From: an uncultured Bacteroidota bacterium
GTDB taxonomy: Bacteria > Bacteroidota > Ignavibacteria > UBA10030 > UBA8401
Length of the DNA stretch: 64,000 nucleotides
Direction of reading: 5' to 3'
Assembly: GCA_937920105.1 (NCBI GenBank)
Contig: CALETH010000070.1
Span: forward strand, 7,483 to 71,482
In this document: positions 1 to 64,000 of the stretch, one piece after another
Position numbering within the stretch: the first letter of the stretch is position 1
How the letters are laid out: the number at the start of each line of letters is the position of its first letter
Translations under genes and position numbers: made by a program
The notes under the pieces: model-generated
Database searches by the model: none
What the model saw: only the letters and a program-made list of their open reading frames with translations
What the model was told of the DNA's origin: nothing

Positions 1-2
1 TT

Positions 3-182
3 AAAGGAACAAGAGTTCCTATTGAAACCCTCTTTTTTCATTTAGAACAAGGAATTTCTTTAGATGAATTTTTAGAAGATTTTCCCTCAGTTACCAAAAA
101 ACAAGCAATGGCAGTTATTGAAATTGCAAGCACTATTTTGACATCAAAAAATATTGAAAAAATTTATGAAACTGCTGCTTGA
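3..182 (+). CDS. DUF433-family protein, 5'-truncated by window edge; putative antitoxin partner of downstream DUF5615 gene
   Basis: Frame-3 translation KGTRVPIETLFFHLEQGISLDEFLEDFPSVTKKQAMAVIEIAS... ends TGA 180-182. This resembles the DUF433 C-terminal region. It overlaps the next gene start by 17 nt. Confidence 0.45.
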   Translation, partial: KGTRVPIETLFFHLEQGISLDEFLEDFPSVTKKQAMAVIEIASTILTSKNIEKIYETAA

Positions 183-486
183 TGAAAATCTTCCTAAAAA
201 ATTAAAACAAGATTTTAAAGAACATGAAATTTATACTGTAACAGAAAAACAATGGAATGGGATTTCAAATGGAAAACTATTAAAACTTCTCATAGAAAAT
301 AAATTTGATGTTTTATTAACTTTCGACCGCAACATGCAGTATCAACAAAATTTTCGTACGTATACAATAACAGTATTAGTTTTAAATGCCAAAGATAATA
401 CTTATCTCACATTAAAAAGCTTAGTACCAAAAATTAAAAATGTTTTATTAAAAGAACTATACCCTGGTCCAATTGAAATACAATAA
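166..486 (+). CDS. DUF5615 (Mut7-C/PIN-like) toxin-like protein
   Basis: ATG at 166 gives MKLLLDENLPKKL..., the characteristic DUF5615 N-terminus. The ORF track's TTG at 154 is probably not the true start. It is translationally coupled to the upstream DUF433 ORF. Confidence 0.55.
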   Translation: MKLLLDENLPKKLKQDFKEHEIYTVTEKQWNGISNGKLLKLLIENKFDVLLTFDRNMQYQQNFRTYTITVLVLNAKDNTYLTLKSLVPKIKNVLLKELYPGPIEIQ

Positions 487-511
487 ATTTTTCTTTGTAG
501 ATACCTTCTAA

Positions 512-538
512 AGTCGGAAAACCATTCCGACTTTTTTA
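512..538 (+). terminator. Rho-independent terminator
   Basis: Hairpin agtcggaa-aacca-ttccgact followed by a tttttt run. Confidence 0.5.
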
Positions 539-549
539 TTCTTACAATA

Positions 550-1893
550 ATGACTTATACAAAAATATATTTTTTATTGAGTTGTATTTTTATACAATAT
601 CTTTTTTCACAGGATACAACAAAAATAGTATCGCATAATTTCCCAGATTCTACCTATCATGTTTCTGCAATTTATTTTCAAGGAAATGAAACAACAAAAG
701 AATATGTCATTGAACGCGAAATGTCCTTGAAAAAAAAATCCCTCATCACCCACGAAGCAATCTCTTACAACATCAATCGCATTTACAGTCTCCAACTTTT
801 TAACACCGTAAATATTCAAGTTGTTCCGCAAGATTCCATCAATGCAGAACTTTTTGTTATCGTTACCGAACGATGGTATTTTTATCCCTTCCCTATAGTT
901 GGACTCAAAGATAGAAATTGGTCTCGTCTCTATTATGGATTAGGCATTATGCACACAAATTTTGGTGGAAGAAATGTACAAGTCAACACACAATTTGCAT
1001 TGGGCTACGACCCTTTTGTTTCTGTAGGATATTCAAATCCACTCATCAGTCAAGAATACAATCTTTTTTTTTCATCACGAATTTATTACAGCAAAACAAA
1101 AAACCGCAGTCTTCTTTCGCAAGGAGATGATGTGAATTTTGATGAAAAAAATTTCGGCGTTGATGCAACATTAGGAAAACGATTTTCTCTTTTCACCACA
1201 CTTTCCCTTTCTGCAGAATACCACTATCTTGAAGTTACCGATAACCATATCGGACGCACCCTTTCACCAACGGGAATAGATAGATTTATTTCACTTCACG
1301 CAAACTATCGTTATGATACACGAGATTTAAAAGAATATCCACGTTTGGGAACACTGGCAAACTTCAAAATTTCTCAAAATGGAGTTGGGTTTGGTGAATT
1401 AAACTATCAACGATATTCTTTGGATTTTCGCCGATATATTCCTATCTATTATAATATGGTTTTTCTCGGAAGAATTATGGGAAGCGTTGTGAGTGGAGAA
1501 AAAATTCCCAATTATGGACATGTGTATTTTGGATATAGTGAACGATTACGTGGAAATTTTTCTACTATTTTGGAAGGAGAAAATATTGTTGGAACATTTG
1601 CAGAACTTCACATCCCAATTATTTCTCCGCGATATCTTCGTTTTGAAGAAATTCCCATAGAGCAGTTTAGAGATATTCGCACTGCATTATACTTTGCACT
1701 TTTTGCCGATGCCGGTACAACATGGTATAGAAATGAAAAAGTGGGAGTAAATAATTTTATCTCAGGATATGGAGCAGGGTTTCATCTTCTTCTTTCTTAT
1801 GGCTTTGTTTTGCGAATAGAATATGCATTTAATACAACCACAAAAAAATTTCCGAATGGAGAATTTATTTTTGATTTAGGAGCAGCATTGTAA
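550..1893 (+). CDS. Omp85/BamA-family outer-membrane protein (POTRA plus surface-antigen beta-barrel)
   Basis: Signal-like N-terminus and a POTRA-like segment (VSAIYFQGNETTKEYVIEREM...). A beta-rich C-terminal barrel ends in aromatic residues. Confidence 0.55.
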   Translation: MTYTKIYFLLSCIFIQYLFSQDTTKIVSHNFPDSTYHVSAIYFQGNETTKEYVIEREMSLKKKSLITHEAISYNINRIYSLQLFNTVNIQVVPQDSINAELFVIVTERWYFYPFPIVGLKDRNWSRLYYGLGIMHTNFGGRNVQVNTQFALGYDPFVSVGYSNPLISQEYNLFFSSRIYYSKTKNRSLLSQGDDVNFDEKNFGVDATLGKRFSLFTTLSLSAEYHYLEVTDNHIGRTLSPTGIDRFISLHANYRYDTRDLKEYPRLGTLANFKISQNGVGFGELNYQRYSLDFRRYIPIYYNMVFLGRIMGSVVSGEKIPNYGHVYFGYSERLRGNFSTILEGENIVGTFAELHIPIISPRYLRFEEIPIEQFRDIRTALYFALFADAGTTWYRNEKVGVNNFISGYGAGFHLLLSYGFVLRIEYAFNTTTKKFPNGEFIFDLGAAL

Positions 1894-1903
1894 AAACAGT
1901 AAT

Positions 1904-1934
1904 GACCTCACAGGTTTTAAAAACCTGTGAGGTC
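1904..1934 (+). terminator. Perfect 13-bp stem hairpin (gacctcacaggtt/aacctgtgaggtc)
   Basis: Perfect inverted repeat directly after the Omp85 stop codon. It has a weak T-tract. Confidence 0.45.
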
Positions 1935-1955
1935 TAAATATAATTTTTATGAATT

Positions 1956-2678
1956 ATGTCTAACGAATTTTTTTATGTTCCACGACACTCTATCAAAGAA
2001 CCATTCATTACTATAGAAGGTGATGAGGCAAGACACCTTGTTCGCGTATTGCGAAAAAAAGAAGGCGATAGTGTTTGGATTGTTGATGGAGAAAATCATG
2101 CGTATGAAACAATAATACGTTCTATCAATTATGATTCTGTGCAATGTGAAATACTGTACGCACACGAACATTATCACGAATCTGATATCAATATAACGCT
2201 TGCCGTTGCGTTGCTCAAAAATCCATCGCGAATGGAGTGGTTGATTGAAAAAGCAACAGAACTTGGTGCGAAAAATATTGTTCCATTATTAACAGAACGA
2301 ACTATTGCCTATTCTGCAAAAGAAGAACGTTGGACAAAAATTGCTGTTGCCGCAATGAAACAATCACAACGCTGCATCCTTCCCCATATTCATTCTCCGA
2401 TTCCACTGCAAGAGTTATTAGAACATTCTTCATCACACGAACTAAAAATTATTCCACACGAACAAACAGACCACACATTATTTATTAGTGAGGCATTGAG
2501 ATATGGGAAATCACCTCGTTCTGTTCTTATAATTATTGGTCCTGAAGGAGGATTTACAGATAATGAAATTGCAATGGCAGAAAAAAATTTTTGTATTCAA
2601 GTTTCTTTAGGAAAACGTAGATTACGTACTGAAACGGCTGCAATCACATCTCTTTCGTGGGTGGTGGGAAATTTATAA
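1956..2678 (+). CDS. rsmE: 16S rRNA (uracil1498-N3)-methyltransferase RsmE
   Basis: Full-length RsmE-like protein with an N-terminal PUA-like region (EARHLVRVLR) and a C-terminal IIGPEGGFTDNE motif. Confidence 0.8.
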   Translation: MSNEFFYVPRHSIKEPFITIEGDEARHLVRVLRKKEGDSVWIVDGENHAYETIIRSINYDSVQCEILYAHEHYHESDINITLAVALLKNPSRMEWLIEKATELGAKNIVPLLTERTIAYSAKEERWTKIAVAAMKQSQRCILPHIHSPIPLQELLEHSSSHELKIIPHEQTDHTLFISEALRYGKSPRSVLIIIGPEGGFTDNEIAMAEKNFCIQVSLGKRRLRTETAAITSLSWVVGNL

Positions 2679-2873
2679 GAAACTATAAATTTCAAAGATT
2701 TTTACAAGGAAATGTAGGATAAAATAAGAAAAAATGTTGGGTAATTAGTTTCCCTACATTTATTTATCAAATATCTACTAAAACCATAAAATTGTATTGT
2801 TTTATATTGGCACAAAAATTGCATTAAAGTTTGTAATACTTCACATATTCAATAATTATTTTAAAGGATTTTT

Positions 2874-5800
2874 ATGGAAAAAATTATATTATTTTTATCT
2901 GTTTTTTATTACACAATTTTATATTCGCAAAACATTCCTGATACATCACAAACTCATAGGATAATAAATTTATCAAACACTTCTAATGATGAAATTTCAG
3001 TTATCGTAGAATTTAAAGAAGAACCATTTTTCATTGCACAAAAAAAATCTACAGGATTATTGAAAACTGCTGCACAATATCAAAATCGTTTTCATCAATT
3101 CAAATCAGATATTTCCTCATTCCATCAACAAGCAAAAAACCAATTAGGAAAATCATTATCAACACCAATTATACAACGAGAATATTATCGTGTATTTTTT
3201 GGTGTAAGTATAAAAATTCCAAACACACTTCTTTCTAAAATTTATTCTTTACCATATGTTAAAACTGTTCATTTTGATGAAAAAGTAACTGCCTTTCTTG
3301 ATAAGAGTGTACATCGGATTGGAGCAGATTCTGTGTGGACTAAATTTAACACTCAAGGGGAAGGTGTAACGGTAGGAATTATTGATACAGGAATTGATTA
3401 TCTCCATCCAGATTTAGGTGGAGGTTTTGGTTCCACTTACAAAGTGATTGGTGGATATGATTTTGTAAATAATGATGCTGACCCAATGGATGATAATGGA
3501 CATGGAACTCACGTTGCAGGAATTGTTGCTGCCCAAGGTGATACAGTAACCGGTGTTGCCCCCAAAGTAAAATTAGTTGCCTATAAAGTGTTAGGTGCAG
3601 ATGGTAGTGGAACAACTAGTAACATCATTAGTGCAATAGAACGCACTATTGACCCAAATAATGATGGAGATATTAGTGATAAGTTAGATGTTGTCAATAT
3701 GAGTTTGGGTTCAAGTTATATAACAGCAAGTCCTGATGATGCTAAATCAATCGCTGTTGATAATGCAAGTTTTCTTGGTGTTACATTTTGTATTTCTGCA
3801 GGAAATTCTGGTTACTTTCCTCCAACACAAGGAAAAGAAACAAACTATTACTATACCGGATGGGAAACTATCAGCAGCCCTGGTAATGCACGCAGCGCCA
3901 TCACTGTTGGTGCGTTTGATACAACAACACAAAACACTAGTTTTGGAGTTACTAATATTGCATTATTTTCTTCACGAGGACCAAGCCGTGTAAATTATGC
4001 AATTAAACCAGAAATCGTTGCTCCAGGTGTTGGAACAAAATCTCTCAAAGCAGGCGGCGGATATTTACGTTTAAGTGGAACATCAATGGCATCACCACAC
4101 ATTGCCGGAGTTGCAGCACTCATTAAATCATTACATCCAAATTATACACCGGAACAAATAAAATCTGCTATTGTAAATTCCTCCGATGATTTAGGAGAAA
4201 ATCCGATGAGGCAAGGTTCTGGTGTGGTGAATGCATTAAAATCTTCTTCTACTTCAACACTTATTACACCAAGCGTACTCAATTACGGTCTTAACGGAAG
4301 TTCACAAACAACATGGGTAAAAGCAGAAACACTTACAGTAAAAAATACCTCTGCAAATTCACAAACATATTCAACGAGTTTTTACGATACTCCTGCCGGA
4401 ATTTCTCTTCTTTCTATACCACAAACATTTACCCTTGCTTCAGGTACTTCACAAAATATTATAATAGAGATTTCAGTCAACAATACCCAAATTTCCATTG
4501 TGAATGATGATATAATAATGCGTTGGGGAAATGTAAAGATAGAAGGAACACTTGATACACTTCGCTTACCGTGGGCGTTTGTTCGGACAAGTGTTAATAC
4601 TTTTGTTTTTGATTCACCAACTTCTTTCTTTTCTTTAACCGGAAGAAATACTAACGATGGGTATTTTCCTATGTTTGAGGGAAAGTTTGTTGGAAATGAT
4701 AAGCGTTCACGTTGGCTTTCCCCAACCACGTTAGAAATTATTGGTTTAACAAATGATACTTATGATATGCTTGCAGCATTTTCTTCGGATACCATAAAAA
4801 TAGTTGAAAAAAATAAATTACTAAATAATGGAACTGCAGATACAATCCATTCTATAAATGCAATTTATCAAGTACATTTTAATGGTGTTGATGAAAATGG
4901 AAATTTATTATCACAATCTCCAAACAATAGAAGAAGTATTGCTATTACACCACCATACTTAGGCCGCAACCCATTTTATATTGGTTCAAAACCCTTATTA
5001 CTTGCACCAACAACTGAACCATGGACTTTACATCCAGTGCAAACACAAACAGATATTGGTGGTACAAATAAAATCTATGTTACTCATCTCACTCCATTTA
5101 CGGGAATTATTAATAATGATATTACTGTAACCAATAATCCTGCTCAATACGTTAGTCAACATCTAAAATTTTTATATCCACAAAATACTTCACAAGCAAT
5201 TATTGTGGCAGAGCATGGTGAGTTGTGGGTTGACCCAAATAATCCGTTAGATAACTCCATTGTTATTTCATTTTATATTAATGCTGATACAGTAGCAATT
5301 ATTGGGAATCAATGGGAAGGGACACTCTATCTTTCTTCATACAGAACCCCGCAAGACCCTAATAATTATTTTTATTCTTTTGGAAGTTTGGTTAAAATCA
5401 GTACCGGATACGTAAATTTAGGATATAAAGACATAGAAAGTTTTTATATGAAAGCAGAAAATGATAGTATTCGTTATGAATATCTCCCAGAGTATGTTTC
5501 TCCTCATAATGGAACAATGATTTTTGGAGAAAACCCTATTTCCCTAAATGTTTCATCTATGAATAATCAATATGGACAATCATCAATTCATTTTGATGTT
5601 GATGTTTATGGACCATGGCGAGAAGGACGATATAATGATAAGAGAAAAGGTATATATACCATTTACAATGAAAATAATGAAAAAATAATTGAAGATTCTT
5701 TAAAAGTCAGTCGATACCCTAAAGAAGTACCTGCCGGTAAATATCGCCTTGAAATTTCTATGAACGATTATTTTATTTCAAACATTAAAGGAAAAGCAAC

Positions 5801-6746
5801 GATTAATAATTATTTTGATTTAGCATTGCAAGACCCACACTCACCATCTATTCGCTCATTACGAATTTTTAATTCGCAAAATAAACAATATTCTGGGCAT
5901 TTACTCAAAAATGAAAATGCAACATTAACATTTGCTTCTGTAGATACTAAACTTCTGCAAGATTCCGTAAAAGTGTATTATCGAAAATATAATTCAAATA
6001 ATGCATGGGTACCACTCAATACAACATTTATGGGAAATTCTCAATTTTCTACAGACCTTACTTCAACAACCAGTGCAGATTCCACCGCTATAAATTTGAA
6101 ATTTGTTTCTCAAGATTCTGTTGGCAATAAAACAGAATACGTTCTTGAACCGGCATTCGCCGTAGGAAATAATATTCCACTTCCTATACAATTATTTTCT
6201 TTTACCGCAACTACACAGAAAAATTCTGTAACATTACAATGGCAAACTATTTCTGAAGTAGATACATACGGATTTGCAATAGAACGAAAACAGTTATCTT
6301 CTTTACAATGGGAACAAGTTGGATTTGTTGAAGGAAAAGGAAATGCTTCTATTCCAGCAAATTATCAATTTAACGATAACATTCCACAAGGAATTCACTA
6401 CCAATATCGTTTAAAGATAGTTGATAAAGATGGAAGTTTTATCTATTCAAACATAGTAGATGTTGAAGTAGTTGTTCCACGTATCTTCTCACTCGCACAA
6501 AATTATCCTAATCCATTTAATCCATTAACAACAATTACATTTACCATACCCGAAGATGGAAATGTTAGAGTAAAATTGTATGATATTGTAGGAAGAGAAA
6601 TAAAAACATTTTTAAACGAAGAAAGAAAAGCCGGAATTCTTCACCAAATAGTTATTGATGCTTCATCACTTTCTACAGGAGTATATTTTTATCAATTAGA
6701 ACACAAAGGAAAAGCATTGATGAAGAAACTTATGGTGTTAAAATGA
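2874..6746 (+). CDS. Subtilisin-like S8 serine peptidase, multi-domain, with Fn3-like region and T9SS (Por) C-terminal sorting domain
   Basis: Catalytic triad motifs GIIDTGIDYLHPDL (Asp), HGTHVAG (His) and GTSMASPHIAG (Ser), plus a signal peptide. The C-terminus NYPNPFNPLTTITFTIPEDGNVRVKLYDIVGREI...GVYFYQL is a type-A T9SS C-terminal domain. Confidence 0.85.
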   Translation: MEKIILFLSVFYYTILYSQNIPDTSQTHRIINLSNTSNDEISVIVEFKEEPFFIAQKKSTGLLKTAAQYQNRFHQFKSDISSFHQQAKNQLGKSLSTPIIQREYYRVFFGVSIKIPNTLLSKIYSLPYVKTVHFDEKVTAFLDKSVHRIGADSVWTKFNTQGEGVTVGIIDTGIDYLHPDLGGGFGSTYKVIGGYDFVNNDADPMDDNGHGTHVAGIVAAQGDTVTGVAPKVKLVAYKVLGADGSGTTSNIISAIERTIDPNNDGDISDKLDVVNMSLGSSYITASPDDAKSIAVDNASFLGVTFCISAGNSGYFPPTQGKETNYYYTGWETISSPGNARSAITVGAFDTTTQNTSFGVTNIALFSSRGPSRVNYAIKPEIVAPGVGTKSLKAGGGYLRLSGTSMASPHIAGVAALIKSLHPNYTPEQIKSAIVNSSDDLGENPMRQGSGVVNALKSSSTSTLITPSVLNYGLNGSSQTTWVKAETLTVKNTSANSQTYSTSFYDTPAGISLLSIPQTFTLASGTSQNIIIEISVNNTQISIVNDDIIMRWGNVKIEGTLDTLRLPWAFVRTSVNTFVFDSPTSFFSLTGRNTNDGYFPMFEGKFVGNDKRSRWLSPTTLEIIGLTNDTYDMLAAFSSDTIKIVEKNKLLNNGTADTIHSINAIYQVHFNGVDENGNLLSQSPNNRRSIAITPPYLGRNPFYIGSKPLLLAPTTEPWTLHPVQTQTDIGGTNKIYVTHLTPFTGIINNDITVTNNPAQYVSQHLKFLYPQNTSQAIIVAEHGELWVDPNNPLDNSIVISFYINADTVAIIGNQWEGTLYLSSYRTPQDPNNYFYSFGSLVKISTGYVNLGYKDIESFYMKAENDSIRYEYLPEYVSPHNGTMIFGENPISLNVSSMNNQYGQSSIHFDVDVYGPWREGRYNDKRKGIYTIYNENNEKIIEDSLKVSRYPKEVPAGKYRLEISMNDYFISNIKGKATINNYFDLALQDPHSPSIRSLRIFNSQNKQYSGHLLKNENATLTFASVDTKLLQDSVKVYYRKYNSNNAWVPLNTTFMGNSQFSTDLTSTTSADSTAINLKFVSQDSVGNKTEYVLEPAFAVGNNIPLPIQLFSFTATTQKNSVTLQWQTISEVDTYGFAIERKQLSSLQWEQVGFVEGKGNASIPANYQFNDNIPQGIHYQYRLKIVDKDGSFIYSNIVDVEVVVPRIFSLAQNYPNPFNPLTTITFTIPEDGNVRVKLYDIVGREIKTFLNEERKAGILHQIVIDASSLSTGVYFYQLEHKGKALMKKLMVLK

Positions 6747-7564
6747 CATTCCTTTCCAAACTCAAAACCATTCAGAAAAAAAATAATTCCCTTCTTTGTA
6801 TCGGACTTGATACGGATATCAATCTCATTCCATCCTTTTTGAGAAAAGAAAAAAATCCACAGTACGAATTTAACCAACGTATTATCGAAGCAACACATGA
6901 TATCGTCTGTGCGTACAAAATCAATTCTGCATTTTATGAAGCAACAGGCGTACGGGGTTGGAGTGCAATGGAAAAAACAATCACGATAATTCCCAAAGAA
7001 ATTATCACCATTGCCGATGCAAAACGTGGTGATATTGGAAACTCATCACATTATTATGCTAAAACGTTTTTGCGAGAATTGGATTGTGATTCTATTACTG
7101 TAAGCCCCTATATGGGAAAAGATTCCGTAGAACCATTTTTACAATCAGAAAAAAAATGTGCTTTTCTTTTAGCGTTAACCTCTAACAATGGAGCAAAAGA
7201 TTTTCAATATCTCAAAGTTGAAAAAAAATATTTGTACGAAAAGGTGATTGAAAAATCTTTGCGGTGGAATACAAAAAAGAATATCGGTTTTGTTGTTGGA
7301 GCAACAAAATCAAAAGAACTTCAAAAAATTCGTAAGATTGCACCAAACGTTCCACTTCTTATCCCTGGAGTGGGAACACAGGGTGGGAGTGTAAAAGATG
7401 GTATTCGTTTTGGTTGTGATAAAGATGGAATGTTGGCAATCATTAATGCAAGCCGCAGTATTATCTATGCTTCCAACAAAAAATATTTTGCGAAGTCTGC
7501 ACGAAGTGCTGCTATTCTTTTGCGAGATGAAATGAATTTTTATAGAGAAAAGTTTTATTCTTGA
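6743..7564 (+). CDS. pyrF: Orotidine-5'-phosphate decarboxylase (type 2)
   Basis: LCIGLDTD...DAKRGDIGNSS motif is typical of long-form PyrF. The start overlaps the preceding stop. Confidence 0.8.
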   Translation: MTFLSKLKTIQKKNNSLLCIGLDTDINLIPSFLRKEKNPQYEFNQRIIEATHDIVCAYKINSAFYEATGVRGWSAMEKTITIIPKEIITIADAKRGDIGNSSHYYAKTFLRELDCDSITVSPYMGKDSVEPFLQSEKKCAFLLALTSNNGAKDFQYLKVEKKYLYEKVIEKSLRWNTKKNIGFVVGATKSKELQKIRKIAPNVPLLIPGVGTQGGSVKDGIRFGCDKDGMLAIINASRSIIYASNKKYFAKSARSAAILLRDEMNFYREKFYS

Positions 7565-7749
7565 GAAACACTATTAGGAGGGAATACAGGGTGGTCATTT
7601 TTTATTTTACGACCACTCCTACCCTTCCTCCTTAAAGGAGGGGAAACCATCATCACTATAGTCTGGAATAATATCTTTCATTTTCTTAAATTGAGTTCCC
7701 ACAAAAAGTCATTCATATCAATATTAATTTTTTAGGAGGTTGTACCATT

Positions 7750-9753
7750 ATGCAGTTCTTCAAAATCGTTCTCTCGTTGTTCATTCTCTTTACAACAATT
7801 ACTGTTGCACAAAAGAAAAATATTGCCATGGAAATTGGTAATGAAAAAATCACCAAAGAAGAAATAGAAAAAATGTTCATCAAAAGCAGCGGAAGTTTGG
7901 AAGCAGCACAAAAAGCGTCCAAAGAAGAGCAAGAGCGTTTTATTGATTTATTCACAAAATATAAATTGAAAGTAAAAGAGGCATATCAACGCGGATACAA
8001 TAAAAATCCGGAACTACAACAAGAACTTGCTGAATACAAAAAAAATCTGCTCAACACCTATCTTATAGAAAATGAAATTGTTGCTGCTGGAATGCAAACA
8101 CTCTACAATCGCAAACGTGAAGAAATCCGAGCAAGCCACATCCTTTTTACACTTCCACAAAATCCAACACCAACAGATACAATTCTTGCATACAACAAAG
8201 CCACTGCAATTATTGATTCCTTAAAAAAAGGAATTTCTTTTGAAGAATTGGCTGTTCGCAACTCTCAAGACCCTTCTGCAAAAAGTAACAGTGGAGATTT
8301 GTATTATTTTTCTGCTGGCGCAATGGTTCCGGAATTTGAAGATGCTGTGTACTCTTTAAAAATTGGAGATTTTACTTTTATGCCAGTTCGTACACAATAT
8401 GGTTATCATATTATAAAAGTTACAAAAAGAAAAGAAAATCCCGGAACAGTACAAGTAAGCCACATTATGAAACGTGTGGACCCAAAAGCAAATAGTAATG
8501 AGGATTCACTCAAAACTATCACCCAAACAATTTTAGATTCTCTTAAAGCCGGTGGAAATTTTGCAGACTTTGCTAAACGACACTCTGATGATAAATATAG
8601 TGCAGAACGTGGTGGTGATTTAGGATTTCTTGAACGACGGAGAACTCCAAAAGAATTTGATGAAATTGCTTTCTCTCTCAAAAAAGGAGAAATTTCCGGA
8701 ATTGTAAAAACTGCGTATGGATTTCATATTCTCACCGTTACCGATACAAAGCCAGTTCCTGAATTTTCAGCAATAGAACAAGAACTAAAAAGTCAATACC
8801 AACGACGCTTTAATTATGATTTTGATAAACTTATCAATGGATTAAAAACAAAATTTTCTTACAAAGAAAACTCAGATGCTCTTGCTGCACTTTCTAAAGA
8901 AATTGATACCAACAAAACTACGAGTGATGCAGATTGGGATAGTTCATTCACATCATCAATAAAAGCAAAAACTCTTTTCAGTTTCGCTGGAAAAAATTAT
9001 ACAGCAGAATCAGTCATTTCTCTTGCAAAAACAAATCCCGAACTGTACAATCTCTCATTAAAAAATTCTTCAACTATTTCTACTATTGTTGATAAAATTT
9101 CCAAAAAATTATTATCAGAATATTATGCAGAAACATTGGAACCAAAATTTGCATCATTCAAAACCGTGATGAAAGATTACGAAGAAGGTGTGATGATGTT
9201 TAAATTGGAACAAGATGAGGTGTGGAGTAAAGTTTCTACAAAAGATTCTTCCCTCATACAATCCTATTATGAAAAAACAAAATCCAACTATACATGGCCT
9301 GATAGAGTCAATGTTCAAGAAATTTTTGTTGCCTCTGATAGTGTTGCAAAACTGGTAACAGAAAATTTAAAAACATTGTCGTTTGATTCTGTTGCTACTC
9401 TTTATAATAGACGTCCAGCAACTCAATCTACCAAAGGTGTTTGGGGGTTAGAACCAGTTTCTCTCAATGAACTTACCAAAAAAGGTTGGGAAATGAAGGT
9501 TGGCGATGTTTCTGATTTCTTTGAGTTTGAAGGTGGGTTTTCAAAAATTAAATTGTTAGAAAAAGATGCTGCTCGCGGAAAAACATTTGCAGAAGCAGAA
9601 TCCGAAGTTTCCGGTGCATTTCAAGAATCAGAAACAAAACGTTTAACAAATCTTTGGTTTGAACAACTCAAGAAAAAATATCCTGTAAAAAAATACAACG
9701 AGGTTCTCAACACACTGTTTTCATCTAACAACAAAAAGGAAACCAAAAAGTGA
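7750..9753 (+). CDS. Periplasmic peptidyl-prolyl cis-trans isomerase, SurA/PpiD-like with two parvulin domains
   Basis: Signal peptide and two parvulin cores (ASHILF... and VSHIM..., each with a FSxxKGEISG motif). A strong SD AGGAGG sits 8 nt upstream. Confidence 0.7.
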   Translation: MQFFKIVLSLFILFTTITVAQKKNIAMEIGNEKITKEEIEKMFIKSSGSLEAAQKASKEEQERFIDLFTKYKLKVKEAYQRGYNKNPELQQELAEYKKNLLNTYLIENEIVAAGMQTLYNRKREEIRASHILFTLPQNPTPTDTILAYNKATAIIDSLKKGISFEELAVRNSQDPSAKSNSGDLYYFSAGAMVPEFEDAVYSLKIGDFTFMPVRTQYGYHIIKVTKRKENPGTVQVSHIMKRVDPKANSNEDSLKTITQTILDSLKAGGNFADFAKRHSDDKYSAERGGDLGFLERRRTPKEFDEIAFSLKKGEISGIVKTAYGFHILTVTDTKPVPEFSAIEQELKSQYQRRFNYDFDKLINGLKTKFSYKENSDALAALSKEIDTNKTTSDADWDSSFTSSIKAKTLFSFAGKNYTAESVISLAKTNPELYNLSLKNSSTISTIVDKISKKLLSEYYAETLEPKFASFKTVMKDYEEGVMMFKLEQDEVWSKVSTKDSSLIQSYYEKTKSNYTWPDRVNVQEIFVASDSVAKLVTENLKTLSFDSVATLYNRRPATQSTKGVWGLEPVSLNELTKKGWEMKVGDVSDFFEFEGGFSKIKLLEKDAARGKTFAEAESEVSGAFQESETKRLTNLWFEQLKKKYPVKKYNEVLNTLFSSNNKKETKK

Positions 9754-10565
9754 ATTACCTTTTGGGATTTGTGGGATTGATAGTAATGCTTGGTGGATTT
9801 TCTTGTTTCGAACAACACATACCACAAGAAGAACTTGCAAAAGTGAATGATGTTGTATTAACAAAAGAAATGCTTTTTTCACGCATAGATACCACTCACG
9901 GAATTTCAGAAGCAGATATTCAACGATACACGCAGCAATGGATTACTTCGCAACTTCTTTTTCAAGAAGCACAACGTTTAGAAATAGTTCACTCTGAAGA
10001 AGTGCAACAAAGAATTGCTGATGCAACACAACAAATTTCCATTGCTGCCTTGTTGGAAAAAGAAGTTTTTACTTTTTTACAAAAAATTTCATCGGAAGAA
10101 ATACAAAAATATTATCAACAACACAAACAGGAATTTCTTCTTTCTGAAGACCTTGCATGGATTTCTTTTGTGGTGTTTCAAGAAAATTCGGCTGCAACAA
10201 CATTTCGTTCTTCTGTATTAAGTAAAAAAAATTGGAACGAAGAACGTATTCGTTTTCAAAATTCAGAACTTATTACACATTCAGATTCCCTCTTTTCTAC
10301 ACAATCCACACTCTTTCCTCCAGAATTATGGAAAGTTGCCTCAGCACTTGGAAAAGATGAAGTTTCTTTTCCCGTAAAAACCAGTGCCGGATATTTTGTT
10401 ATTCAGTCACTCGGACTTTTTAAAAAATCTACCATAGCACCAATCGCCAGTGTAGAAAATCAAATTCGCGAACGAATCCAAATAGAACACCGTCAGCAAC
10501 GCTACGCAGAATATGTAGAAGATTTACGAAAAAAAGCGAATGTTGAAGTGAACACAATACAGTAA
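9750..10565 (+). CDS. SurA-N/PpiC-like periplasmic chaperone-domain protein
   Basis: Overlapping start (operon with neighbours) and a signal-like N-terminus. There is a degenerate parvulin-like region (SAGYFVIQSLG). Confidence 0.4.
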   Translation: MNYLLGFVGLIVMLGGFSCFEQHIPQEELAKVNDVVLTKEMLFSRIDTTHGISEADIQRYTQQWITSQLLFQEAQRLEIVHSEEVQQRIADATQQISIAALLEKEVFTFLQKISSEEIQKYYQQHKQEFLLSEDLAWISFVVFQENSAATTFRSSVLSKKNWNEERIRFQNSELITHSDSLFSTQSTLFPPELWKVASALGKDEVSFPVKTSAGYFVIQSLGLFKKSTIAPIASVENQIRERIQIEHRQQRYAEYVEDLRKKANVEVNTIQ

Positions 10566-10621
10566 AGTATGTTATATTATATTTAATAAATATTTTTTCA
10601 AATTACTTTTATAGAATCTCA

Positions 10622-11899
10622 ATGAAACTACAACCCCTCATCATACTCGTTTTTTTTATCACCAATCTTTCTTTTACTCAAACCACAACAGTTGATAAAA
10701 TTGCTGCTGTTGTTGATAAAGAAATTATCACAGAATCGGATATACAATTTTCCATCCAACAATTAGTCATGCAAAATAAAATAGACCCGAAAACTCCGGG
10801 TTTGCGTGAACGAGTATTAGATGGATTGATAGATGAAAAACTTGTTCTTGCCAAAGCCATAGAAGATAGTGTTGTGGTCAGCAACGAAGAAGTTTCAGAC
10901 CGTTTGGAACGACAAATTAATGGACTTATTCAACAACTTGGTTCTGCAGAAAAATTAGAAGAACTGTATAAAATGCCCATCAGCAGAATGAAACGAGATT
11001 ATCAATTTAAAGAAATGATACGCAAACAAATGCTCGTGCAAAAAATTCAACAAACACGGCAAATGTCTCTTTCCGTTTCATCACGCGAAGTGGAAGAATT
11101 TTTTACACAATACAAAGACAGCATTCCCAACATTCCCACAGAGTACAAACTCAGTCACATTTACATTCAACCAAAACCAGATACACTGACGGAACAAAAA
11201 ACTTATAATAAAGCATTATCTGTTTTGGATAGCATAAAATCCGGCGGAGATTTTGCAGATTTTGCTCGTCGTTACTCTACTGACCCGGGTTCTTCTTCAC
11301 AAGGTGGAGATTTGGGCTGGGTAAAACGTGGATTGTTTGTAAAAGAATTTGAAGAAGCAGTTTTTTCCATGAAAGAAAAAGAATATTCTAAACCCATCAA
11401 AACACAATATGGGTACCACATTATTCAATTGTTGGAACGACGTGGAGAATCTGTTCATCCAAGACATATACTTTTTTCTATTGCCACATCTCAAGCAGAT
11501 GATGATTCTGCGATTGCCTTGTTAAAAAAATTACGAGAACGAAGTTTGGCAGGAGAAAGTTTTGCAGTGTTGGCAAAAAAATATTCCGAAGACCCGGAAA
11601 CAAAAGATATTGGCGGAGATTTGGGAACTGTTACAGCAGAACAATTAGAAGGAACATTTCTCACAACAGTCCGCTCTCTTAAAGAAGGAGAAATCAGCGA
11701 GCCGCAAAAAATTACTACGGGAAATAAATATGGATATCATATTATTTTAGTTCGTTCAATCATACCAGAACATTCTGTTGACCTTCAAAAAGATTATCAG
11801 CGATTAGAACAATTAGCGCTGCAATTTAAAAGCACCACACAATATCAACGTTGGTTAGAAGACTTGCGAAAAAGCATGTACTGGGAAAAGAAGGAGTAG
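10622..11899 (+). CDS. SurA-like peptidyl-prolyl isomerase with two parvulin domains
   Basis: Signal peptide and parvulin cores SHIYIQP.../RHILFSI... with GGDLGWV and GGDLGTV motifs. Confidence 0.7.
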   Translation: MKLQPLIILVFFITNLSFTQTTTVDKIAAVVDKEIITESDIQFSIQQLVMQNKIDPKTPGLRERVLDGLIDEKLVLAKAIEDSVVVSNEEVSDRLERQINGLIQQLGSAEKLEELYKMPISRMKRDYQFKEMIRKQMLVQKIQQTRQMSLSVSSREVEEFFTQYKDSIPNIPTEYKLSHIYIQPKPDTLTEQKTYNKALSVLDSIKSGGDFADFARRYSTDPGSSSQGGDLGWVKRGLFVKEFEEAVFSMKEKEYSKPIKTQYGYHIIQLLERRGESVHPRHILFSIATSQADDDSAIALLKKLRERSLAGESFAVLAKKYSEDPETKDIGGDLGTVTAEQLEGTFLTTVRSLKEGEISEPQKITTGNKYGYHIILVRSIIPEHSVDLQKDYQRLEQLALQFKSTTQYQRWLEDLRKSMYWEKKE

Positions 11900-11922
11900 A
11901 AGATTTTGTCTTATAAAAAGAA

Positions 11923-11948
11923 AAACCATCTTTTTGCGAAGATGGTTT
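11923..11948. terminator. Bidirectional terminator hairpin between convergent genes
   Basis: aaaccatctt-tttgcg-aagatggttt perfect 10-bp stem flanked by A/T runs on both sides. Confidence 0.45.
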
Positions 11949-11968
11949 ATAAAAAAAATATTTCTGCA

Positions 11969-12352
11969 TTATTTGTTTGAATGCAAACCAATAGAATTTC
12001 CTTCTGTATCAATAAAAAACGCCATGTAACCATTTTCACCAATAGAGGTTTTTGGCATCGTAACTTCCCCACCGGCTTTATTTATTTTTTTCAATACAAC
12101 ATTTAAATCAGGATTTGCATTGAGATAAACTACTGTTCCTGTTTTGCTTGGTTTGTGCATTTTGCTTTTGCATAGACCACCATTTGCTTTACCGCTGCCG
12201 GCTTTCCACGGAAAAAAAGCCATTTCCATTCCCATCATTTCCATCGTATCCATTTTTTTAATTCCAAAAACTTTCTCGTAAAATTTTTTTGCACGGTTCA
12301 AATCTTTCACGGGAATTTCAAACCAGTTGAGTGAGTTTTCGTTTGGTTTCAT
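11969..12352 (-). CDS. VOC-family (glyoxalase/bleomycin-resistance fold) protein
   Basis: MKPNENSLNWFEIPVKDLNRAKKFYEKVFG... is typical of a glyoxalase-like VOC domain. Confidence 0.6.
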   Translation of the reverse strand: MKPNENSLNWFEIPVKDLNRAKKFYEKVFGIKKMDTMEMMGMEMAFFPWKAGSGKANGGLCKSKMHKPSKTGTVVYLNANPDLNVVLKKINKAGGEVTMPKTSIGENGYMAFFIDTEGNSIGLHSNK

Positions 12353-12421
12353 AAGATGACACCTTTCAATTAAGAGTTAATAAGTGTAAATTAATTGTAG
12401 TAAATGCTAACAAAATAAATT

Positions 12422-14572
12422 TTGAGAAACAAGAATAAAAAAATGAAACACAGCATCTCTTTAATAATAGTCCTTTGTTTGCACGGCATTCTTTTTTCGC
12501 AAGACACAACAAAAATTATTCCATTAGAAGAAGTAACAATAACATCACTTCGTCAAACCGAAAAAGCACAAGAAGCTCCGCTTTCTATTACCACCATTTC
12601 CGGAAAAGAACTTTCACAACTTCGCGGAAATGGAATTGATGAAGCACTCAACAATGTTTCCGGAGTCATTGCACAATCTCGTACTGGCGGACAAGATGTT
12701 CGTATCATCATACGCGGTTTCGGAGCAAGAGGTGCAGGAGAGCGTTCCAACGCCGGAACATCACGAGGCATCCGCATTCTTTCGGATGGAATTCCGGAAA
12801 CCGAACCCGATGGACGCACATCGTTTGATTTGATTGATATGAGTACTGCATCAAAAATAGAAATACTTCGTTCCAACGTTTCTTCGTTATGGGGAAATGC
12901 TGCCGGCGGAGTTATTAATGTAAGTTCAATTCCCGAAGAAAATCACACATCAATTTCATTACAAAATCTTACCGGAAGTTTTGGGTTTCAAAAAAATGTC
13001 GCAGCATTCAATCTACCAATTCATCACGGGAAAACATTTTTTTCTATAACAAAAAATACTTTTTCCGGATGGAGAGACCATTCGCGTTCAGAACGCACAG
13101 CATTTAACGGTGGAATTGTTTCTGCGTTGGATGAAAAAACTCGATTAGGAATATTTCTTTTGGGAACAAAATCATTTTTTCAAATTGCCGGACCAATTAC
13201 AAAAAGTCAGTATAACACAACACCCCAACAAGCAAACACAACATATTCTCCCAATTATATTGAACGCGATGAACGAAGAAATAATACATTGGGAAGATTG
13301 GGTTTTACCATAGAACATCAATTTAATCAACAACATGAAATTTCTGCGATGACGTACGTAAATCCAAAATTTCTTCAACGTTCGGAAAGAAATACGTGGA
13401 GAGATTTTACGCGTTATCATGTTGGAGGAAATTTTATTTATCGCAACACGCAACAATTCACGCCATCGTTACACAACAAATTTATTGTTGGTGTAGATGA
13501 AGCATATCAAGATGGAGCAGTGTTGTTTTATTCGTTACAAAATGGAGAGCGTGGAACAACGCTGCGAGATAATAAACGAGAAGGAGCAAATAATTTCGGA
13601 ACATTTTTTCAAAATGAATTATCCATACAAGAAAAATTCAACATTGTTGCTGGTGGAAGATATGACAACATCACGTACTATTATGAAAGTTTTGTAAATT
13701 CGAATTTGAGTGATAAAAAATCATTCACACATTTTACACCAAAACTTGGACTTTCATACAGAATGTCTCCACTACAAACACTCTACTCATCAATAAGCGG
13801 AGGCGTTGAAGTTCCTGCTGGAAATGAAACTGACCCACCAAGTACATTTGGCGAAGATACGGTGTACGCAATCAATCCATTATTGCAGCCAATTCTTTCA
13901 TCAACAATAGAAGTTGGAACAAAACACATTCTTCTTTTTGATGAACCGTTCATTCGTTCTTTCAATTATGATATTGCAGTGTATTTCATTCAAACAAAAA
14001 ATGATATCATTCCATATCGTGACGGAAGATTTTATTTTACTGCCGGAAAAACAAACCGAACGGGAATTGAAGTGAGTGGAAATGCAGAAACCTTTCGCAA
14101 TCTTTTTCTGCAAACATCGTTCACCTATTCAAAAAATCTATATAAAGAATATCGAATAGATTCTGTTCATTATAATGCAAACGCTGCGGGAAAATTTATT
14201 GATTTAAGCGGAAATCTCATTGCAGGAATTCCCGAATTTAGTTATTTTTTGGGAATGAAATATCAATTTCCATTTCAATTATCGGTTGATGTAAACGTAA
14301 GAGGAATGGGTTCATATTATGCAGATGATGCAAATACAATATCAATTCCATCATACTCTATTATAAGTACAAGTATTGGATATGAACAGACACTTGTGAA
14401 AAATCTTTCTTTAAAAACATTTCTTACAATAAATAATCTTATAGATGAAAAGTATATCAGTTCCGTCTATATAAATCCACAAATTCCGGCAAACGGTGAA
14501 CCAGCATATATTGAACCCGGATTACCACGAACTATAACCTTCGGAATTTCATTACAATGGGGAGATAAATAA
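12422..14572 (+). CDS. TonB-dependent outer-membrane receptor
   Basis: Signal peptide, plug-domain motifs (EEVTITSLRQ..., ALNNVSGV) and a long beta-barrel. The true start may be the ATG at 12443. Confidence 0.75.
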   Translation: MRNKNKKMKHSISLIIVLCLHGILFSQDTTKIIPLEEVTITSLRQTEKAQEAPLSITTISGKELSQLRGNGIDEALNNVSGVIAQSRTGGQDVRIIIRGFGARGAGERSNAGTSRGIRILSDGIPETEPDGRTSFDLIDMSTASKIEILRSNVSSLWGNAAGGVINVSSIPEENHTSISLQNLTGSFGFQKNVAAFNLPIHHGKTFFSITKNTFSGWRDHSRSERTAFNGGIVSALDEKTRLGIFLLGTKSFFQIAGPITKSQYNTTPQQANTTYSPNYIERDERRNNTLGRLGFTIEHQFNQQHEISAMTYVNPKFLQRSERNTWRDFTRYHVGGNFIYRNTQQFTPSLHNKFIVGVDEAYQDGAVLFYSLQNGERGTTLRDNKREGANNFGTFFQNELSIQEKFNIVAGGRYDNITYYYESFVNSNLSDKKSFTHFTPKLGLSYRMSPLQTLYSSISGGVEVPAGNETDPPSTFGEDTVYAINPLLQPILSSTIEVGTKHILLFDEPFIRSFNYDIAVYFIQTKNDIIPYRDGRFYFTAGKTNRTGIEVSGNAETFRNLFLQTSFTYSKNLYKEYRIDSVHYNANAAGKFIDLSGNLIAGIPEFSYFLGMKYQFPFQLSVDVNVRGMGSYYADDANTISIPSYSIISTSIGYEQTLVKNLSLKTFLTINNLIDEKYISSVYINPQIPANGEPAYIEPGLPRTITFGISLQWGDK

Positions 14573-14573
14573 T

Positions 14574-14984
14574 ATGATAAACGCACTCAAAAGCATTTTA
14601 TGTTACTTTATAATTTTATTATGTTGCAATTTTGCAGTTAATGCACAATTAAATAATAAAAAAATAATTTCTGCACCATCTTCAATTCCACCAAACCACG
14701 CAAATATTGTTGGTACAATAATTTTTATTGATACATTGCGTTCGGATGAAACGAAACCAACCCGTGCTTTGGTACAAATAGATACTGTAAAAGGATATGG
14801 GATGGCATTTCCAACACTATTTTCTCATGAAGAGAGAATAATGATTAATTTTTCTCAATTATCTGGCTTATGCGTTGGTTCAAAATTTTCTGCCAATGTG
14901 AGAGGAATGGAATCAATGATGGTAGAAAACGAATCACAAAAAATAATTTACACGGTTAATTATTATAAAAGATTGAGAAAATAG
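14574..14984 (+). CDS. Hypothetical secreted protein downstream of the TBDR
   Basis: Signal peptide. It starts 1 nt after the TBDR stop. Confidence 0.35.
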   Translation: MINALKSILCYFIILLCCNFAVNAQLNNKKIISAPSSIPPNHANIVGTIIFIDTLRSDETKPTRALVQIDTVKGYGMAFPTLFSHEERIMINFSQLSGLCVGSKFSANVRGMESMMVENESQKIIYTVNYYKRLRK

Positions 14985-14998
14985 TGTAGTGAGTATTT

Positions 14999-15030
14999 CG
15001 TCATTCCCGCATGTTTTTAGCGGGAATCCA
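14999..15030. repeat. REP-like palindromic element copy 1 (CGTCATTCCCGC-loop-GCGGGAATCCA)
   Basis: Inverted repeat attcccgc/gcgggaat. The same termini recur at 17450, 32959 and, degenerate, 62299. Confidence 0.55.
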
Positions 15031-15061
15031 TGTATATGTTTAACTAAAATAAAAAATAATT

Positions 15062-15730
15062 ATGTATAACACGATAAAACCAATAATATATTTTTTAATA
15101 ATCGTTAATTACAACGTTTTCGCACAATCTGATTATTCAGCATCAGAAATTATGGAAAATGTGCAAAAAAAATATTCTACAATTACCACAGCAACAGCAA
15201 AATTTACACAAACAACATCATTCAAATATGCAAAAATTGAACAATCCTCTGTTGGTACGGTAACAATGAAAAAAGGAAATAATTTTCGCATCGAAACAGA
15301 ACAACAAACCATTGTTACTGATGGTAAAACCGTGTGGTTCTATTCGCCAATCAATAAACAAGTGTTGATAAGTACCTATCAACAAAAAGAGCAAACACTT
15401 TCTCCCGATAAATTTCTTTTTAATCTTCCGAATGATTATGCTGGAACAATTGTCAATGAAGAAACAAAATCCGTTGGTGCAGATGTTGTTCTTAAACTCG
15501 TTCCAAAAGAAAAAAGCAAAAATGCTCAATTCATTAAATCCTTAAAAGTATGGGTTGTAGAAGATGATTGGAGCGTACGCAAGATTGAATATATTGATGC
15601 TAATGAAACACGAACAACATATACACTTACATCATTAGAATTCAACAAAAAAATCTCTGATGAAGTATTTCAATTTACAATACCAAAAGATGTAGAAGTT
15701 GTTGACCTTCGTAAAAAAGTAGGTGAGTAA
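15062..15730 (+). CDS. LolA-like outer-membrane lipoprotein carrier family protein
   Basis: Signal peptide and a LolA-like pattern (KFTQTT...GNNFRIETEQQTIVTDGKTVWFYSPINKQV). Confidence 0.5.
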   Translation: MYNTIKPIIYFLIIVNYNVFAQSDYSASEIMENVQKKYSTITTATAKFTQTTSFKYAKIEQSSVGTVTMKKGNNFRIETEQQTIVTDGKTVWFYSPINKQVLISTYQQKEQTLSPDKFLFNLPNDYAGTIVNEETKSVGADVVLKLVPKEKSKNAQFIKSLKVWVVEDDWSVRKIEYIDANETRTTYTLTSLEFNKKISDEVFQFTIPKDVEVVDLRKKVGE

Positions 15731-15797
15731 ATAAGTAGATGAGTATTTGAGTAGTTAAGAATAAATCTACAATCTTGTATCCAGAATAAAAAAAATC

Positions 15798-16802
15798 ATG
15801 AAAAATGCTAAAAATGTTTTACAACTTATCGTAAGTTTAATTATCGCTTCCGGATTTCTCTATTTTGCTTTTCGCGGAAAAGACCTTTCTCAACTTTGGG
15901 ATTCTCTCACACAAATTCATTGGATTTGGTTTATCATTTTATTTTTTGGTGGAATATTAAGTCACTATCTTCGTGCATGGAGATGGAAATATCTTTTATA
16001 TCCCATAAAAGAAAACATAAAAGTACGCAACGCATTTTCCGCAGTCATGATTGGATATTTAGTCAATAATGTATTGCCTCGTGTTGGTGAGTTGGTAAGA
16101 CCGTATGCAATCGGAAAATTAGAACATGTTCCAAAAACCGCCGTTTTTGGAACCGTAGTGTTAGAAAGAATTTTAGATATCATCACCTTCTTTTTTATTT
16201 TGATGGTCGTATTTTTTTTCTACGCAGATTCTTTTGCAACATTGTTTCCAACCATCGCTTCGTTAGAACCACTATTTCTCATTGGCTCTATCGTTATGCT
16301 TATTATTTTTGTGTTGATGTTTTTCAAAGCAGATAGATTTTTTTCTCTTCTCAAAAAAATTCTTTCCATTCTTCCTAAAAAATTTCATGCACGTATAGAT
16401 TCATTACTTGATTCATTTATTTCCGGATTTGCAGCAGCAAAAAATCCTACCAATTTTTTTGTGATAGCAATTTCCAGCATATTAATTTGGAGTTTATATA
16501 TTGCACTTATCTATATTCCATTTTTCGCTTATGAATTAACAAATTTAAATTTCGGAGCAGCAGCAATTCTTATGGTTGCTTCAAGTGTTGCTGTTGCACT
16601 GCCAACGCCAAATGGATTGGGAACGTATCACTCTTTTGCATCCTACACACTGACACAACTTTTTAAAGTGAATCCAATTACTGCATTAAGTTATGCTCTT
16701 TACACACATGGGGTTGGTTTTCTTGCAACAACGGTGGTGGGATTATATTTTGTGGTGAAAGATAAAATTTATATTAAAGATGTTCAAAAAAGTGAGCAAT
16801 GA
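15798..16802 (+). CDS. Flippase-like (UPF0104/LPG-synthase-TM family) polytopic membrane protein
   Basis: Multiple TM segments and the motif YLRAWRWKYLL...PRVGELVRPY that is typical of this family. Confidence 0.5.
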   Translation: MKNAKNVLQLIVSLIIASGFLYFAFRGKDLSQLWDSLTQIHWIWFIILFFGGILSHYLRAWRWKYLLYPIKENIKVRNAFSAVMIGYLVNNVLPRVGELVRPYAIGKLEHVPKTAVFGTVVLERILDIITFFFILMVVFFFYADSFATLFPTIASLEPLFLIGSIVMLIIFVLMFFKADRFFSLLKKILSILPKKFHARIDSLLDSFISGFAAAKNPTNFFVIAISSILIWSLYIALIYIPFFAYELTNLNFGAAAILMVASSVAVALPTPNGLGTYHSFASYTLTQLFKVNPITALSYALYTHGVGFLATTVVGLYFVVKDKIYIKDVQKSEQ

Positions 16803-17446
16803 AGTTCAAAATAATATCTCTTCTTTTTTTTCTACAAATGTATTCTTTCGCGAAAGAAAACTCTTTTGCAATTTTTTTAGGAATGGGAGTGAACCAAACA
16901 GTAGCACCACGTGTTACGGATTTTGTAAGTTCGCTGAATGGTTTTCAAGAAAATAGTTTTGCAACAACCGTAGAATTTTTTGGTGGATGCGAATTTCCTT
17001 TAGATACTGTGTTAGGTGGAAAAATTGAGTATTCATATCTTTTTAAATTGTACACAATACCATCGCAACAGGGAGGTGCGTACACACTTTTTTACAAGAT
17101 TCACTCTCCAACGATAATTGTGCATTATGTATTTTCGGGAAATGGATATTTTTTAAAATTTGGTGGCGGAGTTGGATATTGCAGAGGAGAAGTAGATTTT
17201 TTTCAGCCGTTATTTTCTACAACAACACACTATTCATCAAACGGAGTGGGATTACAAGTAGAAGGTGTTGCACAAACAACATTAGGAGATAATCTTTTTG
17301 GATATATTAATGCGAATATGCGGGGAAATTTTTTAGGTGATGTAAAAGACAGCAACGGAAAAAATTTACAAACGCTGAATACAACTGCTGTATCACTTTC
17401 ATCATTTTCTATTGGTTTGAGATTTGGTGTGATATATTATTTTTAA
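16799..17446 (+). CDS. Hypothetical outer-membrane beta-barrel protein
   Basis: Signal peptide, alternating beta-strand pattern and a C-terminal YYF. Confidence 0.4.
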   Translation: MKFKIISLLFFLQMYSFAKENSFAIFLGMGVNQTVAPRVTDFVSSLNGFQENSFATTVEFFGGCEFPLDTVLGGKIEYSYLFKLYTIPSQQGGAYTLFYKIHSPTIIVHYVFSGNGYFLKFGGGVGYCRGEVDFFQPLFSTTTHYSSNGVGLQVEGVAQTTLGDNLFGYINANMRGNFLGDVKDSNGKNLQTLNTTAVSLSSFSIGLRFGVIYYF

Positions 17447-17449
17447 CAT

Positions 17450-17513
17450 CGTCATTCCCACATGTCCCGTTGTACGGGATGCCGTACCAACGGCATTTTT
17501 AGCGGGAATCCAG
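17450..17513. repeat. REP-like palindromic element copy 2 (long form with nested hairpins)
   Basis: Termini CGTCATTCCCAC...AGCGGGAATCCA enclose nested palindromes cccgttgtacggg and ccgtaccaacgg. Confidence 0.55.
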
Positions 17514-17548
17514 AAAAACAATTAACAATATTTATACAGGAAAAATCC

Positions 17549-18127
17549 ATGAAAACAATTTTCATATTCATCATCATTTTTACAACAACACTTCTTTCAC
17601 AAACATTACAGAAAGGCGAACACGTGGACACAACAAAAACTGGTTTAGTTACCATAGAAACATCAATGGGAAAAATCGTCATTCAATTAAATGACGAAGC
17701 AGCACCAAAACACTCTGCAAATTTTCGCAAACTTGCACAAGACGGATTTTATGAAAACACAACATTTCATCGTGTAATTCCACAATTTATGATTCAAGGT
17801 GGTGACCCAAATTCTAAAGATGATGACCGTTCTAATGATGGAATGGGTGGACCGGATTATAGAATAGATGCAGAAATTGGTTTACCACATGAAAGAGGTG
17901 TGATTGCCGCAGCACGACAAGGTGATATGGTAAATCCAGAAAAAAAATCCAACGGAAGCCAATTTTATATCACCGTTGTTCCCACACCACATTTGGATGG
18001 AGAATATTCTGTTTTCGGAAAAGTGGTAGAAGGAATGGATGTTGTTGATAAAATTGTTGCAGTTCCAAAAGATGGTCGTGATAATCCGATAGAAAAAGTT
18101 ATAATTAAAAAAGTAACTGTGAAGTAA
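17549..18127 (+). CDS. Cyclophilin-type peptidyl-prolyl cis-trans isomerase (secreted)
   Basis: FHRVIPQFMIQGGDP cyclophilin signature. The ATG at 17549 precedes a signal peptide. The ORF-track start at 17462 is a TTG inside the repeat. Confidence 0.8.
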   Translation: MKTIFIFIIIFTTTLLSQTLQKGEHVDTTKTGLVTIETSMGKIVIQLNDEAAPKHSANFRKLAQDGFYENTTFHRVIPQFMIQGGDPNSKDDDRSNDGMGGPDYRIDAEIGLPHERGVIAAARQGDMVNPEKKSNGSQFYITVVPTPHLDGEYSVFGKVVEGMDVVDKIVAVPKDGRDNPIEKVIIKKVTVK

Positions 18128-18134
18128 AACATTA

Positions 18135-18165
18135 GACTACAAAAGTTTTTAAAACTTTTGTAGTC
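18135..18165 (+). terminator. Terminator hairpin (gactacaaaagttt/aaacttttgtagtc)
   Basis: Perfect 14-bp palindrome after the cyclophilin gene. Confidence 0.5.
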
Positions 18166-18176
18166 ATAAAAGTACA

Positions 18177-19181
18177 ATGGCAAAAACAAAAGAAAAATTT
18201 GATAGTCTATCTCTACTTGCTTCCATCAACAATAAAAAATTTTCACCACTCTATTTTTTTTATGGTGAAGAAGATTTTTTAATAGAAGAACTTGTGGATG
18301 CAATTATTGCCAACGCTGTTGAACCATCTACCAAAGAATTTAATTTTGATATTCTCTACGGAAACGAAGTAAGCGGAAAACAAGTTGTTGCACTTGCATC
18401 ATCCTATCCAATGATGGCTGAACGGCGTATTGTAATTGTAAAAGATATAGAACGCCTTAGCGATAAAGAAGTATTAGAAGGATATTGCGAAAAACCATCA
18501 TCAACAACGGTGCTTGTTCTTCTTGCAAAAGAACCGGATATGAGAAGAAAACCATATCCAACATTAAAGAAACATGCTGTTGGTGGAGAGTTTTCGCGAT
18601 TGTATGATAACCAAGTTCAACAATGGATTGAACAGCGTTGTAAAAAACTTGGATATAAAATTTCTCCTGAAGCCATTGCAATACTTCATTTCTACGTTGG
18701 AAATTCTTTGCGGGAAAATGCGAATGAATTGGAAAAACTTCAATTAGCATTAGGAGAAAAAAAAGTTATAGAAGTAAAAGATGTTGAAAATGTTGTCGGA
18801 GTTTCGCGAGAGTTCACGGTATTTGAACTTGCCAATGCTGTGGGAGAAAAAAATACTACGCGTGCTTTTTCTATCGTTGAACGATTATTGCAAAATGGTG
18901 AATCTGCAGTGTTAATGATAACCACACTCACCCGTCATTTTATTATTTTGTGGAAACTTTCCGAACTTGTTCGCTCTTCATCTTCTGATGCAGAAATGGC
19001 ACAAAAAGTTGGAGTACATCCATTTTTTCTCAATCAATATAAAACACATCTAAAAAAATATTCTATTAGTGCAATAGAAAAAAGTTTTTTATCTTTGGTT
19101 ATTGCCGATGAGAAATTGAAAACTGTTTCAATAGAAGTGAGAACAATTCTCTTTACAATGTTAACAGAAATTATGTCTTAA
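18177..19181 (+). CDS. holA: DNA polymerase III delta subunit
   Basis: YFFYGEEDFLIEELVDAI is the HolA N-terminal signature. Length of about 330 aa fits. Confidence 0.7.
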   Translation: MAKTKEKFDSLSLLASINNKKFSPLYFFYGEEDFLIEELVDAIIANAVEPSTKEFNFDILYGNEVSGKQVVALASSYPMMAERRIVIVKDIERLSDKEVLEGYCEKPSSTTVLVLLAKEPDMRRKPYPTLKKHAVGGEFSRLYDNQVQQWIEQRCKKLGYKISPEAIAILHFYVGNSLRENANELEKLQLALGEKKVIEVKDVENVVGVSREFTVFELANAVGEKNTTRAFSIVERLLQNGESAVLMITTLTRHFIILWKLSELVRSSSSDAEMAQKVGVHPFFLNQYKTHLKKYSISAIEKSFLSLVIADEKLKTVSIEVRTILFTMLTEIMS

Positions 19182-19239
19182 AAAATTACTTTGTTATTCC
19201 TGCAAACACAGGAATATAGTATAAAAAGGAAAAACATTT

Positions 19240-19551
19240 ATGCCAACCTATCAATATCGTTGCACAAACTGCAATCACACATTAGAAGAATTTCAAAAGA
19301 TGAGTGATGAGCCATTAACAGAATGTCCATCCTGCAAAACGAAAAACTTAGTTCGTGTGATTGGGGTTGGTGGTGGAATGATTTTTAAAGGGAGTGGATT
19401 TTATTTAACGGATTATAAAAATGCCCCGTCAACGAAAACAACAAGTTCTTCTACGAAAAAAACAGAAGAGGTAAAAACGGAAACACCAAAAGCAGAAAAA
19501 GGTGAAACGTCTACAAAGACGGAAACTTCTTCGTCTACTTCCACAATATAA
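19240..19551 (+). CDS. FmdB-family zinc-ribbon protein with Ser/Thr/Lys-rich tail
   Basis: MPTYQYRCTNCNH...ECPSCK has the CxxC...CxxC FmdB motif. Confidence 0.6.
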   Translation: MPTYQYRCTNCNHTLEEFQKMSDEPLTECPSCKTKNLVRVIGVGGGMIFKGSGFYLTDYKNAPSTKTTSSSTKKTEEVKTETPKAEKGETSTKTETSSSTSTI

Positions 19552-19596
19552 ATCTTGCAAACTCGCTACGGGTTTTTTATATTATACATCCTTTCT

Positions 19597-19670
19597 GTGC
19601 CTGTAGCTCAACTGGATAGAGCAACAGCCTTCTAAGCTGTAGGTTATTGGTTCGATTCCAATCAGGCACA
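19597..19670 (+). tRNA. tRNA-Arg (anticodon TCT)
   Basis: Cloverleaf fits: acceptor GTGCCTG/CAGGCAC, D-arm GCTC-AACTGGATA-GAGC, anticodon arm ACAGC-CTTCTAA-GCTGT, and T-arm ATTGG-TTCGATT-CCAAT. No encoded CCA. Confidence 0.85.
19629..19670 (+). repeat. attL core: 42-bp direct repeat (3' half of tRNA-Arg)
   Basis: cttctaagctgtaggttattggttcgattccaatcaggcaca is identical to 59570-59611. Confidence 0.8.
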
Positions 19671-19725
19671 CTGATTTTATTGATTGACTTTGTTGCTTCA
19701 GATTTATACTGCCAAAAAACTGCCA

Positions 19726-20766
19726 TTACTTTTTATTGATCTGCAATTTGTTTATTAGCTTCTTTTCTGTTTTTTGTAGTCGTTCTTGTACCATCTCCTG
19801 TGTAAACCCTAAATAATGTCTTCGTGAGACCTCCGAGGTGTGTCCTAGTAGTTTTTGGTTCGTAGCTTCAGGAATGCCGCTATCAGCGAGATAACTAGCA
19901 AACGTGCTTCTAAGACTATGCAAAGAAGCGTTTTTAATGTTAGCAAGACGAAACATTTCTGTAAAACTTTTACTGATGTTATCTCTACTACCAGAAAATG
20001 GTGTAACTTCATATTTTCTTCCTAGTAATAATTTTTTAATCTCTTCTCCCATTGGAACAATTCTTATTTTTTTTGTTTTTGTTTTGCGAAAGATAATTGT
20101 ATTTTTTTGAAAATCAATATCATCCCAGTTTAGATTTAAGGCTTCACTAAGTCTACAACCGGTTAACAAATAAAAAATAAATAAAGGTATAAGAGTTGAT
20201 TTATTTTGTTGAATAGTTTTATATAGTAATTCTATTTCTTTTATTGTGAGAACTCTTGGCAGTGGAAGTTCAATAGAAAGGCGTTTAATGTTGAGGAATG
20301 GATTTTCTTCAATATATTTCCATCTTAGGGCAGTGTTAAAAATAGCTTTTAGTCCACGTATGTACCAATTAACACCATTTGCTGTCATCGTAGGTGTAAT
20401 TTGAGTAATAAAAAAATCAGCTTTTGCTACAGTGATATCGTTGAGATATTCTGGGTGTAAAACGGTTTTTAATTTTTTTAAGATATATTTTTCGTTTGAT
20501 AATTGACCTTGACTTTTTCTTACCTTGACATAGTTTAAATATTCCTCGGCGAATTGTTCAAATACTATTTTTTTAGGTTTCTTTTTTATTCCAAAAATTC
20601 CTAATGAAATTTCGGCATCTACTTTTTTTTGAATAAGGCGAGCTTCAGCAGGTATTCTTCCTTTTTCAGGATTTATTTTAAGTGATTTTCTTTGACGTTT
20701 GCCAAATTGGTCAGTATAGTCTAAATATACTTTATTTGATTTTTTATCAATGTAGAGGCGAGACAT
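19726..20766 (-). CDS. Tyrosine-type phage integrase
   Basis: C-terminal catalytic region ...LHSLRSTFASYLADSGIPEATNQKLLGHTSEVSRRHYLGF shows the R...HxxR...Y pattern. It sits adjacent to tRNA/att. Confidence 0.85.
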   Translation of the reverse strand: MSRLYIDKKSNKVYLDYTDQFGKRQRKSLKINPEKGRIPAEARLIQKKVDAEISLGIFGIKKKPKKIVFEQFAEEYLNYVKVRKSQGQLSNEKYILKKLKTVLHPEYLNDITVAKADFFITQITPTMTANGVNWYIRGLKAIFNTALRWKYIEENPFLNIKRLSIELPLPRVLTIKEIELLYKTIQQNKSTLIPLFIFYLLTGCRLSEALNLNWDDIDFQKNTIIFRKTKTKKIRIVPMGEEIKKLLLGRKYEVTPFSGSRDNISKSFTEMFRLANIKNASLHSLRSTFASYLADSGIPEATNQKLLGHTSEVSRRHYLGFTQEMVQERLQKTEKKLINKLQINKK

Positions 20767-20803
20767 GTGTGTAAAAAGTTTTAGTAATCTTGATATAGAA
20801 TAA

Positions 20804-21418
20804 TTACTTTTTCTTTATGTAAACTTTTTTCCCTTTAGAATTATAATAATATTTTCCTCCCTTGGGACCAGTATAAATTGTTTTATCATTATAATTGTAT
20901 TGAGTGGATTTTACTTTTTTCTTTGATGTGATAGGTTTATTTTTTTTTGAGTGTCTGAACTCCCATGGAGGTGTAGGGTTTTTATCGGCCCATAAACCTA
21001 ATTTTTTAGTTTTTGCTTCTTCTTCAAGTTTTTGTAATTTTTCACTTTTTGAATATTGTTTATACTGCCAAGCTAATCCTGCTTTGACAAGTTCTTCATT
21101 TAGAATACTTTTGTCCGGTAATATCACTGTTCCAACAATTCTCCCATACCTATCTGTATTTGCTATTTTTACGGTTACACGTTTACCATAGCATAAGTCA
21201 GAAGTAAATTGTTTTGCTTTTGTTCCATAATCTTGTTTTTTTTCGGGGCAGTCAACTTCGTGGAGGCGAATAGTAATGGGTTCTTTATTGTCAGTAAGAA
21301 TTTCTATAGTATCTCCATCTTTTACACCGATAACTTTTCCTACAATAGTTTTTGCAGATAAAAGAAGGTTTGTAGAGAGAAGTAAAATCCAAAGGAAGAA
21401 TAGTTTTTTTCTTTTCAT
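20804..21418 (-). CDS. Secreted thermonuclease (SNase-fold) with lysine-rich C-terminal tail
   Basis: GDTIEI...RLHEVDCPE...YGRIVG...ELVKAGLAWQYKQY are SNase motifs. Signal peptide MKRKKLFFLWILLLS. The C-terminus PKGGKYYYNSKGKKVYIKKK is strongly basic. Confidence 0.7.
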   Translation of the reverse strand: MKRKKLFFLWILLLSTNLLLSAKTIVGKVIGVKDGDTIEILTDNKEPITIRLHEVDCPEKKQDYGTKAKQFTSDLCYGKRVTVKIANTDRYGRIVGTVILPDKSILNEELVKAGLAWQYKQYSKSEKLQKLEEEAKTKKLGLWADKNPTPPWEFRHSKKNKPITSKKKVKSTQYNYNDKTIYTGPKGGKYYYNSKGKKVYIKKK

Positions 21419-21837
21419 AAAGTTATTTTTTTCAATTCGTAATCTAATCGTATTTTTGCCAACCATGGAGAAACATTATAACGCTCTACCAATGTAGTAA
21501 TAGTATCATCTTCTATCACTGCTTCAATACGAACAAGGGAGGCAAAGAGACTAGCGTTTATTTCATCTCGTTTAATAAAAATTTCGTTTGGAGTATTACA
21601 ACTTTTGAAATGATGAAAAAGTTCATGCCAGCCCCAATCTCTTCGCTCTGCATAAGGAAGAGACTCATTTAAAACTATAAATTTATATAACCCAACTTTT
21701 GCATAAAAGCCGTTAATACCATCCCGGAGTTTTTCTTTTATACTAATTATTTCTTCGTCCGCACAAATTTTTTTATAGTTTAATTTTTTACCATACTTTT
21801 TTTGAAGTTCCTTAAGGAGAAGTTCTGCAGTTAACAT
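21415..21837 (-). CDS. ImmA/IrrE-family (DUF955-like) metallopeptidase-like protein
   Basis: HELFHH (HExxH) motif. It sits immediately downstream of, and overlapping, the HTH repressor genes. Confidence 0.5.
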   Translation of the reverse strand: MLTAELLLKELQKKYGKKLNYKKICADEEIISIKEKLRDGINGFYAKVGLYKFIVLNESLPYAERRDWGWHELFHHFKSCNTPNEIFIKRDEINASLFASLVRIEAVIEDDTITTLVERYNVSPWLAKIRLDYELKKITL

Positions 21838-22207
21838 TGTGTTGTAACAATTTTCTTAAAGTTATTTCTGCTTCCTCCATGTTAGCAGGGTTTATGTTGC
21901 GAAAAGCTTCTAATACTTTTCTTATAGCGGCAATATTAGTATTGTGATTGCTAGAAAAGTTAATTTGTATCGGTGAATCAGGGTCTTGTTTTTTTCCAGT
22001 AATGAGCCATTGAATATCACAGTCCTCTAAAGCAAGTGGTATCATTAAATCCACAGGATTAAATTCACCGGAAAAATATTTATTAACCCATTGTGGTTGA
22101 ATGTTCATTTTTTCTGCGAATTCTTTTTTTGTTTTATAACCTTTACTACAAAAAAATTCGTAGAGTCTCTTGCCTCGTTCACTGTATGGGTATTTTTTAT
22201 CATCCAT
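21812..22207 (-). CDS. XRE/CI-like HTH repressor (paralogue 1)
   Basis: HTH KKEFAEKMNIQPQWVNKYFSGE followed by a DIQWLITGK motif. The C-terminal region is similar to the neighbouring paralogue. Confidence 0.55.
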   Translation of the reverse strand: MDDKKYPYSERGKRLYEFFCSKGYKTKKEFAEKMNIQPQWVNKYFSGEFNPVDLMIPLALEDCDIQWLITGKKQDPDSPIQINFSSNHNTNIAAIRKVLEAFRNINPANMEEAEITLRKLLQHNVNCRTSP

Positions 22208-22608
22208 TATTGTTGGATTTTAGCATCATCTCTTAACATTCTACGAAGCATTTGTTCTGCAAGTTCTACATCTTTTGGATTAGCTTCTAATAACATATCT
22301 AATATGTTTCTAACGGCTTTTATATTTTTAGGATTCACATCGTTTAAAGAAAAGCTTACTTGATTTTCTAAAAGTTTTTTTTCCTCCTTACTTTTTCCCG
22401 TCATTAGCCATTCTATATCACAACCAAGTTCTCGAAGTTTTTGTTGTAATTTATTCCCAGGTATTCTATCACCAGAAAGGTATAATTGCAGATTACCCTG
22501 AGTTATGCCTAACTCTTCAGCATATTTTTTTTTCCAACCAAAATCGGGCCCAAAAGTTAATAGACCGAACTCATGTAATCTTTTAGCTATTTCTTTGTTT
22601 TTTTGCAT
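22207..22608 (-). CDS. XRE/CI-like HTH repressor (paralogue 2)
   Basis: HTH ...YAEELGITQGNLQLYLSGD and a DIEWLMTGK motif. It is a tandem paralogue of 21812-22207. Confidence 0.55.
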   Translation of the reverse strand: MQKNKEIAKRLHEFGLLTFGPDFGWKKKYAEELGITQGNLQLYLSGDRIPGNKLQQKLRELGCDIEWLMTGKSKEEKKLLENQVSFSLNDVNPKNIKAVRNILDMLLEANPKDVELAEQMLRRMLRDDAKIQQ

Positions 22609-22626
22609 TTAGATATTTTTTCATTT

Positions 22627-22671
22627 TGTAGTATTTTTTACTTGACAAATACTACAAATGTAGTTATATTG
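22627..22671 (+). promoter_or_regulatory. Divergent switch region: sigma70-like promoter (TTGACA-17-TATATT) with three TGTAGTA operator half-sites
   Basis: TGTAGTA at 22627, inverted TACTACA at 22650 and TGTAGTT at 22659. -35 TTGACA at 22642-22647 and -10 TATATT at 22665-22670. Confidence 0.45.
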
Positions 22672-22723
22672 ATACAGGTTAAAATTATAAGTATCTAATA
22701 AAAATTAATCGAATAAAAAATCT

Positions 22724-22954
22724 ATGAAAGAGCAGCAAGAAAAGCAAATAGACCAGTTTGAAGTTTTTGTGCGTATAAAAAGGCTTAAAATTAGCCAAGG
22801 AATCATTGCAAAACGTTTAAAACGTAGCCAAGGTGCCATTTCCCAAGCCCTCAATGGAAATAACATAACATTGCTTACTCGTATTGATAGATATGTATGT
22901 TGGTTAGAACGACGCAAACAAAATAAAAATTCTAACATTACACTGGTTGCATAA
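22724..22954 (+). CDS. Cro-like small HTH regulator
   Basis: Small basic protein with an HTH-like ISQGIIAKRLKRSQGAISQAL. It is divergent from the repressors. Confidence 0.45.
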   Translation: MKEQQEKQIDQFEVFVRIKRLKISQGIIAKRLKRSQGAISQALNGNNITLLTRIDRYVCWLERRKQNKNSNITLVA

Positions 22955-22968
22955 AAAAAGGAAAAAAT

Positions 22969-23427
22969 ATGCACTTCTTTAATCGAAACGCACAACGCCT
23001 TTGTGAAGACCTACGAGCAAGAATTCTTATAGTGATGCAAGAACATAACATTACACAAGAAATGTTGGCAGAGGCATTAGGAGTACATCAATCAACAATT
23101 TCACGGTGGTTGTCATACGAAGGAGATATTCATTTTCCGGCAGCATTAACATCACTTTTAAAGTCAGAAAAATTATACCCGGTGGCATTAGAGATTATTC
23201 GTTTTCAAGCCGAACAATTGGAATTAATTGTACATAAGAATGTTTCCTATAAACATATTTTGGATGGTTCTCTTAATGATGAAGCATTAGGAATAGTGGA
23301 GCATATCGGCAAAGTTGTTTCTCATGCCAGAGAAGGAAAAACTAAAGTACGTCAATGTAGAGCAGAACTTGAAAAAATTAAAGACTTGGTAGATAGAGCA
23401 TTACAAGAAATAAAAACAATGGTGTAA
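22969..23427 (+). CDS. HTH (XRE-like) early regulatory protein
   Basis: ITQEMLAEALGVHQSTISRWL HTH. Confidence 0.45.
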   Translation: MHFFNRNAQRLCEDLRARILIVMQEHNITQEMLAEALGVHQSTISRWLSYEGDIHFPAALTSLLKSEKLYPVALEIIRFQAEQLELIVHKNVSYKHILDGSLNDEALGIVEHIGKVVSHAREGKTKVRQCRAELEKIKDLVDRALQEIKTMV

Positions 23428-23444
23428 AGTTTCCGTAGCAGTAT

Positions 23445-23708
23445 ATGAATAATAATAATGTATTAATGCGGCGAGCAAAAAATTATAACGAGTTTTCACT
23501 TGTTACTGTGAATGAACTTGCTCGAATTATGAATGTTAATAAATCTTATGTAAGCAATTTGTTATATCAGTTCAGAGTATTTGGAACAAATGTTGGCACT
23601 CACAAAAAATATTTATTAAAACATGTTTTGAATGCAGTAGAAGAAAAAATTCATGTAGAAAATGCAGAGGCAGAAAAAATTTTATCTCACATTTTAGATA
23701 AGGAATAG
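23445..23708 (+). CDS. Hypothetical early protein
   Basis: ORF with start context only. Confidence 0.3.
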   Translation: MNNNNVLMRRAKNYNEFSLVTVNELARIMNVNKSYVSNLLYQFRVFGTNVGTHKKYLLKHVLNAVEEKIHVENAEAEKILSHILDKE

Positions 23709-24053
23709 TAAAAGAGGTGTTGTATGTCTATAGGAATTTTTATTGTTGTTATAGTGATAATGATATGTTTTATGATTCGTTTTTTTGTCTTTCTTAAAAT
23801 GAAAGATAGGCAAATGCGAAAAAGTTTGTGGGAATTAGTTGAGAAAAAATATTTTCGTGATGAAGAATGAAACCATTTTTTAAAGAAGTAGAATTTTATC
23901 AAAACAAAATAAAGTTTTTACAAATTCGAAAAAAACTACAACTATATCGGTTTATACCAATAGAGGATTGTGTATTTCAGAAAATAAATATGAAAAGGTT
24001 TAAGGATATGTCAAAGCAGATAGTAAAAATGAAAATGTATTTTAACTAAATAA

Positions 24054-24145
24054 CCGAACGGCACCCGGTGTAAGAGTGCCACACCGCCAACATTGGTTCT
24101 GAGCTTCTTGACCAGAAGAAGCATACAGAACCTTAATGTTGGTAT
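24054..24145 (+). other. GC-rich, highly structured element (nested 56-nt hairpin plus upstream stem-loop); candidate phage regulatory RNA or nut-like site
   Basis: Visibly GC-rich island in AT-rich DNA. Nested perfect stems ccaacatt/aatgttgg, ggttctg/cagaacc and gcttctt/aagaagc at 24087-24142. An upstream ggcac...gtgcc stem is also present. Confidence 0.35.
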
Positions 24146-24176
24146 AACGACATAACACAATCACGGAGAGAGCATT

Positions 24177-25130
24177 ATGTCAGCAACAATCTATGAAAAA
24201 AGCTTCATACCTACAAAAGATATGGAGAAAACCGAATGGCTGAAAGTTCGTAAGAACTTTATCGGCGCCAGCGAAGCCGGAGCAATATTGGGCTTCAATC
24301 CTTTCAAAACAGCATACGATGTATGGGTAGAAAAAACATCGGATGACCTTCCTAAAGAACTCACTGGTGATGCAATTGAGTTTGGTTTAAAACTTGAACC
24401 AATCATTGCAGAAACTTTTGAGGAACGAACAAAAAGAAAAGTTTTACGTGATAATAAAATTCGCATTTCAGAGCGAATACCTTTTCTTTCGTGTTCATTA
24501 GACCGCATGATTTTACCTCTTAATGGTGAAGGACGTGGTGTACTAGAAATCAAAACAGTTTCAAGTTCCGCTCGTCAATATTGGGAAGATAAAATCCCTC
24601 TTAATTACTTCGCTCAAATTCAACAGCAATTATTTGTTACCGGTTTGCAGTATGGTTTTTTTGCAATTCTTGTTGATGGTCGTTATTTCGAAACTATAGA
24701 AATAAAGAAAGATGATGACTACATCCATCAACAGAATGAGAAACTTACAAAATTTTGGAATGACCATATTCTCACAAAAATTCCACCAGAGAAAGTTGTT
24801 AAAGATTTAGAAACTATAGAAAGTAACAACGATGCTTTTGTGGAAGCAACCGAAGAATTAGTATCGACTCATGCAAAACTTATTGAAATTAAAAAAGTCA
24901 TGAAACAATATGAGGAGCAAGAAGAAAAATTATCCGACATACTCAAACTTGCAATGGGAGAAAAAGGACTTCTTAAATTTCAAGGAATAACACTTGCTAC
25001 GTGGAAAAAGTCTGCAGATGGTGTAAAGATTGATGAAAAAAAATTCAAAGAAGCCAATCCGGAAATGTATAAAGCGTATAGTATTCCCAAACCCGGTGTG
25101 AGAAGATTTTTAGTGAAAGGAGGAGAATAA
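24177..25130 (+). CDS. YqaJ-like phage exonuclease (PD-(D/E)XK)
   Basis: IGASEAGAILGFNPFKTAYDVW ... DRMILPLNGEGRGVLEIKT are YqaJ hallmarks. Confidence 0.7.
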   Translation: MSATIYEKSFIPTKDMEKTEWLKVRKNFIGASEAGAILGFNPFKTAYDVWVEKTSDDLPKELTGDAIEFGLKLEPIIAETFEERTKRKVLRDNKIRISERIPFLSCSLDRMILPLNGEGRGVLEIKTVSSSARQYWEDKIPLNYFAQIQQQLFVTGLQYGFFAILVDGRYFETIEIKKDDDYIHQQNEKLTKFWNDHILTKIPPEKVVKDLETIESNNDAFVEATEELVSTHAKLIEIKKVMKQYEEQEEKLSDILKLAMGEKGLLKFQGITLATWKKSADGVKIDEKKFKEANPEMYKAYSIPKPGVRRFLVKGGE

Positions 25131-25131
25131 T

Positions 25132-26166
25132 ATGAGTATCGCAGAAAAAGCAAAAAACGCAATTGCTGGAAATAAAGAACAATTGGAAAATGCTTTGCAA
25201 GAATTACCATCTCTTCCAGCGGGAATGATGCAGACTAAAACCGGTTATGTTACTGCCGTACAAGTAATACGTCCACGTGTATTGCCGGAAGTAGAGCGGA
25301 GAGTGCTAGAAGAGGCATCAATAGCTGGCGATGATTTTTATTATTCATGGCAACAAGGAGGAGAAACTATTGAAGGACTTTCTGTTGGTGCAGCGTTAGC
25401 AATGGTTCGAAATTTTGGAAACTGTGCCGTTGATGTAAAAGTTGAAGAGCAACCATTCTCCTATATCTTCAGTGCAACATTTATTGATTTGGAAACCGGA
25501 TTTAATCTTACCAGAACATTTAGACAAAACAAACAATCCCCAAAAAGTAAAAGTGGAAAAGATATCTATAAAGGAGAGAGAGGTATTGATATTGTTTTTC
25601 AAATCGGACAATCAAAAGCAATACGAAATGTTGTATTGAATGCAGTACCTAATTGGCTTTCAAAAAAAGTTATTATGAAATCAAAGGACAAAATTATTAA
25701 TCAAATCAAGGAAATGGGTATACCAAAAGCTTCGCAAAAGATTATCGACAAAGCAAAAAAACTTGGTATTCCTATTGAAAATATTCAAGCGATTTTTGGT
25801 AAGACATGGGACGTTGAACATATAGTTCAAATTTCTTCTGCGTTGCGAGCTATTGAGGACGGTGTTGAAAATGCTAGTGATAGATTTCCGGATGTTGCCC
25901 ATCCAGAACAACAGCCAGAACCGCCAAATACTGATTCTGGTAATAAGGAAAATCCTACTATTGAAGATACACCACCTGTTAATCCGATTATTGCGGCGAG
26001 TAATAAAATCAAAGAAGCATATTATACAGATATAAGAAAAACAAAAACGGAAAAACAAAAAACATTTATTACTCAAAACATAGATAGAGATTTTTCTTCC
26101 GGAAATTTAACGGAAGAAGATTATAACGATTTGAAAAAACTTCTTTCTCTATTACAAACAAAATAA
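25132..26166 (+). CDS. Putative single-strand annealing protein (RecT-like) partner of YqaJ
   Basis: Position immediately after yqaJ with a 1-nt gap. Loose RecT-like motifs (GNCAVDV, QSKAIRNVVLNAVP). Confidence 0.4.
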   Translation: MSIAEKAKNAIAGNKEQLENALQELPSLPAGMMQTKTGYVTAVQVIRPRVLPEVERRVLEEASIAGDDFYYSWQQGGETIEGLSVGAALAMVRNFGNCAVDVKVEEQPFSYIFSATFIDLETGFNLTRTFRQNKQSPKSKSGKDIYKGERGIDIVFQIGQSKAIRNVVLNAVPNWLSKKVIMKSKDKIINQIKEMGIPKASQKIIDKAKKLGIPIENIQAIFGKTWDVEHIVQISSALRAIEDGVENASDRFPDVAHPEQQPEPPNTDSGNKENPTIEDTPPVNPIIAASNKIKEAYYTDIRKTKTEKQKTFITQNIDRDFSSGNLTEEDYNDLKKLLSLLQTK

Positions 26167-26248
26167 CAACAGAAATGGCACGTAACGTTCTTATAAAGTG
26201 CGTAGGTAAGTTTCAAAGTTTTTGCGTGCCATTTTAATTTTAATCTAT

Positions 26249-26635
26249 ATGACAAAAGATATTTTTACAGGAAAAATTTGTCCCTATTGCTTAAAAGGAA
26301 CTGAATTTGTTGAGAGTTCTATTATCTATGGAAAAAATTATGGGATGATATATTTGTGTAAGTCTTGTGATGCGTATGTGGGTGTACACAAAGGTACGAA
26401 TAAATCTTTAGGCAGACTTGCGAATGCTGAATTACGAAAGTGGAAAATTTTAGCACACAAATATTTTGACAAACTCTATAAGAGCAGTAATAGATTTAAC
26501 TCTCGTAAAGAAGCGTATCAGTGGCTTTCTAAAATAATGCAAGTAGATAAGGAATATGCTCATATAGCAATGTTTGATGTAAAACAATGTAAGAAATTAA
26601 TTTCGCTGTGCGAAAAATTAACTAGCAGTTTTTAA
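26249..26635 (+). CDS. Hypothetical Zn-ribbon protein
   Basis: CPYC...CKSCDAY cysteine pairs. ATG at 26249. Confidence 0.35.
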   Translation: MTKDIFTGKICPYCLKGTEFVESSIIYGKNYGMIYLCKSCDAYVGVHKGTNKSLGRLANAELRKWKILAHKYFDKLYKSSNRFNSRKEAYQWLSKIMQVDKEYAHIAMFDVKQCKKLISLCEKLTSSF

Positions 26636-26662
26636 TCACTAACCTAATCAAGGAGCAATACC

Positions 26663-26929
26663 ATGCAAACTAAATTTCATTTAGGACAAGAAGTGTACTG
26701 TAACGGTAAACAGTGCTACATTTCTTCAATGTCGTTGTTACATACCGGTGAAAAACTCATCGTTGTTTATGATACTACGGCGAATTTACCTGATGTTGAT
26801 AATCGTTTTGGAAAAAACGGTAGTTCAATAATGAGAGAAGAAGATATTCTCACTGTTGAAGAATACAAACAAAAAGAAATTGCTCAAGCAAAAGCAGTGT
26901 TGGAAAAAAGCAACACACAAGAAGAGTAA
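26663..26929 (+). CDS. Hypothetical protein
   Basis: ORF with RBS-like aggag upstream. Confidence 0.3.
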   Translation: MQTKFHLGQEVYCNGKQCYISSMSLLHTGEKLIVVYDTTANLPDVDNRFGKNGSSIMREEDILTVEEYKQKEIAQAKAVLEKSNTQEE

Positions 26930-26932
26930 TGT

Positions 26933-27307
26933 ATGGACTACAAACAATTTTTGGTAGAAATAGAAAATATTCATACAGAGTTGAAAAAAAGTATCACCAG
27001 TAATCCTGAAGAAATACAAGAACGATTACGATATGCGATGGTTCAATTAGCCCGCTCTTCGGAATTACAGGCAACGGCAGAAAACGTTCTGAATATGAAG
27101 AAAGGTGAATTTGCTCAACAAAATAAAAATACAGTGATGAAAGAAGTATTGTATAAATCACTTATGAATTATTACTGTTGCGAAGAACTCAACTTTTTTA
27201 CTTCAGCAGAACGGTTAAATAAAACACTGGTGCATTACATCGATGGAGCTCGTTCGTTGCTTTCGTATGAAAAAGAGCAAACAAGACTAGTTTCATCATT
27301 CAAATAA
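26933..27307 (+). CDS. Hypothetical protein
   Basis: ORF tightly packed in the early operon. Confidence 0.3.
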   Translation: MDYKQFLVEIENIHTELKKSITSNPEEIQERLRYAMVQLARSSELQATAENVLNMKKGEFAQQNKNTVMKEVLYKSLMNYYCCEELNFFTSAERLNKTLVHYIDGARSLLSYEKEQTRLVSSFK

Positions 27308-27311
27308 AAAC

Positions 27312-28061
27312 ATGGAAAATCCAAATTACTACGGCATACTTCCGGCAAATGTTCGTTACGATAAAAGAATTTGTCCTAATGCGAAAATACTTTATGCAGA
27401 AATAACAGCACTTACTCAAAAAGAAGGACATTGTTGGGCAACGAACGGTTATTTTGCCAAGCTGTATGATGTTGCACCGTCAACTGTTTCATCATGGATT
27501 GGAGAGTTAAGAGATGCTGGTTATATCACTGTAGAAATAGATTTTAATTATCAACGTCGAATTTTTCTCACCACACCTTCGGGAAATTCTGAAGGGGGGT
27601 ATCAGAAAAACCAGAAGGGGGTATCGGGAAAAAATGATACCCCTTCTGAAAAAGGCGAATGGGGTATCGGAAAATCCTTGAAGGATGTATCGGAAAAAAC
27701 CGAAGCCCTCCCTTCAGAAAAAGCCGAAGAGAATATTATAAATATTAATACTACAAGAGAATATCCAGCTGCTGCTGGAAAAAATTTTGAAAGTGAAAAA
27801 AACATTAAACACAATCTTGAAAACATTTTGCTTCACGAATGGGGAAAGAAAGATGGCAATGTAGGTTATAATATTCTCGTAAAACTTGTTGAACTTGGCA
27901 AAGAATGTGGCTTTGATAGATTGCTGTATGCTATTGAGGAAGCAGCCAAACACAATAAACGTAATTATGCGTACGTAGAAGCAATACTCAAACCAAAAAA
28001 TAAATCTCCCAATCAAGACAACGAATTTCAAAAAGCATTACGATTAACAGAAAAACGATAA
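27312..28061 (+). CDS. Phage replisome organiser / replication initiator (N-terminal winged-HTH)
   Basis: N-terminus YYGILPANVRYDKRICPNAKILYAEITALTQKEGHCWATNGYFAKLYDVAPSTVSSWIGELRDAGYI matches the phage replisome-organiser N-domain. The gene contains iterons. Confidence 0.6.
   Translation: MENPNYYGILPANVRYDKRICPNAKILYAEITALTQKEGHCWATNGYFAKLYDVAPSTVSSWIGELRDAGYITVEIDFNYQRRIFLTTPSGNSEGGYQKNQKGVSGKNDTPSEKGEWGIGKSLKDVSEKTEALPSEKAEENIININTTREYPAAAGKNFESEKNIKHNLENILLHEWGKKDGNVGYNILVKLVELGKECGFDRLLYAIEEAAKHNKRNYAYVEAILKPKNKSPNQDNEFQKALRLTEKR
27580..27730. repeat. Iteron array (putative phage origin) inside the replication-initiator gene
   Basis: Four GGGGTATCGGAAAAA-like repeats at about 27594, 27617, 27661 and 27686. 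An inverted gatacccc and three CTTCTGAAAAAG-like repeats are also present. Confidence 0.5.
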
Positions 28062-28070
28062 GGTGTATTT

Positions 28071-28550
28071 ATGAATAACGAATCTTTCATGCTACGAACA
28101 AAAGAACTTTTTGCTGCATTTGGAAAAAATTTTAATGCGGAAACCGCTGCAAAATATTTCAAGATGTTTAACTATCTCACAGAACAACAATGGAGTAAAA
28201 TATGCGACTGGGCAGAAATAGAACTTGATAATTTTCCCAAGCCAAAAGAATTACACATATATATCAACTCAATAGGATTTGGACAAAAAATTTCTGCTGA
28301 AGAACATAGTATAATTACAATTGTTTGTGTTTGCGGAGGTACTTCTACAATATCAAAAACGAGATTGTTACAAGACAGTAATGAGCCTATATCTTATTAT
28401 TGTCCGATGAATTTTTATGGAAAATGTAATAGAAAAATTAGTGCAAGATTTTTATCTCAATGCACTGTTGAAAGAGATAACTGTATTTATTTAGAAAAAT
28501 ATTTTAAGAAACCGGAACTTGCACTGGCAAAAGGTGTCTACTTTGAATAA
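28071..28550 (+). CDS. Hypothetical Cys-rich protein
   Basis: CVCGG...YYCPMNFYGKC cysteine cluster. Confidence 0.35.
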   Translation: MNNESFMLRTKELFAAFGKNFNAETAAKYFKMFNYLTEQQWSKICDWAEIELDNFPKPKELHIYINSIGFGQKISAEEHSIITIVCVCGGTSTISKTRLLQDSNEPISYYCPMNFYGKCNRKISARFLSQCTVERDNCIYLEKYFKKPELALAKGVYFE

Positions 28551-28616
28551 AAAAATCCGTTTATAGCGGACAATTCACAATTATTTATTAATTAATTTTT
28601 TTAGGAGAATCGCATT

Positions 28617-29108
28617 ATGTATAATCAACAATTCTTACTCACCATTACCGGAACTTCACCCTACATGCGAGAAGTAAAGGGAAATGAAGAACGTGGAATA
28701 AAACTCACCGGAATAGTAGAAGTTGATAATTCCAATTTCTTTGATGATATCGAAGTTGGAGGTAAAGAAAGGAAACAAGGGTTACAACACATCTTAAGCG
28801 GAGCATTGCCGGTAGATGGTGAAATTCCTTTGAAGTTTTCAAAACGTGATGATTTAGTTATGAAGTTACCACGTTGCACAAAACAAAAAGTAGAAATCAC
28901 AAAAATAAAATTACGTGTTCCCGGAGTGAGTAAAAAATATGGATTGAAACTTGATTTGATGTTACCCAATCTGCCAAAAACTGTTGCTGCAGAAATATTC
29001 ACAAAATTAAAAGATTCTGAACTTGTTACAATTGAACCACTGCAGGAAGATATCAAGTTTGAAGAACCGAACGAGAAGAATCAAAAAAATAACAAACGAA
29101 AAAAGTAA
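28617..29108 (+). CDS. Hypothetical protein
   Basis: ORF with aggaga RBS. Confidence 0.35.
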   Translation: MYNQQFLLTITGTSPYMREVKGNEERGIKLTGIVEVDNSNFFDDIEVGGKERKQGLQHILSGALPVDGEIPLKFSKRDDLVMKLPRCTKQKVEITKIKLRVPGVSKKYGLKLDLMLPNLPKTVAAEIFTKLKDSELVTIEPLQEDIKFEEPNEKNQKNNKRKK

Positions 29109-29111
29109 ATA

Positions 29112-29567
29112 ATGAAAATCTTTGCTATAGACCCCGGCACGCTACAATCTGCTTACATTCTTTGGAATGGAAAAAATGTTCTTGAAAAAGGCATTGTAAA
29201 TAACGCTTTGTTACTTGAAACAATAATTCCTTCTTTAGAAATGAATCTTTCTATTATTGAAATGGTGGCAAGTTATGGTATGCCGGTTGGCAAAGAAATT
29301 TTTGAAACAGTCCGGTGGATTGGCAGATTTGAGGAAAGAATTTTAACAGTTGGTTATTCAAAAAAAGTAGAACTTGTTTATAGAAGAGAAGTGAAGTTAC
29401 ATCACTGTCATTCTGCAAAAGCAAAAGATGCTAATATACGGCAAGCATTAGTTGATAAATATGGCAAACCCGGAACAAAGAAAAATCCAGGTGTAACGTA
29501 TGGCATTACTAAAGATATGTGGAGTGCGTTTGCACTTGCAACATATAAAATGGAGGGTCAAAAATGA
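29112..29567 (+). CDS. RuvC-like Holliday-junction resolvase (phage type)
   Basis: MKIFAIDPGTLQSAYILW N-terminus resembles RuvC/YqgF-fold resolvases. Confidence 0.4.
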   Translation: MKIFAIDPGTLQSAYILWNGKNVLEKGIVNNALLLETIIPSLEMNLSIIEMVASYGMPVGKEIFETVRWIGRFEERILTVGYSKKVELVYRREVKLHHCHSAKAKDANIRQALVDKYGKPGTKKNPGVTYGITKDMWSAFALATYKMEGQK

Positions 29568-29755
29568 ATGCACGAAGAGAATATCGTAATAAAAAAATTC
29601 GAGAATTTTTTAAAAAAGAAATAGAGAAAAAACATTCTGCCGAAAAAATAATTGATGAGCTTGCTCAACAATATTGTTTAGAATGGGATACAATTCGACA
29701 GATTGTGTACGATAAGAAATACGGAAAGAGAGGGAATGCAAAAAGTAATCTTTAA
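29564..29755 (+). CDS. Hypothetical small basic protein
   Basis: ORF overlapping the previous stop. Confidence 0.25.
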   Translation: MNARREYRNKKIREFFKKEIEKKHSAEKIIDELAQQYCLEWDTIRQIVYDKKYGKRGNAKSNL

Positions 29756-29761
29756 ATGATA

Positions 29762-30088
29762 TTAGTTATGGTTTTTTTCAGAACTATCTTCCTCATCCTC
29801 ACCACGTTGAATAATTTCCCGCAACCATTCAAAATAACCCTTATCCATTCTAACGGCATGATGAGTAATTTCTTTATTCTTTTTTGCTAAATCCCTTGCA
29901 ATTTCCACCGCTTCCTTTGCTGTCATTTCTGCTTTAGTAAGAAGTGCTGCATTAAGCATAGATTGCATTTTGGTTTCTGTATAGTTACGCCAACCATTAT
30001 GAGAGATATAATCCAAAAAAGAAATAAGAAAAAACCATCCTATCAATAATACCACTGTTAAAAAAAACAGTATCATTAATTCAATCAT
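29762..30088 (-). CDS. Small single-pass membrane protein (cargo cassette)
   Basis: N-terminal TM helix. It overlaps the upstream gene by 8 nt. Confidence 0.4.
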   Translation of the reverse strand: MIELMILFFLTVVLLIGWFFLISFLDYISHNGWRNYTETKMQSMLNAALLTKAEMTAKEAVEIARDLAKKNKEITHHAVRMDKGYFEWLREIIQRGEDEEDSSEKNHN

Positions 30089-30827
30089 GAGTTAATATCT
30101 CTCCAATCTTTTTCTTTGCTGTCTTATTATATTTTTTAAATTGATACAAACCATAAATAATTGTAAGATTTTTGCAAATATTCACTACGGGATATAATAC
30201 TCGTAATAACGGAAGTGATTCTAAATATGTATGAATGATAATATTACAAAACGCTGCTAATGCAACGGCAACCACAATAAAAAAATACGGATTGTGAGTT
30301 GGAGGAACGCTACTATTGGTAATAAAATAGGAGAATGTAAAAAGTCCAGTGGTGATAAGAATAAAACATGATGTATTGTAAGAAATAGTACCCAAACCAT
30401 TAAATGGTTCTATTCCCGATATTTTGAGATATGACCAAAAAATAATAAACCCAGTTATTAACCCATAACAAAGATATTTTACGATAGAATGTTTGTATGT
30501 CCAAGAAGTAAAAGCATATACAAAAACTATAAAGGAGAGCAATGTGTAAATATGTTTCAATAATAATTCATTACCGCGAAAAATATTTTGTAGAAATATA
30601 CCTAATGACGTTTGATAGCCAATGTAATAATCTTGAAAAATAAGTACCGTAATGATATCAAATAATGGGCTAAAAATAGAAAGAGAAAATATTAATATTA
30701 ATGTTAAAGGTAATACATCTTCCCATTTAGATTTAACTTCCCTCCAAAAATTAAAAATATAAACATTGGCCGCTATTGAAATAAAAAGTGCCATAAAAGA
30801 ATGAAATATAGAAAATTTATCTACCAT
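30081..30827 (-). CDS. Polytopic membrane protein (cargo cassette; paralogue of 63220-63894)
   Basis: About 7 TM segments. SGIEPFNGLGTIS...VPPTHNPYFF aligns with VGLENFHAMDLMS...IPPIKPDPLYQ of the host copy. Confidence 0.5.
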   Translation of the reverse strand: MVDKFSIFHSFMALFISIAANVYIFNFWREVKSKWEDVLPLTLILIFSLSIFSPLFDIITVLIFQDYYIGYQTSLGIFLQNIFRGNELLLKHIYTLLSFIVFVYAFTSWTYKHSIVKYLCYGLITGFIIFWSYLKISGIEPFNGLGTISYNTSCFILITTGLFTFSYFITNSSVPPTHNPYFFIVVAVALAAFCNIIIHTYLESLPLLRVLYPVVNICKNLTIIYGLYQFKKYNKTAKKKIGEILTHD

Positions 30828-30871
30828 AGAATAATCCTTTCAGAAATGTAGAGAACTAATATTTATAGTTA

Positions 30872-31627
30872 TTATTTAGGTGGTGGTAGAAATATATCAT
30901 CCTCTTTAAAATTTGTTTCTTTAGGTGGTAGCAATATGTTATCATTTGCTCCAATGCCGGATTTAAATAAAGGAGCAGAACTATTAACATTTACCAATAC
31001 AAACGTAAATGCGTTTTTAGTAGTTCCACAATATAATCGAATACCAGCTACGTTTGGATTTGCTAACAACCGTTCAATACTTTCTCGCGAAGACCACTTT
31101 TGTGAAACTCCATTAACATTTACGCTTCCGTTCTGTGTAAGTTGTAACCCTGTAGCATAACTAATTTCTTGCCCTTCATTTACCGCAGTACTTTTTATTA
31201 TTTCTCCATACATATTTAAAGGATAGAGTACTGTAGTAAATCTCCCAACATCATTTATTGCTAAACACATTGCAACGCCTCGTACTTCTTTAGAAAAGAA
31301 AATTTTAGACCACATTGCACGTGGTACATATGTATTAGTTACACCTCTTACATTTTGTGTATAGTAAGAAGTTTTTTCCTGTGCTTCTTTATTTGTTAAT
31401 GGTCTTCCACCACCATTCACCCAATCTAAATTTTCTCTTCGTGGAAATAATCGTGTTGTTCTTAAATACGAATCTTGTGTTTCTGTTTGGATGGTTTGTT
31501 GTTGGGGCAGAAAATTTTCTGCCCGTACGGATTGTTGTGTATCTTGTGGTGAGGTGGGACTTTCATTATTACATCCGATGAGAATGTATGAAAGAAATAC
31601 AAATGAGATAATGATATAATTTTTCAT
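30872..31627 (-). CDS. Lipoprotein (cargo cassette; paralogue of 62525-63190)
   Basis: Lipobox LIGC. GCNNESPTSPQDTQQSVRAENFLPQQ aligns with GCNNEAPTSPQEPQQNVRAENFPPQQ of the host copy. Similarity runs to the C-terminus (LPPPK/MPPPSK). Confidence 0.55.
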   Translation of the reverse strand: MKNYIIISFVFLSYILIGCNNESPTSPQDTQQSVRAENFLPQQQTIQTETQDSYLRTTRLFPRRENLDWVNGGGRPLTNKEAQEKTSYYTQNVRGVTNTYVPRAMWSKIFFSKEVRGVAMCLAINDVGRFTTVLYPLNMYGEIIKSTAVNEGQEISYATGLQLTQNGSVNVNGVSQKWSSRESIERLLANPNVAGIRLYCGTTKNAFTFVLVNVNSSAPLFKSGIGANDNILLPPKETNFKEDDIFLPPPK

Positions 31628-31651
31628 AAGATTTTATTATAAGTTAATAAA

Positions 31652-32020
31652 TTAGTTTTTGGGTGCTATTTTCTTCTGTTGTTTTCTTTCTTTAAAGAAA
31701 GTATAAAAAATGTAGATGAACATTACATCTGTATAGAAACTTAATACCGTACCGGCTATTCCTGTTCCTAAAAATGTTATTTCGTTTTCGTTGGTTGTAG
31801 GAATAATATACATTGTCCACAAACGACCGAAGGACCATACGGCTATTGTTCCGGCAATGACATAAGCAAAATAAGGAACGTGTGAGTTTTTTTGTTTTTG
31901 TATTTTCTCAAACCTTTTACGATTAATAACAATAAGTGAAGCAGCAATGCAATATAAAATAACTACTGCAGTCTTTAACATTATTTGTTGGTTTTCAAAA
32001 ATAGAATTTAAAAATCCCAT
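31652..32020 (-). CDS. Small membrane protein
   Basis: 3-4 predicted TM helices. Confidence 0.4.
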   Translation of the reverse strand: MGFLNSIFENQQIMLKTAVVILYCIAASLIVINRKRFEKIQKQKNSHVPYFAYVIAGTIAVWSFGRLWTMYIIPTTNENEITFLGTGIAGTVLSFYTDVMFIYIFYTFFKERKQQKKIAPKN

Positions 32021-32106
32021 AACACAAAATTAGTTTTTAACACAATTTTACTTTTACAGCAGTATAATACTATTTCAAAATTTGGCTATATGTAGCCACT
32101 CCTTAC

Positions 32107-32150
32107 AAAAAACACGAAAGCGGAGAAGGTATTTCACTTCGTCCGCTTTC
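32107..32150 (-). terminator. Rho-independent terminator (minus strand) after the T9SS cargo gene
   Basis: Stem gaaagcgga/tccgctttc with a T-run on the minus strand (plus-strand aaaaaaca). Confidence 0.5.
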
Positions 32151-32277
32151 AGTAACTTCCATATTTTGTATGGAAACACTTTGTAGGTTTCTATAGAAAA
32201 TTATGCTATGCAATGGTGTGTAATATTATATGTTGGTTACATTATATAATTTAATTTTAAGAATGTCAAGAGATTAT

Positions 32278-32904
32278 TTATTTCACCAGCATCATCCGTT
32301 TTCTAAATACCTCAGTTTTGCCTGTTTCATTTTTGTAGCGACACTCATAAATATACATTCCGCTGGACACACTACTTGCATTCCATTGTTGTTGATGGTA
32401 ACCTGCTGTTTGTTCTTGCTCTACTAATTTGGAAATTTCTTGTCCCAATGTGTTGTAAATTACTAACTGCACAAATCCATTGGTTGGTAATTGATAGGTA
32501 ATTGTTGTTATGGGATTGAATGGGTTGGGATAGTTTTGTTGTAACTCAAATTTTTCTGGTGCTAATATTGTATAAGCAATTTCTTTTTTCCATTCTTCTC
32601 CATTAGTAGATTGTACAACTATGGTAAATTTTTGTTCTGTATTGACTGGTGCTGTTTTTTCTATTGCAAAGTTGAGTGTGATAGTTTTTTCTTCTTGGCT
32701 ATTCAAGGATATTTCTTGTACTGAATTATTTTTTATAGTTATTCCTTGTGGGAGGTTTTCTACTTTTACGGAGAGTGTTGTAGTAATAACTCCAGTATTG
32801 GCAATGGTAAATTCTACAGAATTATTTTTTGATGCAAAGGGTATTTTTGCTGTTTCTGCTTTGGCAATGTTGAGCAAGAAGAGGATGATGATGAGTTTTT
32901 TCAT
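32278..32904 (-). CDS. Small secreted protein with T9SS C-terminal sorting domain (prophage cargo)
   Basis: Signal peptide. C-terminus NYPNPFNPITTITYQLPTNGFVQLVIYNTLGQEI...GMYIYECR is the T9SS CTD signature. Confidence 0.7.
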   Translation of the reverse strand: MKKLIIILFLLNIAKAETAKIPFASKNNSVEFTIANTGVITTTLSVKVENLPQGITIKNNSVQEISLNSQEEKTITLNFAIEKTAPVNTEQKFTIVVQSTNGEEWKKEIAYTILAPEKFELQQNYPNPFNPITTITYQLPTNGFVQLVIYNTLGQEISKLVEQEQTAGYHQQQWNASSVSSGMYIYECRYKNETGKTEVFRKRMMLVK

Positions 32905-32958
32905 AAAAGTTTTTAGTTATTAGTGTATAATTTTTTGTTATTTCTACAAAAGAGTCAT

Positions 32959-32990
32959 AGTCATTCCCGCACGTTGTAAGGGGGAATTCA
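32959..32990. repeat. REP-like palindromic element copy 3 (inside the prophage cargo island)
   Basis: AGTCATTCCCGCACGTTGTAAGGGGGAATTCA shares its termini with the host copies. Confidence 0.5.
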
Positions 32991-33077
32991 GTTTAAAATA
33001 TTTAGAACGCTGATTTCTTAAGATTATTACTGATTATTTTCTTATTCTATTTTTCTTACTTCTTCTACCTTCTTATT

Positions 33078-34418
33078 TTATTTCTTCAATCTTTCCAAAA
33101 TATATTTAGAATTATCCGTTAAAAAATCATATCCATCTTTGGTAACAAAACGTGGTGTGTTAAGTTTGAGATATTCTTTTTCTAATTTGCTGTTGTATTT
33201 TTCCAACTCGGTGATACATTTGTTTTTATTGTTTTGCAAATAATGATTTTTTGCATTGCTGATGGTAAGAGTTAGTTCGTTGACAAAGTTTGCATTACCA
33301 ATCCAGTTGAGTGTAGCAGATTGTTTAGTAAAAGATGCTAATGTATCTAACGTGGCGGGAATAGACAAAGAATCTAAATGCTCATTAATATTTTCTTGAT
33401 AATGGTCTCTTAATTCATAATAAAGATGAGTATAGTAAGACCCACCCTGTGGAAGTTGGGCTAATAATTTTTGTAATTCATATTTAACTACTGGTGTAAT
33501 AAGGTCTTGCATACGCCATATTACATTATATGCTAATGAAGTATCGGTAATTGGCGGAGTGATTAAAGCCATACATGCGGGAATAACGGATACATCATTA
33601 TAATATTCTATAAGATGCCAAATTGCTTCATACCGTACTTTTGTTGATGTATCAGTAAAAGCGAACTGTTTGAACAATGTATAGGTTTCTGAAAAATCTT
33701 TAAAATTAATTAATACACCGACAGCATGAGCACGGTATTCTACATTAGGAACGGTTAATAATTCTTTATATCGTGTATAGACTTGTGAACGTAAAGGAAG
33801 ATTTCTTCCAAACCATGCTAAATAATTTTGATTTATTTGTGTATATGGAAGCGAGGAATAATAATTGTAATACGAATAATCTTGATGATGAAGCACTACA
33901 CACAATGCTTTTTCAAATGCATCATCTATCCATTTTATATAGTAAGGGGCGGGACGTGGATTTTGCCTTCTTGTTATTATCGTATCCAATAATGCTTTTG
34001 CCATTGGATATGCATCAGGGTCACCAAGCTGGTCTAATGCAAGAAGATAATCACCCATTAAATAAGTATGTTTTACATTTCCTTGTAATGATTCATAATA
34101 TCGTTGTTTCATAGCGGGGATAATATCTGTTTTTCCACGAGCTGCTAACATAATATATGCTCCGTGGCTTTTTTCATAAAAACGGTTTCTCCTTATTTGT
34201 TGTGTGTTTTCATCATAATTTTGGTAGTTTGTGGTATCAATTAATAATGAATATAATTGTGCCTCTGTTACTGTTTTTTCTTCTCTTGGAGTGTTAAAAA
34301 CTCGTAAAAGCCAAAGCATTTTTATCCCTGCCTCTTCGGAAAAACAGGGATTGTTCTGTGCAATAGTTATTGATGTTATAGATAATATTATCGTACATAA
34401 AAAAATGTATCGTTTCAT
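33078..34418 (-). CDS. Hypothetical secreted protein (446 aa)
   Basis: Signal peptide and no recognisable catalytic motif. Largely helical, Tyr-rich composition. Confidence 0.45.
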   Translation of the reverse strand: MKRYIFLCTIILSITSITIAQNNPCFSEEAGIKMLWLLRVFNTPREEKTVTEAQLYSLLIDTTNYQNYDENTQQIRRNRFYEKSHGAYIMLAARGKTDIIPAMKQRYYESLQGNVKHTYLMGDYLLALDQLGDPDAYPMAKALLDTIITRRQNPRPAPYYIKWIDDAFEKALCVVLHHQDYSYYNYYSSLPYTQINQNYLAWFGRNLPLRSQVYTRYKELLTVPNVEYRAHAVGVLINFKDFSETYTLFKQFAFTDTSTKVRYEAIWHLIEYYNDVSVIPACMALITPPITDTSLAYNVIWRMQDLITPVVKYELQKLLAQLPQGGSYYTHLYYELRDHYQENINEHLDSLSIPATLDTLASFTKQSATLNWIGNANFVNELTLTISNAKNHYLQNNKNKCITELEKYNSKLEKEYLKLNTPRFVTKDGYDFLTDNSKYILERLKK

Positions 34419-34436
34419 AAATGTTCTCCGTAAATA

Positions 34437-36383
34437 TTATAAGTTAAATTTTGTTTTGATTGCTTTCACTAAATTCTCAAGATATTTTTTTTCTTTTTCA
34501 TGGGCTATAATTTCATTGGCATTCCAAAGTTTTGTATCAGTATCAAATGGACCAATTTTTCCTCGTAAAGTCATATCCACATCTCTTTCTTTATCTTTAA
34601 GTTGTTGTTGAGTGATGTTTTGTGCAAGCGTTGTCGGCATACAAGGGTTAGTAATTTGTAGTTCTGTTTTTACTGTATCTATAATTCTTGCTATACCGGC
34701 TTTATATTCCGTTGCGTGAGTGAGTTCATGCAATGCAATCCCTTCTAAAGAAACATAATTGTTCATCGGGATGGATTTTTCTGCATCAGTTAGTTTTTTT
34801 GCTGGGTCAAACTCATTGGCTTTTTGATATCTTTTAATCACTTTTTCAATATCTTTCATTTGTTTTTCGTACTCTTTTACAACAGCAATGGCCATGTTTT
34901 TATCGGTAACTTGGTTCACGTTATCCACCTTTGTTTTACCAGAATTAGCACAAATAAAAACTCCAATATTTGCATAGACATCTGCTATTTCGTATTTCAC
35001 ACAATTTCTTTGTTGGTCTAAACATAATACTAATTGCAGCATGTTTTGGGTTTCGTCCGGCAGTTGCAATCGCGTATATCCGCCTTCATCACAATTAGCA
35101 CCCATAACGTAATTTTCTGTTATAGAAAATTGAGACGGATTGTTGCATGGCTCAAATTTTTCACCATCTACTTTAAAAAGTGCTTGTGCAATTTTCTTTA
35201 ACCAATTCGCTGTTAAAATAACTGTTGGTGTAGAAGTTACATTACTATTTGCTGCACTCGAACCCACCAATCCTTTTAATCCATCCAACCCGCCGTTTTT
35301 TGCTGTTGTTGTTGGTGGTGGTGGTGGTGCATTTGTCGGCTGACCTATCACTTTTACTTTTCCTGCTAATACTTCATCTAAAGTTGCGGTGGTATAATTT
35401 ATTCCTGCTAATTCTGGTTTATCTAAAGAAAAATTTATGATACTATTTCCAGGTAAGGTAGAAGTAATATCGGTACTATCACTTCTGTATCCTTTTACAC
35501 TCACAATGGCACTATCTCCATAATTAATACTATCTGGGGTAACAAATACTTTGATGTGGTGTAAATCATTTGCACGAATGAGTATTAACTTTCCAGTTGT
35601 ATCACTGGCACTTCCGGCAATATTGGTGGCTGTTACTTGTACCGGTGTTCGTAATGTATCTCCGGGTTTTATTTGGTTAAGATAGTTTTGTGTATTAAAT
35701 GTTTGTTGCGGCGACCATGTTGTTGTTGGTGCGTATTTTCCTGCTGGTGTAGTTGAACAGGTATAACTTGCTATAGGAAATGTTGTTGTTTGACTGCTGA
35801 TAGTATATTGTTTTATTTTTGTTCCGGTGATACTTACCGTTGGTTTTGGTATTGGTCTGTAACGGATAGTTCCGTGAAGTTCATAGGGTCCACTTCCATT
35901 GGGATAATTGATACTTCTATAGACATTAGTGGTAATAAGGTCTCCTTGTGTTGGTGGAACTACTGGTTGATACTGAATAGAGGTTGTATTGTATGGTGGT
36001 GATATGCCGTAATTATATTCTGGTCCGTTATAGTTTTTTACTTCTGCAGTAGTACTTAATGGGACTGGTCCGATAGTAGGACTTCGCACCATCCATACAG
36101 TTTTACCAGGAAATCTTGCATTGAGTGCAATGGTATCTACTTGTCCGGTAGAAAGTTCTAATCGTGTAAGTCCTCCCATTCCAGGCCATGGTGTATAGGG
36201 ATAATAATAGAGATGGTAATAATAATAAATATCTACCCATGTTGTAGTTTGGTCTGGTGTACTTGTTGCTTGCAATGGTATTTTGAGTTTTGGTTGTATC
36301 TCTAATCGTTCTTTAATGATGACTTGGGAATAAAGTGAGAAGGAAGAAAGAAGTAGTATGAAAAGCGTAGCGAATTTTTTCAT
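34437..36383 (-). CDS. Large secreted protein with C-terminal HEXXH (putative zinc-metallopeptidase-like) domain
   Basis: Signal peptide, a beta-rich N-terminal half, a PPPPP linker and a C-terminal LEGIALHELTHATEYKAG HExxH motif. Confidence 0.5.
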   Translation of the reverse strand: MKKFATLFILLLSSFSLYSQVIIKERLEIQPKLKIPLQATSTPDQTTTWVDIYYYYHLYYYPYTPWPGMGGLTRLELSTGQVDTIALNARFPGKTVWMVRSPTIGPVPLSTTAEVKNYNGPEYNYGISPPYNTTSIQYQPVVPPTQGDLITTNVYRSINYPNGSGPYELHGTIRYRPIPKPTVSITGTKIKQYTISSQTTTFPIASYTCSTTPAGKYAPTTTWSPQQTFNTQNYLNQIKPGDTLRTPVQVTATNIAGSASDTTGKLILIRANDLHHIKVFVTPDSINYGDSAIVSVKGYRSDSTDITSTLPGNSIINFSLDKPELAGINYTTATLDEVLAGKVKVIGQPTNAPPPPPTTTAKNGGLDGLKGLVGSSAANSNVTSTPTVILTANWLKKIAQALFKVDGEKFEPCNNPSQFSITENYVMGANCDEGGYTRLQLPDETQNMLQLVLCLDQQRNCVKYEIADVYANIGVFICANSGKTKVDNVNQVTDKNMAIAVVKEYEKQMKDIEKVIKRYQKANEFDPAKKLTDAEKSIPMNNYVSLEGIALHELTHATEYKAGIARIIDTVKTELQITNPCMPTTLAQNITQQQLKDKERDVDMTLRGKIGPFDTDTKLWNANEIIAHEKEKKYLENLVKAIKTKFNL

Positions 36384-36475
36384 AAAAATTTTGATTAAGT
36401 TAAAGATGTATAATTATATAACCTTGTTTTTATTAAAACAATTAATAAAAAATTTCAAATAGTATAACCCTTATA

Positions 36476-36503
36476 TTGACAAATTTCAAGTATGTAGTAT
36501 ATT
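36476..36503 (+). promoter_or_regulatory. Sigma70-like promoter (TTGACA-16-TATATT), candidate late promoter
   Basis: -35 at 36476-36481 and -10 at 36498-36503. An intrinsic terminator follows about 50 nt downstream. Confidence 0.4.
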
Positions 36504-36552
36504 AGGTCTGTGGAGAGTGAATCTCCGTAATGCGTTCTCCGTGTTTTATTTA

Positions 36553-36588
36553 AGCCCGTTGCTGGTCCCAGCGGTAACGGGCTTTTTT
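36553..36588 (+). terminator. Strong intrinsic terminator immediately upstream of the packaging operon (tR'-like)
   Basis: agcccgtt...aacgggct stem with an inner gctgg/ccagc, then TTTTTT. Confidence 0.6.
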
Positions 36589-36610
36589 ATTGTACCTCAC
36601 ACAAAAAAGT

Positions 36611-37219
36611 ATGAACATCACCGATAGAATTCTCAAAACAGAAAAAATTGCATGGCGTGAATTGGAATGGTTCATTATTGAAAAGAATGTTGAAGTAAAA
36701 GAAATATTGCAATCCAATTTTGATAAACTGAAAAAAAGTTTGTTAGAAAATTCTGTTATTCAAACGTTCGCTGTGTGGGAGCATGACGGCAAGATAGTAA
36801 TTTTGGATGGAAGGGAAAAACAAAAAGCACTTCAAGAATTAGAGAATGAAGGACACACTATTCCGGATATACTTTCTGCAAATTTTATTGAATGCAAAAA
36901 TACTGCAGAAGCCGCAAAAGTAGTATTACTGTATTCTTCCATTTATGCAAAACTTACGGAAGAAGGTTTATCCTATTTGATTGCTCTTACACAAACTGAC
37001 CTTAATAAATTAATAAAAGAAATAGAACTACCATCATTCAATTTGAGCAAGTTTGTAGAAAAACAATTGACTGAAGAAAACGGAATTTCTCCGTTAAAAG
37101 AATTCAATTACACTCCGCAGTATGGAGTGATTGTTTTGTGTGAAGATGAAGAAAAACAAAAAATCATTTACGAAAAATTAAGCGGGCAAGGATATTCTTG
37201 CCGAGTTGTTGTTACATGA
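36611..37219 (+). CDS. Putative ParB/Srx-like nuclease-domain protein
   Basis: ATG at 36611. Only a loose ParB-N pattern (...VILDGREKQKAL...). Its stop overlaps the next start (ATGA). Confidence 0.3.
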   Translation: MNITDRILKTEKIAWRELEWFIIEKNVEVKEILQSNFDKLKKSLLENSVIQTFAVWEHDGKIVILDGREKQKALQELENEGHTIPDILSANFIECKNTAEAAKVVLLYSSIYAKLTEEGLSYLIALTQTDLNKLIKEIELPSFNLSKFVEKQLTEENGISPLKEFNYTPQYGVIVLCEDEEKQKIIYEKLSGQGYSCRVVVT

Positions 37220-38355
37220 AAATAGATATTCACCATCAATGTAGTGATTTCCAAAGTTACAGAGCCGCACGAGTAAAAAGTTTATTCAACGCGGAGAAGG
37301 GATGTGATTTTCTTTTTTCGTGTGAACTGAATATAGATGACCCGAATTGGAAACTTGGTGTCATTGTCGGTCCAAGTGGAAGCGGAAAAAGTTCTCTCGG
37401 TAAAAAAATTTTTGGTGAAGAGTTTCTCTACAATATGGAAAATGATTGGAATGTTGATAGTCCGATTATAGACTGTATTGCTCCCACTGGAGATTTTAAC
37501 GAAGTAACCGGAGCGTTAGCAAGTGTAGGTTTAGGAGATGTCCCAGCATGGTTACGTCCGTTTCATGTTCTTTCTAACGGACAAAAATTTCGTGCAGGGC
37601 TTGCACGATTGATAGTTGAAAAACCGGAACAAGTCGTTGTTGATGAATTTACCAGTGTGGTTGATAGACAAATTGCAAAGATAGGAGCGCAAGCATTTGC
37701 CAAAGCATGGAAACGCGGAAAAGGTCAATGTGTGTTGTTATCCTGCCACTATGATATCCTTGATTGGTTAGAACCGGATTGGGTATTTGACACGGCAAGC
37801 GGAAAGTTTGCAAGGGGGAATCTTTGGCGAAGGCCACAATTTGAACTTCAAATTTGGAAGACAAACTCCAGTTACTGGAAATATTTTAAACCGCATTACT
37901 ATTTGAATTTACCAATGCCAATTGCGGCAGAATATTTTGTTGGAACTGTAGAAAATGAACTTGTATGTCATCTTGCTGTTACACCGTTTTTTACAGCGAA
38001 ATCGTACAGAGCAACACGATTAGTAGTAATGCCGGAATGGCAAGGTGCTGGTGTAGGAACAAAATTTTTGGATTGGGTATGTGAGTATCATTTACAAGGA
38101 GACGGAAGATGTGGTAAAAAATTTCCTGTGAGATTTCATACTTCACATCCTCAACTTTGTAATGCACTACGAAAAAATTCAAAGTGGAATCAACTTGGAG
38201 CAGTGCTGTATGGAGGCAACAAAAAAAAATCTATTCAAACTATCGGTAAGTCTTCGCTACGAAGAAGTAAAAAAATAGGAACTGGTTTTGGTGGACATTT
38301 TAGGGCAGTGCAAAGTTTTATGTATATCGGAAACAAAAATAAATTCACACAATGA
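37216..38355 (+). CDS. ABC-type ATPase domain fused to GNAT-fold acyltransferase domain
   Basis: Walker A GPSGSGKS, ABC signature LSNGQKFRAGLARL, Walker B VVVDEF and H-loop LLSCH. A C-terminal GNAT motif A is present (RLVVMPEWQGAGVGTKFL). Confidence 0.6.
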   Translation: MKIDIHHQCSDFQSYRAARVKSLFNAEKGCDFLFSCELNIDDPNWKLGVIVGPSGSGKSSLGKKIFGEEFLYNMENDWNVDSPIIDCIAPTGDFNEVTGALASVGLGDVPAWLRPFHVLSNGQKFRAGLARLIVEKPEQVVVDEFTSVVDRQIAKIGAQAFAKAWKRGKGQCVLLSCHYDILDWLEPDWVFDTASGKFARGNLWRRPQFELQIWKTNSSYWKYFKPHYYLNLPMPIAAEYFVGTVENELVCHLAVTPFFTAKSYRATRLVVMPEWQGAGVGTKFLDWVCEYHLQGDGRCGKKFPVRFHTSHPQLCNALRKNSKWNQLGAVLYGGNKKKSIQTIGKSSLRRSKKIGTGFGGHFRAVQSFMYIGNKNKFTQ

Positions 38356-38852
38356 ACGCTTATATATACAATGCTGATTCAAATCAAGTTATGATAAATG
38401 AGGCAAAACGGCTTCTTAAAAATATGAATATCACACAAGTAGAATCACTGAGTGAAGCAGATATTGCTATTGCACCGTTTCTGACAAAAAAACTTTCAAA
38501 AGAAATTATAAGCGTTCCTCGTTATGGAACGCTCATATTTCATCCTTCATTATTACCTCGACATAGAGGGAAAGATGCTATCAAGTGGGCATTCAAATTA
38601 CAAGAACGTTATACCGGTGTTACATGGTTTTGGGCAAGCGAGAGTTATGATACAGGAGATATTTGTGAACAAGAAGTTGTTGCAATACAAGAAGGTGAAA
38701 CACCATGGAATTTTTATACACGTGCAGTAGTACCGGTTGCAATGAGAACTCTACGTAGAGTATTGTTTGATATACAACATAATATCATAAGAAGAATTCC
38801 ACAGTATGAAGAACACGCAAGTTATGAACCGCCATTTGAAACAAAAAAATAA
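38352..38852 (+). CDS. Minimal formyltransferase-domain protein (Fmt/PurN catalytic core)
   Basis: GTLIFHPSLLPRHRGKDAIKWAF...GVTWFWASESYDTGDI matches the Fmt motif xNxHxSLLPxxRG...DTG. The Asn position is Ile. No C-terminal tRNA-binding domain. Confidence 0.6.
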   Translation: MNAYIYNADSNQVMINEAKRLLKNMNITQVESLSEADIAIAPFLTKKLSKEIISVPRYGTLIFHPSLLPRHRGKDAIKWAFKLQERYTGVTWFWASESYDTGDICEQEVVAIQEGETPWNFYTRAVVPVAMRTLRRVLFDIQHNIIRRIPQYEEHASYEPPFETKK

Positions 38853-38855
38853 ATC

Positions 38856-40154
38856 ATGAAACAATTAACCTCATTACAAGAATTACGTCCATGGGTTTCT
38901 AACCCTCGTGAAATTGGCAAAGAAGAATTTGCCGGTTTAAAAGTTTCTCTTGAAGAGTTTGGAGATTTGAGCGGTATAGTTTTTAACGTAAGAAATCAAT
39001 CGTTAGTGTGCGGACATCAAAGAGTGGTAGCAATTCAAGAACGTTTTGGAAATGCTGTAAGAATAGAAGGTAATGTTATTATTCTACCTACTAACGAAAA
39101 ATTTATTATTCGCTTTGTTGATTGGGACGAGGCAAAGCATTCCGCTGCAAATGTTGCAGCAAATAGTCAACATTTGTCGGGAAACTACACAAAAGAATTA
39201 GTTCCGTTATTAGATACACTTGATAAAAATATTCCCGAGCTGTTTAAGAAACTTAATTTTCCGGAATTAAAAAATGAATTCAAACATTTTTGGGAAGACA
39301 AACAAAAAAATGATGATGCTATTCCGGAACTCACAACTTCGCCAAAAACAAAAGTAGGTGATGTGTATGAGTTAGGGAATCACAAACTTTTATGCGGTGA
39401 TAGTACGGTAAAAGAACATGTTGATACACTTCTTGGAAATGAAAAAATACATCTCTTATTCACATCTCCGCCATACAATATGGACAGCAATCTTTATGCA
39501 CACTATAAAGATAATCGTAACAATAAAGATTTTGTGTTGTTCAATGTTCACGTGTTGATGAATTGGAAACGATACCTTGCAAGCAATGGTTTTGTTTTTT
39601 GGAATATGAGTTACAATGCTCACAGCGGTTCGAGTTTTCTTGAAGCGTATTATCACTTTATCAATCACACAGGACTTGTTTTTCTTGAAGACATTGTTTG
39701 GGATAAAGGCCATGGAATGCCGTTAACAAATCAATTAACCAGACAGTATGAACACATTCTTGTTTTGAATGAAAGTCCCGAAGCAATTCATTTTGTCGAC
39801 CACATCGGAGTTTTTGGAGTTAAAAAAATTCCTTTCATAAAAAAAAGAAATCGTGGTATTACAAACTACTGGAGATTAGATACCTACGGTTCACAAAATG
39901 AACATATCAAAGCAGCATTTCCGGTAGAACTTCCTACAAAAGCAATAGAAATATCAACAGTTGAAGGTGATACTGTAGCAGATTGCTTTGGTGGAAATGG
40001 AACAACGCTTATTGCATCAGAAAAATTAAAGCGACGTTGCGTAATAATGGAGTTAGACCCTTTGTATTGCGATATGATTGTTACTCGTTATTGTAATTTT
40101 GTTGAAAATCCTATAGTGAAACTGAATGGAAAAGAAATTCACTGGAAAAACTAA
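38856..40154 (+). CDS. ParB-like nuclease domain fused to beta-class N6-adenine/N4-cytosine DNA methyltransferase
   Basis: N-terminus LRPWVSNPREI...VCGHQRVVAI is ParB-N. Motif IV FTSPPYN precedes motif I DCFGGNGTT, which is the beta-class order. Confidence 0.75.
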   Translation: MKQLTSLQELRPWVSNPREIGKEEFAGLKVSLEEFGDLSGIVFNVRNQSLVCGHQRVVAIQERFGNAVRIEGNVIILPTNEKFIIRFVDWDEAKHSAANVAANSQHLSGNYTKELVPLLDTLDKNIPELFKKLNFPELKNEFKHFWEDKQKNDDAIPELTTSPKTKVGDVYELGNHKLLCGDSTVKEHVDTLLGNEKIHLLFTSPPYNMDSNLYAHYKDNRNNKDFVLFNVHVLMNWKRYLASNGFVFWNMSYNAHSGSSFLEAYYHFINHTGLVFLEDIVWDKGHGMPLTNQLTRQYEHILVLNESPEAIHFVDHIGVFGVKKIPFIKKRNRGITNYWRLDTYGSQNEHIKAAFPVELPTKAIEISTVEGDTVADCFGGNGTTLIASEKLKRRCVIMELDPLYCDMIVTRYCNFVENPIVKLNGKEIHWKN

Positions 40155-40190
40155 CAGTAGTTTGTATTAAAGAGTTTGTAGAAAGAATAT

Positions 40191-40754
40191 ATGGCAGCAA
40201 CAAAAAGAACAAAAATTGAAATTCAAAAAGAGCGAATGGAAATTGCTCGTTATTACTTGCAAGGAAAATCTCAAATCGAAATCGCTCAAATATTGAGTTC
40301 CGAAACACGAAAAGTAACTCAACAAATGGTGAGTTATGATTTGAAGATTATTCAAGAGGGATGGTTGCAAAGTGCATTACGAGATTTTGACGAGGCACGT
40401 GCTCAAGAACTTGCAAGGATAGATGCGTTAGAACGTGAATATTGGGAAGCATGGGAACGTTCAAAAGTACCACTCAAAGTTACTGAAAGTGAACGTTCCG
40501 ATGGAAATACATCAACAAAAAAAGCAAAGATTAAACAAACCGATTCCATTGGAAATACAAAATATCTTGAAGGTGTGCAATGGTGTGTAGAAAGACGATG
40601 TCAGTTATTAGGATTTGACGCTCCTAAAAAATTAGACCATTCAGGAAAATTAAATCTTAACAACTATAGTTTTGATGTGAGCAAACTTACCGATGAACAA
40701 TTGCAACGAATTATAAAAGGAGAAAATCCTTTGAATGTTATTAGTGCAACCTAA
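40191..40754 (+). CDS. Terminase small subunit (HTH)
   Basis: HTH region YYLQGKSQIEIAQIL. It sits immediately upstream of, and overlapping, TerL. Confidence 0.55.
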   Translation: MAATKRTKIEIQKERMEIARYYLQGKSQIEIAQILSSETRKVTQQMVSYDLKIIQEGWLQSALRDFDEARAQELARIDALEREYWEAWERSKVPLKVTESERSDGNTSTKKAKIKQTDSIGNTKYLEGVQWCVERRCQLLGFDAPKKLDHSGKLNLNNYSFDVSKLTDEQLQRIIKGENPLNVISAT

Positions 40755-42159
40755 TGAGAAAATGGATTTTCGTGTACAAGCAATGGCGGAAATTGAACTT
40801 CGCAAAAGAGTCGGTGGAAGTTTCGAAAACTTTGTCAATCATGTAAAAAAAGGAAAGTACGAATGGTATCGTCATTGCAAAGTTCTTGCAAACACATTAG
40901 AGAAAGTTCTTTCCGGTGAGATAAAACGTTTGATGGTATTTATGCCTCCACGTCATGGAAAAAGTGAATTAGCCAGCAGACTTTTTCCTGCATACACTCT
41001 CTATAAAAGAGAAACAATACAGATAGGTTTAACTTCTTATAGTGGAGACCTTGCTCATAGTTTGAGTCGATACGCACGAGACAATTATGAAATATCAGGA
41101 AAAGTATTACGCAATGATGCAGCCGCTACTCGTGAATGGTACACACTTACTAACGGTGTCATGTGGGCGGCTGGTGTTGGTGGTCCCATTACAGGAAAAG
41201 GTTTTGATATAGGAATTATTGATGACCCGTTGAAAAATGCTGAAGAAGCATATTCGGAAAGAGTAAGAGAAAATTGTAAAGAATGGTATGATTCAACGTT
41301 TTATACAAGAGCCGAACCCGATGCAGCAATCATTATTATTCAAACACGATGGCACGAAGATGATTTATGCGGTTGGTTACTTTCACGAGAAGAAGAAAAA
41401 CCGGAACATTGGCACATTCTCCATTTTGATGCACTAAAATCTTCGGAAGAATTACAATTTCCTAAAACGTGTACAGTGGAATACGATTGGAGAAAACAAG
41501 GAGAGGCACTGTGTCCCGAAAGATTTAATGAAGAAAAACTTCGTGATATACAAAAAAAAATTGGTTCTATTTTTTGGACAGCATTATATCAACAACGGCC
41601 AACAGCAATGTCCGGTGATATATGGAGAAGAGAATGGTTCAAAAATACTTTTGAACTTAGCACACTTCTTAATCAAAATATTTTATTAGACGTAGGATAT
41701 GATTGGGATTTGGCATACACGGAAGATGACAGAAACACAGCGTGTTGTTATGTAAAAAGCGGAAGAGATGTAAAAGGAAATATTTACATCCTTGATATTG
41801 GTTTTGAGTGGTACGAATTTCCCGAACTTATTAAATGGATGATATCACTTCAAGGACCGCATTTTATAGAAGCGAAAGCAAGTGGAAAATCTGCAAAGCA
41901 AACATTAACACGACAAAACATAGCAGCAAGTGAAGTAGAAGTTCAAGGCGGAGATAAAATTAGTAGAGCAAGACTTGCTACTCCAATGGTAGAAAATGGA
42001 AAAGTTTTTATTGCTTCACACATACTGGAAAAACTTCTTGAAGATTCGAAACAAGGATTACTCCACTTTCCTAATGGCAGTCATAATGATTTAAACGATG
42101 CTTTTGTGCAATCTATTAACCGACATACAAAACAATCAACACAATTATTTTTTATTTAA
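40735..42159 (+). CDS. Terminase large subunit
   Basis: ATPase motif LMVFMPPRHGKSE and a C-terminal nuclease-like region with acidic residues. Confidence 0.75.
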   Translation: MLLVQPNEKMDFRVQAMAEIELRKRVGGSFENFVNHVKKGKYEWYRHCKVLANTLEKVLSGEIKRLMVFMPPRHGKSELASRLFPAYTLYKRETIQIGLTSYSGDLAHSLSRYARDNYEISGKVLRNDAAATREWYTLTNGVMWAAGVGGPITGKGFDIGIIDDPLKNAEEAYSERVRENCKEWYDSTFYTRAEPDAAIIIIQTRWHEDDLCGWLLSREEEKPEHWHILHFDALKSSEELQFPKTCTVEYDWRKQGEALCPERFNEEKLRDIQKKIGSIFWTALYQQRPTAMSGDIWRREWFKNTFELSTLLNQNILLDVGYDWDLAYTEDDRNTACCYVKSGRDVKGNIYILDIGFEWYEFPELIKWMISLQGPHFIEAKASGKSAKQTLTRQNIAASEVEVQGGDKISRARLATPMVENGKVFIASHILEKLLEDSKQGLLHFPNGSHNDLNDAFVQSINRHTKQSTQLFFI

Positions 42160-42183
42160 ACATTTTTTATAGGAGAAAAATTT

Positions 42184-42621
42184 ATGGGCAGTATAATGTA
42201 TAACAAAATGAAAGAATTGTTTGTTAAAAAACAATTAGGATGGGATGACCCTTCAGCAGTAGTTAAAGTTTTACTTGTTGGACCAGGATATGTTCCTGAC
42301 CCTGACCATGTTTTTTTATCAGATATAAATCTTGCTACGAATGAAGTATCTGGCAACGGATATACACGTAAAACTCTTTCCGGAAGAGTAGTAAATCTTT
42401 CTTCGATTGATGATTGTATTTACGGAGATGCTAATGATATAACGTGGAATGGTTTGAACTGTGGCACTGTTGCCGGAGCAATTGTGTATTTACAAGTTGG
42501 AGGTGATGATACAACTCCTGGCGATGACATTATTTTATTGTATCAAGATAATGCTGATATATCAACTAATGGAGGTGATATTACACTTCAATGGGCAACG
42601 AACGGATTATTTAAAATATAA
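42184..42621 (+). CDS. Hypothetical protein (insert between terL and portal)
   Basis: ORF with aggaga RBS and a Gly/Asp-rich beta-type sequence. Confidence 0.3.
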   Translation: MGSIMYNKMKELFVKKQLGWDDPSAVVKVLLVGPGYVPDPDHVFLSDINLATNEVSGNGYTRKTLSGRVVNLSSIDDCIYGDANDITWNGLNCGTVAGAIVYLQVGGDDTTPGDDIILLYQDNADISTNGGDITLQWATNGLFKI

Positions 42622-42623
42622 CT

Positions 42624-43856
42624 ATGGATGCAATTAAAAATTTTGCGATTTCAAAACTTGCAACAGGTATCAATGCTACTCAAATAACAGCAACTGTTCT
42701 GAATGGAGAAGGTTCACGTTTTCCAGATACAACAATTGACGGTCCGTTTAATGTTGTTATATGGAATAGTAGTTATGCAAATCCTGCTTTAGCATATCAC
42801 GCTGGCGAGGCTGCAATTTATAGAGTGATTGAGAGAACTAACGACCAGTTCACTTTTAAGTCAACCAACAATAATCGTGATGGTGAAGAAGGAACATTAC
42901 CAATTGCTCATAATACTATAGGAAAAAATTATTCTGTAGGATTAATGTTCACTTCTAAAACAATGCAAGATTTAGTAACAGCAATAAATAGTAAACAAAG
43001 TGTTGTTGGCACGATTAGACTAGTCAATCCATCTTTTACGAGTGCAAGTGATGCAGCAAATAATAGATACCCAACAGTAACTGCTGCGATGAATGCAGCT
43101 GTGGCGGGTGATGAAGTTGAGGTTACACCAGGATATTATGATGAAATTGATTCTATTTCTTTAAAGAATGGTGTAAACCTTTATCTTCATGCTGGAGCCG
43201 GTATAACAAGCACAACAAGCAATGATGGTGTAGTATTTAAGACTGTTGGAACGGTAAACTGTATTATTGCTGGTTATGGTGATATTGGCAAAGATGGGAC
43301 ATATTTTAACATTACAGGGAGTGGAGAAATTTATATTTCTGCAAATACAATTTTCAGTCTCTATATCAACGGGAATGCAATGGTAAGAGTGAATACCAAT
43401 AAAATAGTTGAGGAACTTATCATCAATAATCCAAATGCAAATTTTCAAATACATGCACAAAGAATAAATTATTACACTGATAATAGCAGTAGTAACAACG
43501 TAGTAATTTATGATGCTTCATTTGGTGGAACAGGTATTCAAAATTCAGCAAAACCAAAACTTTACAATTGTAATTTTGATAATGCAGAATTTAATGTGTA
43601 TGGCAATGCAGCACCGGAACTTTATAATTGTTACCTCTACTATGTTGGTGTTTTTAATAATGCAAAGCCAAAATTTTATAACTGTAGTTATTTTTTCAAC
43701 GTAGACATCATGTTAAATCATGCTACTGTGCAACCAACATTTATTGGATACAATCGTGTATATGTTTTGGAATCAGTAACGCCAACTGCTATTGTATATG
43801 CTTCCGGTTCTTTAATAGTAGATAATCCATTTAACATTAACATTGTACCAATATAG
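42624..43856 (+). CDS. Right-handed beta-helix repeat protein (pectate-lyase-fold-like; possible tail spike, fibre or depolymerase)
   Basis: Repeated xYNCxFxNAxFNVYGNAxPxLYNC segments are typical of parallel beta-helix proteins. Confidence 0.45.
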   Translation: MDAIKNFAISKLATGINATQITATVLNGEGSRFPDTTIDGPFNVVIWNSSYANPALAYHAGEAAIYRVIERTNDQFTFKSTNNNRDGEEGTLPIAHNTIGKNYSVGLMFTSKTMQDLVTAINSKQSVVGTIRLVNPSFTSASDAANNRYPTVTAAMNAAVAGDEVEVTPGYYDEIDSISLKNGVNLYLHAGAGITSTTSNDGVVFKTVGTVNCIIAGYGDIGKDGTYFNITGSGEIYISANTIFSLYINGNAMVRVNTNKIVEELIINNPNANFQIHAQRINYYTDNSSSNNVVIYDASFGGTGIQNSAKPKLYNCNFDNAEFNVYGNAAPELYNCYLYYVGVFNNAKPKFYNCSYFFNVDIMLNHATVQPTFIGYNRVYVLESVTPTAIVYASGSLIVDNPFNINIVPI

Positions 43857-43865
43857 AAGTGAAAC

Positions 43866-44702
43866 ATGTACGGCACATCATTATTTGCAGATACTTCGTA
43901 TGGTTTCTTTTTTACGACAACATTTTCTCACACACTATCAGTTGAAAATGTTGCTGTGCAAACGGAAATATTTCCTGTAAATATTTCTGTTTCTTGTCCC
44001 ACAGTACAGATAGTATCATTAGTTTCTTTACCAGCAGTTGCAGTTTCAAATCCAATAGTAACAAGTGAAGAAGTAGTAGCATATCCTGCAAACGTTGTTG
44101 TTTCTTGTCTAACGGTAAGTATAGCATCATCAGTTTCTCTACCAGCAGTTACAATTTCAACTCAAATAGCAACAAGTGATAGTGTGGTATTTCCTGCAAA
44201 TGTTTTAACGTTGCCAATAAATTTTTTACTATCTCTTATAAATGTAAATAGCGAAGTATTTTTACCATCACTTGTTATTTCAGTAATTCCAAAAGAAAAA
44301 GAAACGGCACCATTCATACCGTCACTTATTGTAGAAAGTGAAATAAGTAATACGGTGGTAGATACATTCTTAACATCACTCAAAATATCTACTGAGCTTG
44401 TTAATACTACAATATTATGTTTTGATTCTACAACACTTGCCGGAGCAACAAATATTTATAGTGAAATAGTTAATGTTTTTCCGCAAACGTTTCTACCAAA
44501 TATTCGTTATGGTTATTCAAAAAGTATCATAGCTGTTGCACAAGTATTTGATACTGCAACATCACCGACACTTAATCCTACTATAGTTACTGTAGTCCCT
44601 GAAGTAATGACTCCAAAAATATATCGGTATGGACCAGTTCCCGTTATACAATTAGGTAGAAAATATTATGCAACATTCACAGTGAAAATGAGTAACTCAT
44701 GA
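43866..44702 (+). CDS. Repetitive Ser/Val/Thr-rich hypothetical protein
   Basis: Contains an internal tandem duplication of about 120 bp (VSCPTVQIVSLVSLPAVAVSNPIVTSEEVVAYPANV / VSCLTVSIASSVSLPAVTISTQIATSDSVVFPANV). Confidence 0.35.
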   Translation: MYGTSLFADTSYGFFFTTTFSHTLSVENVAVQTEIFPVNISVSCPTVQIVSLVSLPAVAVSNPIVTSEEVVAYPANVVVSCLTVSIASSVSLPAVTISTQIATSDSVVFPANVLTLPINFLLSLINVNSEVFLPSLVISVIPKEKETAPFIPSLIVESEISNTVVDTFLTSLKISTELVNTTILCFDSTTLAGATNIYSEIVNVFPQTFLPNIRYGYSKSIIAVAQVFDTATSPTLNPTIVTVVPEVMTPKIYRYGPVPVIQLGRKYYATFTVKMSNS

Positions 44703-45025
44703 GTATAGAAGTAATAAAAATAAAAGAAGGAGATACTCTACCAATTCTTGAAGCAATATTGCGTACGGAATCCGGTATTGTCAATCTAACCGGTGTAGTA
44801 AATGTGTATTTGTCATATAAGAAGATAGATAGTGAAAATATTATAAAGAGAGAAGCACAAATTATTGATGCTGTTTCAGGAAAAGTGCAATATGAGTGGT
44901 TAGAAGCAGACACTCTTACAGAAGGTAGATATCTTGCAGAATTTGAAGTGCATTTTCCCGCAGGAAAAAAACTAACATTTCCTAATCAAGGTTATTTCTC
45001 ATTTGAAGTTGTAAAGGATTTATAA
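44699..45025 (+). CDS. Hypothetical protein
   Basis: ORF overlapping the previous stop. Confidence 0.3.
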   Translation: MSIEVIKIKEGDTLPILEAILRTESGIVNLTGVVNVYLSYKKIDSENIIKREAQIIDAVSGKVQYEWLEADTLTEGRYLAEFEVHFPAGKKLTFPNQGYFSFEVVKDL

Positions 45026-45030
45026 CACTC

Positions 45031-46308
45031 ATGAAATTTTTCGATGGATTGTTTAATTCCCTTGCTGATAGAATTTTTGAAAAAGTAGAACAAAGAAAAT
45101 ATTCTAAAACTGAAAATCTTCCTGAAGATATTTTTTATGTTTATCCGGCTTCTACGGGTTTTGGATTGTCAGAAAGCAACATGGGAAATATTGCACGCTA
45201 CTCTTCTGCTTTTCGCGGATTATCATATCGTTGCCTTCATTTACGTTCCGATGCCATTGCCGATGCAATGAGTAAACTTAGTGTTGAGCGAAAAACAAAA
45301 CAGTTAGAATATAAAGAAGTAGAAGCAACGCATCCATGGGTTACTTTATTGCGAAGTCCATCAGATGTAATCTCCAGTGTTGAATTATGGAAATGGATTT
45401 CACTTGCTTGTGATATGAAGGGACATGCAGAACTATTTGTTTATAGAGATGCGTACGGAATACCGATTTCATTATTACCTGTGTATTCAGTTTTTGGTAG
45501 TGTAGTTCCAAAACCGGATATCTATGGTGGAATAGAAAGTTACATTTTTTATAGTGCTTCTGGTGAAAAATATAATGTTCCTGTAGAAAATGTCATACGA
45601 TTTAAACATCTCAATCCGGAAAGCCCTTATGCAACAGCTTCACTTATACAAGCAGCCGCATATCAAATAGATATAGATTTGTACACTAAAATTTATCGTC
45701 GGGATTCTTTACGAAAAGGTGGAGTGAATTCGCTTGCATTGGTGAGCGACCAAGAGCTTTCAGAACCACAAGTTGAACTCTACGGAAAAAAATTTAAAGA
45801 AAAAGTTTTCGGTATGGAAAAAATCGGAGAGGTTCCGGTGATGGGAAAAGGTTTAAAGCCGTATAACTTTGCAATAAGTGCGAAGGACTTAGAATTTATT
45901 CAAGGTGTAAAAGTCAATGATACAGAGGCACTACAAATTTTTGGTGTGCCCGAGGGAATGGTAAGCGATAAATCCAATCGAGCAAATGCACGAGAAGCAA
46001 GATTAGTATTCTATCAAAACACTATACAACCACAAGTATTGATTTATGCACATCAAATGACATCATGTTTTGAAAAAATCTTTCAATCGGATAGAGGTGT
46101 ATTAGAAATACGAGTACCGGATTTATTACCGACGGACCATGATTTTGAATTGCGAAAAAATATAGAGTATGTGAAATCCGGAATTTACACTCGCAACGAA
46201 GTAAGAAGTGAAGATGGAAGAAAAGAAATTCCTAATGGAGATGAAATTATTATTAATACAAATTCAATGTTTCTTTCACAGTTACATAATACCAAGGAGA
46301 AAAAATAA
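45031..46308 (+). CDS. Portal protein (HK97 family)
   Basis: Size about 425 aa and position. Portal-like motifs present. Confidence 0.55.
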   Translation: MKFFDGLFNSLADRIFEKVEQRKYSKTENLPEDIFYVYPASTGFGLSESNMGNIARYSSAFRGLSYRCLHLRSDAIADAMSKLSVERKTKQLEYKEVEATHPWVTLLRSPSDVISSVELWKWISLACDMKGHAELFVYRDAYGIPISLLPVYSVFGSVVPKPDIYGGIESYIFYSASGEKYNVPVENVIRFKHLNPESPYATASLIQAAAYQIDIDLYTKIYRRDSLRKGGVNSLALVSDQELSEPQVELYGKKFKEKVFGMEKIGEVPVMGKGLKPYNFAISAKDLEFIQGVKVNDTEALQIFGVPEGMVSDKSNRANAREARLVFYQNTIQPQVLIYAHQMTSCFEKIFQSDRGVLEIRVPDLLPTDHDFELRKNIEYVKSGIYTRNEVRSEDGRKEIPNGDEIIINTNSMFLSQLHNTKEKK

Positions 46309-47039
46309 TGGAAGATTTTATGACACGATACCCAAAAGGAGAAGTATGTTACAGAAATGTTTCAACAGAAATACGACGTTCAAGTGATGACGCAAAAACT
46401 ACTATTATAATTAATACTGATGATGAAGATTCATACGATACTATCATTGACCCTATTGGTTGCCGACTTCAACGCTATTCATCTAATCCTATTGTATTAA
46501 TTAATCATAACTATAGTCTTATTGCAGGAACCAGTTCAGTAGCTCTCCGTAACGGAAAACTCCAAGCTGAGATGAGTGATGAAGATTGGGATTTAGAAGA
46601 TGCTGAAATAGTAAAATATTATAGAAAAGTAAAACGGCAAATAATGAAAGCCGCCTCTGTTGGTTTCCGATGGTTTGACTATAAAGTAGAGAAACGAAGA
46701 GAAAAAGATATCATACGTTTCACTGACTGGGAATTATTAGAATGGAGTTTTGTTACCGTTGGAGCCAATCCAATGGCATTGGTAGAGAACAACAGAATGT
46801 TTAACGAATTGCAAAAATTACAAAATGAACTTAGTCTATTAAAACAAAGTGCTACGTTTCGTTCCCAAGTTCCCTCTGAAGAACCACCAACTGTCGTTCC
46901 ACAGAATGCGCCTGTGCATGAAACCGTACCACCAACACAATCACCTCAACATCGTAGCATTGGTGATTACAATTCATTACTCACACAACTTACTCCTGTG
47001 ATACGAACAGAAGTAAGAAAAATTTTAGGAAAGGAATAA
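46308..47039 (+). CDS. Prohead protease (HK97 family, U35-like)
   Basis: Position after the portal. NPIVLINHNYSLIAGT resembles the U35 protease core. Confidence 0.5.
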   Translation: MEDFMTRYPKGEVCYRNVSTEIRRSSDDAKTTIIINTDDEDSYDTIIDPIGCRLQRYSSNPIVLINHNYSLIAGTSSVALRNGKLQAEMSDEDWDLEDAEIVKYYRKVKRQIMKAASVGFRWFDYKVEKRREKDIIRFTDWELLEWSFVTVGANPMALVENNRMFNELQKLQNELSLLKQSATFRSQVPSEEPPTVVPQNAPVHETVPPTQSPQHRSIGDYNSLLTQLTPVIRTEVRKILGKE

Positions 47040-47044
47040 TTTTT

Positions 47045-48418
47045 ATGGAATTCATTTTTGTTGTCGCTTTTTTTGTTGCACTTATTGCAATGAAAAAGTT
47101 TAATATCATTCCCTTTGGAATGAATGTTCAAACACAAGACCCGCCTGCTCTACCTATTGACACAAGTGAAATTGCAAAACTTATTGGAGAGACGGTGCGT
47201 TCAATTTTTCAAGAAGAGCGTAGTAAATCTTCCCAACCTCCACCGCCAGCACAATCCACAAATACAACAAGAGTTGGTATTACAGAATTTATAAAACCAT
47301 GGCAACGTCGTTCTGTTAAGCAACTCAATGCTTTGGTTTTTCAATATAGAGGAGTAACAGAACGTGCATCGCAATTATTTTCTGAAGTGAATAAAGAATT
47401 AAAAGAGATGCCGGAAGAGTTACGACAAGCAGAAACTGCAGAAACATTGCATAAAATTCGTAACTCAGGACTTTCTGAAAATCAACAAATACGGTTAATG
47501 TCATCACTCACTGGAGCTGAGGGTGGTTATACTGTATTGCCTGCTCCACTACTTGCTGAAATTTTTATTCTTGTAGAAAAGTGGGGATATGCAAGAAGAT
47601 ATTTCAGACCTATACCTATGGTAACAGATAGTTTAAAAATGAGTTCGATTGTTACCGAAGCAATTGCATATTGGGTTACTCAAGGCAATAAAATTCCTGC
47701 AAGTGATTTAGCCTTTGGTGATGGAGAGTTAAAAGTTTTTAAGTTAGCGGGTATTTCTGCGTGGACTTCAGAACTTGAAGAAGACCAAGCAATTGCAGTT
47801 CTTCCGCTTTTTGTTGAGTCGTTGGCTCGTGCAATATACAAACAAGAAGACTTGGCCGGTTTTGTCGGAGATGGTTCGGCAACATACGGTGGCTTCACCG
47901 GTATGATAAATGTTGCCGGTAAAATTGTTGTTATGGATGTCGGTAAAACATCTTTTGCAAATGCAACAGCTGATGATTATAAAAAATTGCGTGATGCTTT
48001 ACCGATAGACCAGCGAGATGGTGCACAGTATTTTCTCCATCCAACATTAGTAAGTGAACTTGAAGGACTAAAAGATAATCAAGGAAATTATATTTATCGA
48101 AAACCTTCAGAAGCATTACCAGCAACACTGTGGGGATATCCTATTGCCAACAGCCTTGGAATTCCTGCATTACCCGGTCTTGCAAATTCCGCTCCGGATG
48201 AACGATTTGCTGTTTTCGGAAATCCACGTAATACCTTAATGGGACAAAGGAGACAAATTGAACTAGTTATTTCAAAGGAAGGTATTCTTGATAATGGTAC
48301 GGATATTTTATTTAACACCTTACAACAAGATGGAGCAATTGTTCGTCTCACCGAACGTGTTGGATTTAAAACAATGCTTTCCAATGCTTACGCAGTATTG
48401 AAAACCGCTGCTATGTAA
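47045..48418 (+). CDS. Major capsid protein (HK97 fold) with N-terminal scaffold/delta region
   Basis: Position after the protease. Length 457 aa with an N-terminal charged helical region. Confidence 0.55.
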   Translation: MEFIFVVAFFVALIAMKKFNIIPFGMNVQTQDPPALPIDTSEIAKLIGETVRSIFQEERSKSSQPPPPAQSTNTTRVGITEFIKPWQRRSVKQLNALVFQYRGVTERASQLFSEVNKELKEMPEELRQAETAETLHKIRNSGLSENQQIRLMSSLTGAEGGYTVLPAPLLAEIFILVEKWGYARRYFRPIPMVTDSLKMSSIVTEAIAYWVTQGNKIPASDLAFGDGELKVFKLAGISAWTSELEEDQAIAVLPLFVESLARAIYKQEDLAGFVGDGSATYGGFTGMINVAGKIVVMDVGKTSFANATADDYKKLRDALPIDQRDGAQYFLHPTLVSELEGLKDNQGNYIYRKPSEALPATLWGYPIANSLGIPALPGLANSAPDERFAVFGNPRNTLMGQRRQIELVISKEGILDNGTDILFNTLQQDGAIVRLTERVGFKTMLSNAYAVLKTAAM

Positions 48419-48451
48419 AACTTTATAAACATTAATGAAGGAATAAAAATT

Positions 48452-48649
48452 ATGGCTTTACTAAAATTTAAATATGATTGTCGTTTCACCGGAGCAAAAT
48501 CAAAGAAAGAATATTTTGCCATTGCAGGTGTATCTCTTGAAGTAAAGGAAGGAGACTATACACATTTAGGCAAAAAAGATTATGAGGAAGTGATAGAAAA
48601 AAAACCGGAAGATACCGGAGCACCAGAAACTGGAAAAAAAAACTCATGA
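48452..48649 (+). CDS. Small hypothetical head-associated protein
   Basis: ORF with aggaa RBS. Confidence 0.25.
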   Translation: MALLKFKYDCRFTGAKSKKEYFAIAGVSLEVKEGDYTHLGKKDYEEVIEKKPEDTGAPETGKKNS

Positions 48650-48701
48650 CTCCTGTACCGTTTTCCCGCGATAAAGTTTCTTCAAAAATTATTATGATGC
48701 C

Positions 48702-49328
48702 ATGACTCTTTCTCCTAATGCTTTTCTTTCACTTTCTGAAGTGAAGGATGTCTTAAATATTAAACAAGAAGACCCAGCACGAGATATTATTCTTACTCGT
48801 TGGATTAATTGGATTAGTGATGAAATAGAAACGTTATGTCAAAATCCTATAAAAAAACGACTCATTACTAATGAATTATTATCAGGAGACGGTACAGCGT
48901 TTCTCTATACTAATCACTATCCAATACTTTTTCTTGCCGGAGAAAATGAAGAAGAACAACTGCACAATTTACAATACAGGAATATTTTCAGTGGACCATG
49001 GTATGATTGTACCGGTTCACTGGAAAATATTTTTATTGATAAATTTTCTCCATGCAAAATCGAATTATTGCAAGGAACATTTCCTCGTGGGAAAAGGAAT
49101 ATCAAGATACAGTATTATGCAGGATATGAAACAATACCCGGAGAGTTATTACTTGTTGTTTCGGAATATTTGCAAATGCAATGGAATAACTCAAAATACG
49201 GTGCAGGAAATTTAGGGTATGGAAGTAAATCCAATAATATTAACGGTATGAGTTCTACAGATTCTTTTAGAAATCTACGTCCGGATTGGTTGGAAAGAAT
49301 TTTTCATTATAGAAAACCTTCTTTATAG
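48702..49328 (+). CDS. Head-tail connector / adaptor (gp6-like)
   Basis: N-terminus LSLSEVKDVLNIKQEDPARDIILTRWINWISDEIETLC resembles gp6-like connectors. Confidence 0.5.
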   Translation: MTLSPNAFLSLSEVKDVLNIKQEDPARDIILTRWINWISDEIETLCQNPIKKRLITNELLSGDGTAFLYTNHYPILFLAGENEEEQLHNLQYRNIFSGPWYDCTGSLENIFIDKFSPCKIELLQGTFPRGKRNIKIQYYAGYETIPGELLLVVSEYLQMQWNNSKYGAGNLGYGSKSNNINGMSSTDSFRNLRPDWLERIFHYRKPSL

Positions 49329-49334
49329 AAAATC

Positions 49335-49838
49335 ATGCAAACAAGTTCTCGTATTGAATTAGCTAAAAAAGATGTCATTGAAGAATTTAAAAAAATTCAA
49401 AAGTCTAATGGCTTTCGTAATGATGTTGCTTCTGTATTACCGCTCATTAGAAGCGAAGACCAAATTACACAATATCCTGAAATCGGTATCGAACTTGGAC
49501 CGGAGAAGTTACAACCATTAAATGATAAGTGGACTGTTTATGATTCGAACGTTACAGTGTTTATTGTTGGGACTGTAGAAAGTAATACAGATACCGAAAC
49601 TGACGTTCCTTATGCTATTGATGCAATGGAAGCTCTTGTTCACGATATGAGAAAAGTTGTTGTAACAATTTTTTCAAAATACATCAATCAATTGGAAAAT
49701 AGGTGGAATGTTTCTCCGAAGACAAAAGAAATAATTTTTTATCGTCAATCCAATTTAGGAAACAAAAGAAACAAACATCTTGTGGAAACATCATTCAATA
49801 TCAAAGTTCGTATAGATACCATAGTGGAAAAAGAATGA
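49335..49838 (+). CDS. Hypothetical head-tail joining protein
   Basis: Position only. Confidence 0.3.
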   Translation: MQTSSRIELAKKDVIEEFKKIQKSNGFRNDVASVLPLIRSEDQITQYPEIGIELGPEKLQPLNDKWTVYDSNVTVFIVGTVESNTDTETDVPYAIDAMEALVHDMRKVVVTIFSKYINQLENRWNVSPKTKEIIFYRQSNLGNKRNKHLVETSFNIKVRIDTIVEKE

Positions 49839-50362
49839 TACAAATATCAATCAAAGGAAAAATACCATCACTGAATCCGGATATATCAAATGCAATGAAA
49901 CAGATAGCATTGTATCAAAAAAAATCCGTGCAAAGAAATTTTGTAGAAGGTGGTAGACCAGCTCGATGGGTTCCAATTAAAAGCGGTGAATCAAATCCTC
50001 TTTTTTCCAGCGGTCGCTTATTTTCTTCTATTATGGAAACATTCGAAGAAACATGGGCTGAAGTAAGCGCTGGTGGAAATGGTATTACCTATGCAAGACT
50101 TCATCAATACGGTGGCGTTTTACATCCAAAAATTACAGAACGTTCAAAAAGTTTTTTTTGGAAAATGTTTTATCACACCGGAGACACAATGTGGAAAGCG
50201 TTGGCGTTAAAAAATGTTGGTAGCACTCTTACAGTAAATATTCCCGCACGTCCATATATGGTATTTCAACCGGAAGATATTACAACAATTAAAAAGATTT
50301 TACTCAATTCTATTGTTAGAATCACAACTGACAATGATGAGAATATTTCTACACTACAATAA
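49835..50362 (+). CDS. Virion morphogenesis / tail-completion family protein
   Basis: ATG at 49835 (ATGA overlap). ...NFVEGGRPARWVPIKSGE... resembles the phage virion morphogenesis family. Confidence 0.4.
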   Translation: MIQISIKGKIPSLNPDISNAMKQIALYQKKSVQRNFVEGGRPARWVPIKSGESNPLFSSGRLFSSIMETFEETWAEVSAGGNGITYARLHQYGGVLHPKITERSKSFFWKMFYHTGDTMWKALALKNVGSTLTVNIPARPYMVFQPEDITTIKKILLNSIVRITTDNDENISTLQ

Positions 50363-50378
50363 TAAAACGGGAGTTATC

Positions 50379-50684
50379 ATGAACACAATAACTGTTATTT
50401 CGGAAAAACCATACACCTTCAAAAAATTAGTATTAGGTGTACTGCTTCGTGCAAAGAAAATTTTGCAAGAGGCAAATTTTACTTCTATAGAGGAAGTAAT
50501 AGGAGATACTGAAAAAGAAAAATTTATTTCTCAAAAATGGACTGAGTTTTGTACAACAATTTTTAACGAACCATATCGAAGCGAAGACTTTTTCAATTTG
50601 TATGAAAGTGAGGTAAGAGAAGTTATAGAAAATTTTTTCGTTTTGGTTTCGGAACAAACGACACGTCCTTCCAAAAATGTTTGA
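50379..50684 (+). CDS. Putative tail assembly chaperone (G-like)
   Basis: Position immediately before the tape measure. An acidic small protein. Confidence 0.3.
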   Translation: MNTITVISEKPYTFKKLVLGVLLRAKKILQEANFTSIEEVIGDTEKEKFISQKWTEFCTTIFNEPYRSEDFFNLYESEVREVIENFFVLVSEQTTRPSKNV

Positions 50685-50902
50685 AGGACTTTAAAAAATT
50701 TAGTCTCAAAAATGCAAAACAGGTAACACCTATTAGTAAAGGATATGAACTTGAATATTTAGTCTATCAACTTTGTAAAGGTGATATAACCAAAAGAAAT
50801 TATATCCTGCAAAATTACAGTTATACCGAATCTATTGAATGGTGTATGTTGCACCGTTACGAAATATTTGTTGAGCAAGAATTATTAAAGCAAGAACATT
50901 AA
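50681..50902 (+). CDS. Putative tail chaperone extension (GT-like, possibly -1 frameshift product)
   Basis: The ORF is in the -1 frame relative to 50379-50684 and overlaps its 3' end. Confidence 0.25.
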   Translation: MKDFKKFSLKNAKQVTPISKGYELEYLVYQLCKGDITKRNYILQNYSYTESIEWCMLHRYEIFVEQELLKQEH

Positions 50903-50909
50903 AAAAATA

Positions 50910-53117
50910 ATGGAAGAAAAAATTCACATACGTGTTGAGACTACCAACAAAGAGCTCCAAGAATTAGTTGGAAAATTCAATGATGCCAATATTACAATTG
51001 GTGAGATGGCACGCTTGAAAAAACTTCTTACTGCGGAGGCAAAAAATGTTATCAATGCTTTTGATGCAGAAAGTAAAGAAGCGAAAAAATTCAAAGACGC
51101 GTTGGAAAATGTTAATAATGTTCAACAAAAAGCAAAACTTACTACCGGAGGACTTCATCAAAAATATTTTGAGTTAGGAAAAAAATTACGAGAAACATTT
51201 TTGCAAATGCAAAATTTTGCTGTTGTTGGAGCAACACTTTTCGGATTAAAAGAACTCGGTGAGGGAGCCGCTCGAGTAGAAATGTTGCGTAATCAATTAG
51301 CAGAGTTAACAAAAAAAGAAGGTGTAAATGTTACTTCGTTTCTTATTGAACTTCGAAAAGCAACCGGAAATAGTGTCAGTGATTTGGAACTATTACAAAA
51401 AGCGACTGAGTTTAAATTAGCAGGAACTGGAGTTGCACAAATACCTCAGCTGTTAGCCTTTGCTGATGACCGCGCAAAATTATTAGGCAAAACATTTGAT
51501 GAAGTTGCCGATATGTTGTTGAAAATGGAATTAGGTAGCGGTGAAAAAGTAGCTCAAACACTAAGACTTAATATTGATGTCAAAAAAGCGAATGAAGAAT
51601 TTGCAAAATCTATCGGTACTACTGCAAGTGAACTTTCCAAAGCCGGTCAACAACAAGCATTTTTTAATGAGGCTCTGCGAGTTGCAGAACAACAACAAAA
51701 TTCTCTTGCTGGTGCAAATACAAAAGTTATTGATAGTTATGAAAAAACAGATGCTGCAATAAAAAATCTCAGTGATTCTTTAGGTAACGTTGTTAATTCA
51801 TTATCTCCAATACTTCATTTAGCAGCAAAAACTATTAATAGTATGGCACAGGGTGTTTCTTCAGTATTGCGCATTATAGAATATGCTATGAAAGGCTTAG
51901 AATTTGGTTACTCCATTGTTCAAGCACTTTTAGAAAAAGATTTTAATAAAGTAAATAGTATTCTCTCACAAGCAGACAAAGAAAAGAAAACATTTCTTGC
52001 AGATATGACATCCATTGGAAAACAAATTGAACAAATATGGGAAAGCCAAGAAGAAGGAGCAAAAAAAGCTAATGATGAACAAAAAAAATATAATAAAGAG
52101 CAGTTGCAAAGTTTCATTGATAAAAGTGAAAAAACAAAAAAACTCAATGAGCAAGAAAAATCCAGAAAAAAAGAACTCGAAGATGAAGTAAAAATTATTA
52201 GAGACAAATTTGATGTTGGTGAACTTACAAAACAAAAAGCAATTGAAGAATTAAATATTCTTAAATCGAAAGCAACAACAGAACGTGAACGTTTGAATAT
52301 CCTCAAAGAAATTATTGCTGTTACCGAAGCAAAGAATGCTCACGAGCAAGCCGCTGAACGAAGAAGAAAATCTTCAAAAAATGAAACACTTACTCCGTTT
52401 ATAGATTATGAGGGACAAGAAAAAAGTAAAAAGTTTTTTCAAGATTTGAGCGAGAAAAAAATTTCTATGATGGAAAAAGAAGTTAATTTGGGATTAAAAT
52501 CTAAAACGAACTTACTTACATTACTTCGAAATGAATTAAAAATAGAACAAAGTTACGAACGACAATTAGAATTAAAACAAAAAATCAGTGATGTAGAAAA
52601 TGAAATTGTTGAATCCGATATGGCCGCTCAAGCCGGACTCAGTGCTATCAATTCAATGGTTTCTGCTCTTAATAGCGAATTTAAAAAAGCGTGGGAGAAT
52701 GTGTTTGGAGAAGCCAACTCATTATTGGAGAAATTTTCCGAAGCATTTTTTGAATTTCTTGCAGAAGCAATGGTAAAATTAGCCATTTTTAAAATTTTAG
52801 ATTTTGCAACTGGTGGAGCACCAATTGCTTCCATGGTAGGAAAATCATTTGGCTTTTTAGCGGAAGGTGGAATTGTTAACGAACCAATTATTGGCAAAGG
52901 TAGAAATAGCGGACGAGGTTATGTTATCGGTGAGGCAGGAGCAGAAGCTATTATTCCTCTTAACAAACTCAATATGCTAATGCAAGAATTACGATTTGGG
53001 TTTTCAAAACAACAAGCAGTTCGTCCTGTTAATCTCACAGTTCAACTTGGAAACAAAACTGTAGAAAATGTTATTGTGAATTCTTTAGGTAAAACTTTTC
53101 GTACAAGAAAAATATAA
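50910..53117 (+). CDS. Tail tape measure protein
   Basis: 735 aa and highly coiled-coil (Lys/Glu-rich), in the expected position. Confidence 0.65.
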   Translation: MEEKIHIRVETTNKELQELVGKFNDANITIGEMARLKKLLTAEAKNVINAFDAESKEAKKFKDALENVNNVQQKAKLTTGGLHQKYFELGKKLRETFLQMQNFAVVGATLFGLKELGEGAARVEMLRNQLAELTKKEGVNVTSFLIELRKATGNSVSDLELLQKATEFKLAGTGVAQIPQLLAFADDRAKLLGKTFDEVADMLLKMELGSGEKVAQTLRLNIDVKKANEEFAKSIGTTASELSKAGQQQAFFNEALRVAEQQQNSLAGANTKVIDSYEKTDAAIKNLSDSLGNVVNSLSPILHLAAKTINSMAQGVSSVLRIIEYAMKGLEFGYSIVQALLEKDFNKVNSILSQADKEKKTFLADMTSIGKQIEQIWESQEEGAKKANDEQKKYNKEQLQSFIDKSEKTKKLNEQEKSRKKELEDEVKIIRDKFDVGELTKQKAIEELNILKSKATTERERLNILKEIIAVTEAKNAHEQAAERRRKSSKNETLTPFIDYEGQEKSKKFFQDLSEKKISMMEKEVNLGLKSKTNLLTLLRNELKIEQSYERQLELKQKISDVENEIVESDMAAQAGLSAINSMVSALNSEFKKAWENVFGEANSLLEKFSEAFFEFLAEAMVKLAIFKILDFATGGAPIASMVGKSFGFLAEGGIVNEPIIGKGRNSGRGYVIGEAGAEAIIPLNKLNMLMQELRFGFSKQQAVRPVNLTVQLGNKTVENVIVNSLGKTFRTRKI

Positions 53118-55570
53118 TGCTCACACTACCGTTAAAACTTGCCAACGCTATTGATAATGAAGAACCATTGGTGTGGGTGTTAGTTCTTGAACTTGATTCT
53201 CAAACACTCTATTACTCTACATCCGAAATAGGAATCATTACAACGACTAAAGAGATACAGAGTATTGATAATATTGAAAGCGGTGTTGATATAACTGAAG
53301 GTGGTGGAATCGGATGGGTTTCCAATGCAGTCATAACATTTAATGAAATTTGTATTCCGGAAGGATTACATACAAAATTTTCTCCTTTTTCTGGAGAAGA
53401 GATAATTAATAGAGTAGCACGATTAGGAGTAACTTCAAAAGATTGTAATGCAGAATCCGATATTCTTTTTCTTCATCGATTTATTATTGATGAATCACCA
53501 TTTACACGAGAAAATATTACTCTTACACTTGTGGATTCATCGGAACTTGATAATGTAAAAATTCCACAGAAAGTTATTGATGCCGCAACATTTCCAAACG
53601 CTCCTAAAGAAAATGTTGGAAAACCATTACCAATAGTGTATGGAGATTTTTATACTCCGCAGTTTTGGGGAGAAATTACCGGAGAAATTAATTTTAATCG
53701 TAAGTATAGATTAGCACCAGCAATTTGTGTTGATAAAGATATTTTAGAATTTGTTGCTGCTGGTCATGAGTGTTCACAAAAGCTTATTGAAAGTGCAAAC
53801 AACAAAGATATAGTGTATTACAAATTAGGAAAATTTTTTGGTAAGGTTCGCTCTGTTCATGCGTATCCGGATGTTTTTATTAACGCTTCACACACTCTTT
53901 TAGGAAATATTACAAAATTTTCTTTGTTAAAAGATAATTTATTTGTTAGTGTCTACGTCGTTCCGGAATTAGCTACAACAAATGAAGATGTTAATGCAAA
54001 ATATGCTGTTGATGAAAGTTTTGATACAAAAGTATTGTTATATCAAGCAGATAGTAGTACGCCAAATCCCACTCCTACTAAGCATCTTCGTTTTATTTGT
54101 ACAGGGTTAGAAGGAATTAAAAATCTTACAATTTTTCCGGCAAACTTTGGTTTTTATGATGAATTCGGACGGCTAAAATTATTAATTGCACATTGGCAAG
54201 ATGGTTTATTAAACAATTCGCGTACAGATACAATGTCATTGGATTGGCTTAATCTCAAAACAGGAGCTAGCGGACGTCCCTTAGCATTACAAGGAAGTCC
54301 CCCAGGAAGTTTTGAACAAATATCTGTTGGTGGTACCGGTAATATAATTTCATATTACAGTTTTTTACCACAATCGAATAGTTTTTTAAAAGATTTATCA
54401 CCAAGTGATATTGCCAATATCGTGTGGGATTTTTATCTAACAAACACATTGAAAAGCCAAAGTGAATTTCATTTACGCGGTATAGCAATGCACTTTACAA
54501 TGTTAGTTGGAGCGGAGAATGTTTCTTCCATTGTTGGAAAAATACCAGCGCCAAAAGATGTCGGTGGTTTTTTCGATAAATGGTTAGGTTCATTTGCTGA
54601 TATAGATTCAATTTCATCAAATTTTTTTCTTGCAGTGAAGGGAAGACGTTATGGAAACTGGATTACAGAAAACGGACGTTCTGTTGGTTATTCCTCCTCA
54701 GATTGTATCGAACAACCGGCATACATTATAGAAAGTATTTTACGAGAAGAAATGAAAGTTCCTTCATCTCGTATTAATACAACATCATTTGATACCATAG
54801 GCAATAGTATAAACGGATTACGGAAAGATTGGAAATTTATTCGTTCTATTACATCCTTTGAAAATGCAAGAGATGTTATAAAAAGGATTTGTTACGAAGC
54901 CCATCTTATTCTTTTCGAATCAAATGGGAAATATAAACTTGTTGCCCTTGATAAGAACGAAAACACACCCTTTATAATAGAGCAAAACCAAATGTCATCC
55001 GCTCCAATTATAGAACGAACACACACAGCATTATTGCGTAATAGGTTTACAGTAGGATACCAATATAGTTATGCAAGCAATACCTTTGAAAAAACGATGG
55101 TGTGCACTGAAGACTATTCTTCACCGGCAATGAATGAAGTTAGTCTTTGTAAAGTATCACAAGAAACCTATAGAGTAAAAAATCTACATGAAGATAATTT
55201 ATTGTGGATAAATGATGAAACAACAGCACAAATGTTTTTAGAAAAGAAAATTCATTGGCAGGCATTTCCACATCTTGTAACAAGTATTGTTGGTTGGTGG
55301 GGAACATCTTCTTCTGTTACAAGAAAGCCATTAATACAATATGAACTTGGTGAACAATGTAAAATTTCCCATCCATTACTTATTGATGGTAGTGGAGTAA
55401 ATCTGGATGTGTCCAATACAGTAGTATTTATGGTTGTTGATAAAGTGATAGATAAACAAAACCGGAGTGTTGAATTGAAATTATTTTCCATGCCAAGCGA
55501 TATTTTCATTAGTGCTCAAGGCGGAGAAATTATAACAACAAATAATAATGAATGGCTAATTCCAACATAA
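53117..55570 (+). CDS. Distal tail / tail-tip protein (817 aa)
   Basis: Position directly after the TMP with a coupled start. Confidence 0.4.
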   Translation: MLTLPLKLANAIDNEEPLVWVLVLELDSQTLYYSTSEIGIITTTKEIQSIDNIESGVDITEGGGIGWVSNAVITFNEICIPEGLHTKFSPFSGEEIINRVARLGVTSKDCNAESDILFLHRFIIDESPFTRENITLTLVDSSELDNVKIPQKVIDAATFPNAPKENVGKPLPIVYGDFYTPQFWGEITGEINFNRKYRLAPAICVDKDILEFVAAGHECSQKLIESANNKDIVYYKLGKFFGKVRSVHAYPDVFINASHTLLGNITKFSLLKDNLFVSVYVVPELATTNEDVNAKYAVDESFDTKVLLYQADSSTPNPTPTKHLRFICTGLEGIKNLTIFPANFGFYDEFGRLKLLIAHWQDGLLNNSRTDTMSLDWLNLKTGASGRPLALQGSPPGSFEQISVGGTGNIISYYSFLPQSNSFLKDLSPSDIANIVWDFYLTNTLKSQSEFHLRGIAMHFTMLVGAENVSSIVGKIPAPKDVGGFFDKWLGSFADIDSISSNFFLAVKGRRYGNWITENGRSVGYSSSDCIEQPAYIIESILREEMKVPSSRINTTSFDTIGNSINGLRKDWKFIRSITSFENARDVIKRICYEAHLILFESNGKYKLVALDKNENTPFIIEQNQMSSAPIIERTHTALLRNRFTVGYQYSYASNTFEKTMVCTEDYSSPAMNEVSLCKVSQETYRVKNLHEDNLLWINDETTAQMFLEKKIHWQAFPHLVTSIVGWWGTSSSVTRKPLIQYELGEQCKISHPLLIDGSGVNLDVSNTVVFMVVDKVIDKQNRSVELKLFSMPSDIFISAQGGEIITTNNNEWLIPT

Positions 55571-55580
55571 TAGGTAATCT

Positions 55581-56024
55581 ATGCTAATTATAAAAGTAAA
55601 AGTTCCACAAATGACGGAAGTAGTAACTCTTGGAGATGATGATATTATTTACGCCATCCTTAATCCAACGTCTCCAACTCCGTTAGATGTAAAAATTAAG
55701 AAAAAAAACTTTTTTGCACCCCTACAAAATCAAATTAATGCGTTAAACAATACAATGAATCTGAAGGTTCAAGGAGGAACACTCTCTTTTGGAAATTTAA
55801 ATGGTGCTGCAAAAAATATGTCTGTAGTTTTTTCAAAAACGTATACAGCAATTCCTACAGTTCTTGTATCGTTATTTAAGTTAGACTCAAGTGTTGGTAG
55901 CAATACAAGAATTAATGTTGTTGCACAAAATATTACAACTACAGGATTCATTTGTAGAGCTGAGACGTGGTCCAATTCTGCAGTCTTTGATGTTGGTGCA
56001 ACATGGATAGCATTTGGTATTTGA
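55581..56024 (+). CDS. Tail-associated hypothetical protein
   Basis: ORF with position only. Confidence 0.3.
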   Translation: MLIIKVKVPQMTEVVTLGDDDIIYAILNPTSPTPLDVKIKKKNFFAPLQNQINALNNTMNLKVQGGTLSFGNLNGAAKNMSVVFSKTYTAIPTVLVSLFKLDSSVGSNTRINVVAQNITTTGFICRAETWSNSAVFDVGATWIAFGI

Positions 56025-56433
56025 TATGGCAGACACTATTACATTAACACATGGCATAGTTCCACAATCAAAAACGTTATCAGTTCTTCGAGTTAAAGGT
56101 TTTGATGATGCTGATGAGGTAGAGTATCATAATGTTTTTCAAAATACCAGCGATGATGGAACTATCTACGAATATGCAGATGGTTATCGAAGAATTATTA
56201 CTGTGGATTTTGGTGTTATTCAAAACAAAATAGATAGAATTTTTTTACACGATTTTGTTCGTGCTAGAAATACAAAAAAAATTTCGTACGGAAATGAAAG
56301 CAATCTTGCTGTAGTGCTACATGATATGGAAGGATTTTCTAATGAATGGATTGATGATGTTGAAGTTGCAAAAAATTATGTACTCCGATTAAAAGAAAAA
56401 AATCTTCGTACTGTAAATCCATCTTATTGGTGA
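56014..56433 (+). CDS. Tail-associated hypothetical protein
   Basis: ORF overlapping the previous one. Confidence 0.3.
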   Translation: MVFDMADTITLTHGIVPQSKTLSVLRVKGFDDADEVEYHNVFQNTSDDGTIYEYADGYRRIITVDFGVIQNKIDRIFLHDFVRARNTKKISYGNESNLAVVLHDMEGFSNEWIDDVEVAKNYVLRLKEKNLRTVNPSYW

Positions 56434-56437
56434 TGGT

Positions 56438-57016
56438 TCAATCGTGATACAGTGTAAGTTTAACGTCAGTAATTTTTATTGTTGAAGGAACTTTAATGTT
56501 GCTGAAATTAAATATGATACCGGTTACTACATAATTTTGTTGAAAATCTAAAGGCAAAGTAAATGTTTGCGGTGCATTTTCTTCAGCAATATTTTCGTAG
56601 TAAAAAGTTCTTCTTGAAATATATTCCCCGTTGGGTTTTTGAGTAATAGTAGAGGCGTCTTTTACTTCTACCTCAAAATTAAAAATACTACTCCGTGTAG
56701 AATTAAAAGTAAGAATTGCTTTGGAAGATTTTCGGATATCAATAAAATTTTCACTGTTGGGAAAAGAACAAGTAACCGCAACACCAACAGAAGGAACAGA
56801 ATCTATATATACAGTATCAATAGAAATTTCAAACCCATTCGGTTCTATCACAGCAAATTTTTTTATTCGAAGACTATCTAATTTTTGATAGAAAGGAGAA
56901 GCGGAAGGTTGATATAAAACCCATCCCTTAGGCTGAAGAGTTTCCGGGTCATCATTGTTACTTGAACAAGAAACAAAACACAGTGAGCAAAAAATATAAA
57001 GTAATAAATATTTCAT
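56438..57016 (-). CDS. Lipoprotein moron on opposite strand within the tail module
   Basis: Lipobox FVSC. Confidence 0.5.
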   Translation of the reverse strand: MKYLLLYIFCSLCFVSCSSNNDDPETLQPKGWVLYQPSASPFYQKLDSLRIKKFAVIEPNGFEISIDTVYIDSVPSVGVAVTCSFPNSENFIDIRKSSKAILTFNSTRSSIFNFEVEVKDASTITQKPNGEYISRRTFYYENIAEENAPQTFTLPLDFQQNYVVTGIIFNFSNIKVPSTIKITDVKLTLYHD

Positions 57017-57066
57017 AATTCAAAACTAACAAGTTTTTTTACTATAAACAATACAGGAGTATAACT

Positions 57067-57987
57067 ATGGCTATAACTTCAAATACAGCAAATATCAAAG
57101 TTGCCGGTATTGCCAAATGGCAAATGAAAATTCCTTCAGATATCGGTTACCGTGAAATTCCGGAAATGACGGAAGGGAAAATTATCACTAAAATTTTATT
57201 TAGGAAAGATACAAAAGGAAGAGAAGTTGCACACACAGTAGATTTTATGGCAACAATAAAAATTATGAATACAGGCAATGCTTCATTGATTAACAATATT
57301 GTAAAATTCGGTGAGCCTTCAGTATTACATAAAATTACAACAACCAATGGGCAAACATATTCTACAGCATTACTTGGAGACACTCGTTTTGGTGGGAAGT
57401 GGGTATTCGTGGCTAATGGAGATATGGAGGAAAATAGATACATAGAATATACCATCACTCGGAGATTATTGTATTCAGAATTTGAATCATTATTAGGTGT
57501 TCCACCATTAGACGGTGGACAATTGTCTACAGACTTTTTTTCATTAGGCACCACTACAGGAAAAATATTCGGTTACCTCACAACAGATGTCCGTCCTTCC
57601 GGAATTTCAAAAATAGAGTGGAGAGATGGAAGTTCCAGCGGTGTTTTTACTGATGTGTGTGATAATTTACGAAAGGCAAATTTTAAAGCAGAACTTCTTA
57701 CAACAAAAGATGGAAAGGGAAGAGAAATAGGATATGCAGTTGCTATAGAATTTTCAGCAGAAAATCTTCAAAGTGATGTCAGTGAATTATTACAACTTGA
57801 TAGTATGCACGGTCGAAGAAATGATTGTAAAATTACTCTTGTTGACAACGTTGCAATTATGCTCGATGATAAAGTAGGAATGATATTTGATTTTAATAAT
57901 GGAAATGACTCAGATGATATTTCCTTTGTTAAAATTACTGGTAGTGGAAAAATGCCAACATCGGTATGGAATGGATTATGGAGTTAA
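57067..57987 (+). CDS. Hypothetical structural protein (306 aa)
   Basis: ORF with acaggag RBS. Confidence 0.35.
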   Translation: MAITSNTANIKVAGIAKWQMKIPSDIGYREIPEMTEGKIITKILFRKDTKGREVAHTVDFMATIKIMNTGNASLINNIVKFGEPSVLHKITTTNGQTYSTALLGDTRFGGKWVFVANGDMEENRYIEYTITRRLLYSEFESLLGVPPLDGGQLSTDFFSLGTTTGKIFGYLTTDVRPSGISKIEWRDGSSSGVFTDVCDNLRKANFKAELLTTKDGKGREIGYAVAIEFSAENLQSDVSELLQLDSMHGRRNDCKITLVDNVAIMLDDKVGMIFDFNNGNDSDDISFVKITGSGKMPTSVWNGLWS

Positions 57988-58002
57988 TTAATAATTATTG
58001 AG

Positions 58003-58320
58003 GTGATTATGACACAAAAAGATTTTGAAAAAATACAAAACATGCTTTCGGGAGTAACAAATCCAATTTTAGACTCTCTTAACAAAACCAATAATATTGT
58101 TACAACACTCAATCTTAATTTTAGTGGGTTGGAACAAACTATTCATGGCCCGCAAGGTGATAATGGTATGTATAAAGAATTGAAAGACGTGAAGAAAAAA
58201 TTAGATGAATTGGAGAAATTTAAAATTCGTTTTGTTTCTAAAGTTGTTGGTGGAGTTATAGTAGCACAATTTTTTCTTGTATTTCTTGGTTGGATTATCA
58301 CGAAACTTTTTAAAATGTAA
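58003..58320 (+). CDS. Holin-like protein with C-terminal TM helix and N-terminal coiled coil
   Basis: Upstream of the endolysin. TM segment VGGVIVAQFFLVFLGWII. Confidence 0.35.
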   Translation: MIMTQKDFEKIQNMLSGVTNPILDSLNKTNNIVTTLNLNFSGLEQTIHGPQGDNGMYKELKDVKKKLDELEKFKIRFVSKVVGGVIVAQFFLVFLGWIITKLFKM

Positions 58321-58322
58321 AT

Positions 58323-58514
58323 ATGAAAACAATGTTTCAAGAGCATGATGGAAGTTTTTCGTGGAGAAGATGTTTAACATTTATTGCCGCAATAATTTTT
58401 GCGATAAGCTGTATTGCCTATTTGTTCGGAGCTCGTGAGTTACCCACAACATATATTGCAGTCATTGCAGCAGTATTCGCTTTTTATTTCACTAAAGATA
58501 GATTACGTAAATAA
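58323..58514 (+). CDS. Class II-type holin-like protein (two TM segments)
   Basis: 63 aa with two hydrophobic helices and a charged C-terminus. Confidence 0.4.
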   Translation: MKTMFQEHDGSFSWRRCLTFIAAIIFAISCIAYLFGARELPTTYIAVIAAVFAFYFTKDRLRK

Positions 58515-58535
58515 TAACAATAAAGGATTTTTTTT

Positions 58536-58991
58536 ATGATACTTTCTGAACATTTTACTTTGAAAGAAATGATTCGCTCTGCAAAAGCAAGTGAGTTAAA
58601 AATAAATAATACACCATCACAAAAAGAAATTGATAATTTAAAACTTTTATGTGAAGAAGTGCTTGAGCCACTAAGAAAATTAATTGGTAAACCAATACAT
58701 GTTACTAGTGGTTATCGTTGTAGAGAATTAAATAATGTGGTTCCCTTTGCCTCAAAAAATAGCGACCATATCGATGGAAACGCTGCAGATATTTTTGTAA
58801 ATGGTATGACAGTAGAAGAAGTTTTTAGTGTGATTTGTGTACAATCTGTTTTTTCCTACGGTCAAGTTATTTGTGAACGACTTCTGGGAAAAAATTGGGT
58901 ACACATTTCTCGGGTTACGAAAAAACATAAAATGGAAAAATGGCTTGCAAATAAAATTGTTAATAAGAAGGTAGTGTATGAAAAATATTGA
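58536..58991 (+). CDS. Endolysin, peptidase M15 family (zinc D,D-/L,D-peptidase)
   Basis: SDHIDGNAADI and HVTSGYR motifs. Confidence 0.7.
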   Translation: MILSEHFTLKEMIRSAKASELKINNTPSQKEIDNLKLLCEEVLEPLRKLIGKPIHVTSGYRCRELNNVVPFASKNSDHIDGNAADIFVNGMTVEEVFSVICVQSVFSYGQVICERLLGKNWVHISRVTKKHKMEKWLANKIVNKKVVYEKY

Positions 58992-59196
58992 GATTGAAGG
59001 ATTACAGCAAAGTGTAAGAAAACCAACAATAATAGAATTTGAAAAGGTAGAAGTTTTTGAAAAACCATTACCTCCGGATGCATCAATAACTCTTTTTGAT
59101 GAAGTCGCATTAGCATTAGAAGAAAATCGTGCTACGTTAATTCGTATTGGGATTGGTGAAGCTGTGCGTTGGTTTATTGAAGTAGTGAAGAAATAA
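58978..59196 (+). CDS. Hypothetical small protein
   Basis: ORF overlapping the endolysin 3' end. Confidence 0.25.
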   Translation: MKNIEIEGLQQSVRKPTIIEFEKVEVFEKPLPPDASITLFDEVALALEENRATLIRIGIGEAVRWFIEVVKK

Positions 59197-59204
59197 AATA
59201 TTCC

Positions 59205-59252
59205 TTGACAAAAGAAGTGATGTTCTATATAATCAATGTAATTAATAGAACA
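59205..59252 (+). promoter_or_regulatory. Consensus sigma70 promoter TTGACA-17-TATAAT with an 8-bp inverted repeat across the -10 box
   Basis: TTGACA 59205-59210 and TATAAT 59228-59233. tgttctat (59221-59228) pairs with atagaaca (59245-59252). Confidence 0.5.
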
Positions 59253-59269
59253 TTATTTTAAGGATTATT

Positions 59270-59461
59270 ATGAATACAACAATAGAAAAATTTGTAGAAA
59301 TTGCAAAAGCACATTTCGTTTCCACAAATAGAGCAGATATAGCTGAATTAATTAGTAAAAAAAATTACGTGGATTATGCTAAAGTAGCATTGCATGAATT
59401 GGAAGAAAAAAATGCAAAAAGGTTAGTTGGAATTTTTTCGAAAATAGTTTATTTTGAGTAA
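59270..59461 (+). CDS. Small hypothetical protein at the prophage right end
   Basis: aagga RBS 7 nt upstream of the ATG. Confidence 0.3.
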   Translation: MNTTIEKFVEIAKAHFVSTNRADIAELISKKNYVDYAKVALHELEEKNAKRLVGIFSKIVYFE

Positions 59462-59569
59462 GCTTTTACTGCCAAAATCCTGCCAAACATGGGACTATTT
59501 GAGACTATGTAGGACAAGGCAAACGCTGAAATCGTGCTAAAATGAGGGAATTATACAATGTGCAGCATT

Positions 59570-59611
59570 CTTCTAAGCTGTAGGTTATTGGTTCGATTCC
59601 AATCAGGCACA
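59570..59611 (+). repeat. attR core (42-bp copy of the tRNA-Arg 3' half)
   Basis: Identical to 19629-19670. Upstream sequence diverges from the tRNA 5' part. Confidence 0.8.
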
Positions 59612-59620
59612 CAGAAATTT

Positions 59621-60220
59621 TTACTTTCCCGAAACCTTCAGCACTCTTTTTATCAAATCTTCAATCGCAATATCTTTTCCGTTCAATTCATTTAATACAA
59701 TTCTTATAGATTGTTCTGCTTTTTCCCGTGTGTAACCTAAAGAAAGAAGTGCAAGTAATGCTTCTGAACGAATATTGTTTTTTGTTGTAGGAGATACATT
59801 CGTAAAAGTAGTTTCCATTTTTGCAAACTTATCTTTTAACTCCACCACCAAACGTTCAGCAGTTTTTTTTCCAACTCCGGGGATTGCTGTAATTGCAGAA
59901 CTATTTCCATCTAAAATATATTGTTGTAAATCCTTTGGTTGAATTCCGGAAAGAATTGTTTGTGCACTTTTCGGTCCAATCCCGGAAACAGAAATCAACA
60001 AACGAAAAATTTCTCGTTCATCTTCTGTGAGAAATCCATATAATACTTGTGCATCTTCGCGGATGTGATGATGAATAAAAAGTTTTACACTCGTTTGCAA
60101 CGCTCCAAGTTTTTCATAAGTAGAAAGAGGGATGTGAACAGAATATCCAACACCGTGAACATCAACAATAATTTCTGTAGCAGTTTTGTGAGAAAGATTT
60201 CCGGTAAGTTGAGCAATCAT
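59621..60220 (-). CDS. ruvA: Holliday-junction helicase subunit RuvA
   Basis: MIAQLTGNL...VDVHGVGYSVHIP... with two HhH motifs (GIGPKSA, GVGKKTA). True start ATG at 60220. Confidence 0.8.
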   Translation of the reverse strand: MIAQLTGNLSHKTATEIIVDVHGVGYSVHIPLSTYEKLGALQTSVKLFIHHHIREDAQVLYGFLTEDEREIFRLLISVSGIGPKSAQTILSGIQPKDLQQYILDGNSSAITAIPGVGKKTAERLVVELKDKFAKMETTFTNVSPTTKNNIRSEALLALLSLGYTREKAEQSIRIVLNELNGKDIAIEDLIKRVLKVSGK

Positions 60221-60224
60221 AATT

Positions 60225-60644
60225 TTAAGAAAGAGAAATGTTGGATTGGATTTTTTGTGATAGTTTTTTGATAAAATCACCTTCATATTTTTTCAAATTG
60301 GTATGAAAGTGAACATTATCGTTTGGATATCGTGGAAGGATGTGAAGATGAAAATGAAAAACAGATTGTCCCGCAATAGCACCATTATTGGCAAAAATAT
60401 TAAAGCCCTGTAACTGAAAAGATTTTATCAAAGCGTTTGCAACAATTTGTCCCGTATGCATAATTTCCTCCAATTGATTTTTCGGAATATCTAAAAAATC
60501 TTTACAGTGATTCTTCGGAATTACCAACGCATGTCCGTAATTTACCGGATGAATATCCAAAATGGAAATAACAGAATCATTTTCGTAAATAATTTCTGCT
60601 GGAATTTGTTTTGTGATGATTTTACAAAAAATGCAATCGTTCAT
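60225..60644 (-). CDS. HIT-family (histidine triad) nucleotide hydrolase
   Basis: HFHLHILPR HIT motif. Start MNDCIFCKI at 60644. Confidence 0.75.
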   Translation of the reverse strand: MNDCIFCKIITKQIPAEIIYENDSVISILDIHPVNYGHALVIPKNHCKDFLDIPKNQLEEIMHTGQIVANALIKSFQLQGFNIFANNGAIAGQSVFHFHLHILPRYPNDNVHFHTNLKKYEGDFIKKLSQKIQSNISLS

Positions 60645-60841
60645 ATTTTTATTATGATGTTTAAAAGGTTTCAAAAACTTTTGTAATCTTCCACAAAATA
60701 GAAAAAAAGAGAAGAAATTCAAAAAAAGTTGCATTGCATCTCAAAACGTTTTTTTCTATATTTTTCAACAGTTTTTGTGAGATAGAACACAATAGCACAC
60801 AATTTTCATATCATTTATTCATCAATTATAAGGGTTGTTGT

Positions 60842-62278
60842 ATGAATCGTACACTCATTATCAGTGTTTTTGCATTAGTAGTTTCCGGAATGTTTTTAAC
60901 GGGTTTTCAATGCGCTTCTTCGGAAATGACCACAGCAAAAATGGCAATACAATCAAAAGATTATCAAAAAGCACAAACTCAATTAGAAATGGAAGTGCAG
61001 AAAAATCCAAAAAATGAAGAAGCGTGGTACACATTAGGACAAGTACGTTATGAGTTAAAAGAATATCGTACAATGAAAAATGCTTTTGAACAGGCATTAG
61101 CAATTTCTAACACCCATGAAAAAGAAATTAACAACACTCTATTATATGTGTGGGGAACAACCTTTAACCAAGGAATAGAAAAACTCAATCAAGGAACAAT
61201 AGAAGGATACAACGGAGCAATTGAAGATTTTTCATTAACAACATTTATTATGCCTGATAGTTTGATAAATTATCAAAATCTCGGACTTGCTTATTATTTG
61301 AAATCTGAAAAAGAAAAATCTGATGGAAAAATTGCAGAAAGTGAAATGACAGTACAAAAAGCCATAGAACCACTAAACACTGCATTTGAAAAAGGTGGAG
61401 ATGCCTATCCAGCAAAACTTCTGGGAAATATTTATCTCAACAAAGCCAATGAATTGAAAAATAAATTTACTACTGCAAATCAAGAAATATTTTCTACAAA
61501 AAAAATGCTTTCTTCAATCCAAAAAGGAATAAAATCTGTTGATGTAAAATATACACTTGGAACACCAACGAAAACTACCAAAGCAAAAAAAGGAAAAACA
61601 GAAGAATGGAGTTATTCAAAATATAATTTGATGGTTTCTGTTGATGGTGATGTGGTCAGTGATGTAAAATATGCAACACCTTATAATCCACCAATAGATT
61701 CTACAGATTTTAAAAGAGCATTGAAAGAATACAATAATGCGATAGAAATTTATAAGAGAGCCGTTGCAAAATTTCCTGAAGATGCAGAAATTTCTGAAAA
61801 TTTAATGAACGCCTATATTGGAGCAGAAAAAACTGCAGAAGCCCGCATATTGTTGGAAGAACGCGTGCAGAAATATCCTAATAGCAAATTTGACCGTTAC
61901 AATTTAGGAGTCTTTTTATTAAAAGATGAAAAATATGAAAAAGCTGTTGAGCAATTTAAAGCAACAGTAGAATTAGATGAGAAAGATGGAGAAAAATCTG
62001 AAATTGCAAAATCTGCACTTTATAATTTAGCAGCAAGTTACGTCAATTGGGGAGTTGCTGAACAAGATAGATTAAAAAAAGAAAAGAAAGATAAAGATGA
62101 TTCTTACAAAGAAAAATATCAAAAAGCATTACCATATTTAGAACAAATTCTTCAAACAAAACAAAATGATATACAGTTGTGGGAATTGTTAGGACAGGTG
62201 TACGCAAATCTTAATATGGCTGACAAAGCAAAAAATGCTTTTGATAAAGCCGATGCAATTAGACAAGGGAAAAATTGA
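60842..62278 (+). CDS. TPR-repeat lipoprotein
   Basis: Lipobox GFQC. Multiple TPR-like helical repeats (AWYTLGQV..., YNLGVFLL..., WELLGQVYA). Confidence 0.6.
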   Translation: MNRTLIISVFALVVSGMFLTGFQCASSEMTTAKMAIQSKDYQKAQTQLEMEVQKNPKNEEAWYTLGQVRYELKEYRTMKNAFEQALAISNTHEKEINNTLLYVWGTTFNQGIEKLNQGTIEGYNGAIEDFSLTTFIMPDSLINYQNLGLAYYLKSEKEKSDGKIAESEMTVQKAIEPLNTAFEKGGDAYPAKLLGNIYLNKANELKNKFTTANQEIFSTKKMLSSIQKGIKSVDVKYTLGTPTKTTKAKKGKTEEWSYSKYNLMVSVDGDVVSDVKYATPYNPPIDSTDFKRALKEYNNAIEIYKRAVAKFPEDAEISENLMNAYIGAEKTAEARILLEERVQKYPNSKFDRYNLGVFLLKDEKYEKAVEQFKATVELDEKDGEKSEIAKSALYNLAASYVNWGVAEQDRLKKEKKDKDDSYKEKYQKALPYLEQILQTKQNDIQLWELLGQVYANLNMADKAKNAFDKADAIRQGKN

Positions 62279-62298
62279 AGGTATGATTTTTTAGAGTT

Positions 62299-62324
62299 GT
62301 CATTCTTGCAAATGCAGGAATTCA
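62299..62324. repeat. Degenerate REP-like element copy 4
   Basis: GTCATTCTTGCAAATGCAGGAATTCA shares its termini with copies 1-3. Confidence 0.35.
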
Positions 62325-62338
62325 TTTTAATACAATTG

Positions 62339-62371
62339 AAAGCGGAAATAGGAACTCCATTTTCCGCTTTT
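62339..62371 (+). terminator. Rho-independent terminator
   Basis: aagcggaaa...tttccgctt stem followed by a T-run. Confidence 0.5.
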
Positions 62372-62524
62372 GTGTTTTTAGAAGTGGTTAATATTAGCCA
62401 CTTTTTTATTTTGATAATACAATTTTTTTTCGAAAAAAACCTACTTTTTTTTTGACTTTTAAACATAAATTATTATAATAAAAACAATAATTTAATTTAA
62501 TTATATTTATGTTTAGGAGTTATC

Positions 62525-63190
62525 ATGAAATACTTTTTTCTTCTCTCACTATTCTCTTCGCTTCCATTTTTAGGATGCAATAATGAAGCACCCACCTCAC
62601 CACAAGAACCACAGCAAAATGTAAGGGCAGAAAATTTTCCGCCCCAACAGAATTCAGAAATCCAACCCCAACAACAATCCATCATTATTTCTCAACCTTG
62701 GGATTGGACAAATAATGGTGGAAAAATAATTACTCAAAAAGAAGCAATACTATTAACCAATAACTATACCCACAGCATTGGAAGAATACAAAAAATATTT
62801 GTGAGTAGAACGCTTTTGGAAAGTGCTATGGATGGAAACGATGAGTATGGCGTAATATTTTATTTAGGAACAAAACGTACTGGAGAAATTACCGTTGTAA
62901 GTATTCCTGCAAATATCTATGGAAAAAGAATTACCACCAGTACTGCAATAGGAAATGAAGGAGAATTTATTTCGTATGCAAGAGCACAGCAACTCACCCA
63001 TAATTTCTCTTATAAAATTGGAGATATTAATGGAAGAATGGCTTCAAAAGAGTTTATACGAAAAGTAATGGGAGAAAAAGGAGTTTACTTGCATTGTGCC
63101 TATAATACTGATAAAGAGTTTACTTTTGTCATTGAAGGAAATGAAACAAATAATTTTAAACTAGATGAAATGCCTCCACCATCTAAATAA
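62525..63190 (+). CDS. Lipoprotein, host paralogue of prophage cargo gene 30872-31627
   Basis: Lipobox FLGC. Extensive similarity to the prophage copy. Confidence 0.55.
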   Translation: MKYFFLLSLFSSLPFLGCNNEAPTSPQEPQQNVRAENFPPQQNSEIQPQQQSIIISQPWDWTNNGGKIITQKEAILLTNNYTHSIGRIQKIFVSRTLLESAMDGNDEYGVIFYLGTKRTGEITVVSIPANIYGKRITTSTAIGNEGEFISYARAQQLTHNFSYKIGDINGRMASKEFIRKVMGEKGVYLHCAYNTDKEFTFVIEGNETNNFKLDEMPPPSK

Positions 63191-63219
63191 TTCTATTCCA
63201 ATCATTCAAAGGAAAATCT

Positions 63220-63894
63220 ATGGAAACTATTCTACCGTATCTTATAGCAATTTGTATTAGTATCCTTTGTGGATTGTATGGAATGTACTATTCTACGCAA
63301 GGGATTCGTAAAGTTTATGAGTTTAAAATAGATAGAAAAATATTTGTGTTTCTTTGTATCATCAGTGGAATTGTTGATACACTCAGTGTTATGATGTATT
63401 TCAAATACATTACACTACCATCCCAACTTTCTTATTTTCCTTTTAATTTTTATCGTTTAGTACAACACATTTTTTTGTGCATGTTATATTCATACTGGCT
63501 TTCACCAATGGAAAAAAAATATGCATACTATAATGCTATCGTGGCAATACCCTTATGGTCTTTTCCTAAAATTGTTGGATTGGAAAATTTTCATGCAATG
63601 GATTTAATGAGTGGACCTATTTCTCATTTTTTACTTTTCTGTGCTAGCGTACATTTTCTTGGGAATCTTAATAATCGTACAATCCCACCTATCAAACCAG
63701 ACCCACTTTATCAAATTGGCTCAGTAAATATCATTTATTTTGGAATGATGACAATAACATATTTGCTAATGAATTACAATCCTATTTATGTGAAATACAT
63801 CTCTTTTCTCAATATTATTCAAGATGTCTATTATATTTACGCTTTATATTTTTTCACACAAAAAACAAATTTTGAAATCCATGATTGGTTATAA
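63220..63894 (+). CDS. Polytopic membrane protein, host paralogue of 30081-30827
   Basis: About 7 TM segments with a similar C-terminal half. Confidence 0.5.
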   Translation: METILPYLIAICISILCGLYGMYYSTQGIRKVYEFKIDRKIFVFLCIISGIVDTLSVMMYFKYITLPSQLSYFPFNFYRLVQHIFLCMLYSYWLSPMEKKYAYYNAIVAIPLWSFPKIVGLENFHAMDLMSGPISHFLLFCASVHFLGNLNNRTIPPIKPDPLYQIGSVNIIYFGMMTITYLLMNYNPIYVKYISFLNIIQDVYYIYALYFFTQKTNFEIHDWL

Positions 63895-63916
63895 TTATTG
63901 GAAAGGAATTATTGTA

Positions 63917-64000
63917 TGTCAATACATTTTTTTATTTATCTTGCTATGGTTGTACTGGCAATTATAGTAAAAACAAAAGTCATTAGTGCCTTAAGTATGA
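63917..64000 (+). CDS. Start of a small membrane protein (3'-truncated by window end)
   Basis: MSIHFFIYLAMVVLAIIVKTK is hydrophobic. It occupies the position of the small-TM cassette gene. Confidence 0.25.

Follow-up and report, generated by a model that had tools for sequence, protein, structure and literature searches.

The 64-kb window (the whole stretch of DNA analysed here) contains a prophage with a seven-gene island that is proposed to be temperate-phage accessory cargo, placed at the early/late junction and read from its own promoters. Within this island, the genes encoding the 648-, 446- and 208-aa proteins (unit A) would form a system of the toxin/immunity type, made of a polymorphic effector and a cognate partner. 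The probability given to this reading is about one half.

Position and origin of the island

The prophage spans about 40 kb (19629..59612) and its ends are a perfect 43-bp direct repeat at a tRNA-Arg gene; attL (19629-19671) is the 3' part of this tRNA and attR (59570-59612) is the other copy. The integrase (19726-20766) and the repressor (22207-22608) are encoded on the minus strand, and the RecE-like exonuclease, the replication initiator, the RuvC-like resolvase, TerL, the portal, the major head protein and the endolysin on the plus strand. The first-pass annotation had described seven minus-strand genes interrupting a plus-strand phage backbone between the replication and packaging modules, and all seven consecutive ORFs were present exactly as claimed. 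They occupy the slot between the gene of the RuvC-like resolvase (29112-29567, plus strand), which flanks the island upstream, and the late operon, where a ParB-like gene, phrog_11143, a methyltransferase and TerL follow on the plus strand. The island covers 6.6 kb (16% of the prophage), is wholly antisense to lytic transcription, and consists of unit A and unit B, the latter formed by four membrane or lipoprotein ORFans.

Searches of PHROGs and PADLOC gave no match for any of the seven proteins. A tblastn search against GenBank phages returned nothing for the 648-, 446-, 251-, 248- and 208-aa proteins, and IMG/VR scans for the 648-aa family, the 251- and 248-aa proteins and the partner family's FIMAH domain likewise gave no relative. 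Four phages sharing common flanking genes (L003, L183, L193 and L194) are collinear plus-strand genomes with no opposite-strand island at the junction, these being distant relatives only (identity of up to 62% for TerL and 54% for the RuvC-like protein). Among the 120 TerL relatives listed (up to 62% identity), none is on a contig with the same length as one that carries a homologue of the 648-aa protein. Moreover, relatives of the core module appear in non-phage chromosomal contexts (L161 and L195). These observations indirectly support, at the level of sequence comparison, the earlier view of the island as accessory cargo, and the comparison with related phages, which had been suggested as a check for a variable slot, agrees with it within the distant relatives available.

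The island could otherwise be conserved backbone with a role in lysis, host recognition or morphogenesis, lying on the other strand by chance. Its GC, GC3 and codon usage are indistinguishable from those of the remaining phage and the host, as this explanation would expect, and the distance of the phages compared leaves it some room. However, the endolysin gene is found far from the island (58536-58991) and all structural genes are on the plus strand. Together with the lack of homologues in PHROGs and the phage collections searched, the non-phage contexts of the module relatives and the absence of the island from the four syntenic phages, this already largely refutes a backbone origin, which is considered highly improbable.

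The polymorphic secreted protein

The first gene of unit A (34437..36383, minus strand) encodes a secreted 648-aa protein. Its signal peptide (aa 1-20) is followed by an N-terminal region that is conserved, all-beta and reaches approximately aa 345, then by a Pro-rich linker, and finally by a C-terminal domain that is variable, alpha-helical and carries a HELTH motif (aa 552-556, nt 34716-34730). Glutamine is the predicted +1 residue (LYS before and QVI after the cleavage site), and the same is true of the 446-aa protein (TIA before and QNN after), which fits the Q-rule of Bacteroidetes (PMC5837995). The family is rare, with five members in 5.8 billion proteins. Its members are 59-81% identical in the N-terminus versus 16-39% in the C-terminus, with the break at about residue 345. 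Across seven C-terminal domains (17-38% identity), the only invariant columns are those of H-E-x-x-H, two cysteines and one proline. Furthermore, the regions are found in other combinations: P0004 has the same N-terminus joined to a C-terminus without HExxH, L161 has it joined to a weak C39-like peptidase region, and in L189 the HExxH domain family is joined to a different N-terminal region.

The protein showed no match in Pfam, NCBIfam, PHROG, PADLOC or PDB sequences, and it has neither a known trafficking domain nor a T9SS sorting domain. No recognised toxin, peptidase or immunity family was matched by this protein or by the 446-aa protein. The AF2 model was unusable (pLDDT 36). Regarding the motif, HExxH by itself is no proof of a protease.

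The candidate partner and the three-gene module

The second gene (33078..34418, minus strand) begins 18 bp past the stop of the first one and encodes a 446-aa protein with an N-terminal signal peptide, HEAT repeats and a C-terminal FIMAH domain, which is a candidate cognate (immunity-like) partner of the 648-aa protein. Its AF2 model (pLDDT 91.9) is an alpha-solenoid of 23 helices, for which Foldseek gave generic ARM/HEAT matches only; the family profile matches alphaRep/HEAT structures of the PDB. A set of about 200 homologues was obtained, and among 31 of them HEAT_2 was matched by 12 and FIMAH by 10.

A HExxH gene adjoining a HEAT-FIMAH gene recurs in L196, in L197 and three times in L189. 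The two genes diverge together: the C-terminus of P0002 is 39% identical and its neighbour P0007 40%, compared with 81% for the N-terminus of P0002. In addition, the metagenomic locus L189 contains orphan cassettes: after each of three copies of a 248-nt repeat comes a distinct HExxH C-terminus together with a HEAT-FIMAH gene of its own. The 64-kb window itself holds no such cassette. A conserved N-terminus with a variable C-terminus, a co-varying partner and orphan cassettes behind the 248-nt repeat are hallmarks of polymorphic toxin/immunity systems, with domains that are here unannotated.

The third gene (32278..32904, minus strand) encodes a small secreted protein of 208 aa. It has a signal peptide, a single Ig-like domain and, at the C-terminus, a T9SS sorting domain of type A that scores above the curated cut-offs (Pfam Por_Secre_tail, 38.1 bits with a cut-off of 27; TIGR04183, 37.4 bits with a cut-off of 23). 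The host uses this pathway, given that a subtilase with a sorting domain is encoded at 2874-6746. In L197, a homologue of the 208-aa protein lies directly 3' of the HEAT-FIMAH gene (36% identity over 140 aa including the N-terminal domain, E 3e-28). Judged by this synteny, the 648-, 446- and 208-aa genes are a conserved three-gene module, present also on an independent contig.

On the other hand, unit A could encode a metalloprotease, secreted or at the surface, together with an inhibitor, chaperone or anchor dedicated to it. In that case lysogenic conversion, as in the first-pass annotation, would alter adhesion, nutrient acquisition or host interaction with no antibacterial role. The export signals on all three proteins, one of them T9SS-sorted, are consistent with this, as are the adhesin-type repeats (Flg_new_2, beta-helix and TIG) borne by longer HEAT-FIMAH homologues and the arrays of FIMAH proteins in L195, where no HExxH gene is present. 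Q-rule secreted proteins with no assigned function are encoded by prophages of P. gingivalis as well (PMC10367356). Against the effector/partner reading, the partner proteins measure 270-580 aa, and typical immunity proteins are far smaller. Nevertheless, the metalloprotease explanation leaves the sharp N/C break, the co-diverging partner and the orphan cassettes unaccounted for, features that are typical of conflict systems and not of housekeeping proteases, so it is regarded as unlikely, although it carries more weight than the other alternatives. The architecture of unit A points to inter-bacterial antagonism or kin discrimination over simple surface decoration. Hence, the earlier proposal that the island remodels the cell surface or secretome agrees with the export signals, but it is too generic for genes built like a polymorphic effector with a cognate partner.

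Unit B and the regulatory signals

Unit B begins with a 122-aa small membrane protein (31652..32020, minus strand) with at least one TM segment, probably three, and no family match in Pfam, NCBIfam, PHROGs or PADLOC. It is followed on the same strand by a 251-aa lipoprotein (30872..31627) with the lipobox LIGC at residues 16-19, a 248-aa polytopic membrane protein (30081..30827) and a 108-aa single-pass membrane protein (29762..30088) with one N-terminal TM segment and a helical soluble domain. The gene of the 108-aa protein shares its first 8 nt with the end of the 248-aa gene. No family, GenBank phage or IMG/VR relative was found for the 251- and 248-aa proteins; a copy of the former at 90% identity or more is present on another ENA metagenome contig. 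The envelope and secreted content first assigned to the island holds for the lipobox, the sorting domain, the signal peptides and the HELTH motif, whereas the seven TM segments of the 248-aa protein depend on the method (a strict hydropathy cut-off gives four, inspection by eye about 7-8).

A perfect sigma-70 consensus promoter (TTGACA-17-TATAAT; 32241..32269, minus strand) lies 8 nt beyond the stop codon of the 208-aa gene and points into unit B. The window contains only six matches of at least 11/12, this one included, and three of the others are at prophage regulatory positions. An intrinsic-terminator-like hairpin (GAAAGCGGAcGAAG...CTTCTCCGCTTTC) with a T-run (32105..32150, minus strand) lies mid-island between genes 5 and 4 and ends unit A. 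From its location, about 90-130 nt downstream of this promoter, it would serve as a leader terminator or delimit a short RNA (about 125 nt) that precedes unit B. The 220-nt intergenic region that contains it has a folding z of -4.2 and no Rfam match. Thus, the island does have a strong minus-strand terminator, as had been claimed, but an internal one: its 3' end has none and is separated by 6 bp from a convergent plus-strand ORF ending at 29755. The host-type REP element was not borne out, since the hairpins at 32963-32987, 32116-32150 and 36552-36584 are each unique within the window, which includes about 24 kb of host DNA.

The candidate promoter of unit A (TTGAAA-17-TATACT; 36461..36489, minus strand), a consensus match only at 10/12, is back-to-back with the late-operon promoter, which lies outside the island (TTGACA-16-TATATT; 36476..36590 on the plus strand with its leader of about 85 nt). 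This late leader ends in a 13-bp GC-rich hairpin with a T-run (36552-36584) just before the first late gene, and its Rfam hit to RF02278 is weak and sub-threshold (28 bits, gathering score 50). The unit B leader, with its consensus promoter and terminator, resembles it, and therefore unit B could be co-regulated with the lytic genes.

Unit B may assist unit A in the envelope, or it may serve superinfection exclusion. Many of the exclusion genes of prophages code for ORFan membrane proteins or lipoproteins (examples are Ltp, SieA and HK97 gp15), and here four small genes of this kind are oriented like lysogeny genes behind a strong promoter. The island, or at least unit B, might then be an anti-phage block in which the membrane proteins and the lipoprotein stop DNA entry or receptor access of competing phages. 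However, there is no PADLOC match and no homologue in the phage collections searched, and the terminator between promoter and genes argues against simple constitutive expression, which makes this explanation rather improbable.

Proposed mechanism

Returning to the effector/partner reading, we infer toxicity, neutralisation, an export route and expression in the lysogen as follows. The island would be transcribed against the lytic direction from its own candidate promoters. Sec would export the 648-aa protein, whose conserved beta-rich N-terminal region may be the constant handling or delivery part and whose C-terminal HExxH (zincin-like) domain the variable active part. In the periplasm of the producer, the secreted HEAT-FIMAH alpha-solenoid would bind and neutralise, or escort, its particular C-terminal domain. 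The Ig-like 208-aa protein could connect the module with type IX secretion or with the cell surface. There are precedents for polymorphic toxins that are Sec-dependent or prophage-borne, as MafB (PMC4287609) and SitA on Mx-alpha (PMC5562445), and for toxins in T9SS neighbourhoods, as the TANFOR toxins (PMC7073777). If this mechanism is true, the lysogen would gain a strain-specific weapon or a kin-recognition marker, and the prophage an addiction benefit.

Comparison with known systems

In its position, the island recalls the morons or lysogenic-conversion genes found at the early/late junction of lambdoid phages, such as stx downstream of Q/PR'-tR', bor and lom. As in those cases, the genes would be accessory, not needed for the phage cycle and equipped with a promoter and a terminator of their own, next to the region that controls the late genes. 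The island is, however, far larger, as its seven genes make up 16% of the prophage; all of it is antisense to lytic transcription, and its content is unrelated.

Regarding unit A, the TANFOR-domain polymorphic toxins of Bacteroidetes also belong to T9SS-bearing hosts and to neighbourhoods enriched in T9SS substrates, have no obvious route of their own and are directly followed by an immunity gene, here the candidate partner (PMC7073777). In contrast, no TANFOR domain was detected in unit A with NCBIfam or Pfam. TANFOR proteins are much larger than the 648-aa protein, have mostly nuclease or deaminase C-termini, and are not reported as prophage cargo with a HEAT-FIMAH partner (PMC7073777).

SitA/SitB/SitI of the Mx-alpha prophage-like elements of Myxococcus are likewise polymorphic envelope-targeted cassettes on prophage-type elements (PMC5562445). 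In both cases three genes with Sec signals make up the cassette, which suggests that the element benefits through addiction or kin discrimination. The sequences are unrelated. SitA is a lipoprotein with nuclease toxin domains that is delivered by outer-membrane exchange (PMC5562445), whereas the 648-aa protein carries a type I signal and the lipoprotein of the island is encoded separately, in unit B.

MafB/MafI of Neisseria (PMC4287609) resemble unit A in the Sec signal peptide, the conserved N-terminal and variable C-terminal domains, the cognate gene immediately downstream and the orphan C-terminal cassettes nearby (here in the relative L189). Like the island, their locus is horizontally acquired and includes a lipoprotein gene (PMC4287609). 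Unlike MafB, the 648-aa protein has an unannotated HExxH domain with conserved cysteines at its C-terminus, and unit A lacks DUF1020. Instead of a small cytoplasmic immunity protein such as MafI, the partner is a large secreted HEAT-FIMAH solenoid; moreover, the module of unit A includes a T9SS-sorted gene and its carrier is an intact-looking prophage.

Prophage and host context

The window has a low GC content (~33%) and a single tRNA gene, tRNA-Arg(TCT) (19597-19671), whose 3' part (19629-19671, attL) recurs as a perfect 43-bp direct repeat at 59570-59612 (attR). These repeats delimit a prophage of about 40 kb with a canonical layout. On the minus strand are genes for a tyrosine integrase (19726-20766), a CI-like repressor (22207-22608) and a nuclease, while the plus strand carries a Cro-like gene, preceded by a near-consensus promoter (22642-22670), and then genes for a RecE-like exonuclease, a replication initiator and a RuvC-like resolvase (29112-29567). 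Downstream of the minus-strand island studied here, the plus strand encodes a ParB-like protein, phrog_11143 (ATPase/acetyltransferase), a formyltransferase-like protein, a ParB-methyltransferase, TerL (40735-42159), the portal, major head and tail proteins, and an endolysin (58536-58991). The temperate phage is apparently intact.

In the host flanks are genes for a 1290-aa subtilase carrying a type IX secretion system (T9SS) sorting domain (2874-6746, plus strand), SurA-type chaperones, a TonB-dependent receptor and RuvA; this content marks the host as a diderm bacterium that exports proteins by type IX secretion.

Two small plus-strand ORFs of 63 aa deserve mention. One (29564-29755), directly 3' of the RuvC-like gene, has a helix-turn-helix-like C-terminus and a weak, sub-threshold NCBIfam match to the CD3324 family (21 bits); it may be the late-gene regulator, which the island would have cut off from its promoter. 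The other (59270-59461), between the endolysin gene and attR, lies behind a perfect sigma-70 consensus promoter (TTGACA-17-TATAAT, 59205-59233), and at this end of the prophage the region 59205-59461 is a second moron candidate.

Gene content of the island

The first-pass annotation had described seven consecutive minus-strand genes as a cargo island rich in envelope and secreted proteins, and this was largely correct. The seven ORFs were recovered exactly where it had placed them (29762-36383), and they fill the entire gap between the early and late plus-strand genes, that is, 16% of the prophage. They encode proteins of 648 aa (34437-36383), 446 aa (33078-34418), 208 aa (32278-32904), 122 aa (31652-32020), 251 aa (30872-31627), 248 aa (30081-30827) and 108 aa (29762-30088). 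The two largest, said to be secreted, have predicted signal peptides, and the HEXXH motif attributed to the first is HELTH at residues 552-556. The 208-aa protein is T9SS-sorted as proposed, since its type A sorting domain exceeds the curated thresholds of both Pfam (Por_Secre_tail, 38.1 bits against a cut-off of 27) and NCBIfam (TIGR04183, 37.4 against 23). The 251-aa lipoprotein has its lipobox (LIGC) and the 108-aa membrane protein one TM helix. As for the supposed 7-TM protein of 248 aa, it is polytopic, the number of segments being four at a strict cut-off and about seven to eight by eye.

A host-type REP element had also been reported, but no intergenic hairpin of the island has a second copy within the 64-kb window, and this claim is unsupported. 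In GC content, GC3 and codon usage the island is like the phage and the host, which fits acquisition from a similar host but says nothing for or against recent acquisition.

Transcription signals

The island is predicted to be organized in two transcription units. Unit A comprises the 648-, 446- and 208-aa genes and is preceded by a candidate promoter with a 10/12 consensus match (36489-36461, minus). Its first two genes are 18 bp apart and the third follows 173 bp further. The 173-bp spacer (32905-33077, minus) holds a hairpin with a 6-bp stem (32963-32987), and it is a window-specific insertion or expansion, because the same two genes overlap by 4 bp in L197, a locus with module relatives.

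Unit B comprises the remaining four genes, of which the 248- and 108-aa genes overlap by 8 nt. Its putative promoter is perfect (TTGACA-17-TATAAT, 32269-32241, minus) and lies 8 nt past the stop of the 208-aa gene. This match is unlikely to be fortuitous, since only six of at least 11/12 occur in the 64-kb window; the four within the prophage are the PR-like, late and unit B promoters and one beside attR. The terminator claimed for the island does exist, but it is internal, between the fifth and fourth genes (208 and 122 aa): a bulged GC-rich hairpin with a T-run (32116-32150, minus), the only convincing one of the island, located 90-130 nt after the unit B promoter and with the start of the 122-aa gene 88 nt beyond the hairpin. 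No terminator was found at the 3' end of the island, where a convergent plus-strand 63-aa ORF lies 6 bp away. A promoter and leader terminator ahead of unit B would imply either that read-through is conditional or that a short RNA of ~125 nt is made separately, and the leader gave no match to any Rfam family.

The late operon has a leader as well. A stretch of ~85 nt comes after its near-consensus promoter (TTGACA-16-TATATT, 36476-36503, plus); it contains two small hairpins and a 13-bp GC-rich terminator hairpin with a T-run (36552-36584), and the whole region (36476-36611) is immediately 5' of the first late gene. It shows a sub-threshold Rfam match to RF02278 (28 bits, gathering score 50) and resembles the lambda PR'-tR' arrangement (Q-type antitermination) or a small RNA gene. 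The unit B leader resembles this late leader, so unit B may be co-regulated with lytic development, and this is the main risk to the interpretation of the island as lysogenic-conversion cargo, which would have it expressed in the lysogen.

The island as probable accessory cargo

None of the seven proteins, those of unit B included, matches PHROGs or a PADLOC defence model (E <= 0.1). Nothing was found by tblastn against 50,697 GenBank phage records for the 648-, 446-, 251-, 248- and 208-aa proteins, and in IMG/VR pattern scans for the 648-aa family, the conserved FIMAH domain, the 7-TM protein and the lipoprotein were equally negative. The phage itself has no close sequenced relatives, given that TerL identity is at most 36% to GenBank phages and at most 62% in a large protein collection, and that RuvC-like relatives are at most 54% identical. 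A pattern scan of IMG/VR found no relative of TerL, and the RuvC-like relatives have only that gene in common with this phage.

The first-pass annotation had suggested looking at the same slot in related phages. No opposite-strand block is present there in four collinear loci with shared flanking genes, all distant relatives (L003, L183, L193 and L194). In L003 the plus strand is unbroken from the RecE-like gene to the ParB-like and phrog_11143 genes, an interval of 5.8 kb versus 11.4 kb in the window. In L183 the RuvC-like gene is followed by one small ORF and then by the ParB-like gene. L193 and L194, which have the methyltransferase, small terminase and TerL in common with the window (L194 also the portal), lack the island. 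Relatives of the core module, for their part, occur in plainly chromosomal, non-phage settings (L161 and L195). The island thus has the attributes of a moron: it lies inside a prophage bounded by att repeats, has putative promoters and a terminator of its own, and is absent from these four loci. It appears to be accessory, on moderate evidence, the comparison phages being distant. The lysogenic-conversion claim is supported to this extent; its wording about the cell surface or secretome was under-specified. The possibility of a lysis cassette was rejected because the endolysin is encoded elsewhere (58536-58991).

The ParB-like, phrog_11143 (ATPase and acetyltransferase) and formyltransferase-like genes next to the island (36590-38852, plus) form a three-gene cassette also present in loci L001-L160. 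Its proteins are 55-70% identical among otherwise unrelated prophages, with hosts in Akkermansia, Clostridia, many Proteobacteria, Planctomycetota, Treponema and Bacteroidetes. The cassette behaves like a mobile and promiscuous unit that may serve in DNA modification or anti-defence, and this promiscuity across phyla makes the 160 phrog_11143 loci nearly useless for comparing insertion slots.

Copies of the lipoprotein and of the T9SS-sorted protein with at least 90% identity are found on other small metagenome contigs, which indicates that these genes are real and circulating. The four unit B proteins gave no homologue in the resources queried for them. Unit B may act in superinfection exclusion or as an envelope accessory to unit A.

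The 648-aa protein and its HExxH domain

Among 5.8 billion clustered proteins, the 648-aa family is limited to five members (the protein of the window and P0002-P0005). Across these five, identity is 59-81% from the signal peptide to about residue 345 and falls to 16-39% in the C-terminus, past a Pro-rich linker. HExxH is present in four of the five; the C-terminus of P0004 is unrelated and lacks it. An SLT/lysozyme-like assignment of the P0004 C-terminus (motifs E-S...GLKQ...YNGG) was dropped, as neither Pfam nor PDB supported it. The two halves are also found in other combinations: a window-type N-terminus is joined to a weak C39-like cysteine-peptidase region in L161, and in the metagenomic locus L189 the HExxH domain is carried by an N-terminal region different from that of the window.

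When seven HExxH C-terminal domains were aligned (three of them from a metagenomic locus; 17-38% identity), the only invariant columns were HExxH (H188, E189 and H192), two cysteines and one proline. Invariance at such low identity indicates selection on the motif; the conservation of the cysteines suggests that the domain is extracytoplasmic. The HExxH motif typical of zincins is conserved in the family, and the seven-domain alignment contains no invariant downstream Glu, His or Asp that would be a candidate third zinc ligand. Neither the 648-aa protein nor its HExxH domain has a sequence match in Pfam, NCBIfam or PDB, and the AF2 model of the protein, built on a five-sequence alignment, is unusable (pLDDT 36).

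Regarding export, the 648-aa protein has only a Sec signal peptide, with no secretion or trafficking domain in Pfam or NCBIfam, and both it and the 446-aa protein lack a T9SS sorting domain. In these two proteins the predicted cleavage of the signal peptide leaves an exposed glutamine, a pattern repeated in their homologues from other loci and known as the Q-rule of Bacteroidetes (PMC5837995).

The 446-aa partner and the recurrence of the module

The 446-aa protein has about 200 homologues, and among 31 of them HEAT_2 was found in 12 and FIMAH in 10. Its profile matches alphaRep/HEAT structures, and its AF2 model is a 23-helix alpha-solenoid (pLDDT 91.9) for which Foldseek returned generic ARM/HEAT solenoid scaffolds only. 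Judging from the HEAT/FIMAH profile and this model, it is predicted to be a secreted scaffold for protein binding whose C-terminal helical domain is constant. Literature searches on FIMAH found only papers on fimA-H fimbriae. The third protein, of 208 aa, is the only one of the module to combine an N-terminal signal peptide with a T9SS type A sorting domain, and its host has T9SS.

The pairing recurs elsewhere. In L196, the HEAT-FIMAH gene P0007 starts 11 bp past the C-terminus of a P0002-type gene. Compared with the window, the P0002 N-terminus is 81% identical, its C-terminus 39%, and P0007 is 40% identical to the 446-aa protein, so that effector C-terminus and partner diverge together. L197 encodes an HExxH C-terminus, then the HEAT-FIMAH gene P0014 and then, overlapping it by 4 bp, a homologue of the 208-aa protein; the two are 36% identical along 140 aa (E 3e-28), an alignment that takes in the N-terminal Ig-like part. 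This synteny indicates that the three unit A genes are one conserved operon.

In L189 (1-11455, 38.6% GC), HExxH C-terminal cassettes alternate with HEAT-FIMAH genes: the first pair is a large gene with an HExxH domain at its end plus the adjacent HEAT-FIMAH gene, and two more cassettes come after it. A 248-nt repeat derived from inside the large gene is present in three copies (starts 606, 4085 and 6568; 74-89% identical), each leading into a different HExxH C-terminus with its own HEAT-FIMAH gene. A beta-propeller/TIG/FIMAH protein is encoded after the array. In L161, the downstream 274-aa protein bears a weak resemblance to FIMAH (18.7 bits, a sub-threshold score; BLASTP E 0.63) and is taken as weak support. 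The chromosomal locus L195 (1920-6059) encodes three consecutive secreted FIMAH-domain proteins, two HEAT and one beta-rich, with no HExxH gene; all end identically (...DRLPxIPPGSDSK), a tail that may act as a signal for sorting or processing.

Proposed function

Unit A appears to be a polymorphic effector module of three genes, rare and unannotated, which a temperate phage carries and which includes a T9SS-sorted protein. The 648-aa protein would be exported by Sec, and its variable HExxH domain, a putative enzyme and toxin, would be bound in the producer periplasm by the cognate HEAT solenoid, which could neutralize or escort it. Connection to the outer-membrane translocon or to the cell surface would come from the small T9SS-sorted Ig-like protein. 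Cells that are not lysogens, or that carry another allele, would have no matching partner and could be damaged or discriminated against; the prophage would in this way benefit its host and penalize its own loss.

In its most complete form, this proposal makes unit A an undescribed class of T9SS-linked polymorphic effectors, to which a chance of roughly one in eight is given as a whole. The sorting-domain-less effector with its swappable HExxH domain would be held by an alpha-solenoid serving as both immunity protein and adaptor: the variable HEAT part of this solenoid would recognize the effector domain, and its FIMAH domain, which is constant, would bind the Ig-like T9SS-sorted protein. 'Piggy-back' type IX secretion would then export the complex or tether it on the cell surface, and the phage would spread the module as a kin-discrimination or addiction cassette.

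If unit A is an effector/immunity system, it would be a new family among the polymorphic toxins of T9SS-bearing (Bacteroidota-type) bacteria, one whose N-terminal region, HExxH domain and HEAT-FIMAH partner are all unannotated. Its movement by an apparently intact temperate phage would tie lysogeny to strain-level competition and prophage retention. Even if it is not antibacterial, ~200 uncharacterized HEAT-FIMAH proteins gain a context, being paired with variable secreted enzymes.

Comparison with known polymorphic toxin systems

Polymorphic toxin systems, as Zhang, Aravind and colleagues are said to have defined them in 2012, combine a conserved N-terminal region with C-terminal domains that are alternative, unrelated or highly diverged. 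They reportedly also show a downstream immunity gene that co-varies with the C-terminal domain, and orphan cassettes with homology at the junction. A secretion or trafficking domain (T5SS, T6SS, T7SS, TANFOR or a sorting domain) and a toxic C-terminus against which the partner protects are reportedly further marks. Unit A has the conserved N-terminus and variable C-terminus, and a co-varying gene 18 bp downstream (446 aa), in pairs that are repeated in L189 and L197. A recognizable secretion or trafficking domain is lacking, the T9SS sorting domain being on the separate 208-aa protein. The conserved delivery part, shuffled C-termini, co-varying partners and repeat-borne orphan cassettes of L189 are signatures of toxin/immunity systems. 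This reading is weakened by the lack of any recognized toxin or peptidase family among the module proteins, by the unusually large partners, by the FIMAH arrays without HExxH in L195 and by the window having no orphan C-terminal/partner cassette.

Among described systems, MafB/MafI shares the Sec signal, conserved N-domain, variable C-terminus and orphan cassettes, and there too a second export step is unexplained (PMC4287609). The SitA/B/I cassettes are carried on Mx-alpha prophage-like elements (PMC5562445), and the neighbourhoods of the TANFOR toxins of Bacteroidetes are enriched in T9SS substrates (PMC7073777). Nevertheless, the DUF1020 (PF06255) N-terminal domain of MafB has no Pfam match in the module, and the N-terminal TANFOR domain has no NCBIfam or Pfam match here (E <= 0.1 to 1). 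Since the defining domains of MafB, SitA and TANFOR are absent, the module is placed in no named family, and unit A would work like a polymorphic effector system. The TANFOR study left open how Bacteroidota toxins without a sorting domain exit the cell (PMC7073777), and the conserved T9SS-sorted third gene of unit A provides a handle on this question.

Follow-up and report, generated by a model that had tools for sequence, protein, structure and literature searches.

A rare three-gene envelope operon in two anciently diverged copies, one within a prophage and one in the host chromosome

The window, that is the whole stretch of 64,000 nucleotides which was analysed, contains two cassettes coding for a lipoprotein, an integral membrane protein with seven transmembrane helices (7-TM) and a small bitopic protein. 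Alignments, together with the closer relatives that each copy has elsewhere, show that the two are paralogues which diverged long ago, both representing a single rare envelope operon of three genes. One of them belongs to a ~40-kb prophage integrated at tRNA-Arg and the other to the host chromosome beyond attR. The first-pass annotation had proposed a three-gene module in two diverged copies, one of them phage-borne; the module, its gene order and the prophage were confirmed, homology of the third genes was not.

The prophage, its cargo block and the host cassette

A 61-nt direct repeat (19621-19681 and 59562-59622) contains the 3' part of tRNA-Arg, and the att core is an exact 23 nt present twice. 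The phage genes identified between attL and attR code for integrase, replication initiator, resolvase, TerL, portal, head and endolysin. With the att repeat at tRNA-Arg, these phage genes and the host genes past attR, the assignment of one cassette to the prophage and of the other to the host proved correct, and the ORF coordinates given earlier for both cassettes agreed with the ORF list. The features are as follows:

19597..19681, plus strand: tRNA-Arg(TCT) gene with attL (direct repeat 19621-19681), from ARAGORN, Rfam tRNA and the 61-nt repeat
19726..20766, minus strand: prophage tyrosine integrase (phrog_1 integrase, E 2e-54)
29762..30088, minus strand: cassette gene 3, 108-aa bitopic protein with an N-terminal TM helix and a charged helical tail (ORF list, hydropathy)
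30081..30827, minus strand: cassette gene 2, 7-TM integral membrane protein, 248 aa (BLASTP, AF2 model)
30872..31627, minus strand: cassette gene 1, lipoprotein with lipobox LIGC, Q/P/T-rich linker, two tandem ~75-aa alpha/beta domains and PPPK tail
31652..32020, minus strand: 122-aa small polytopic membrane protein, first gene after the promoter (ORF list, hydropathy)
32241..32269, minus strand: sigma-70 consensus promoter TTGACA-17-TATAAT, 12/12 (consensus scan; a consensus match only)
32278..36383, minus strand: remaining cargo block, three genes, namely
32278-32904, minus strand: 208-aa T9SS C-terminal-sorting-domain protein (Por_Secre_tail, E 2e-9)
33078-34418, minus strand: 446-aa secreted HEAT-like protein (signal-peptide-like N-terminus)
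34437-36383, minus strand: 648-aa secreted protein (signal-peptide-like N-terminus)
58536-58991: endolysin, at the opposite prophage end, 27 kb from the cassette
59562..59622, plus strand: attR, copy of the tRNA-Arg 3' part (61-nt direct repeat)
62452..62479, plus strand: promoter-like site TTGACT-16-TATAAT, 11/12, upstream of the host cassette
62525..63190, plus strand: host cassette gene 1, lipoprotein with lipobox FLGC, 221 aa
63220..63894, plus strand: host cassette gene 2, 7-TM protein, 224 aa, ending in NFEIHDWL
63916..64000, plus strand: host cassette gene 3, for a bitopic protein of 85-91 aa, truncated where the window ends

Seven envelope genes, the three of the prophage cassette among them, form an antisense block of 6.6 kb located between the replication and packaging modules, and the products of all seven have a signal peptide, a lipobox, TM segments or T9SS sorting. 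The 122-aa membrane protein is without a host counterpart and gave no family matches (Pfam, PHROGs, NCBIfam); the three proteins of the remaining block gave zero PHROG or PADLOC matches. The 12/12 promoter match stands upstream of a four-gene unit running from 32020 to 29762, and the total of promoter-like sites in the region overall was not above that of shuffles. Judged from the sequence, the layout is that of a putative lysogenic-conversion 'moron', with which it shares a seemingly independent opposite-strand unit between phage modules, a lower GC content than the neighbours and envelope proteins (PMC3594210); the consensus match upstream would be its putative own promoter. It differs from such elements in that no terminator-like site was detected on the minus strand downstream of 29762, in the unusually large size of the block (seven genes) and in the diverged paralogues that two of the cargo genes have 2.9 kb past attR, on the host chromosome.

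A superficial likeness to i- and o-spanins is seen in the 108-aa protein and in the lipoprotein with its proline end, and the cassette could be read as lysis machinery made of an outer-membrane lipoprotein, a bitopic coiled-coil protein and, in the 7-TM protein, a holin-like membrane protein. We give this reading hardly any credence, and it is effectively refuted by the position of the cassette, which is antisense to the late genes and 27 kb away from the endolysin instead of beside it, by the length of the lipoprotein (251 aa, with two folded domains) and by the host paralogue amid core genes; furthermore, no PHROG lysis match was obtained. O-spanins are far smaller than this lipoprotein, and seven-helix holins are not known.

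As an ordinary unit of the chromosome, the host copy lies amid core genes, with RuvA and HIT between attR and the cassette and a TPR protein and DUF3467 as further neighbours, and its promoter-like site is preceded by terminator-like hairpins which are themselves 3' of the TPR gene. An older island at the same tRNA, which would explain the position of the host copy, was rejected because no third att copy was found in the window and the 5 kb downstream of it. Among the RuvA-based loci fetched for synteny, the best reached 47% identity (Ignavibacteriae MAG) and none contained the cassette. The host gene 3 starts at 63898 or 63916, and the complete gene is visible in the near-identical contig L002, with an orthologue in L003. 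GC dips coincide with both cassettes.

Homology, gene order and distribution

The prophage and host lipoproteins align with 37% identity over 197 aa (BLASTP, E 8e-36). Similarity restricted to the signal region was considered as a possible refutation of the claimed end-to-end alignment and fails, because the globular part from the DW motif on, i.e. without signal peptide and linker, still aligns with 34.7% identity over 147 aa (E 6e-25). Evidently, the homology extends through the mature protein. A lipobox following [LVI][ASTVI][GAS]C was read from both translations (LIG-C in the prophage, FLG-C in the host) and the relatives keep G/S-C. In each lipoprotein a disordered linker joins the lipid anchor to a new domain of ~75 aa that is present twice in tandem. 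In the prophage protein the two domains, which are alpha/beta, were modelled by AF2 with a pLDDT of 85-94 and match each other in hhalign with a probability of 99.9% (E 9e-33). The domain is extracytoplasmic; giant surface proteins of the T9SS contain it in 7 to 25 repeats, and one of these proteins also has cohesin, PKD and T9SS sorting domains. The lipoprotein fold gave no Foldseek match in PDB or BFVD below E 0.027, and there was no PDB sequence match. The closest relatives of the host lipoprotein (P0003, P0004) are 51-52% identical to it.

For the 7-TM proteins, the reported similarity between prophage and host copy was likewise borne out (27% identity, 185 aa, BLASTP E 5e-7), and one HMM profile retrieves both together as one family. 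The version closest to that of the prophage is the orthologue in contig L001 (E 6e-31), and the host protein has relatives at 54-67% (P0026-28). The family has a conserved loop, K-[IV]-x-G-[IL]-E-[PN]-F, for which a periplasmic position is predicted, and a terminal His-Asp; the Lys/Arg-rich C-terminal tail suggests a topology with the N-terminus outside and the C-terminus inside. None of the six members matched a known 7-TM family in Pfam or NCBIfam (7TMR-DISM, rhodopsins, others), and no PDB sequence match was found. The AF2 model of the prophage protein has seven helices at low confidence (pLDDT 64).

The model resembles generic receptor/rhodopsin bundles only, with non-significant fold matches (E>0.1). 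The resemblance was counted in favour of reading the cassette as the front end of a signal-transduction system, and the lack of significance against it; in this reading the lipoprotein would bind an extracytoplasmic ligand, the 7-TM protein would act as receptor and the cytoplasmic tail of the bitopic protein would relay to a kinase, the phage version rewiring or sensing an envelope signal. Consistent with it, a hybrid histidine kinase lies a few genes upstream in L001, and downstream of P0010, a distant homologue with two domains, come first a polytopic membrane protein and then a PAS-HisKA-REC kinase, that polytopic protein matching the 7-TM family weakly in hhalign (probability 56%, E 1e-4). 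These are two contexts only, however; the L001 kinase is separated from the cassette by three unrelated genes, no kinase lies near either window copy and no receptor family was matched. We consider signalling quite unlikely.

The third genes are alike in position, N-terminal TM helix and charged tail, and two of them, those of the prophage and of L001, have a start that overlaps the 7-TM stop. Their products are without significant sequence similarity (E 2.2), and homology was therefore rejected. The earlier statement that a small hydrophobic protein ends both cassettes thus stands for position and architecture and falls for sequence.

The order lipoprotein, 7-TM, small TM protein recurs in the independent contigs L001-L004 and is conserved wherever it is visible. 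The families are rare: of 15 billion proteins, about seven are such lipoproteins and about six such 7-TM proteins, and almost all of them come from a single metagenome. A word-indexed protein search with the lipoprotein returned only itself and one 75% relative, a single-domain profile search returned nothing, and pattern-based lipoprotein scans of GTDB genomes, IMG/VR and JGI metagenomes gave no relatives. A recent duplication is ruled out by the 37% and 27% identities and by the closer relatives of each copy elsewhere.

The cassette proteins had no match in Pfam, PHROGs, NCBIfam or PADLOC, and the PADLOC defence models gave zero matches for all nine proteins. With tblastn no cassette was found in the INPHARED phages, and all eighty IMG/VR loci with the neighbouring phrog_11143 gene were without it. 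Beyond this prophage, the phages and viral contigs of INPHARED and IMG/VR are thus devoid of the cassette, which therefore does not count as a recurrent phage tool. In L001 it adjoins a host histidine kinase and no phage gene is visible. The absence of the cassette from other phages, the absence of defence-library matches, the core genes around the host copy and the coexistence of several diverged versions within one community fit a cargo of plain benefit to the host, which would do the same cellular job as the host module (e.g. envelope sensing or transport) with a second specificity or dosage and without a role in phage-phage competition. We rate this host-benefit reading as rather unlikely, yet as only slightly less probable than the best explanation given below, from which little else separates it; it leaves unexplained why a phage would keep a 37%-diverged version behind its own strong promoter match, alongside genes for four further proteins that are secreted or lie in the membrane.

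Possible roles of the prophage copy

As the best explanation, which we hold tentatively, prophage-version subunits expressed in the lysogen would alter a host envelope complex, leading to exclusion or a surface change. The lysogen would express the prophage version of the cassette, and the phage-type proteins would enter the same envelope complex as the host-type subunits, beside them or in their place. The altered complex may then expose or pass different things and could thereby keep out related phages or change a property of the cell surface. A physical interaction of the three products is suggested by the operon structure, and lysogenic conversion via subunit replacement or exclusion is our best guess from the genes. 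In favour of it we counted both homologies, the gene order, the prophage borders, the envelope cargo, the promoter match, the GC dips, the extracytoplasmic nature of the lipoprotein domain, the precedents of Ltp and P-FimU and the mosaic tract, the last three items being taken up below where not already described; against it, the lack of PADLOC and PHROG matches, the absence from other phages, the host context in L001, a lipoprotein fold that matches neither Ltp nor another solved or viral structure, and the 7-TM pLDDT of 64.

Exclusion or receptor masking, as suggested by the first-pass annotation, would be a reasonable guess by analogy to precedents. P-FimU, which is encoded by a prophage and paralogous to a type IV pilus subunit of the host, takes the place of that subunit and blocks phages (PMC12952977); like the cassette, it is a diverged version of a host cell-envelope component carried by a prophage, and it is a precedent for defence by replacement. 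The cassette differs in comprising three proteins instead of one, and for it both defence and incorporation are proposals. If host subunits are indeed replaced, this would be a second, independent case of defence by replacement of a surface component after P-FimU, in an uncultured T9SS-bearing lineage and with two protein families that are without annotation, domain model or structure. The Streptococcus phage exclusion lipoprotein Ltp combines a lipid anchor, a spacer and a tandem repeat domain (PMC3952083), and the prophage lipoprotein resembles it in the lipid anchor, the low-complexity spacer and the tandem repeat domain outside the cytoplasmic membrane. Unlike the cassette lipoprotein, Ltp has no 7-TM partner or host paralogue, and the two share neither sequence nor fold similarity. 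Sie proteins of the Ltp type have tandem helix-turn-helix-like repeats homologous to Ltp and bind the tape-measure protein, thereby blocking DNA injection; no homology to them was found for the alpha/beta domains of the prophage lipoprotein by PHROG or PDB sequence matches or by Foldseek below E 0.027. The ltp gene is part of the lysogeny module, and its genome position appears different from that of the cassette.

The pairing of a two-similar-domain lipoprotein with a small integral membrane partner, in several diverged alleles, would also fit, by architecture, a pair of proteins that confers immunity to a bacteriocin or a membrane-active toxin and is present in host and phage; lantibiotic immunity by LanI-type lipoproteins with a membrane partner may serve as comparison. 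We regard this as very unlikely, since none of the contexts seen has a gene for a toxin, an ABC transporter or a bacteriocin close by and no family match was obtained. With a host and a phage allele in one genome, the window offers a clean natural pairing for probing the lipoprotein/7-TM module.

A palindromic repeat within both lipoprotein genes

The string VRAENF(L/P)PQQ, which had been quoted as protein evidence for the relationship, turned out to be encoded by a 20-nt DNA palindrome:

31505..31524: perfect palindrome GGGCAGAAAATTTTCTGCCC in the linker of the prophage lipoprotein, encoding RAENFLP; a diverged GTAG-type REP
62625..62644: palindrome GGGCAGAAAATTTTCCGCCC with one mismatch, at the equivalent codon position of the host lipoprotein, encoding RAENFPP

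The eye-catching common 'protein motif' is a small palindromic DNA repeat within both lipoprotein genes, and it warns that a short conserved motif in a low-complexity linker can be the footprint of such a repeat instead of a functional peptide. As RNA, the prophage copy forms a hairpin of -13.9 kcal/mol (z -5.3). GTAG-tagged REP palindromes include intragenic ones, in frame in flexible protein linkers (Di Nocera et al. 2013, PMC3733652). The window copies, short and GC-rich, belong with their 20-nt core GGGCnnAAAATTTTnnGCCC to a wider family of the consensus GTAG-GGGCnnAAAATTTTnnGCCC-CTAC and differ from it in degenerate heads (GTAC/GTAA...CAAC), the GTAG tetranucleotide reading GTAC and GTAA.

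The palindrome ends a 77-nt tract in the 5' part of the lipoprotein genes in which 65/77 positions are identical (84%) vs 52.5% in the rest (permutation p<5e-5), which points to gene conversion. Furthermore, a 'TVEKTEQ' segment is absent from both copies and present in the closest relatives of each. From these sequences we infer that the two genes probably exchanged the 77-nt tract by recombination. The gene exchange between phage and host that had been proposed is thus supported for a sub-genic tract, with an indel state common to both copies, and not as a recent duplication. A bolder version of the preferred reading assumes an undescribed envelope complex of two orphan families, which the prophage would re-specify or disarm by subunit replacement, blocking superinfection by related phages, and takes the REP palindrome as the recombination point at which phage and host would swap the exposed 5' part of the lipoprotein gene; in this full form it is improbable.

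Palindromes of the same family occur in 89 metagenome and 29 viral loci, and the inner dinucleotides are complementary in 89/94 metagenome matches (9 types). Rfam found tRNA only and had no match at the palindrome. In L112 a palindrome-bearing ORF contains by eye an HUH-like 'PNHIHGII'; as it had no Pfam match, it was not called a RAYT. The 64-kb window holds two copies, both at the same codon position of paralogues, so they were inherited or converted and not freshly inserted; multi-copy contigs exist elsewhere.

Homology and architecture of the two cassettes

The open reading frames of both cassettes agree in position with the first-pass annotation:

29762-30088(-): prophage copy, bitopic membrane protein
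30081-30827(-): prophage copy, 7-TM protein
30872-31627(-): prophage copy, lipoprotein
62525-63190(+): host copy, lipoprotein
63220-63894(+): host copy, 7-TM protein
63898 or 63916 onwards(+): host copy, third gene, cut by the window end; the full gene was read on L002, a contig near-identical to this region

BLASTP comparison of the two lipoproteins gave 37% identity across 197 residues (E 8e-36). The globular parts, without signal peptide and linker, still align (34.7% over 147 residues, E 6e-25), so that the likeness is not confined to the signal region and homology spans the mature protein. The 7-TM pair shares 27% identity over 185 residues (E 5e-7), and a single profile retrieves both proteins. 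The proposed three-gene envelope module in two diverged copies therefore holds for the lipoprotein and the 7-TM protein, but not demonstrably for the small hydrophobic protein at the cassette ends: the prophage 108-aa and the host-type 82-91-aa proteins both have a TM helix at the N-terminus and a tail that is helical and charged, and they share a W-x-R-x-I motif, but BLASTP returned an E of only 2.2.

The lipoproteins consist of a lipobox, a disordered Q/P/T-rich tether of 45-60 residues and two tandem domains, which were both predicted with the same H-E-H-E-E order (pLDDT 85-94) and, judged from their profile alignment, are clearly homologous to one another (hhalign, probability 99.9%, E 9e-33). 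Distant relatives are secreted two-domain proteins with CPPxC closing each repeat, of which the cassette lipoproteins retain just the terminal PPP. Since the domain recurs in giant proteins, with 25 copies in one of 3570 aa and seven in one of 2387 aa that also bears cohesin, PKD-like and type IX secretion (T9SS) sorting domains, it is an extracytoplasmic module. No Pfam model matched it, nor did any PDB entry by sequence, and Foldseek found nothing better than E 0.027 in PDB or BFVD.

The 7-TM protein was modeled by AF2 as seven long helices with modest confidence (pLDDT 64) and without an extramembrane domain, resembling only generic seven-helix bundles (E>0.1). None of the six family members matched a Pfam family. 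Invariant polar residues include D57, K135, E140 and a C-terminal H-D, and the Lys/Arg-rich C-terminal tail suggests an N-out/C-in topology. Furthermore, contig L156 (68-3870) encodes, in this order, P0010, a two-domain CPPWC protein distantly homologous to the lipoprotein, a polytopic membrane protein of 209 aa and a PAS-HisKA-REC kinase. In profile comparison the 209-aa protein weakly resembles the 7-TM family (probability 56%, E 1e-4); this single case hints that the pairing of lipoprotein and 7-TM protein may be older than the cassette. A hybrid kinase also lies upstream of the cassette on contig L001.

A palindrome in the lipoprotein linker and probable exchange between the copies

The motif VRAENF(L/P)PQQ, previously put forward as conserved protein evidence, is encoded instead by a DNA palindrome of the REP type:

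31505-31524: prophage lipoprotein gene, GGGCAGAAAATTTTCTGCCC, perfect, 20 nt
62625-62644: host lipoprotein gene, one mismatch
3811-3830 of L001: orthologous gene, GGGCGAAAAATTTTTCGCCC

All three versions fold as hairpins. In the L001 copy both inner positions are changed on both arms and the palindrome is still perfect, while the peptide turns from RAENFLP into RAKNFSP. The window holds only these two copies, with 0.04 expected, and none was found in unrelated control loci totalling ~1 Mb. In JGI metagenomes, scanning for GGGCnnAAAATTTTnnGCCCCAACA returned 89 loci, the inner dinucleotides being complementary in 89 of 94 matches (nine types; chance 1/16). When viral contigs were scanned without constraint, 29 loci were obtained, which correspond to 24 distinct contexts after removal of duplicates; 20 of these are complementary, and their flank consensus is GTAG...CTAC. 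By its sequence, the window palindrome GGGCnnAAAATTTTnnGCCC is thus assigned, as a diverged member, to the known, widespread class of GTAG-tagged REPs (loci L065-L185), for which intragenic in-frame copies within flexible linkers have already been described (PMC3733652). Further in-frame palindromes were identified in the genes for Nuo51-like proteins, HsdS and glycogen synthase, as well as in T9SS protein tails, V[GR]AxNFxP being the preferred frame (25 of 38 long ORFs). As the host-type relatives P0003, P0004 and P0008 do not carry the motif, it represents a linker insertion outside the conserved core of the protein. Palindromes of the same GTAG type and identical sequence were also observed at a period of 245-246 nt (L079 at 180/425/670; L114 at 2020/2265/2511), which suggests that a longer repeat unit bearing the palindrome is arrayed in tandem.

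Between the two copies, the 77 nt that run from the codon of the lipobox Cys through the palindrome's 3' end agree at 65 positions (84%), compared with 52.5% identity for the remainder of the gene (permutation, p<5e-5). Furthermore, a 'TVEKTEQ' segment is missing from both window lipoproteins and present in P0002, the closest relative of the prophage copy, as well as in P0003 and P0008, relatives of the host copy. The 77-nt tract could also be due to strong selection on the N-terminal residues of the mature protein plus the hairpin; the mosaic tract and the shared indel state together favour gene conversion. Conversion between phage-type and host-type genes, with a tract ending at the palindrome, would be the simplest explanation and is in line with the phage-host exchange suggested earlier. 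With two corrections, concerning the third gene and the flagship motif, the duplication noted in the first-pass annotation was confirmed, and its interpretation is partly supported.

Prophage cargo and the host locus

The prophage of 40 kb is bounded by two direct copies of a 61-nt sequence (at 19621-19681 and at 59562-59622), which includes the 3' part of tRNA-Arg(TCT), and encodes an integrase, a replication initiator, a Holliday-junction resolvase, a ParB-methyltransferase, TerL, a portal, a major head protein, a tail fibre and an endolysin. A cargo block of 6.6 kb (29762-36383), antisense to every flanking phage gene, separates the resolvase from the late region; the cassette is its distal part. 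All seven products are envelope proteins:

two secreted proteins, 648 aa and 446 aa
one T9SS-sorted protein of 208 aa, with the sorting domain at its C-terminus
one small membrane protein of 122 aa
the cassette lipoprotein, 7-TM protein and bitopic protein

The last four genes are immediately preceded by a perfect match to the promoter consensus TTGACA-17-TATAAT (32269-32241(-)); from base composition, ~0.02 such matches are estimated by chance in that 7-kb stretch. The 208-aa protein (32278-32904(-)) is a second cargo gene with a host-related segment, resembling the C-terminal Ig-like and sorting-domain part of a host S8 subtilase (6348-6743(+); 33% over 137 aa, E 1e-21). A strong hairpin with a 13-bp stem and a T-run (36552-36584) separates the end of the block from the first late-region gene and is located beside an AT-rich palindrome of 44 nt (36373-36454) and promoter-like sites of divergent orientation.

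The host cassette is preceded by terminator-like hairpins and a promoter-like site (11/12), and has genes for RuvA, HIT and a TPR protein as neighbours on one side, and genes encoding DUF3467 and DUF5723 proteins on the opposite side, so to speak a core-looking chromosomal setting; the best match of the RuvA (47%) is to an Ignavibacteriae MAG. GC content dips at both cassettes (0.30 vs 0.33-0.36), their 2-kb bins being the lowest of the window (30001-32000, 0.301; 62001-64000, 0.299). An equally low value was obtained for the bin 20001-22000 (0.301), where the integrase end of the prophage lies. The host cassette begins only 2.9 kb past attR (59622-62525) of the prophage that bears its paralogue, a proximity with a chance of roughly 0.2% per copy assuming a 3-Mb genome. 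Beyond the two att copies that border the prophage, none was detected in the window or the 5 kb that follow it (L002).

Distribution and possible role

The lipoprotein/7-TM module is very rare and its distribution extremely narrow. An exhaustive HMMER search of 1.84 billion cluster representatives with the lipoprotein gave 21 proteins at E<1e-3, six of them close full-length relatives, and the 7-TM profile retrieved six proteins among 5.8 billion. Almost all relatives originate from ENA assembly ERZ650243, plus Logan runs; no cassette was found in the cultured phages, IMG/VR contigs, GTDB representatives or JGI metagenome contigs searched. The order lipoprotein, 7-TM, small TM gene is kept in all visible contexts (L001-L004), and in the prophage and in L001 the stop codon of the 7-TM gene overlaps the start of the small TM gene. 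The flanking genes vary from context to context, so that the conserved unit is a two- or three-gene cassette. The host-type members form a tight group (lipoproteins 46-52%, 7-TM proteins 54-67% pairwise; 7-TM end NFE[IL]HDWL), apart from the prophage lineage, to which P0002 belongs at 75%; L001 and L155 are further lineages. Judged from these identities, the two window copies are old paralogues and no recent duplication. P0008 is of cassette type over its first ~93 residues, followed by unrelated sequence (GIDPGLRTGCK...; seen as protein only), and probably reflects either chimeric assembly of its contig or truncation of the gene by a rearrangement.

The cassette products are localised to the envelope, their operon structure is conserved, and the prophage cassette is cargo-like and lies behind a promoter-consensus match. 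We propose that the three products may form one complex and that a lysogen would express the prophage cassette, whose products could replace or join the host subunits, thereby excluding related phages or altering a surface property. Precedents are the prophage FimU paralogues (P-FimU, PMC12952977), the Ltp lipoprotein, whose repeat domain is joined to a lipid anchor through a spacer (PMC3952083), and, for prophage cargo in general, the morons (PMC3594210). The lack of any match to the cassette in a defence-library search and its absence from every other phage sampled count against this proposal; the same cassette could also be cargo that simply benefits the host, the front end of a signalling system or an immunity pair. 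A lysis/spanin function was rejected because the endolysin is 27 kb distant and the host paralogue lies among core genes. Prophage envelope cargo having a host paralogue is already known; new here is that two orphan families make up such cargo, in an uncultured bacterium that possesses a T9SS. The host/phage allele pair of these two new families provides a good experimental handle.

Elsewhere in the prophage, the protein encoded at 37198-38355(+) matches phrog_11143 (E 1e-145), which has no assigned function. Since its 231 relatives (55-70% identity) are located on IMG/VR contigs otherwise unrelated to this prophage, the gene is, by this spread, highly mobile among phages.

Follow-up and report, generated by a model that had tools for sequence, protein, structure and literature searches.

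Mom of phage Mu is a GNAT-fold enzyme that modifies double-stranded DNA late in infection (PMC13219725). ParB-like proteins activate post-replicative phage T-dioxygenases, whose loci often adjoin terminases (PMC13229309), and prophages are enriched for ParB::methyltransferase fusions (PMC12704722). The PF00551 enzyme DpdN is a predicted formyltransferase for a substituent on a DNA base, and other phage PF00551 groups without the preQ pathway were set aside in the study describing it (PMC10516641). The locus considered here lies in a prophage of a Bacteroidota bacterium, within a window of 64,000 nucleotides, the whole stretch of DNA that was analysed. A first-pass annotation had interpreted four of its genes, encoding a ParB-like protein, an ABC-ATPase::GNAT fusion, a minimal Fmt-like formyltransferase and a ParB-fused DNA methyltransferase, as a candidate novel nucleic-acid modification system. 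It knew of no described phage system that combines these domains, which was borne out by the literature, NCBIfam and PADLOC, in which no paper or curated family for the cassette was found.

Organization of the Locus

Four co-directional ORFs with coupled starts and stops were confirmed on the + strand: ORF1 (36611-37219, 202 aa, with an alternative TTG start at 36590), ORF2 (37216-38355), which encodes the ABC-ATPase::GNAT fusion, ORF3 (38352-38852, 166 aa), a short-form formyltransferase-superfamily enzyme of the FDH-N-terminal-domain type, and ORF4 (38856-40154, 432 aa), a ParB-N::beta-class N6A/N4C DNA methyltransferase. Both ATGA overlaps described in the first-pass annotation can be read in the sequence, at 37216-37219 (ORF1/ORF2) and 38352-38355 (ORF2/ORF3), and 3 nt separate the ORF3 stop from the ORF4 ATG. 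The ORF positions agree with its description of a single coupled unit preceding terS/terL. A terS-like gene (40191-40754, +) with an HTH match and a weak TerS_N match comes next, followed by terL (40735-42159, +; Terminase_6N 6e-12, Terminase_6C, phrog_38 4e-82), portal (45031-46308) and capsid (47045-48418) genes. The operon leader (36476-36584, +) contains a sigma-70-like promoter match at 36476-36503, found by a scan with the sigma-70 consensus, from which Bacteroidota promoters deviate. It is followed by a G+C-rich hairpin of 13 bp and a T tract (36552-36584), the end of which is ~25 nt 5' of the ORF1 ATG. No Rfam family reached its gathering score on the leader.

A Conserved Three-Gene Cassette

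The conserved unit consists of three genes, encoding the ParB-like protein with its tail, the ABC-GNAT protein and the Fmt-superfamily enzyme. The order ORF1-tail/ORF2/ORF3 is found again in hundreds of unrelated contigs, and so is not a chance arrangement. When phage loci were grouped into 47 clusters at 90 % identity, the Fmt-like gene lay directly 3' of the ABC-GNAT gene in 41 of the 43 that were assessable; among 80 prophage loci it was present in 71 and the tail ORF in 70. The prophage loci span more than 10 phyla, including Bacteroidota, Bacillota, Verrucomicrobiota, Planctomycetota, Acidobacteriota, Chloroflexota, Spirochaetota and Pseudomonadota. Identity between homologues remains 53-70 % across phyla, and grouping at 50 % identity gives 527 clusters at E <= 1e-30. 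Cultured phages that carry the cassette include Burkholderia phage phiE255 (gp28-30), Gordonia phage Axumite (genes 1-3) and Porphyromonas phages. Its invariant ABC motifs, GNAT motif A and Fmt His/Asp residues suggest that it is active and under selection.

The cassette is nearly missing from plasmids (3 of 72,556 records); methyltransferase-type anti-restriction genes are common on plasmids. Within the same GNAT clade, the Fmt-like gene is missing from ~11 % of cassettes, and these continue straight into terS. The cassettes of Mu-like phages, in phiE255 and 6 similar loci, follow baseplate and tail-fibre genes, far from terminase, and the end-of-late-operon site in phiE255 corresponds to that of mom in Mu. 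Some neighbourhoods have features of their own: no separate small terminase is annotated beside genes 1-3 of the Gordonia phages, in Streptococcus phages the gene after the cassette encodes an ASCH domain (PUA-like, RNA-associated), Pasteurella phage Pmp13 has a Tad2-like anti-Thoeris gene two genes 5' of its cassette, and the tail peptide in Porphyromonas phage records is tagged 'acr candidate' by automatic prediction.

ORF4 stands outside the conserved cassette as a co-transcribed, unrelated neighbour. It matches N6_N4_Mtase (PF01555, 122.5 bits; phrog_498 2e-71), and its N-terminal ParB-type region matches PHROG ParB-like families 620 and 8071 (about 1e-12). The protein carries a CGHQR sequence (39009-39023, +) and belongs to the beta class because motif IV (TSPPY, 39462-39476, +) precedes motif I (FGGNGTT, 39987-40007, +). 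Pfam, PHROG and hhalign all support the original identification of a ParB-fused beta-class methyltransferase. Yet a methyltransferase occurs within 3 kb of the ABC-GNAT gene in just 3 of 80 prophage loci, and a census of 84 phage loci, covering 3 to 6 kb on either side, yielded a single methyltransferase match, ~5 kb away (locus L034). The ParB::methyltransferase is thus no conserved partner, the four-gene system did not hold up, and modification 'coordinated with methylation' finds no comparative support. The first-pass annotation had considered that these genes might never lie near methyltransferases elsewhere; this is nearly the case as regards ORF4, and it does not touch the pairing of the ABC-GNAT and Fmt-like genes, whose co-occurrence is near-constant. 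ORF4 would be an independent enzyme that shares the operon by happenstance.

Domains of the Cassette Proteins

The body of ORF1 (36611-37219, +) comprises a divergent ParB-N-like domain and then a helical linker. Its G-H-G-R motif is degenerate, reading G-R-E-K (LDGREKQKAL, 36803-36832), and the window ORF1 alone gave no significant ParB match in Pfam. It can nevertheless be aligned over its full length with a family whose members match ParB_N (PF02195) in 29 of 34 cases, so that the ParB-like call was right, with the caveat of a degenerate motif and a Pfam match via relatives only. The profile of this family matches the ParB region of ORF4 with an hhalign probability of 90.8 %, which places the effector of the cassette like the DNA methyltransferase domain in ParB::MTase fusions. 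The universally conserved part of the family is the C-terminal tail QYGVIVLCEDEEKQKIIYEKLSGQGYSCRVVVT (37118-37216, +; phrog_28816 7e-11), a beta-alpha-beta element of ~33-35 aa. A tail-bearing ORF lies directly 5' of the ABC-GNAT gene at every locus of the phage census, as a stand-alone ORF of 50-60 aa or fused to a ParB-like domain, and natural ParB-tail-ABC-GNAT fusion proteins occur (P0264, P0293, P0329). The ParB domain is dispensable, the tail peptide of ~50 aa being present alone in 44 of 70 prophage cassettes, in phiE255 and in Porphyromonas phages. The tail is probably a docking element for ABC-GNAT, and ORF1 and ORF2 are presumably physically coupled.

The N-terminal half of ORF2 (37216-37860, +) is a transporter-type ABC nucleotide-binding domain (NBD; PF00005, 35.3 bits). 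Its Walker A (37369-37392, +), LSNGQ signature (37570-37584, +), Walker B (37633-37650, +) and H-loop (37741-37755, +) are invariant across 32 homologues, and the assignment of an ABC ATPase joined to a GNAT domain was correct. The best Foldseek matches are ABC NBDs, e.g., MalK, FtsE, HrtA and SufC, and the domain is thus of the transporter type rather than an SMC/Rad50/UvrA DNA clamp; weak matches to the ABC-F/EttA ribosome-binding factors were also obtained. None of the neighbourhoods examined contained a membrane partner, and one homologue contains an intein inside the ABC domain. The C-terminal half (37861-38355, +) has the GNAT acyl-CoA N-acyltransferase fold. Motif A, RLVVMPEWQGAGVG (38017-38058, +), is invariant among homologues, and its QGAGVG aligns to the CoA-binding loop of solved GNATs; KPHYYL (37888-37905, +), FHTSHP (38134-38151, +) and GFGGHFRAVQSF (38284-38319, +) are specific to the clade. 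The best, though weak, sequence matches of the GNAT profile are to diamine/spermidine and protein N-terminal acetyltransferases.

ORF3 matches Formyl_trans_N (PF00551; 5e-21) and contains HPSLLPRHRG (38541-38570, +) and the catalytic Asp in YDTGD (38646-38660, +), with His64 and Asp100 invariant in 32 homologues. Its N-terminus is ~32 aa shorter than in most cassette homologues, and the C-terminal tRNA-binding domain is absent, as the first reading had stated. The best PDB matches are the N-domain of 10-formyl-THF dehydrogenase (FDH; 1e-22) and HypX/HoxX (1.5e-11), behind which Fmt, PurN and ArnA rank; ORF3 scores 84 bits with FDH vs. 44 with Fmt. It falls under every NCBIfam equivalog cut-off, including those of its best match, TIGR00460 (methionyl-tRNA formyltransferase, 6e-18; 65 bits vs. 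201.5), and of PurN (38 bits vs. 150). The label 'minimal Fmt' therefore had to be given up in favor of the FDH N-terminal domain and, more weakly, HypX as closest solved relatives, and the likely chemistry differs accordingly from that first envisaged. Long (~205 aa) and short (~165 aa) forms, 27-30 % identical, fill the same slot; the FDH N-domain is the best match of both, while similarity to HypX is limited to the short form. Close ORF3 homologues stand alone in bacterial chromosomes, and in an actinobacterial genome one shares a run of same-strand genes with a CoA_transf_3 gene, five genes 3' of the latter. PHROG and GenBank label the cassette gene as a PurN-like auxiliary metabolic gene.

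The Sister Clade and the Third Slot

A sister clade keeps the ParB-like and ABC-GNAT genes directly 5' of terS/terL. The ParB-like ORF immediately precedes ABC-GNAT in 80/80 loci, and a large terminase from one of at least three unrelated families lies within 2.5 kb 3' in 59/80. The third slot is empty or holds an aspartate decarboxylase and a CoA-transferase-like gene: PanD (2e-33) and a CoA_transf_3-like protein (2e-8) replace the Fmt-like enzyme in phage Jace and 5 further loci. These contents suggest that the role of the third slot is to provide the GNAT with an acyl donor. FDH and HypX both deliver a formyl group from 10-formyl-THF to a pantetheine thiol. Since the Fmt-like gene is missing from ~11 % of cassettes and ORF3 homologues occur alone, the GNAT cannot depend strictly on a donor made by the cassette.

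Proposed Function

The cassette is tentatively proposed to encode a ParB-coupled, ATP-driven, CoA-thioester-dependent N-acyl/formyl transferase that acts on phage DNA late in infection. The effector would be ORF2, an acyl-CoA-type N-acyltransferase whose access to substrate may be driven by ATP-dependent dimerisation of its ABC domain, and the beta-alpha-beta tail of ORF1 would couple it to a ParB-like DNA-binding or NTP-switch domain. The third gene would provide or tailor the transferred group. ORF3 may take formyl from 10-formyl-THF and place it on the CoA thiol, giving formyl-CoA for the GNAT, or may instead formylate an amine that the GNAT has installed; the aspartate decarboxylase and CoA-transferase-like protein of sister cassettes could form a beta-alanyl-CoA route, and an empty slot would leave host acyl-CoA, e.g., acetyl-CoA. 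Expressed at the head of the late/packaging operon, the cassette would N-acylate or N-formylate phage DNA shortly before packaging, leaving an anti-restriction mark with a role like that of Mom. The domain identities, the intact catalytic motifs, the gene order, the fusions and the phage-specific distribution and position were observed directly, and from them we infer the coupling of ORF1 to ORF2, a CoA-thioester donor, donor supply from the third slot, DNA as the target and the anti-restriction purpose.

The nucleic-acid modification role first suggested stays the best reading. DNA is a putative target, suggested by the association with ParB, by where the genes lie and by analogy. The dispensable ParB domain, with its degenerate motif in the window, the transporter-type NBD, the restriction of HypX similarity to the short form and the near-absence from plasmids run against the proposal. 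N-acyl groups at adenine N6 are reportedly unstable (PMC13219725), and a plain N-formyl or N-acyl mark on a purine might therefore be short-lived.

Alternative Explanations

The alternative that survives best, itself unlikely, is that the ParB-like and ABC-GNAT pair works with terminase while third-slot genes provide the acyl group, the acceptor being terminase, portal, another packaging factor or polyamines condensed with DNA; the packaging initiation region might also be marked or recognised. This would suit the location of the pair directly 5' of terS/terL in the window and 59/80 sister-clade loci, the direct continuation of Fmt-less cassettes into terS, the almost phage-only distribution (plasmids, 3/72,556), the weak GNAT-profile matches to diamine/spermidine and protein N-terminal acetyltransferases, and the Gordonia phages with no separate small terminase annotated by genes 1-3. 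However, the Mu-like cassettes (phiE255 and 6 loci) are remote from terminase, the window carries its own terS-like gene, and the non-homologous terminases alongside argue against a specific protein partner. The late-operon head also houses phage DNA methyltransferases and ParB-dependent dioxygenases.

It is improbable that the cassette acts on translation, either to take over the host or to counter tRNA-directed defences, with the GNAT acylating and the Fmt-like enzyme formylating the alpha-amine of aminoacyl-tRNA or a ribosomal component. GNAT toxins do acetylate aminoacyl-tRNA, and the Fmt family includes methionyl-tRNA formyltransferase, the best NCBIfam match of ORF3 (TIGR00460, 6e-18), but ORF3 has no tRNA-binding C-domain, remains far below the Fmt cut-off and is much nearer FDH. 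Likewise, the weak ABC-F/EttA matches come from a single NBD, whereas ABC-F proteins have tandem NBDs. Charged tRNA could be the donor, as Gly-tRNA(Gly) is for Mom (PMC13219725), although a CoA donor fits GNAT motif A. The ASCH domain gene after Streptococcus phage cassettes would be in keeping with translation, but the obligate partner is a ParB-type domain and host takeover would be odd from a late-operon site.

Comparably doubtful is acylation by the GNAT of a metabolite or immune signal (a nucleotide second messenger, NAD-derived signal or polyamine), regulated by the ATPase and the ParB-like NTP-binding domain. Close ORF3 homologues do stand alone among metabolic genes, and the Tad2-like gene near the Pmp13 cassette and the 'acr candidate' tag on the Porphyromonas phage peptide hint at counter-defence; but the tag was predicted automatically, no specific match came from PADLOC or anti-defence-related libraries, and the obligatory ABC ATPase fusion, ParB coupling, natural fusions and constant position before packaging genes would be left unexplained. 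Finally, an independent folate/one-carbon auxiliary metabolic gene merely travelling beside ABC-GNAT, as the PurN-like annotation, the database label 'cyanobacterial phosphoribosylglycinamide formyltransferase', the lone bacterial homologues and the lack of the Fmt-like gene in ~11 % of cassettes and the sister clade might imply, is very hard to reconcile with the low PurN score of ORF3, its translational coupling to ORF2 via the ATGA overlap, adjacency in 41/43 and 71/80 loci across more than 10 phyla, and two divergent Fmt forms in one slot, which points to selection for activity in context.

Comparison with Known Systems

The proposed DNA acyltransferase resembles Mom in its GNAT fold and phage origin, and would share its late expression and post-replicative action on double-stranded DNA for restriction evasion (PMC13219725). 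Mom differs in being a single domain with an HTH-like insertion that uses Gly-tRNA(Gly) and no CoA thioester, and it has no ATPase, ParB or Fmt-like partner. In TmcA/NAT10, an NTPase motor is fused to an acetyl-CoA-dependent GNAT that acylates the exocyclic amine of a nucleobase, the logic proposed for ORF2, but the substrate is RNA and the product N4-acetylcytidine. TmcA is driven by a RecD-like helicase domain, accompanied by DUF1726 and a tRNA-binding domain, and has neither ParB nor Fmt partners. ORF2 has an ABC NBD and only marginal motif-A matches to NAT10 (E 0.34); the analogy drawn in the first-pass annotation is thus one of functional logic and does not extend to a homologous motor.

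ORF3 shares HPSLLPRHRG and the catalytic His/Asp with the N-terminal hydrolase domain of FDH (ALDH1L1), and the long form aligns with all 200 aa of its catalytic subdomain (1e-29). The cassette protein consists of this subdomain alone, without the second subdomain or the carrier, ALDH or hydratase domains. Formyl transfer to a pantetheine thiol, as in FDH/HypX, would fit the feeding of a CoA-dependent GNAT. By description, ORF3 can also be likened to DpdN, the phage PF00551 enzyme predicted to be the dPreQ1 formyltransferase of 7-deazaguanine-modifying phages, which is accompanied by DpdA and preQ biosynthesis genes (PMC10516641); none of these genes was present among the scanned window ORFs or scanned representatives of recurrent neighbour families.

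The ParB-partnered DNA-modification systems comprise ParB::N6/N4 methyltransferases, ParB-dependent T-dioxygenases, DndB (Dnd) and DpdB (Dpd). As in the cassette, a ParB-N module is adjacent or fused to an enzyme that acts post-replicatively, often by terminase genes (PMC13229309, PMC12704722), and the module of the ORF1 family is homologous to that of ORF4. The cassette is set apart by its partner, an ABC-ATPase-driven GNAT not found described, and by coupling via a small beta-alpha-beta tail able to exist without the ParB domain. It occurs in phages whose hosts belong to more than 10 bacterial phyla.

Organization of the prophage and of the late operon

The region around ORF1–ORF4, four plus-strand open reading frames preceding terS and terL, belongs to a prophage for which integrase, early, and late gene blocks are present in the window. 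A tRNA-Arg (TCT) gene (19597–19671) lies beside a minus-strand tyrosine integrase gene (19726–20766), and this segment (19597–20766) is probably the left attachment site. Host genes occupy the sequence to its left, including that for the DNA polymerase III delta subunit (18177–19181). Adjoining the integrase is a gene for a staphylococcal nuclease homolog (SNase, 20804–21466; 7e-30), whose C-terminus shows a PBCV basic adaptor motif, if a weak one. The early region encodes, among other products, an exonuclease of the YqaJ type and an HTH replication protein, and a block of minus-strand genes (30081–36383) separates it from the late operon. Among its products, one (32278–32904) carries a C-terminal T9SS sorting domain, a second, of 446 aa, is HEAT-repeat-like and begins with what resembles a signal peptide, and a third, of 648 aa, contains an HExxH motif (ALHELTHATEY). 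These genes resemble morons or lysogenic-conversion genes with secreted products. The T9SS domain and a G+C content of ~33% for the window point to a host that is probably a Bacteroidota; a search of the GTDB representative genomes for an exact 50-mer found no match.

The leader preceding ORF1 (36476–36584) contains a promoter-like match, TTGACA-16-TATATT, followed by a strong 13-bp G+C-rich hairpin and a T tract. It ends ~25 nt before ORF1, matched no Rfam family at gathering score, and resembles in its layout a late promoter with a terminator that is read through by an antiterminator. The four ORFs agree with their description in the first-pass annotation: ORF1 (ParB-like, 36611–37219), ORF2 (ABC-ATPase::GNAT, 37216–38355), ORF3 (Fmt-like, 38352–38852), and ORF4 (ParB::methyltransferase, 38856–40154). 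Direct reading of the sequence verified that start and stop codons overlap as ATGA at 37216 and again at 38352, and that ORF3 and ORF4 are separated by 3 nt. The late operon continues with terS/terL (40191–42159), a portal gene (from 45031), and a capsid gene (from 47045). The terS-like ORF (40191–40754) overlaps the start of terL by 20 nt; its match is to phrog_645, a family that seems to be mislabeled as “Rnase E.” Two ORFs of 145 and 410 aa between terL and the portal gene (42184–43856) had no Pfam match.

ORF2 joins an ABC ATPase to a GNAT domain

The motifs of the ORF2 family are those of an intact ABC ATPase fused to a GNAT, whose motif A reads as the canonical CoA type. The N-terminal part of ORF2 is an ABC nucleotide-binding domain (NBD). 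It has a Walker A (GPSGSGKS), an ABC signature (LSNGQ), a Walker B (VVVDEF), and an H-loop (SCHYD), none of which varies among relatives, and PF00005 scores 35.3 bits against a cut-off of 25. The top Foldseek matches of this domain are all NBDs of the transporter type. Many database records label these proteins as ABC transporters, a role that was rejected since no recurrent permease cluster lies beside ABC-GNAT genes in ~240 loci and no NCBIfam transporter equivalog comes near its cut-off for ORF2. The neighbors in those loci are ParB-like, Fmt-like, PanD (aspartate decarboxylase)/CoA-transferase-like, terminase, and tail genes.

The C-terminal half of ORF2 was assigned to the GNAT fold. Its WQGAGVG loop does not vary among relatives and lines up, in solved GNATs, with motif A, the pyrophosphate-binding loop (Q/R-x-x-G-x-G/A). 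Among the PDB profile matches of the C-terminal 170 residues, 22 of 23 are GNATs, all on motif A only, so that the sequence evidence is marginal; Pfam scores for this half likewise fall under their cut-offs (22.8 versus 27 and 18.1 versus 20.7), while some homologs pass. The PHROGs family phrog_11143 (“unknown function”) matches ORF2 end to end (1e-145).

ORF1 and its conserved C-terminal tail

ORF1 has no significant Pfam match in its window copy, PF02195 included, and at the NTP-binding or catalytic motif of ParB proteins (G-x-x-R, as GHGR or GERRxR) GREK stands where the family has GHGR. ParB_N was nevertheless matched in 29 of 34 relatives in an alignment that spans the full length of ORF1, and a profile of the ORF1 family aligned with the ParB region of ORF4 with an hhalign probability of 90.8%. 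Conservation in ORF1 is highest over the last ~33 residues, hereafter the tail, which are predicted to form a beta-alpha-beta unit and match phrog_28816 (7e-11). In three natural fusion proteins related to ORF2 (P0264, P0293, and P0329), direct reading of the sequences gave the order ParB-like, tail, ABC, and GNAT. The existence of these fusions is Rosetta-stone evidence that ORF1 and ORF2 may act as a complex.

ORF3 is a short member of the formyltransferase superfamily

ORF3 was placed in the branch of the formyltransferase superfamily that resembles the N-terminal domain of 10-formyl-THF dehydrogenase (FDH), with a PF00551 score of 75.6 bits versus 26.1 (5e-21). The FDH N-terminal hydrolase domain is its best PDB match (1e-22), followed by HypX/HoxX (1.5e-11), with Fmt, PurN, and ArnA lower. 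The HPSLLPRHRG loop is identical to that of FDH, and the predicted catalytic pair, His64/Asp100, is invariant in 32 homologs. Assignment as methionyl-tRNA formyltransferase (Fmt) was rejected because ORF3 has 166 aa, without the C-terminal tRNA-binding domain, and scores 65 bits on TIGR00460 against a cut-off of 201.5. The label PurN GAR transformylase, which homologs carry in databases, was rejected at 38.2 bits on TIGR00639 (cut-off 150.1) and for want of the N-terminal region in which PurN has its GAR phosphate-binding loop, and ORF3 is also far under the curated equivalog cut-offs for ArnA and PurU.

Although ORF3 lacks the N-terminal ~32 residues of long forms, including their G-x-x-F-G region, it belongs to a large and conserved subfamily of 160–180 aa with invariant catalytic residues, and it is therefore not a decayed gene or truncated pseudogene. 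Long and short forms, only 27–30% identical, share one slot after the ABC-GNAT gene, are both FDH-N-domain-like, and have the FDH N-terminal hydrolase domain as their best PDB match. Short-form homologs ~52–55% identical to ORF3 also occur alone, in bacterial chromosomes without ABC-GNAT, in Lysinibacillus xylanilyticus (L090:6001–6507) and in a Streptosporangiaceae MAG (L092:6001–6537). The latter lies in a same-strand run with genes for an HpcH/HpaI lyase, CoA_transf_3, an isochorismatase, an MFS transporter, an HD protein, and a DMSP-lyase-like protein.

A conserved cassette of three genes

The conservation of gene neighborhoods was surveyed in censuses that used crude six-frame ORF calling and phmmer (E ≤ 1e-3) and took the best 80 loci per scan. 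The phage census comprised 80 IMG/VR loci, which are redundant, and four GenBank phage loci around ORF2 relatives of at least 55% identity. An ORF with an ORF1-type tail lay directly upstream of ABC-GNAT in every locus, and after clustering at 90% identity (47 clusters) a Fmt-like ORF lay directly downstream in 41 of the 43 assessable clusters. In a de novo clustering of neighbors, broad sharing was seen for these three families alone.

A prophage census of 80 loci from GTDB representative genomes covered Bacteroidota, Bacillota, Verrucomicrobiota, Planctomycetota, Acidobacteriota, Chloroflexota, Gemmatimonadota, Spirochaetota, and Alpha-, Gamma-, and Deltaproteobacteria, among others. A tail ORF was found upstream in 70 of these loci, as a peptide of ~50 aa in 44 and fused to a ParB-like domain in 26, and a Fmt-like gene was adjacent in 71; in the remaining nine, ABC-GNAT runs straight into terS/terL. 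The conserved unit is thus three genes, encoding the ORF1 tail, ABC-GNAT, and the Fmt-like protein, hereafter the cassette. The tail always accompanies ABC-GNAT, usually as part of a ParB-like protein and at times within one fusion protein with ABC-GNAT itself.

ORF4 is a ParB-N::beta-class N6A/N4C methyltransferase by its PF01555 match (122.5 bits versus 26.7) and motif order, TSPPY (aa 203–207) before FGGNGTT (aa 378–384), and its activity is predicted. The first-pass annotation had proposed a four-gene system that included this methyltransferase. That grouping did not hold, because only 3 of 80 prophage loci have a methyltransferase within 3 kb of ABC-GNAT and the phage loci have practically none, while the other three genes are conserved; ORF4 is a neighbor of the cassette and not a component.

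The ORF2 family is large, with 527 clusters (50% identity) at E ≤ 1e-30 when 1.84 billion cluster representatives were searched exhaustively with HMMER, and identity across phyla is 53–70%. One relative, P0304, contains a Hint/LAGLIDADG homing-endonuclease intein inside the ABC domain, and P0390 (807 aa) may be a second intein carrier. In Burkholderia phage phiE255, the cassette corresponds to gp28–gp30, after the tail-fiber genes; in Gordonia phages such as Axumite, it consists of genes 1–3, followed by terminase, with gene 3 mislabeled “tRNA-methyltransferase.” Porphyromonas gingivalis phages also carry it, with the tail peptide labeled “acr candidate,” and misannotation of its genes in databases as “ABC transporter,” “PurN,” or “tRNA methyltransferase” is routine. 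Plasmids hardly ever carry the family (3 of 72,556 records), and on this ground a general anti-restriction gene of mobile elements was rejected.

A sister clade with a variable third slot

ABC-GNATs of 30–45% identity to ORF2 form a sister clade, found in Leptospira phages LE3/LE4, Pasteurella Pmp13, Lactococcus P335, Streptococcus prophages, Arthrobacter EastWest, and Rhodococcus/Gordonia phage Jace. The sister clade has no Fmt-like gene and also lacks the FHTSHP and GYGGHFR motifs of the cassette clade to which ORF2 belongs. Among its best 80 IMG/VR loci, a ParB-like ORF was directly upstream in all 80, and a large terminase lay within 2.5 kb downstream in 59. The terminases belong to three or more families that are not related to one another, among them Terminase_6, TerL_ATPase, and GpA.

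In Jace (gp87–gp88; L087:4074–5185) and five further loci (L096, L103, L105, L117, and L142), the third slot, i.e., the position after ABC-GNAT, is occupied by PanD (PF02261, 2e-33) and a truncated family-III CoA-transferase-like protein (2e-8). PanD is very rare elsewhere in phage records. Judged by family membership, the gene after ABC-GNAT usually handles an activated one-carbon or CoA-linked acyl unit.

Two variants of the sister clade were also seen. In streptococcal versions (phiNIH1.1, L004:6014–6391, and related prophages), ABC and GNAT are separate ORFs, and the Fmt-like gene is replaced by one for an ASCH (PUA-like) domain, a kind of protein connected with N4-acetylcytidine and with nucleic-acid binding. 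Pasteurella Pmp13 carries, two genes upstream of its ParB-like and ABC-GNAT pair, a gene (L086:1242–1796) for a protein with N4 gp49/Sf6 gp66 and Tad2-like (Thoeris anti-defence 2) domains.

Possible function of the cassette

The reading placed first, which is held tentatively, is that the cassette acylates or formylates phage DNA. The tail would dock the ParB module to the NBD, and the GNAT would draw on a CoA thioester whose acyl group is supplied or tailored by the product of the third slot. The FDH N-domain and HypX move formyl from 10-formyl-THF to a pantetheine thiol, so an FDH-like enzyme beside a CoA-dependent GNAT seems well placed to make formyl-CoA. PanD with a CoA-transferase could yield beta-alanyl-CoA, and an empty slot may imply a host donor, e.g., acetyl-CoA. 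The occurrence of an ORF3 homolog near CoA_transf_3 in the actinobacterial gene run is consistent with the donor idea, if weakly.

Several observations suggest DNA as the target. The ParB module of the ORF1 family is one that also carries DNA methyltransferase domains. The cassette heads the late operon or, in Mu-like phages, occupies the position of mom. ParB-like partners also switch on thymidine dioxygenases that act in phages after replication, and they form part of two systems of DNA modification, Dnd and Dpd (PMC13229309, PMC12704722, PMC10853773). Precedent in phages is also set by Mom, a GNAT-fold protein that acts on phage DNA bases (PMC13219725), and by DpdN, a PF00551 enzyme predicted to do so (PMC10516641). 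Other findings weaken the acylation model: most cassettes do without the ParB domain, and the window copy of it is degenerate; the NBD is of the kind seen in transporters and not of the SMC, Rad50, or UvrA kind; and N6-acyl-adenine is reported to be unstable (PMC13219725). Moreover, ~11% of cassettes in the same clade have no Fmt-like gene, and close ORF3 homologs stand alone in chromosomes. That ORF3 is simply an unrelated metabolic gene appears very improbable. A fuller version of DNA acylation, in which a ParB-tethered, ABC-driven GNAT would N-acylate nucleobases of dsDNA before packaging as a new class of hypermodification, is doubtful as a whole. Its acyl group would be set by the third slot as formyl (formyl-CoA made from 10-formyl-THF by the FDH-like enzyme), beta-alanyl, or, by default, acetyl.

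The very constant position before terS/terL and the exclusivity to phages fit a packaging-linked role equally well, and such a role, while unlikely, is the strongest of the rivals to DNA acylation. Two further proposals, that the target is aminoacyl-tRNA or translation and that the cassette encodes a small-molecule or counter-defence enzyme, both seem improbable to the same degree.

Comparison with known systems and implications

If the cassette acylates or formylates DNA, it would enlarge the phage anti-restriction repertoire in two ways: by new chemistry, in which acyl groups are transferred from CoA thioesters and the genes that supply the donor can be swapped, and by a new enzyme architecture, in which a small tail docks a GNAT-fused ABC motor to a ParB module. 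Such modification would have bearing on phage therapy host range, virome sequencing artefacts, and enzymatic DNA-labeling tools. On the fuller version described above, the cassette would be the first CoA-thioester-dependent DNA acylation system, present in phages of >10 bacterial phyla. Whatever its target, it ranks with the more broadly distributed and better conserved gene sets of phages that have no assigned function, and cultured carriers (phiE255, Gordonia Axumite-type phages, Jace, and Leptospira LE3/LE4) make the question directly testable.

No curated family in NCBIfam or PADLOC names ORF1–ORF3, and their PHROGs are of “unknown function.” A defence-system component was rejected, as PADLOC yields generic ABC and methyltransferase matches only. 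The 7-deazaguanine (DpdA/DpdN) pathway was likewise rejected: no DpdA or Que genes were found among the 20 ORFs scanned in the window, whose annotation covers part of its ORFs, or among the scanned representatives of recurrent neighbor families. Phage PF00551 groups outside this pathway have been noted and not followed up (PMC10516641). No published description of the cassette was found in the full-text literature searched, which covers few subscription journals.

The TmcA/NAT10 family is defined by DUF1726, a RecD-like helicase ATPase, GNAT, and a tRNA-binding domain, whereas the ATPase of ORF2 is of the ABC type, with no Pfam match to TmcA domains and with matches to NAT10 on motif A only (E 0.34–0.37). 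Mom-type DNA-modifying GNATs are distinguished by an HTH-like insertion, catalytic R111/S124, and an aminoacyl-tRNA donor, and ORF2 falls outside this group. All of the folds are already known, as is the theme of a ParB-partnered phage nucleic-acid modifier beside terminase; as far as searched, the ABC::GNAT effector, its proposed coupling through the tail, and the putative exchangeable donor slot are new.
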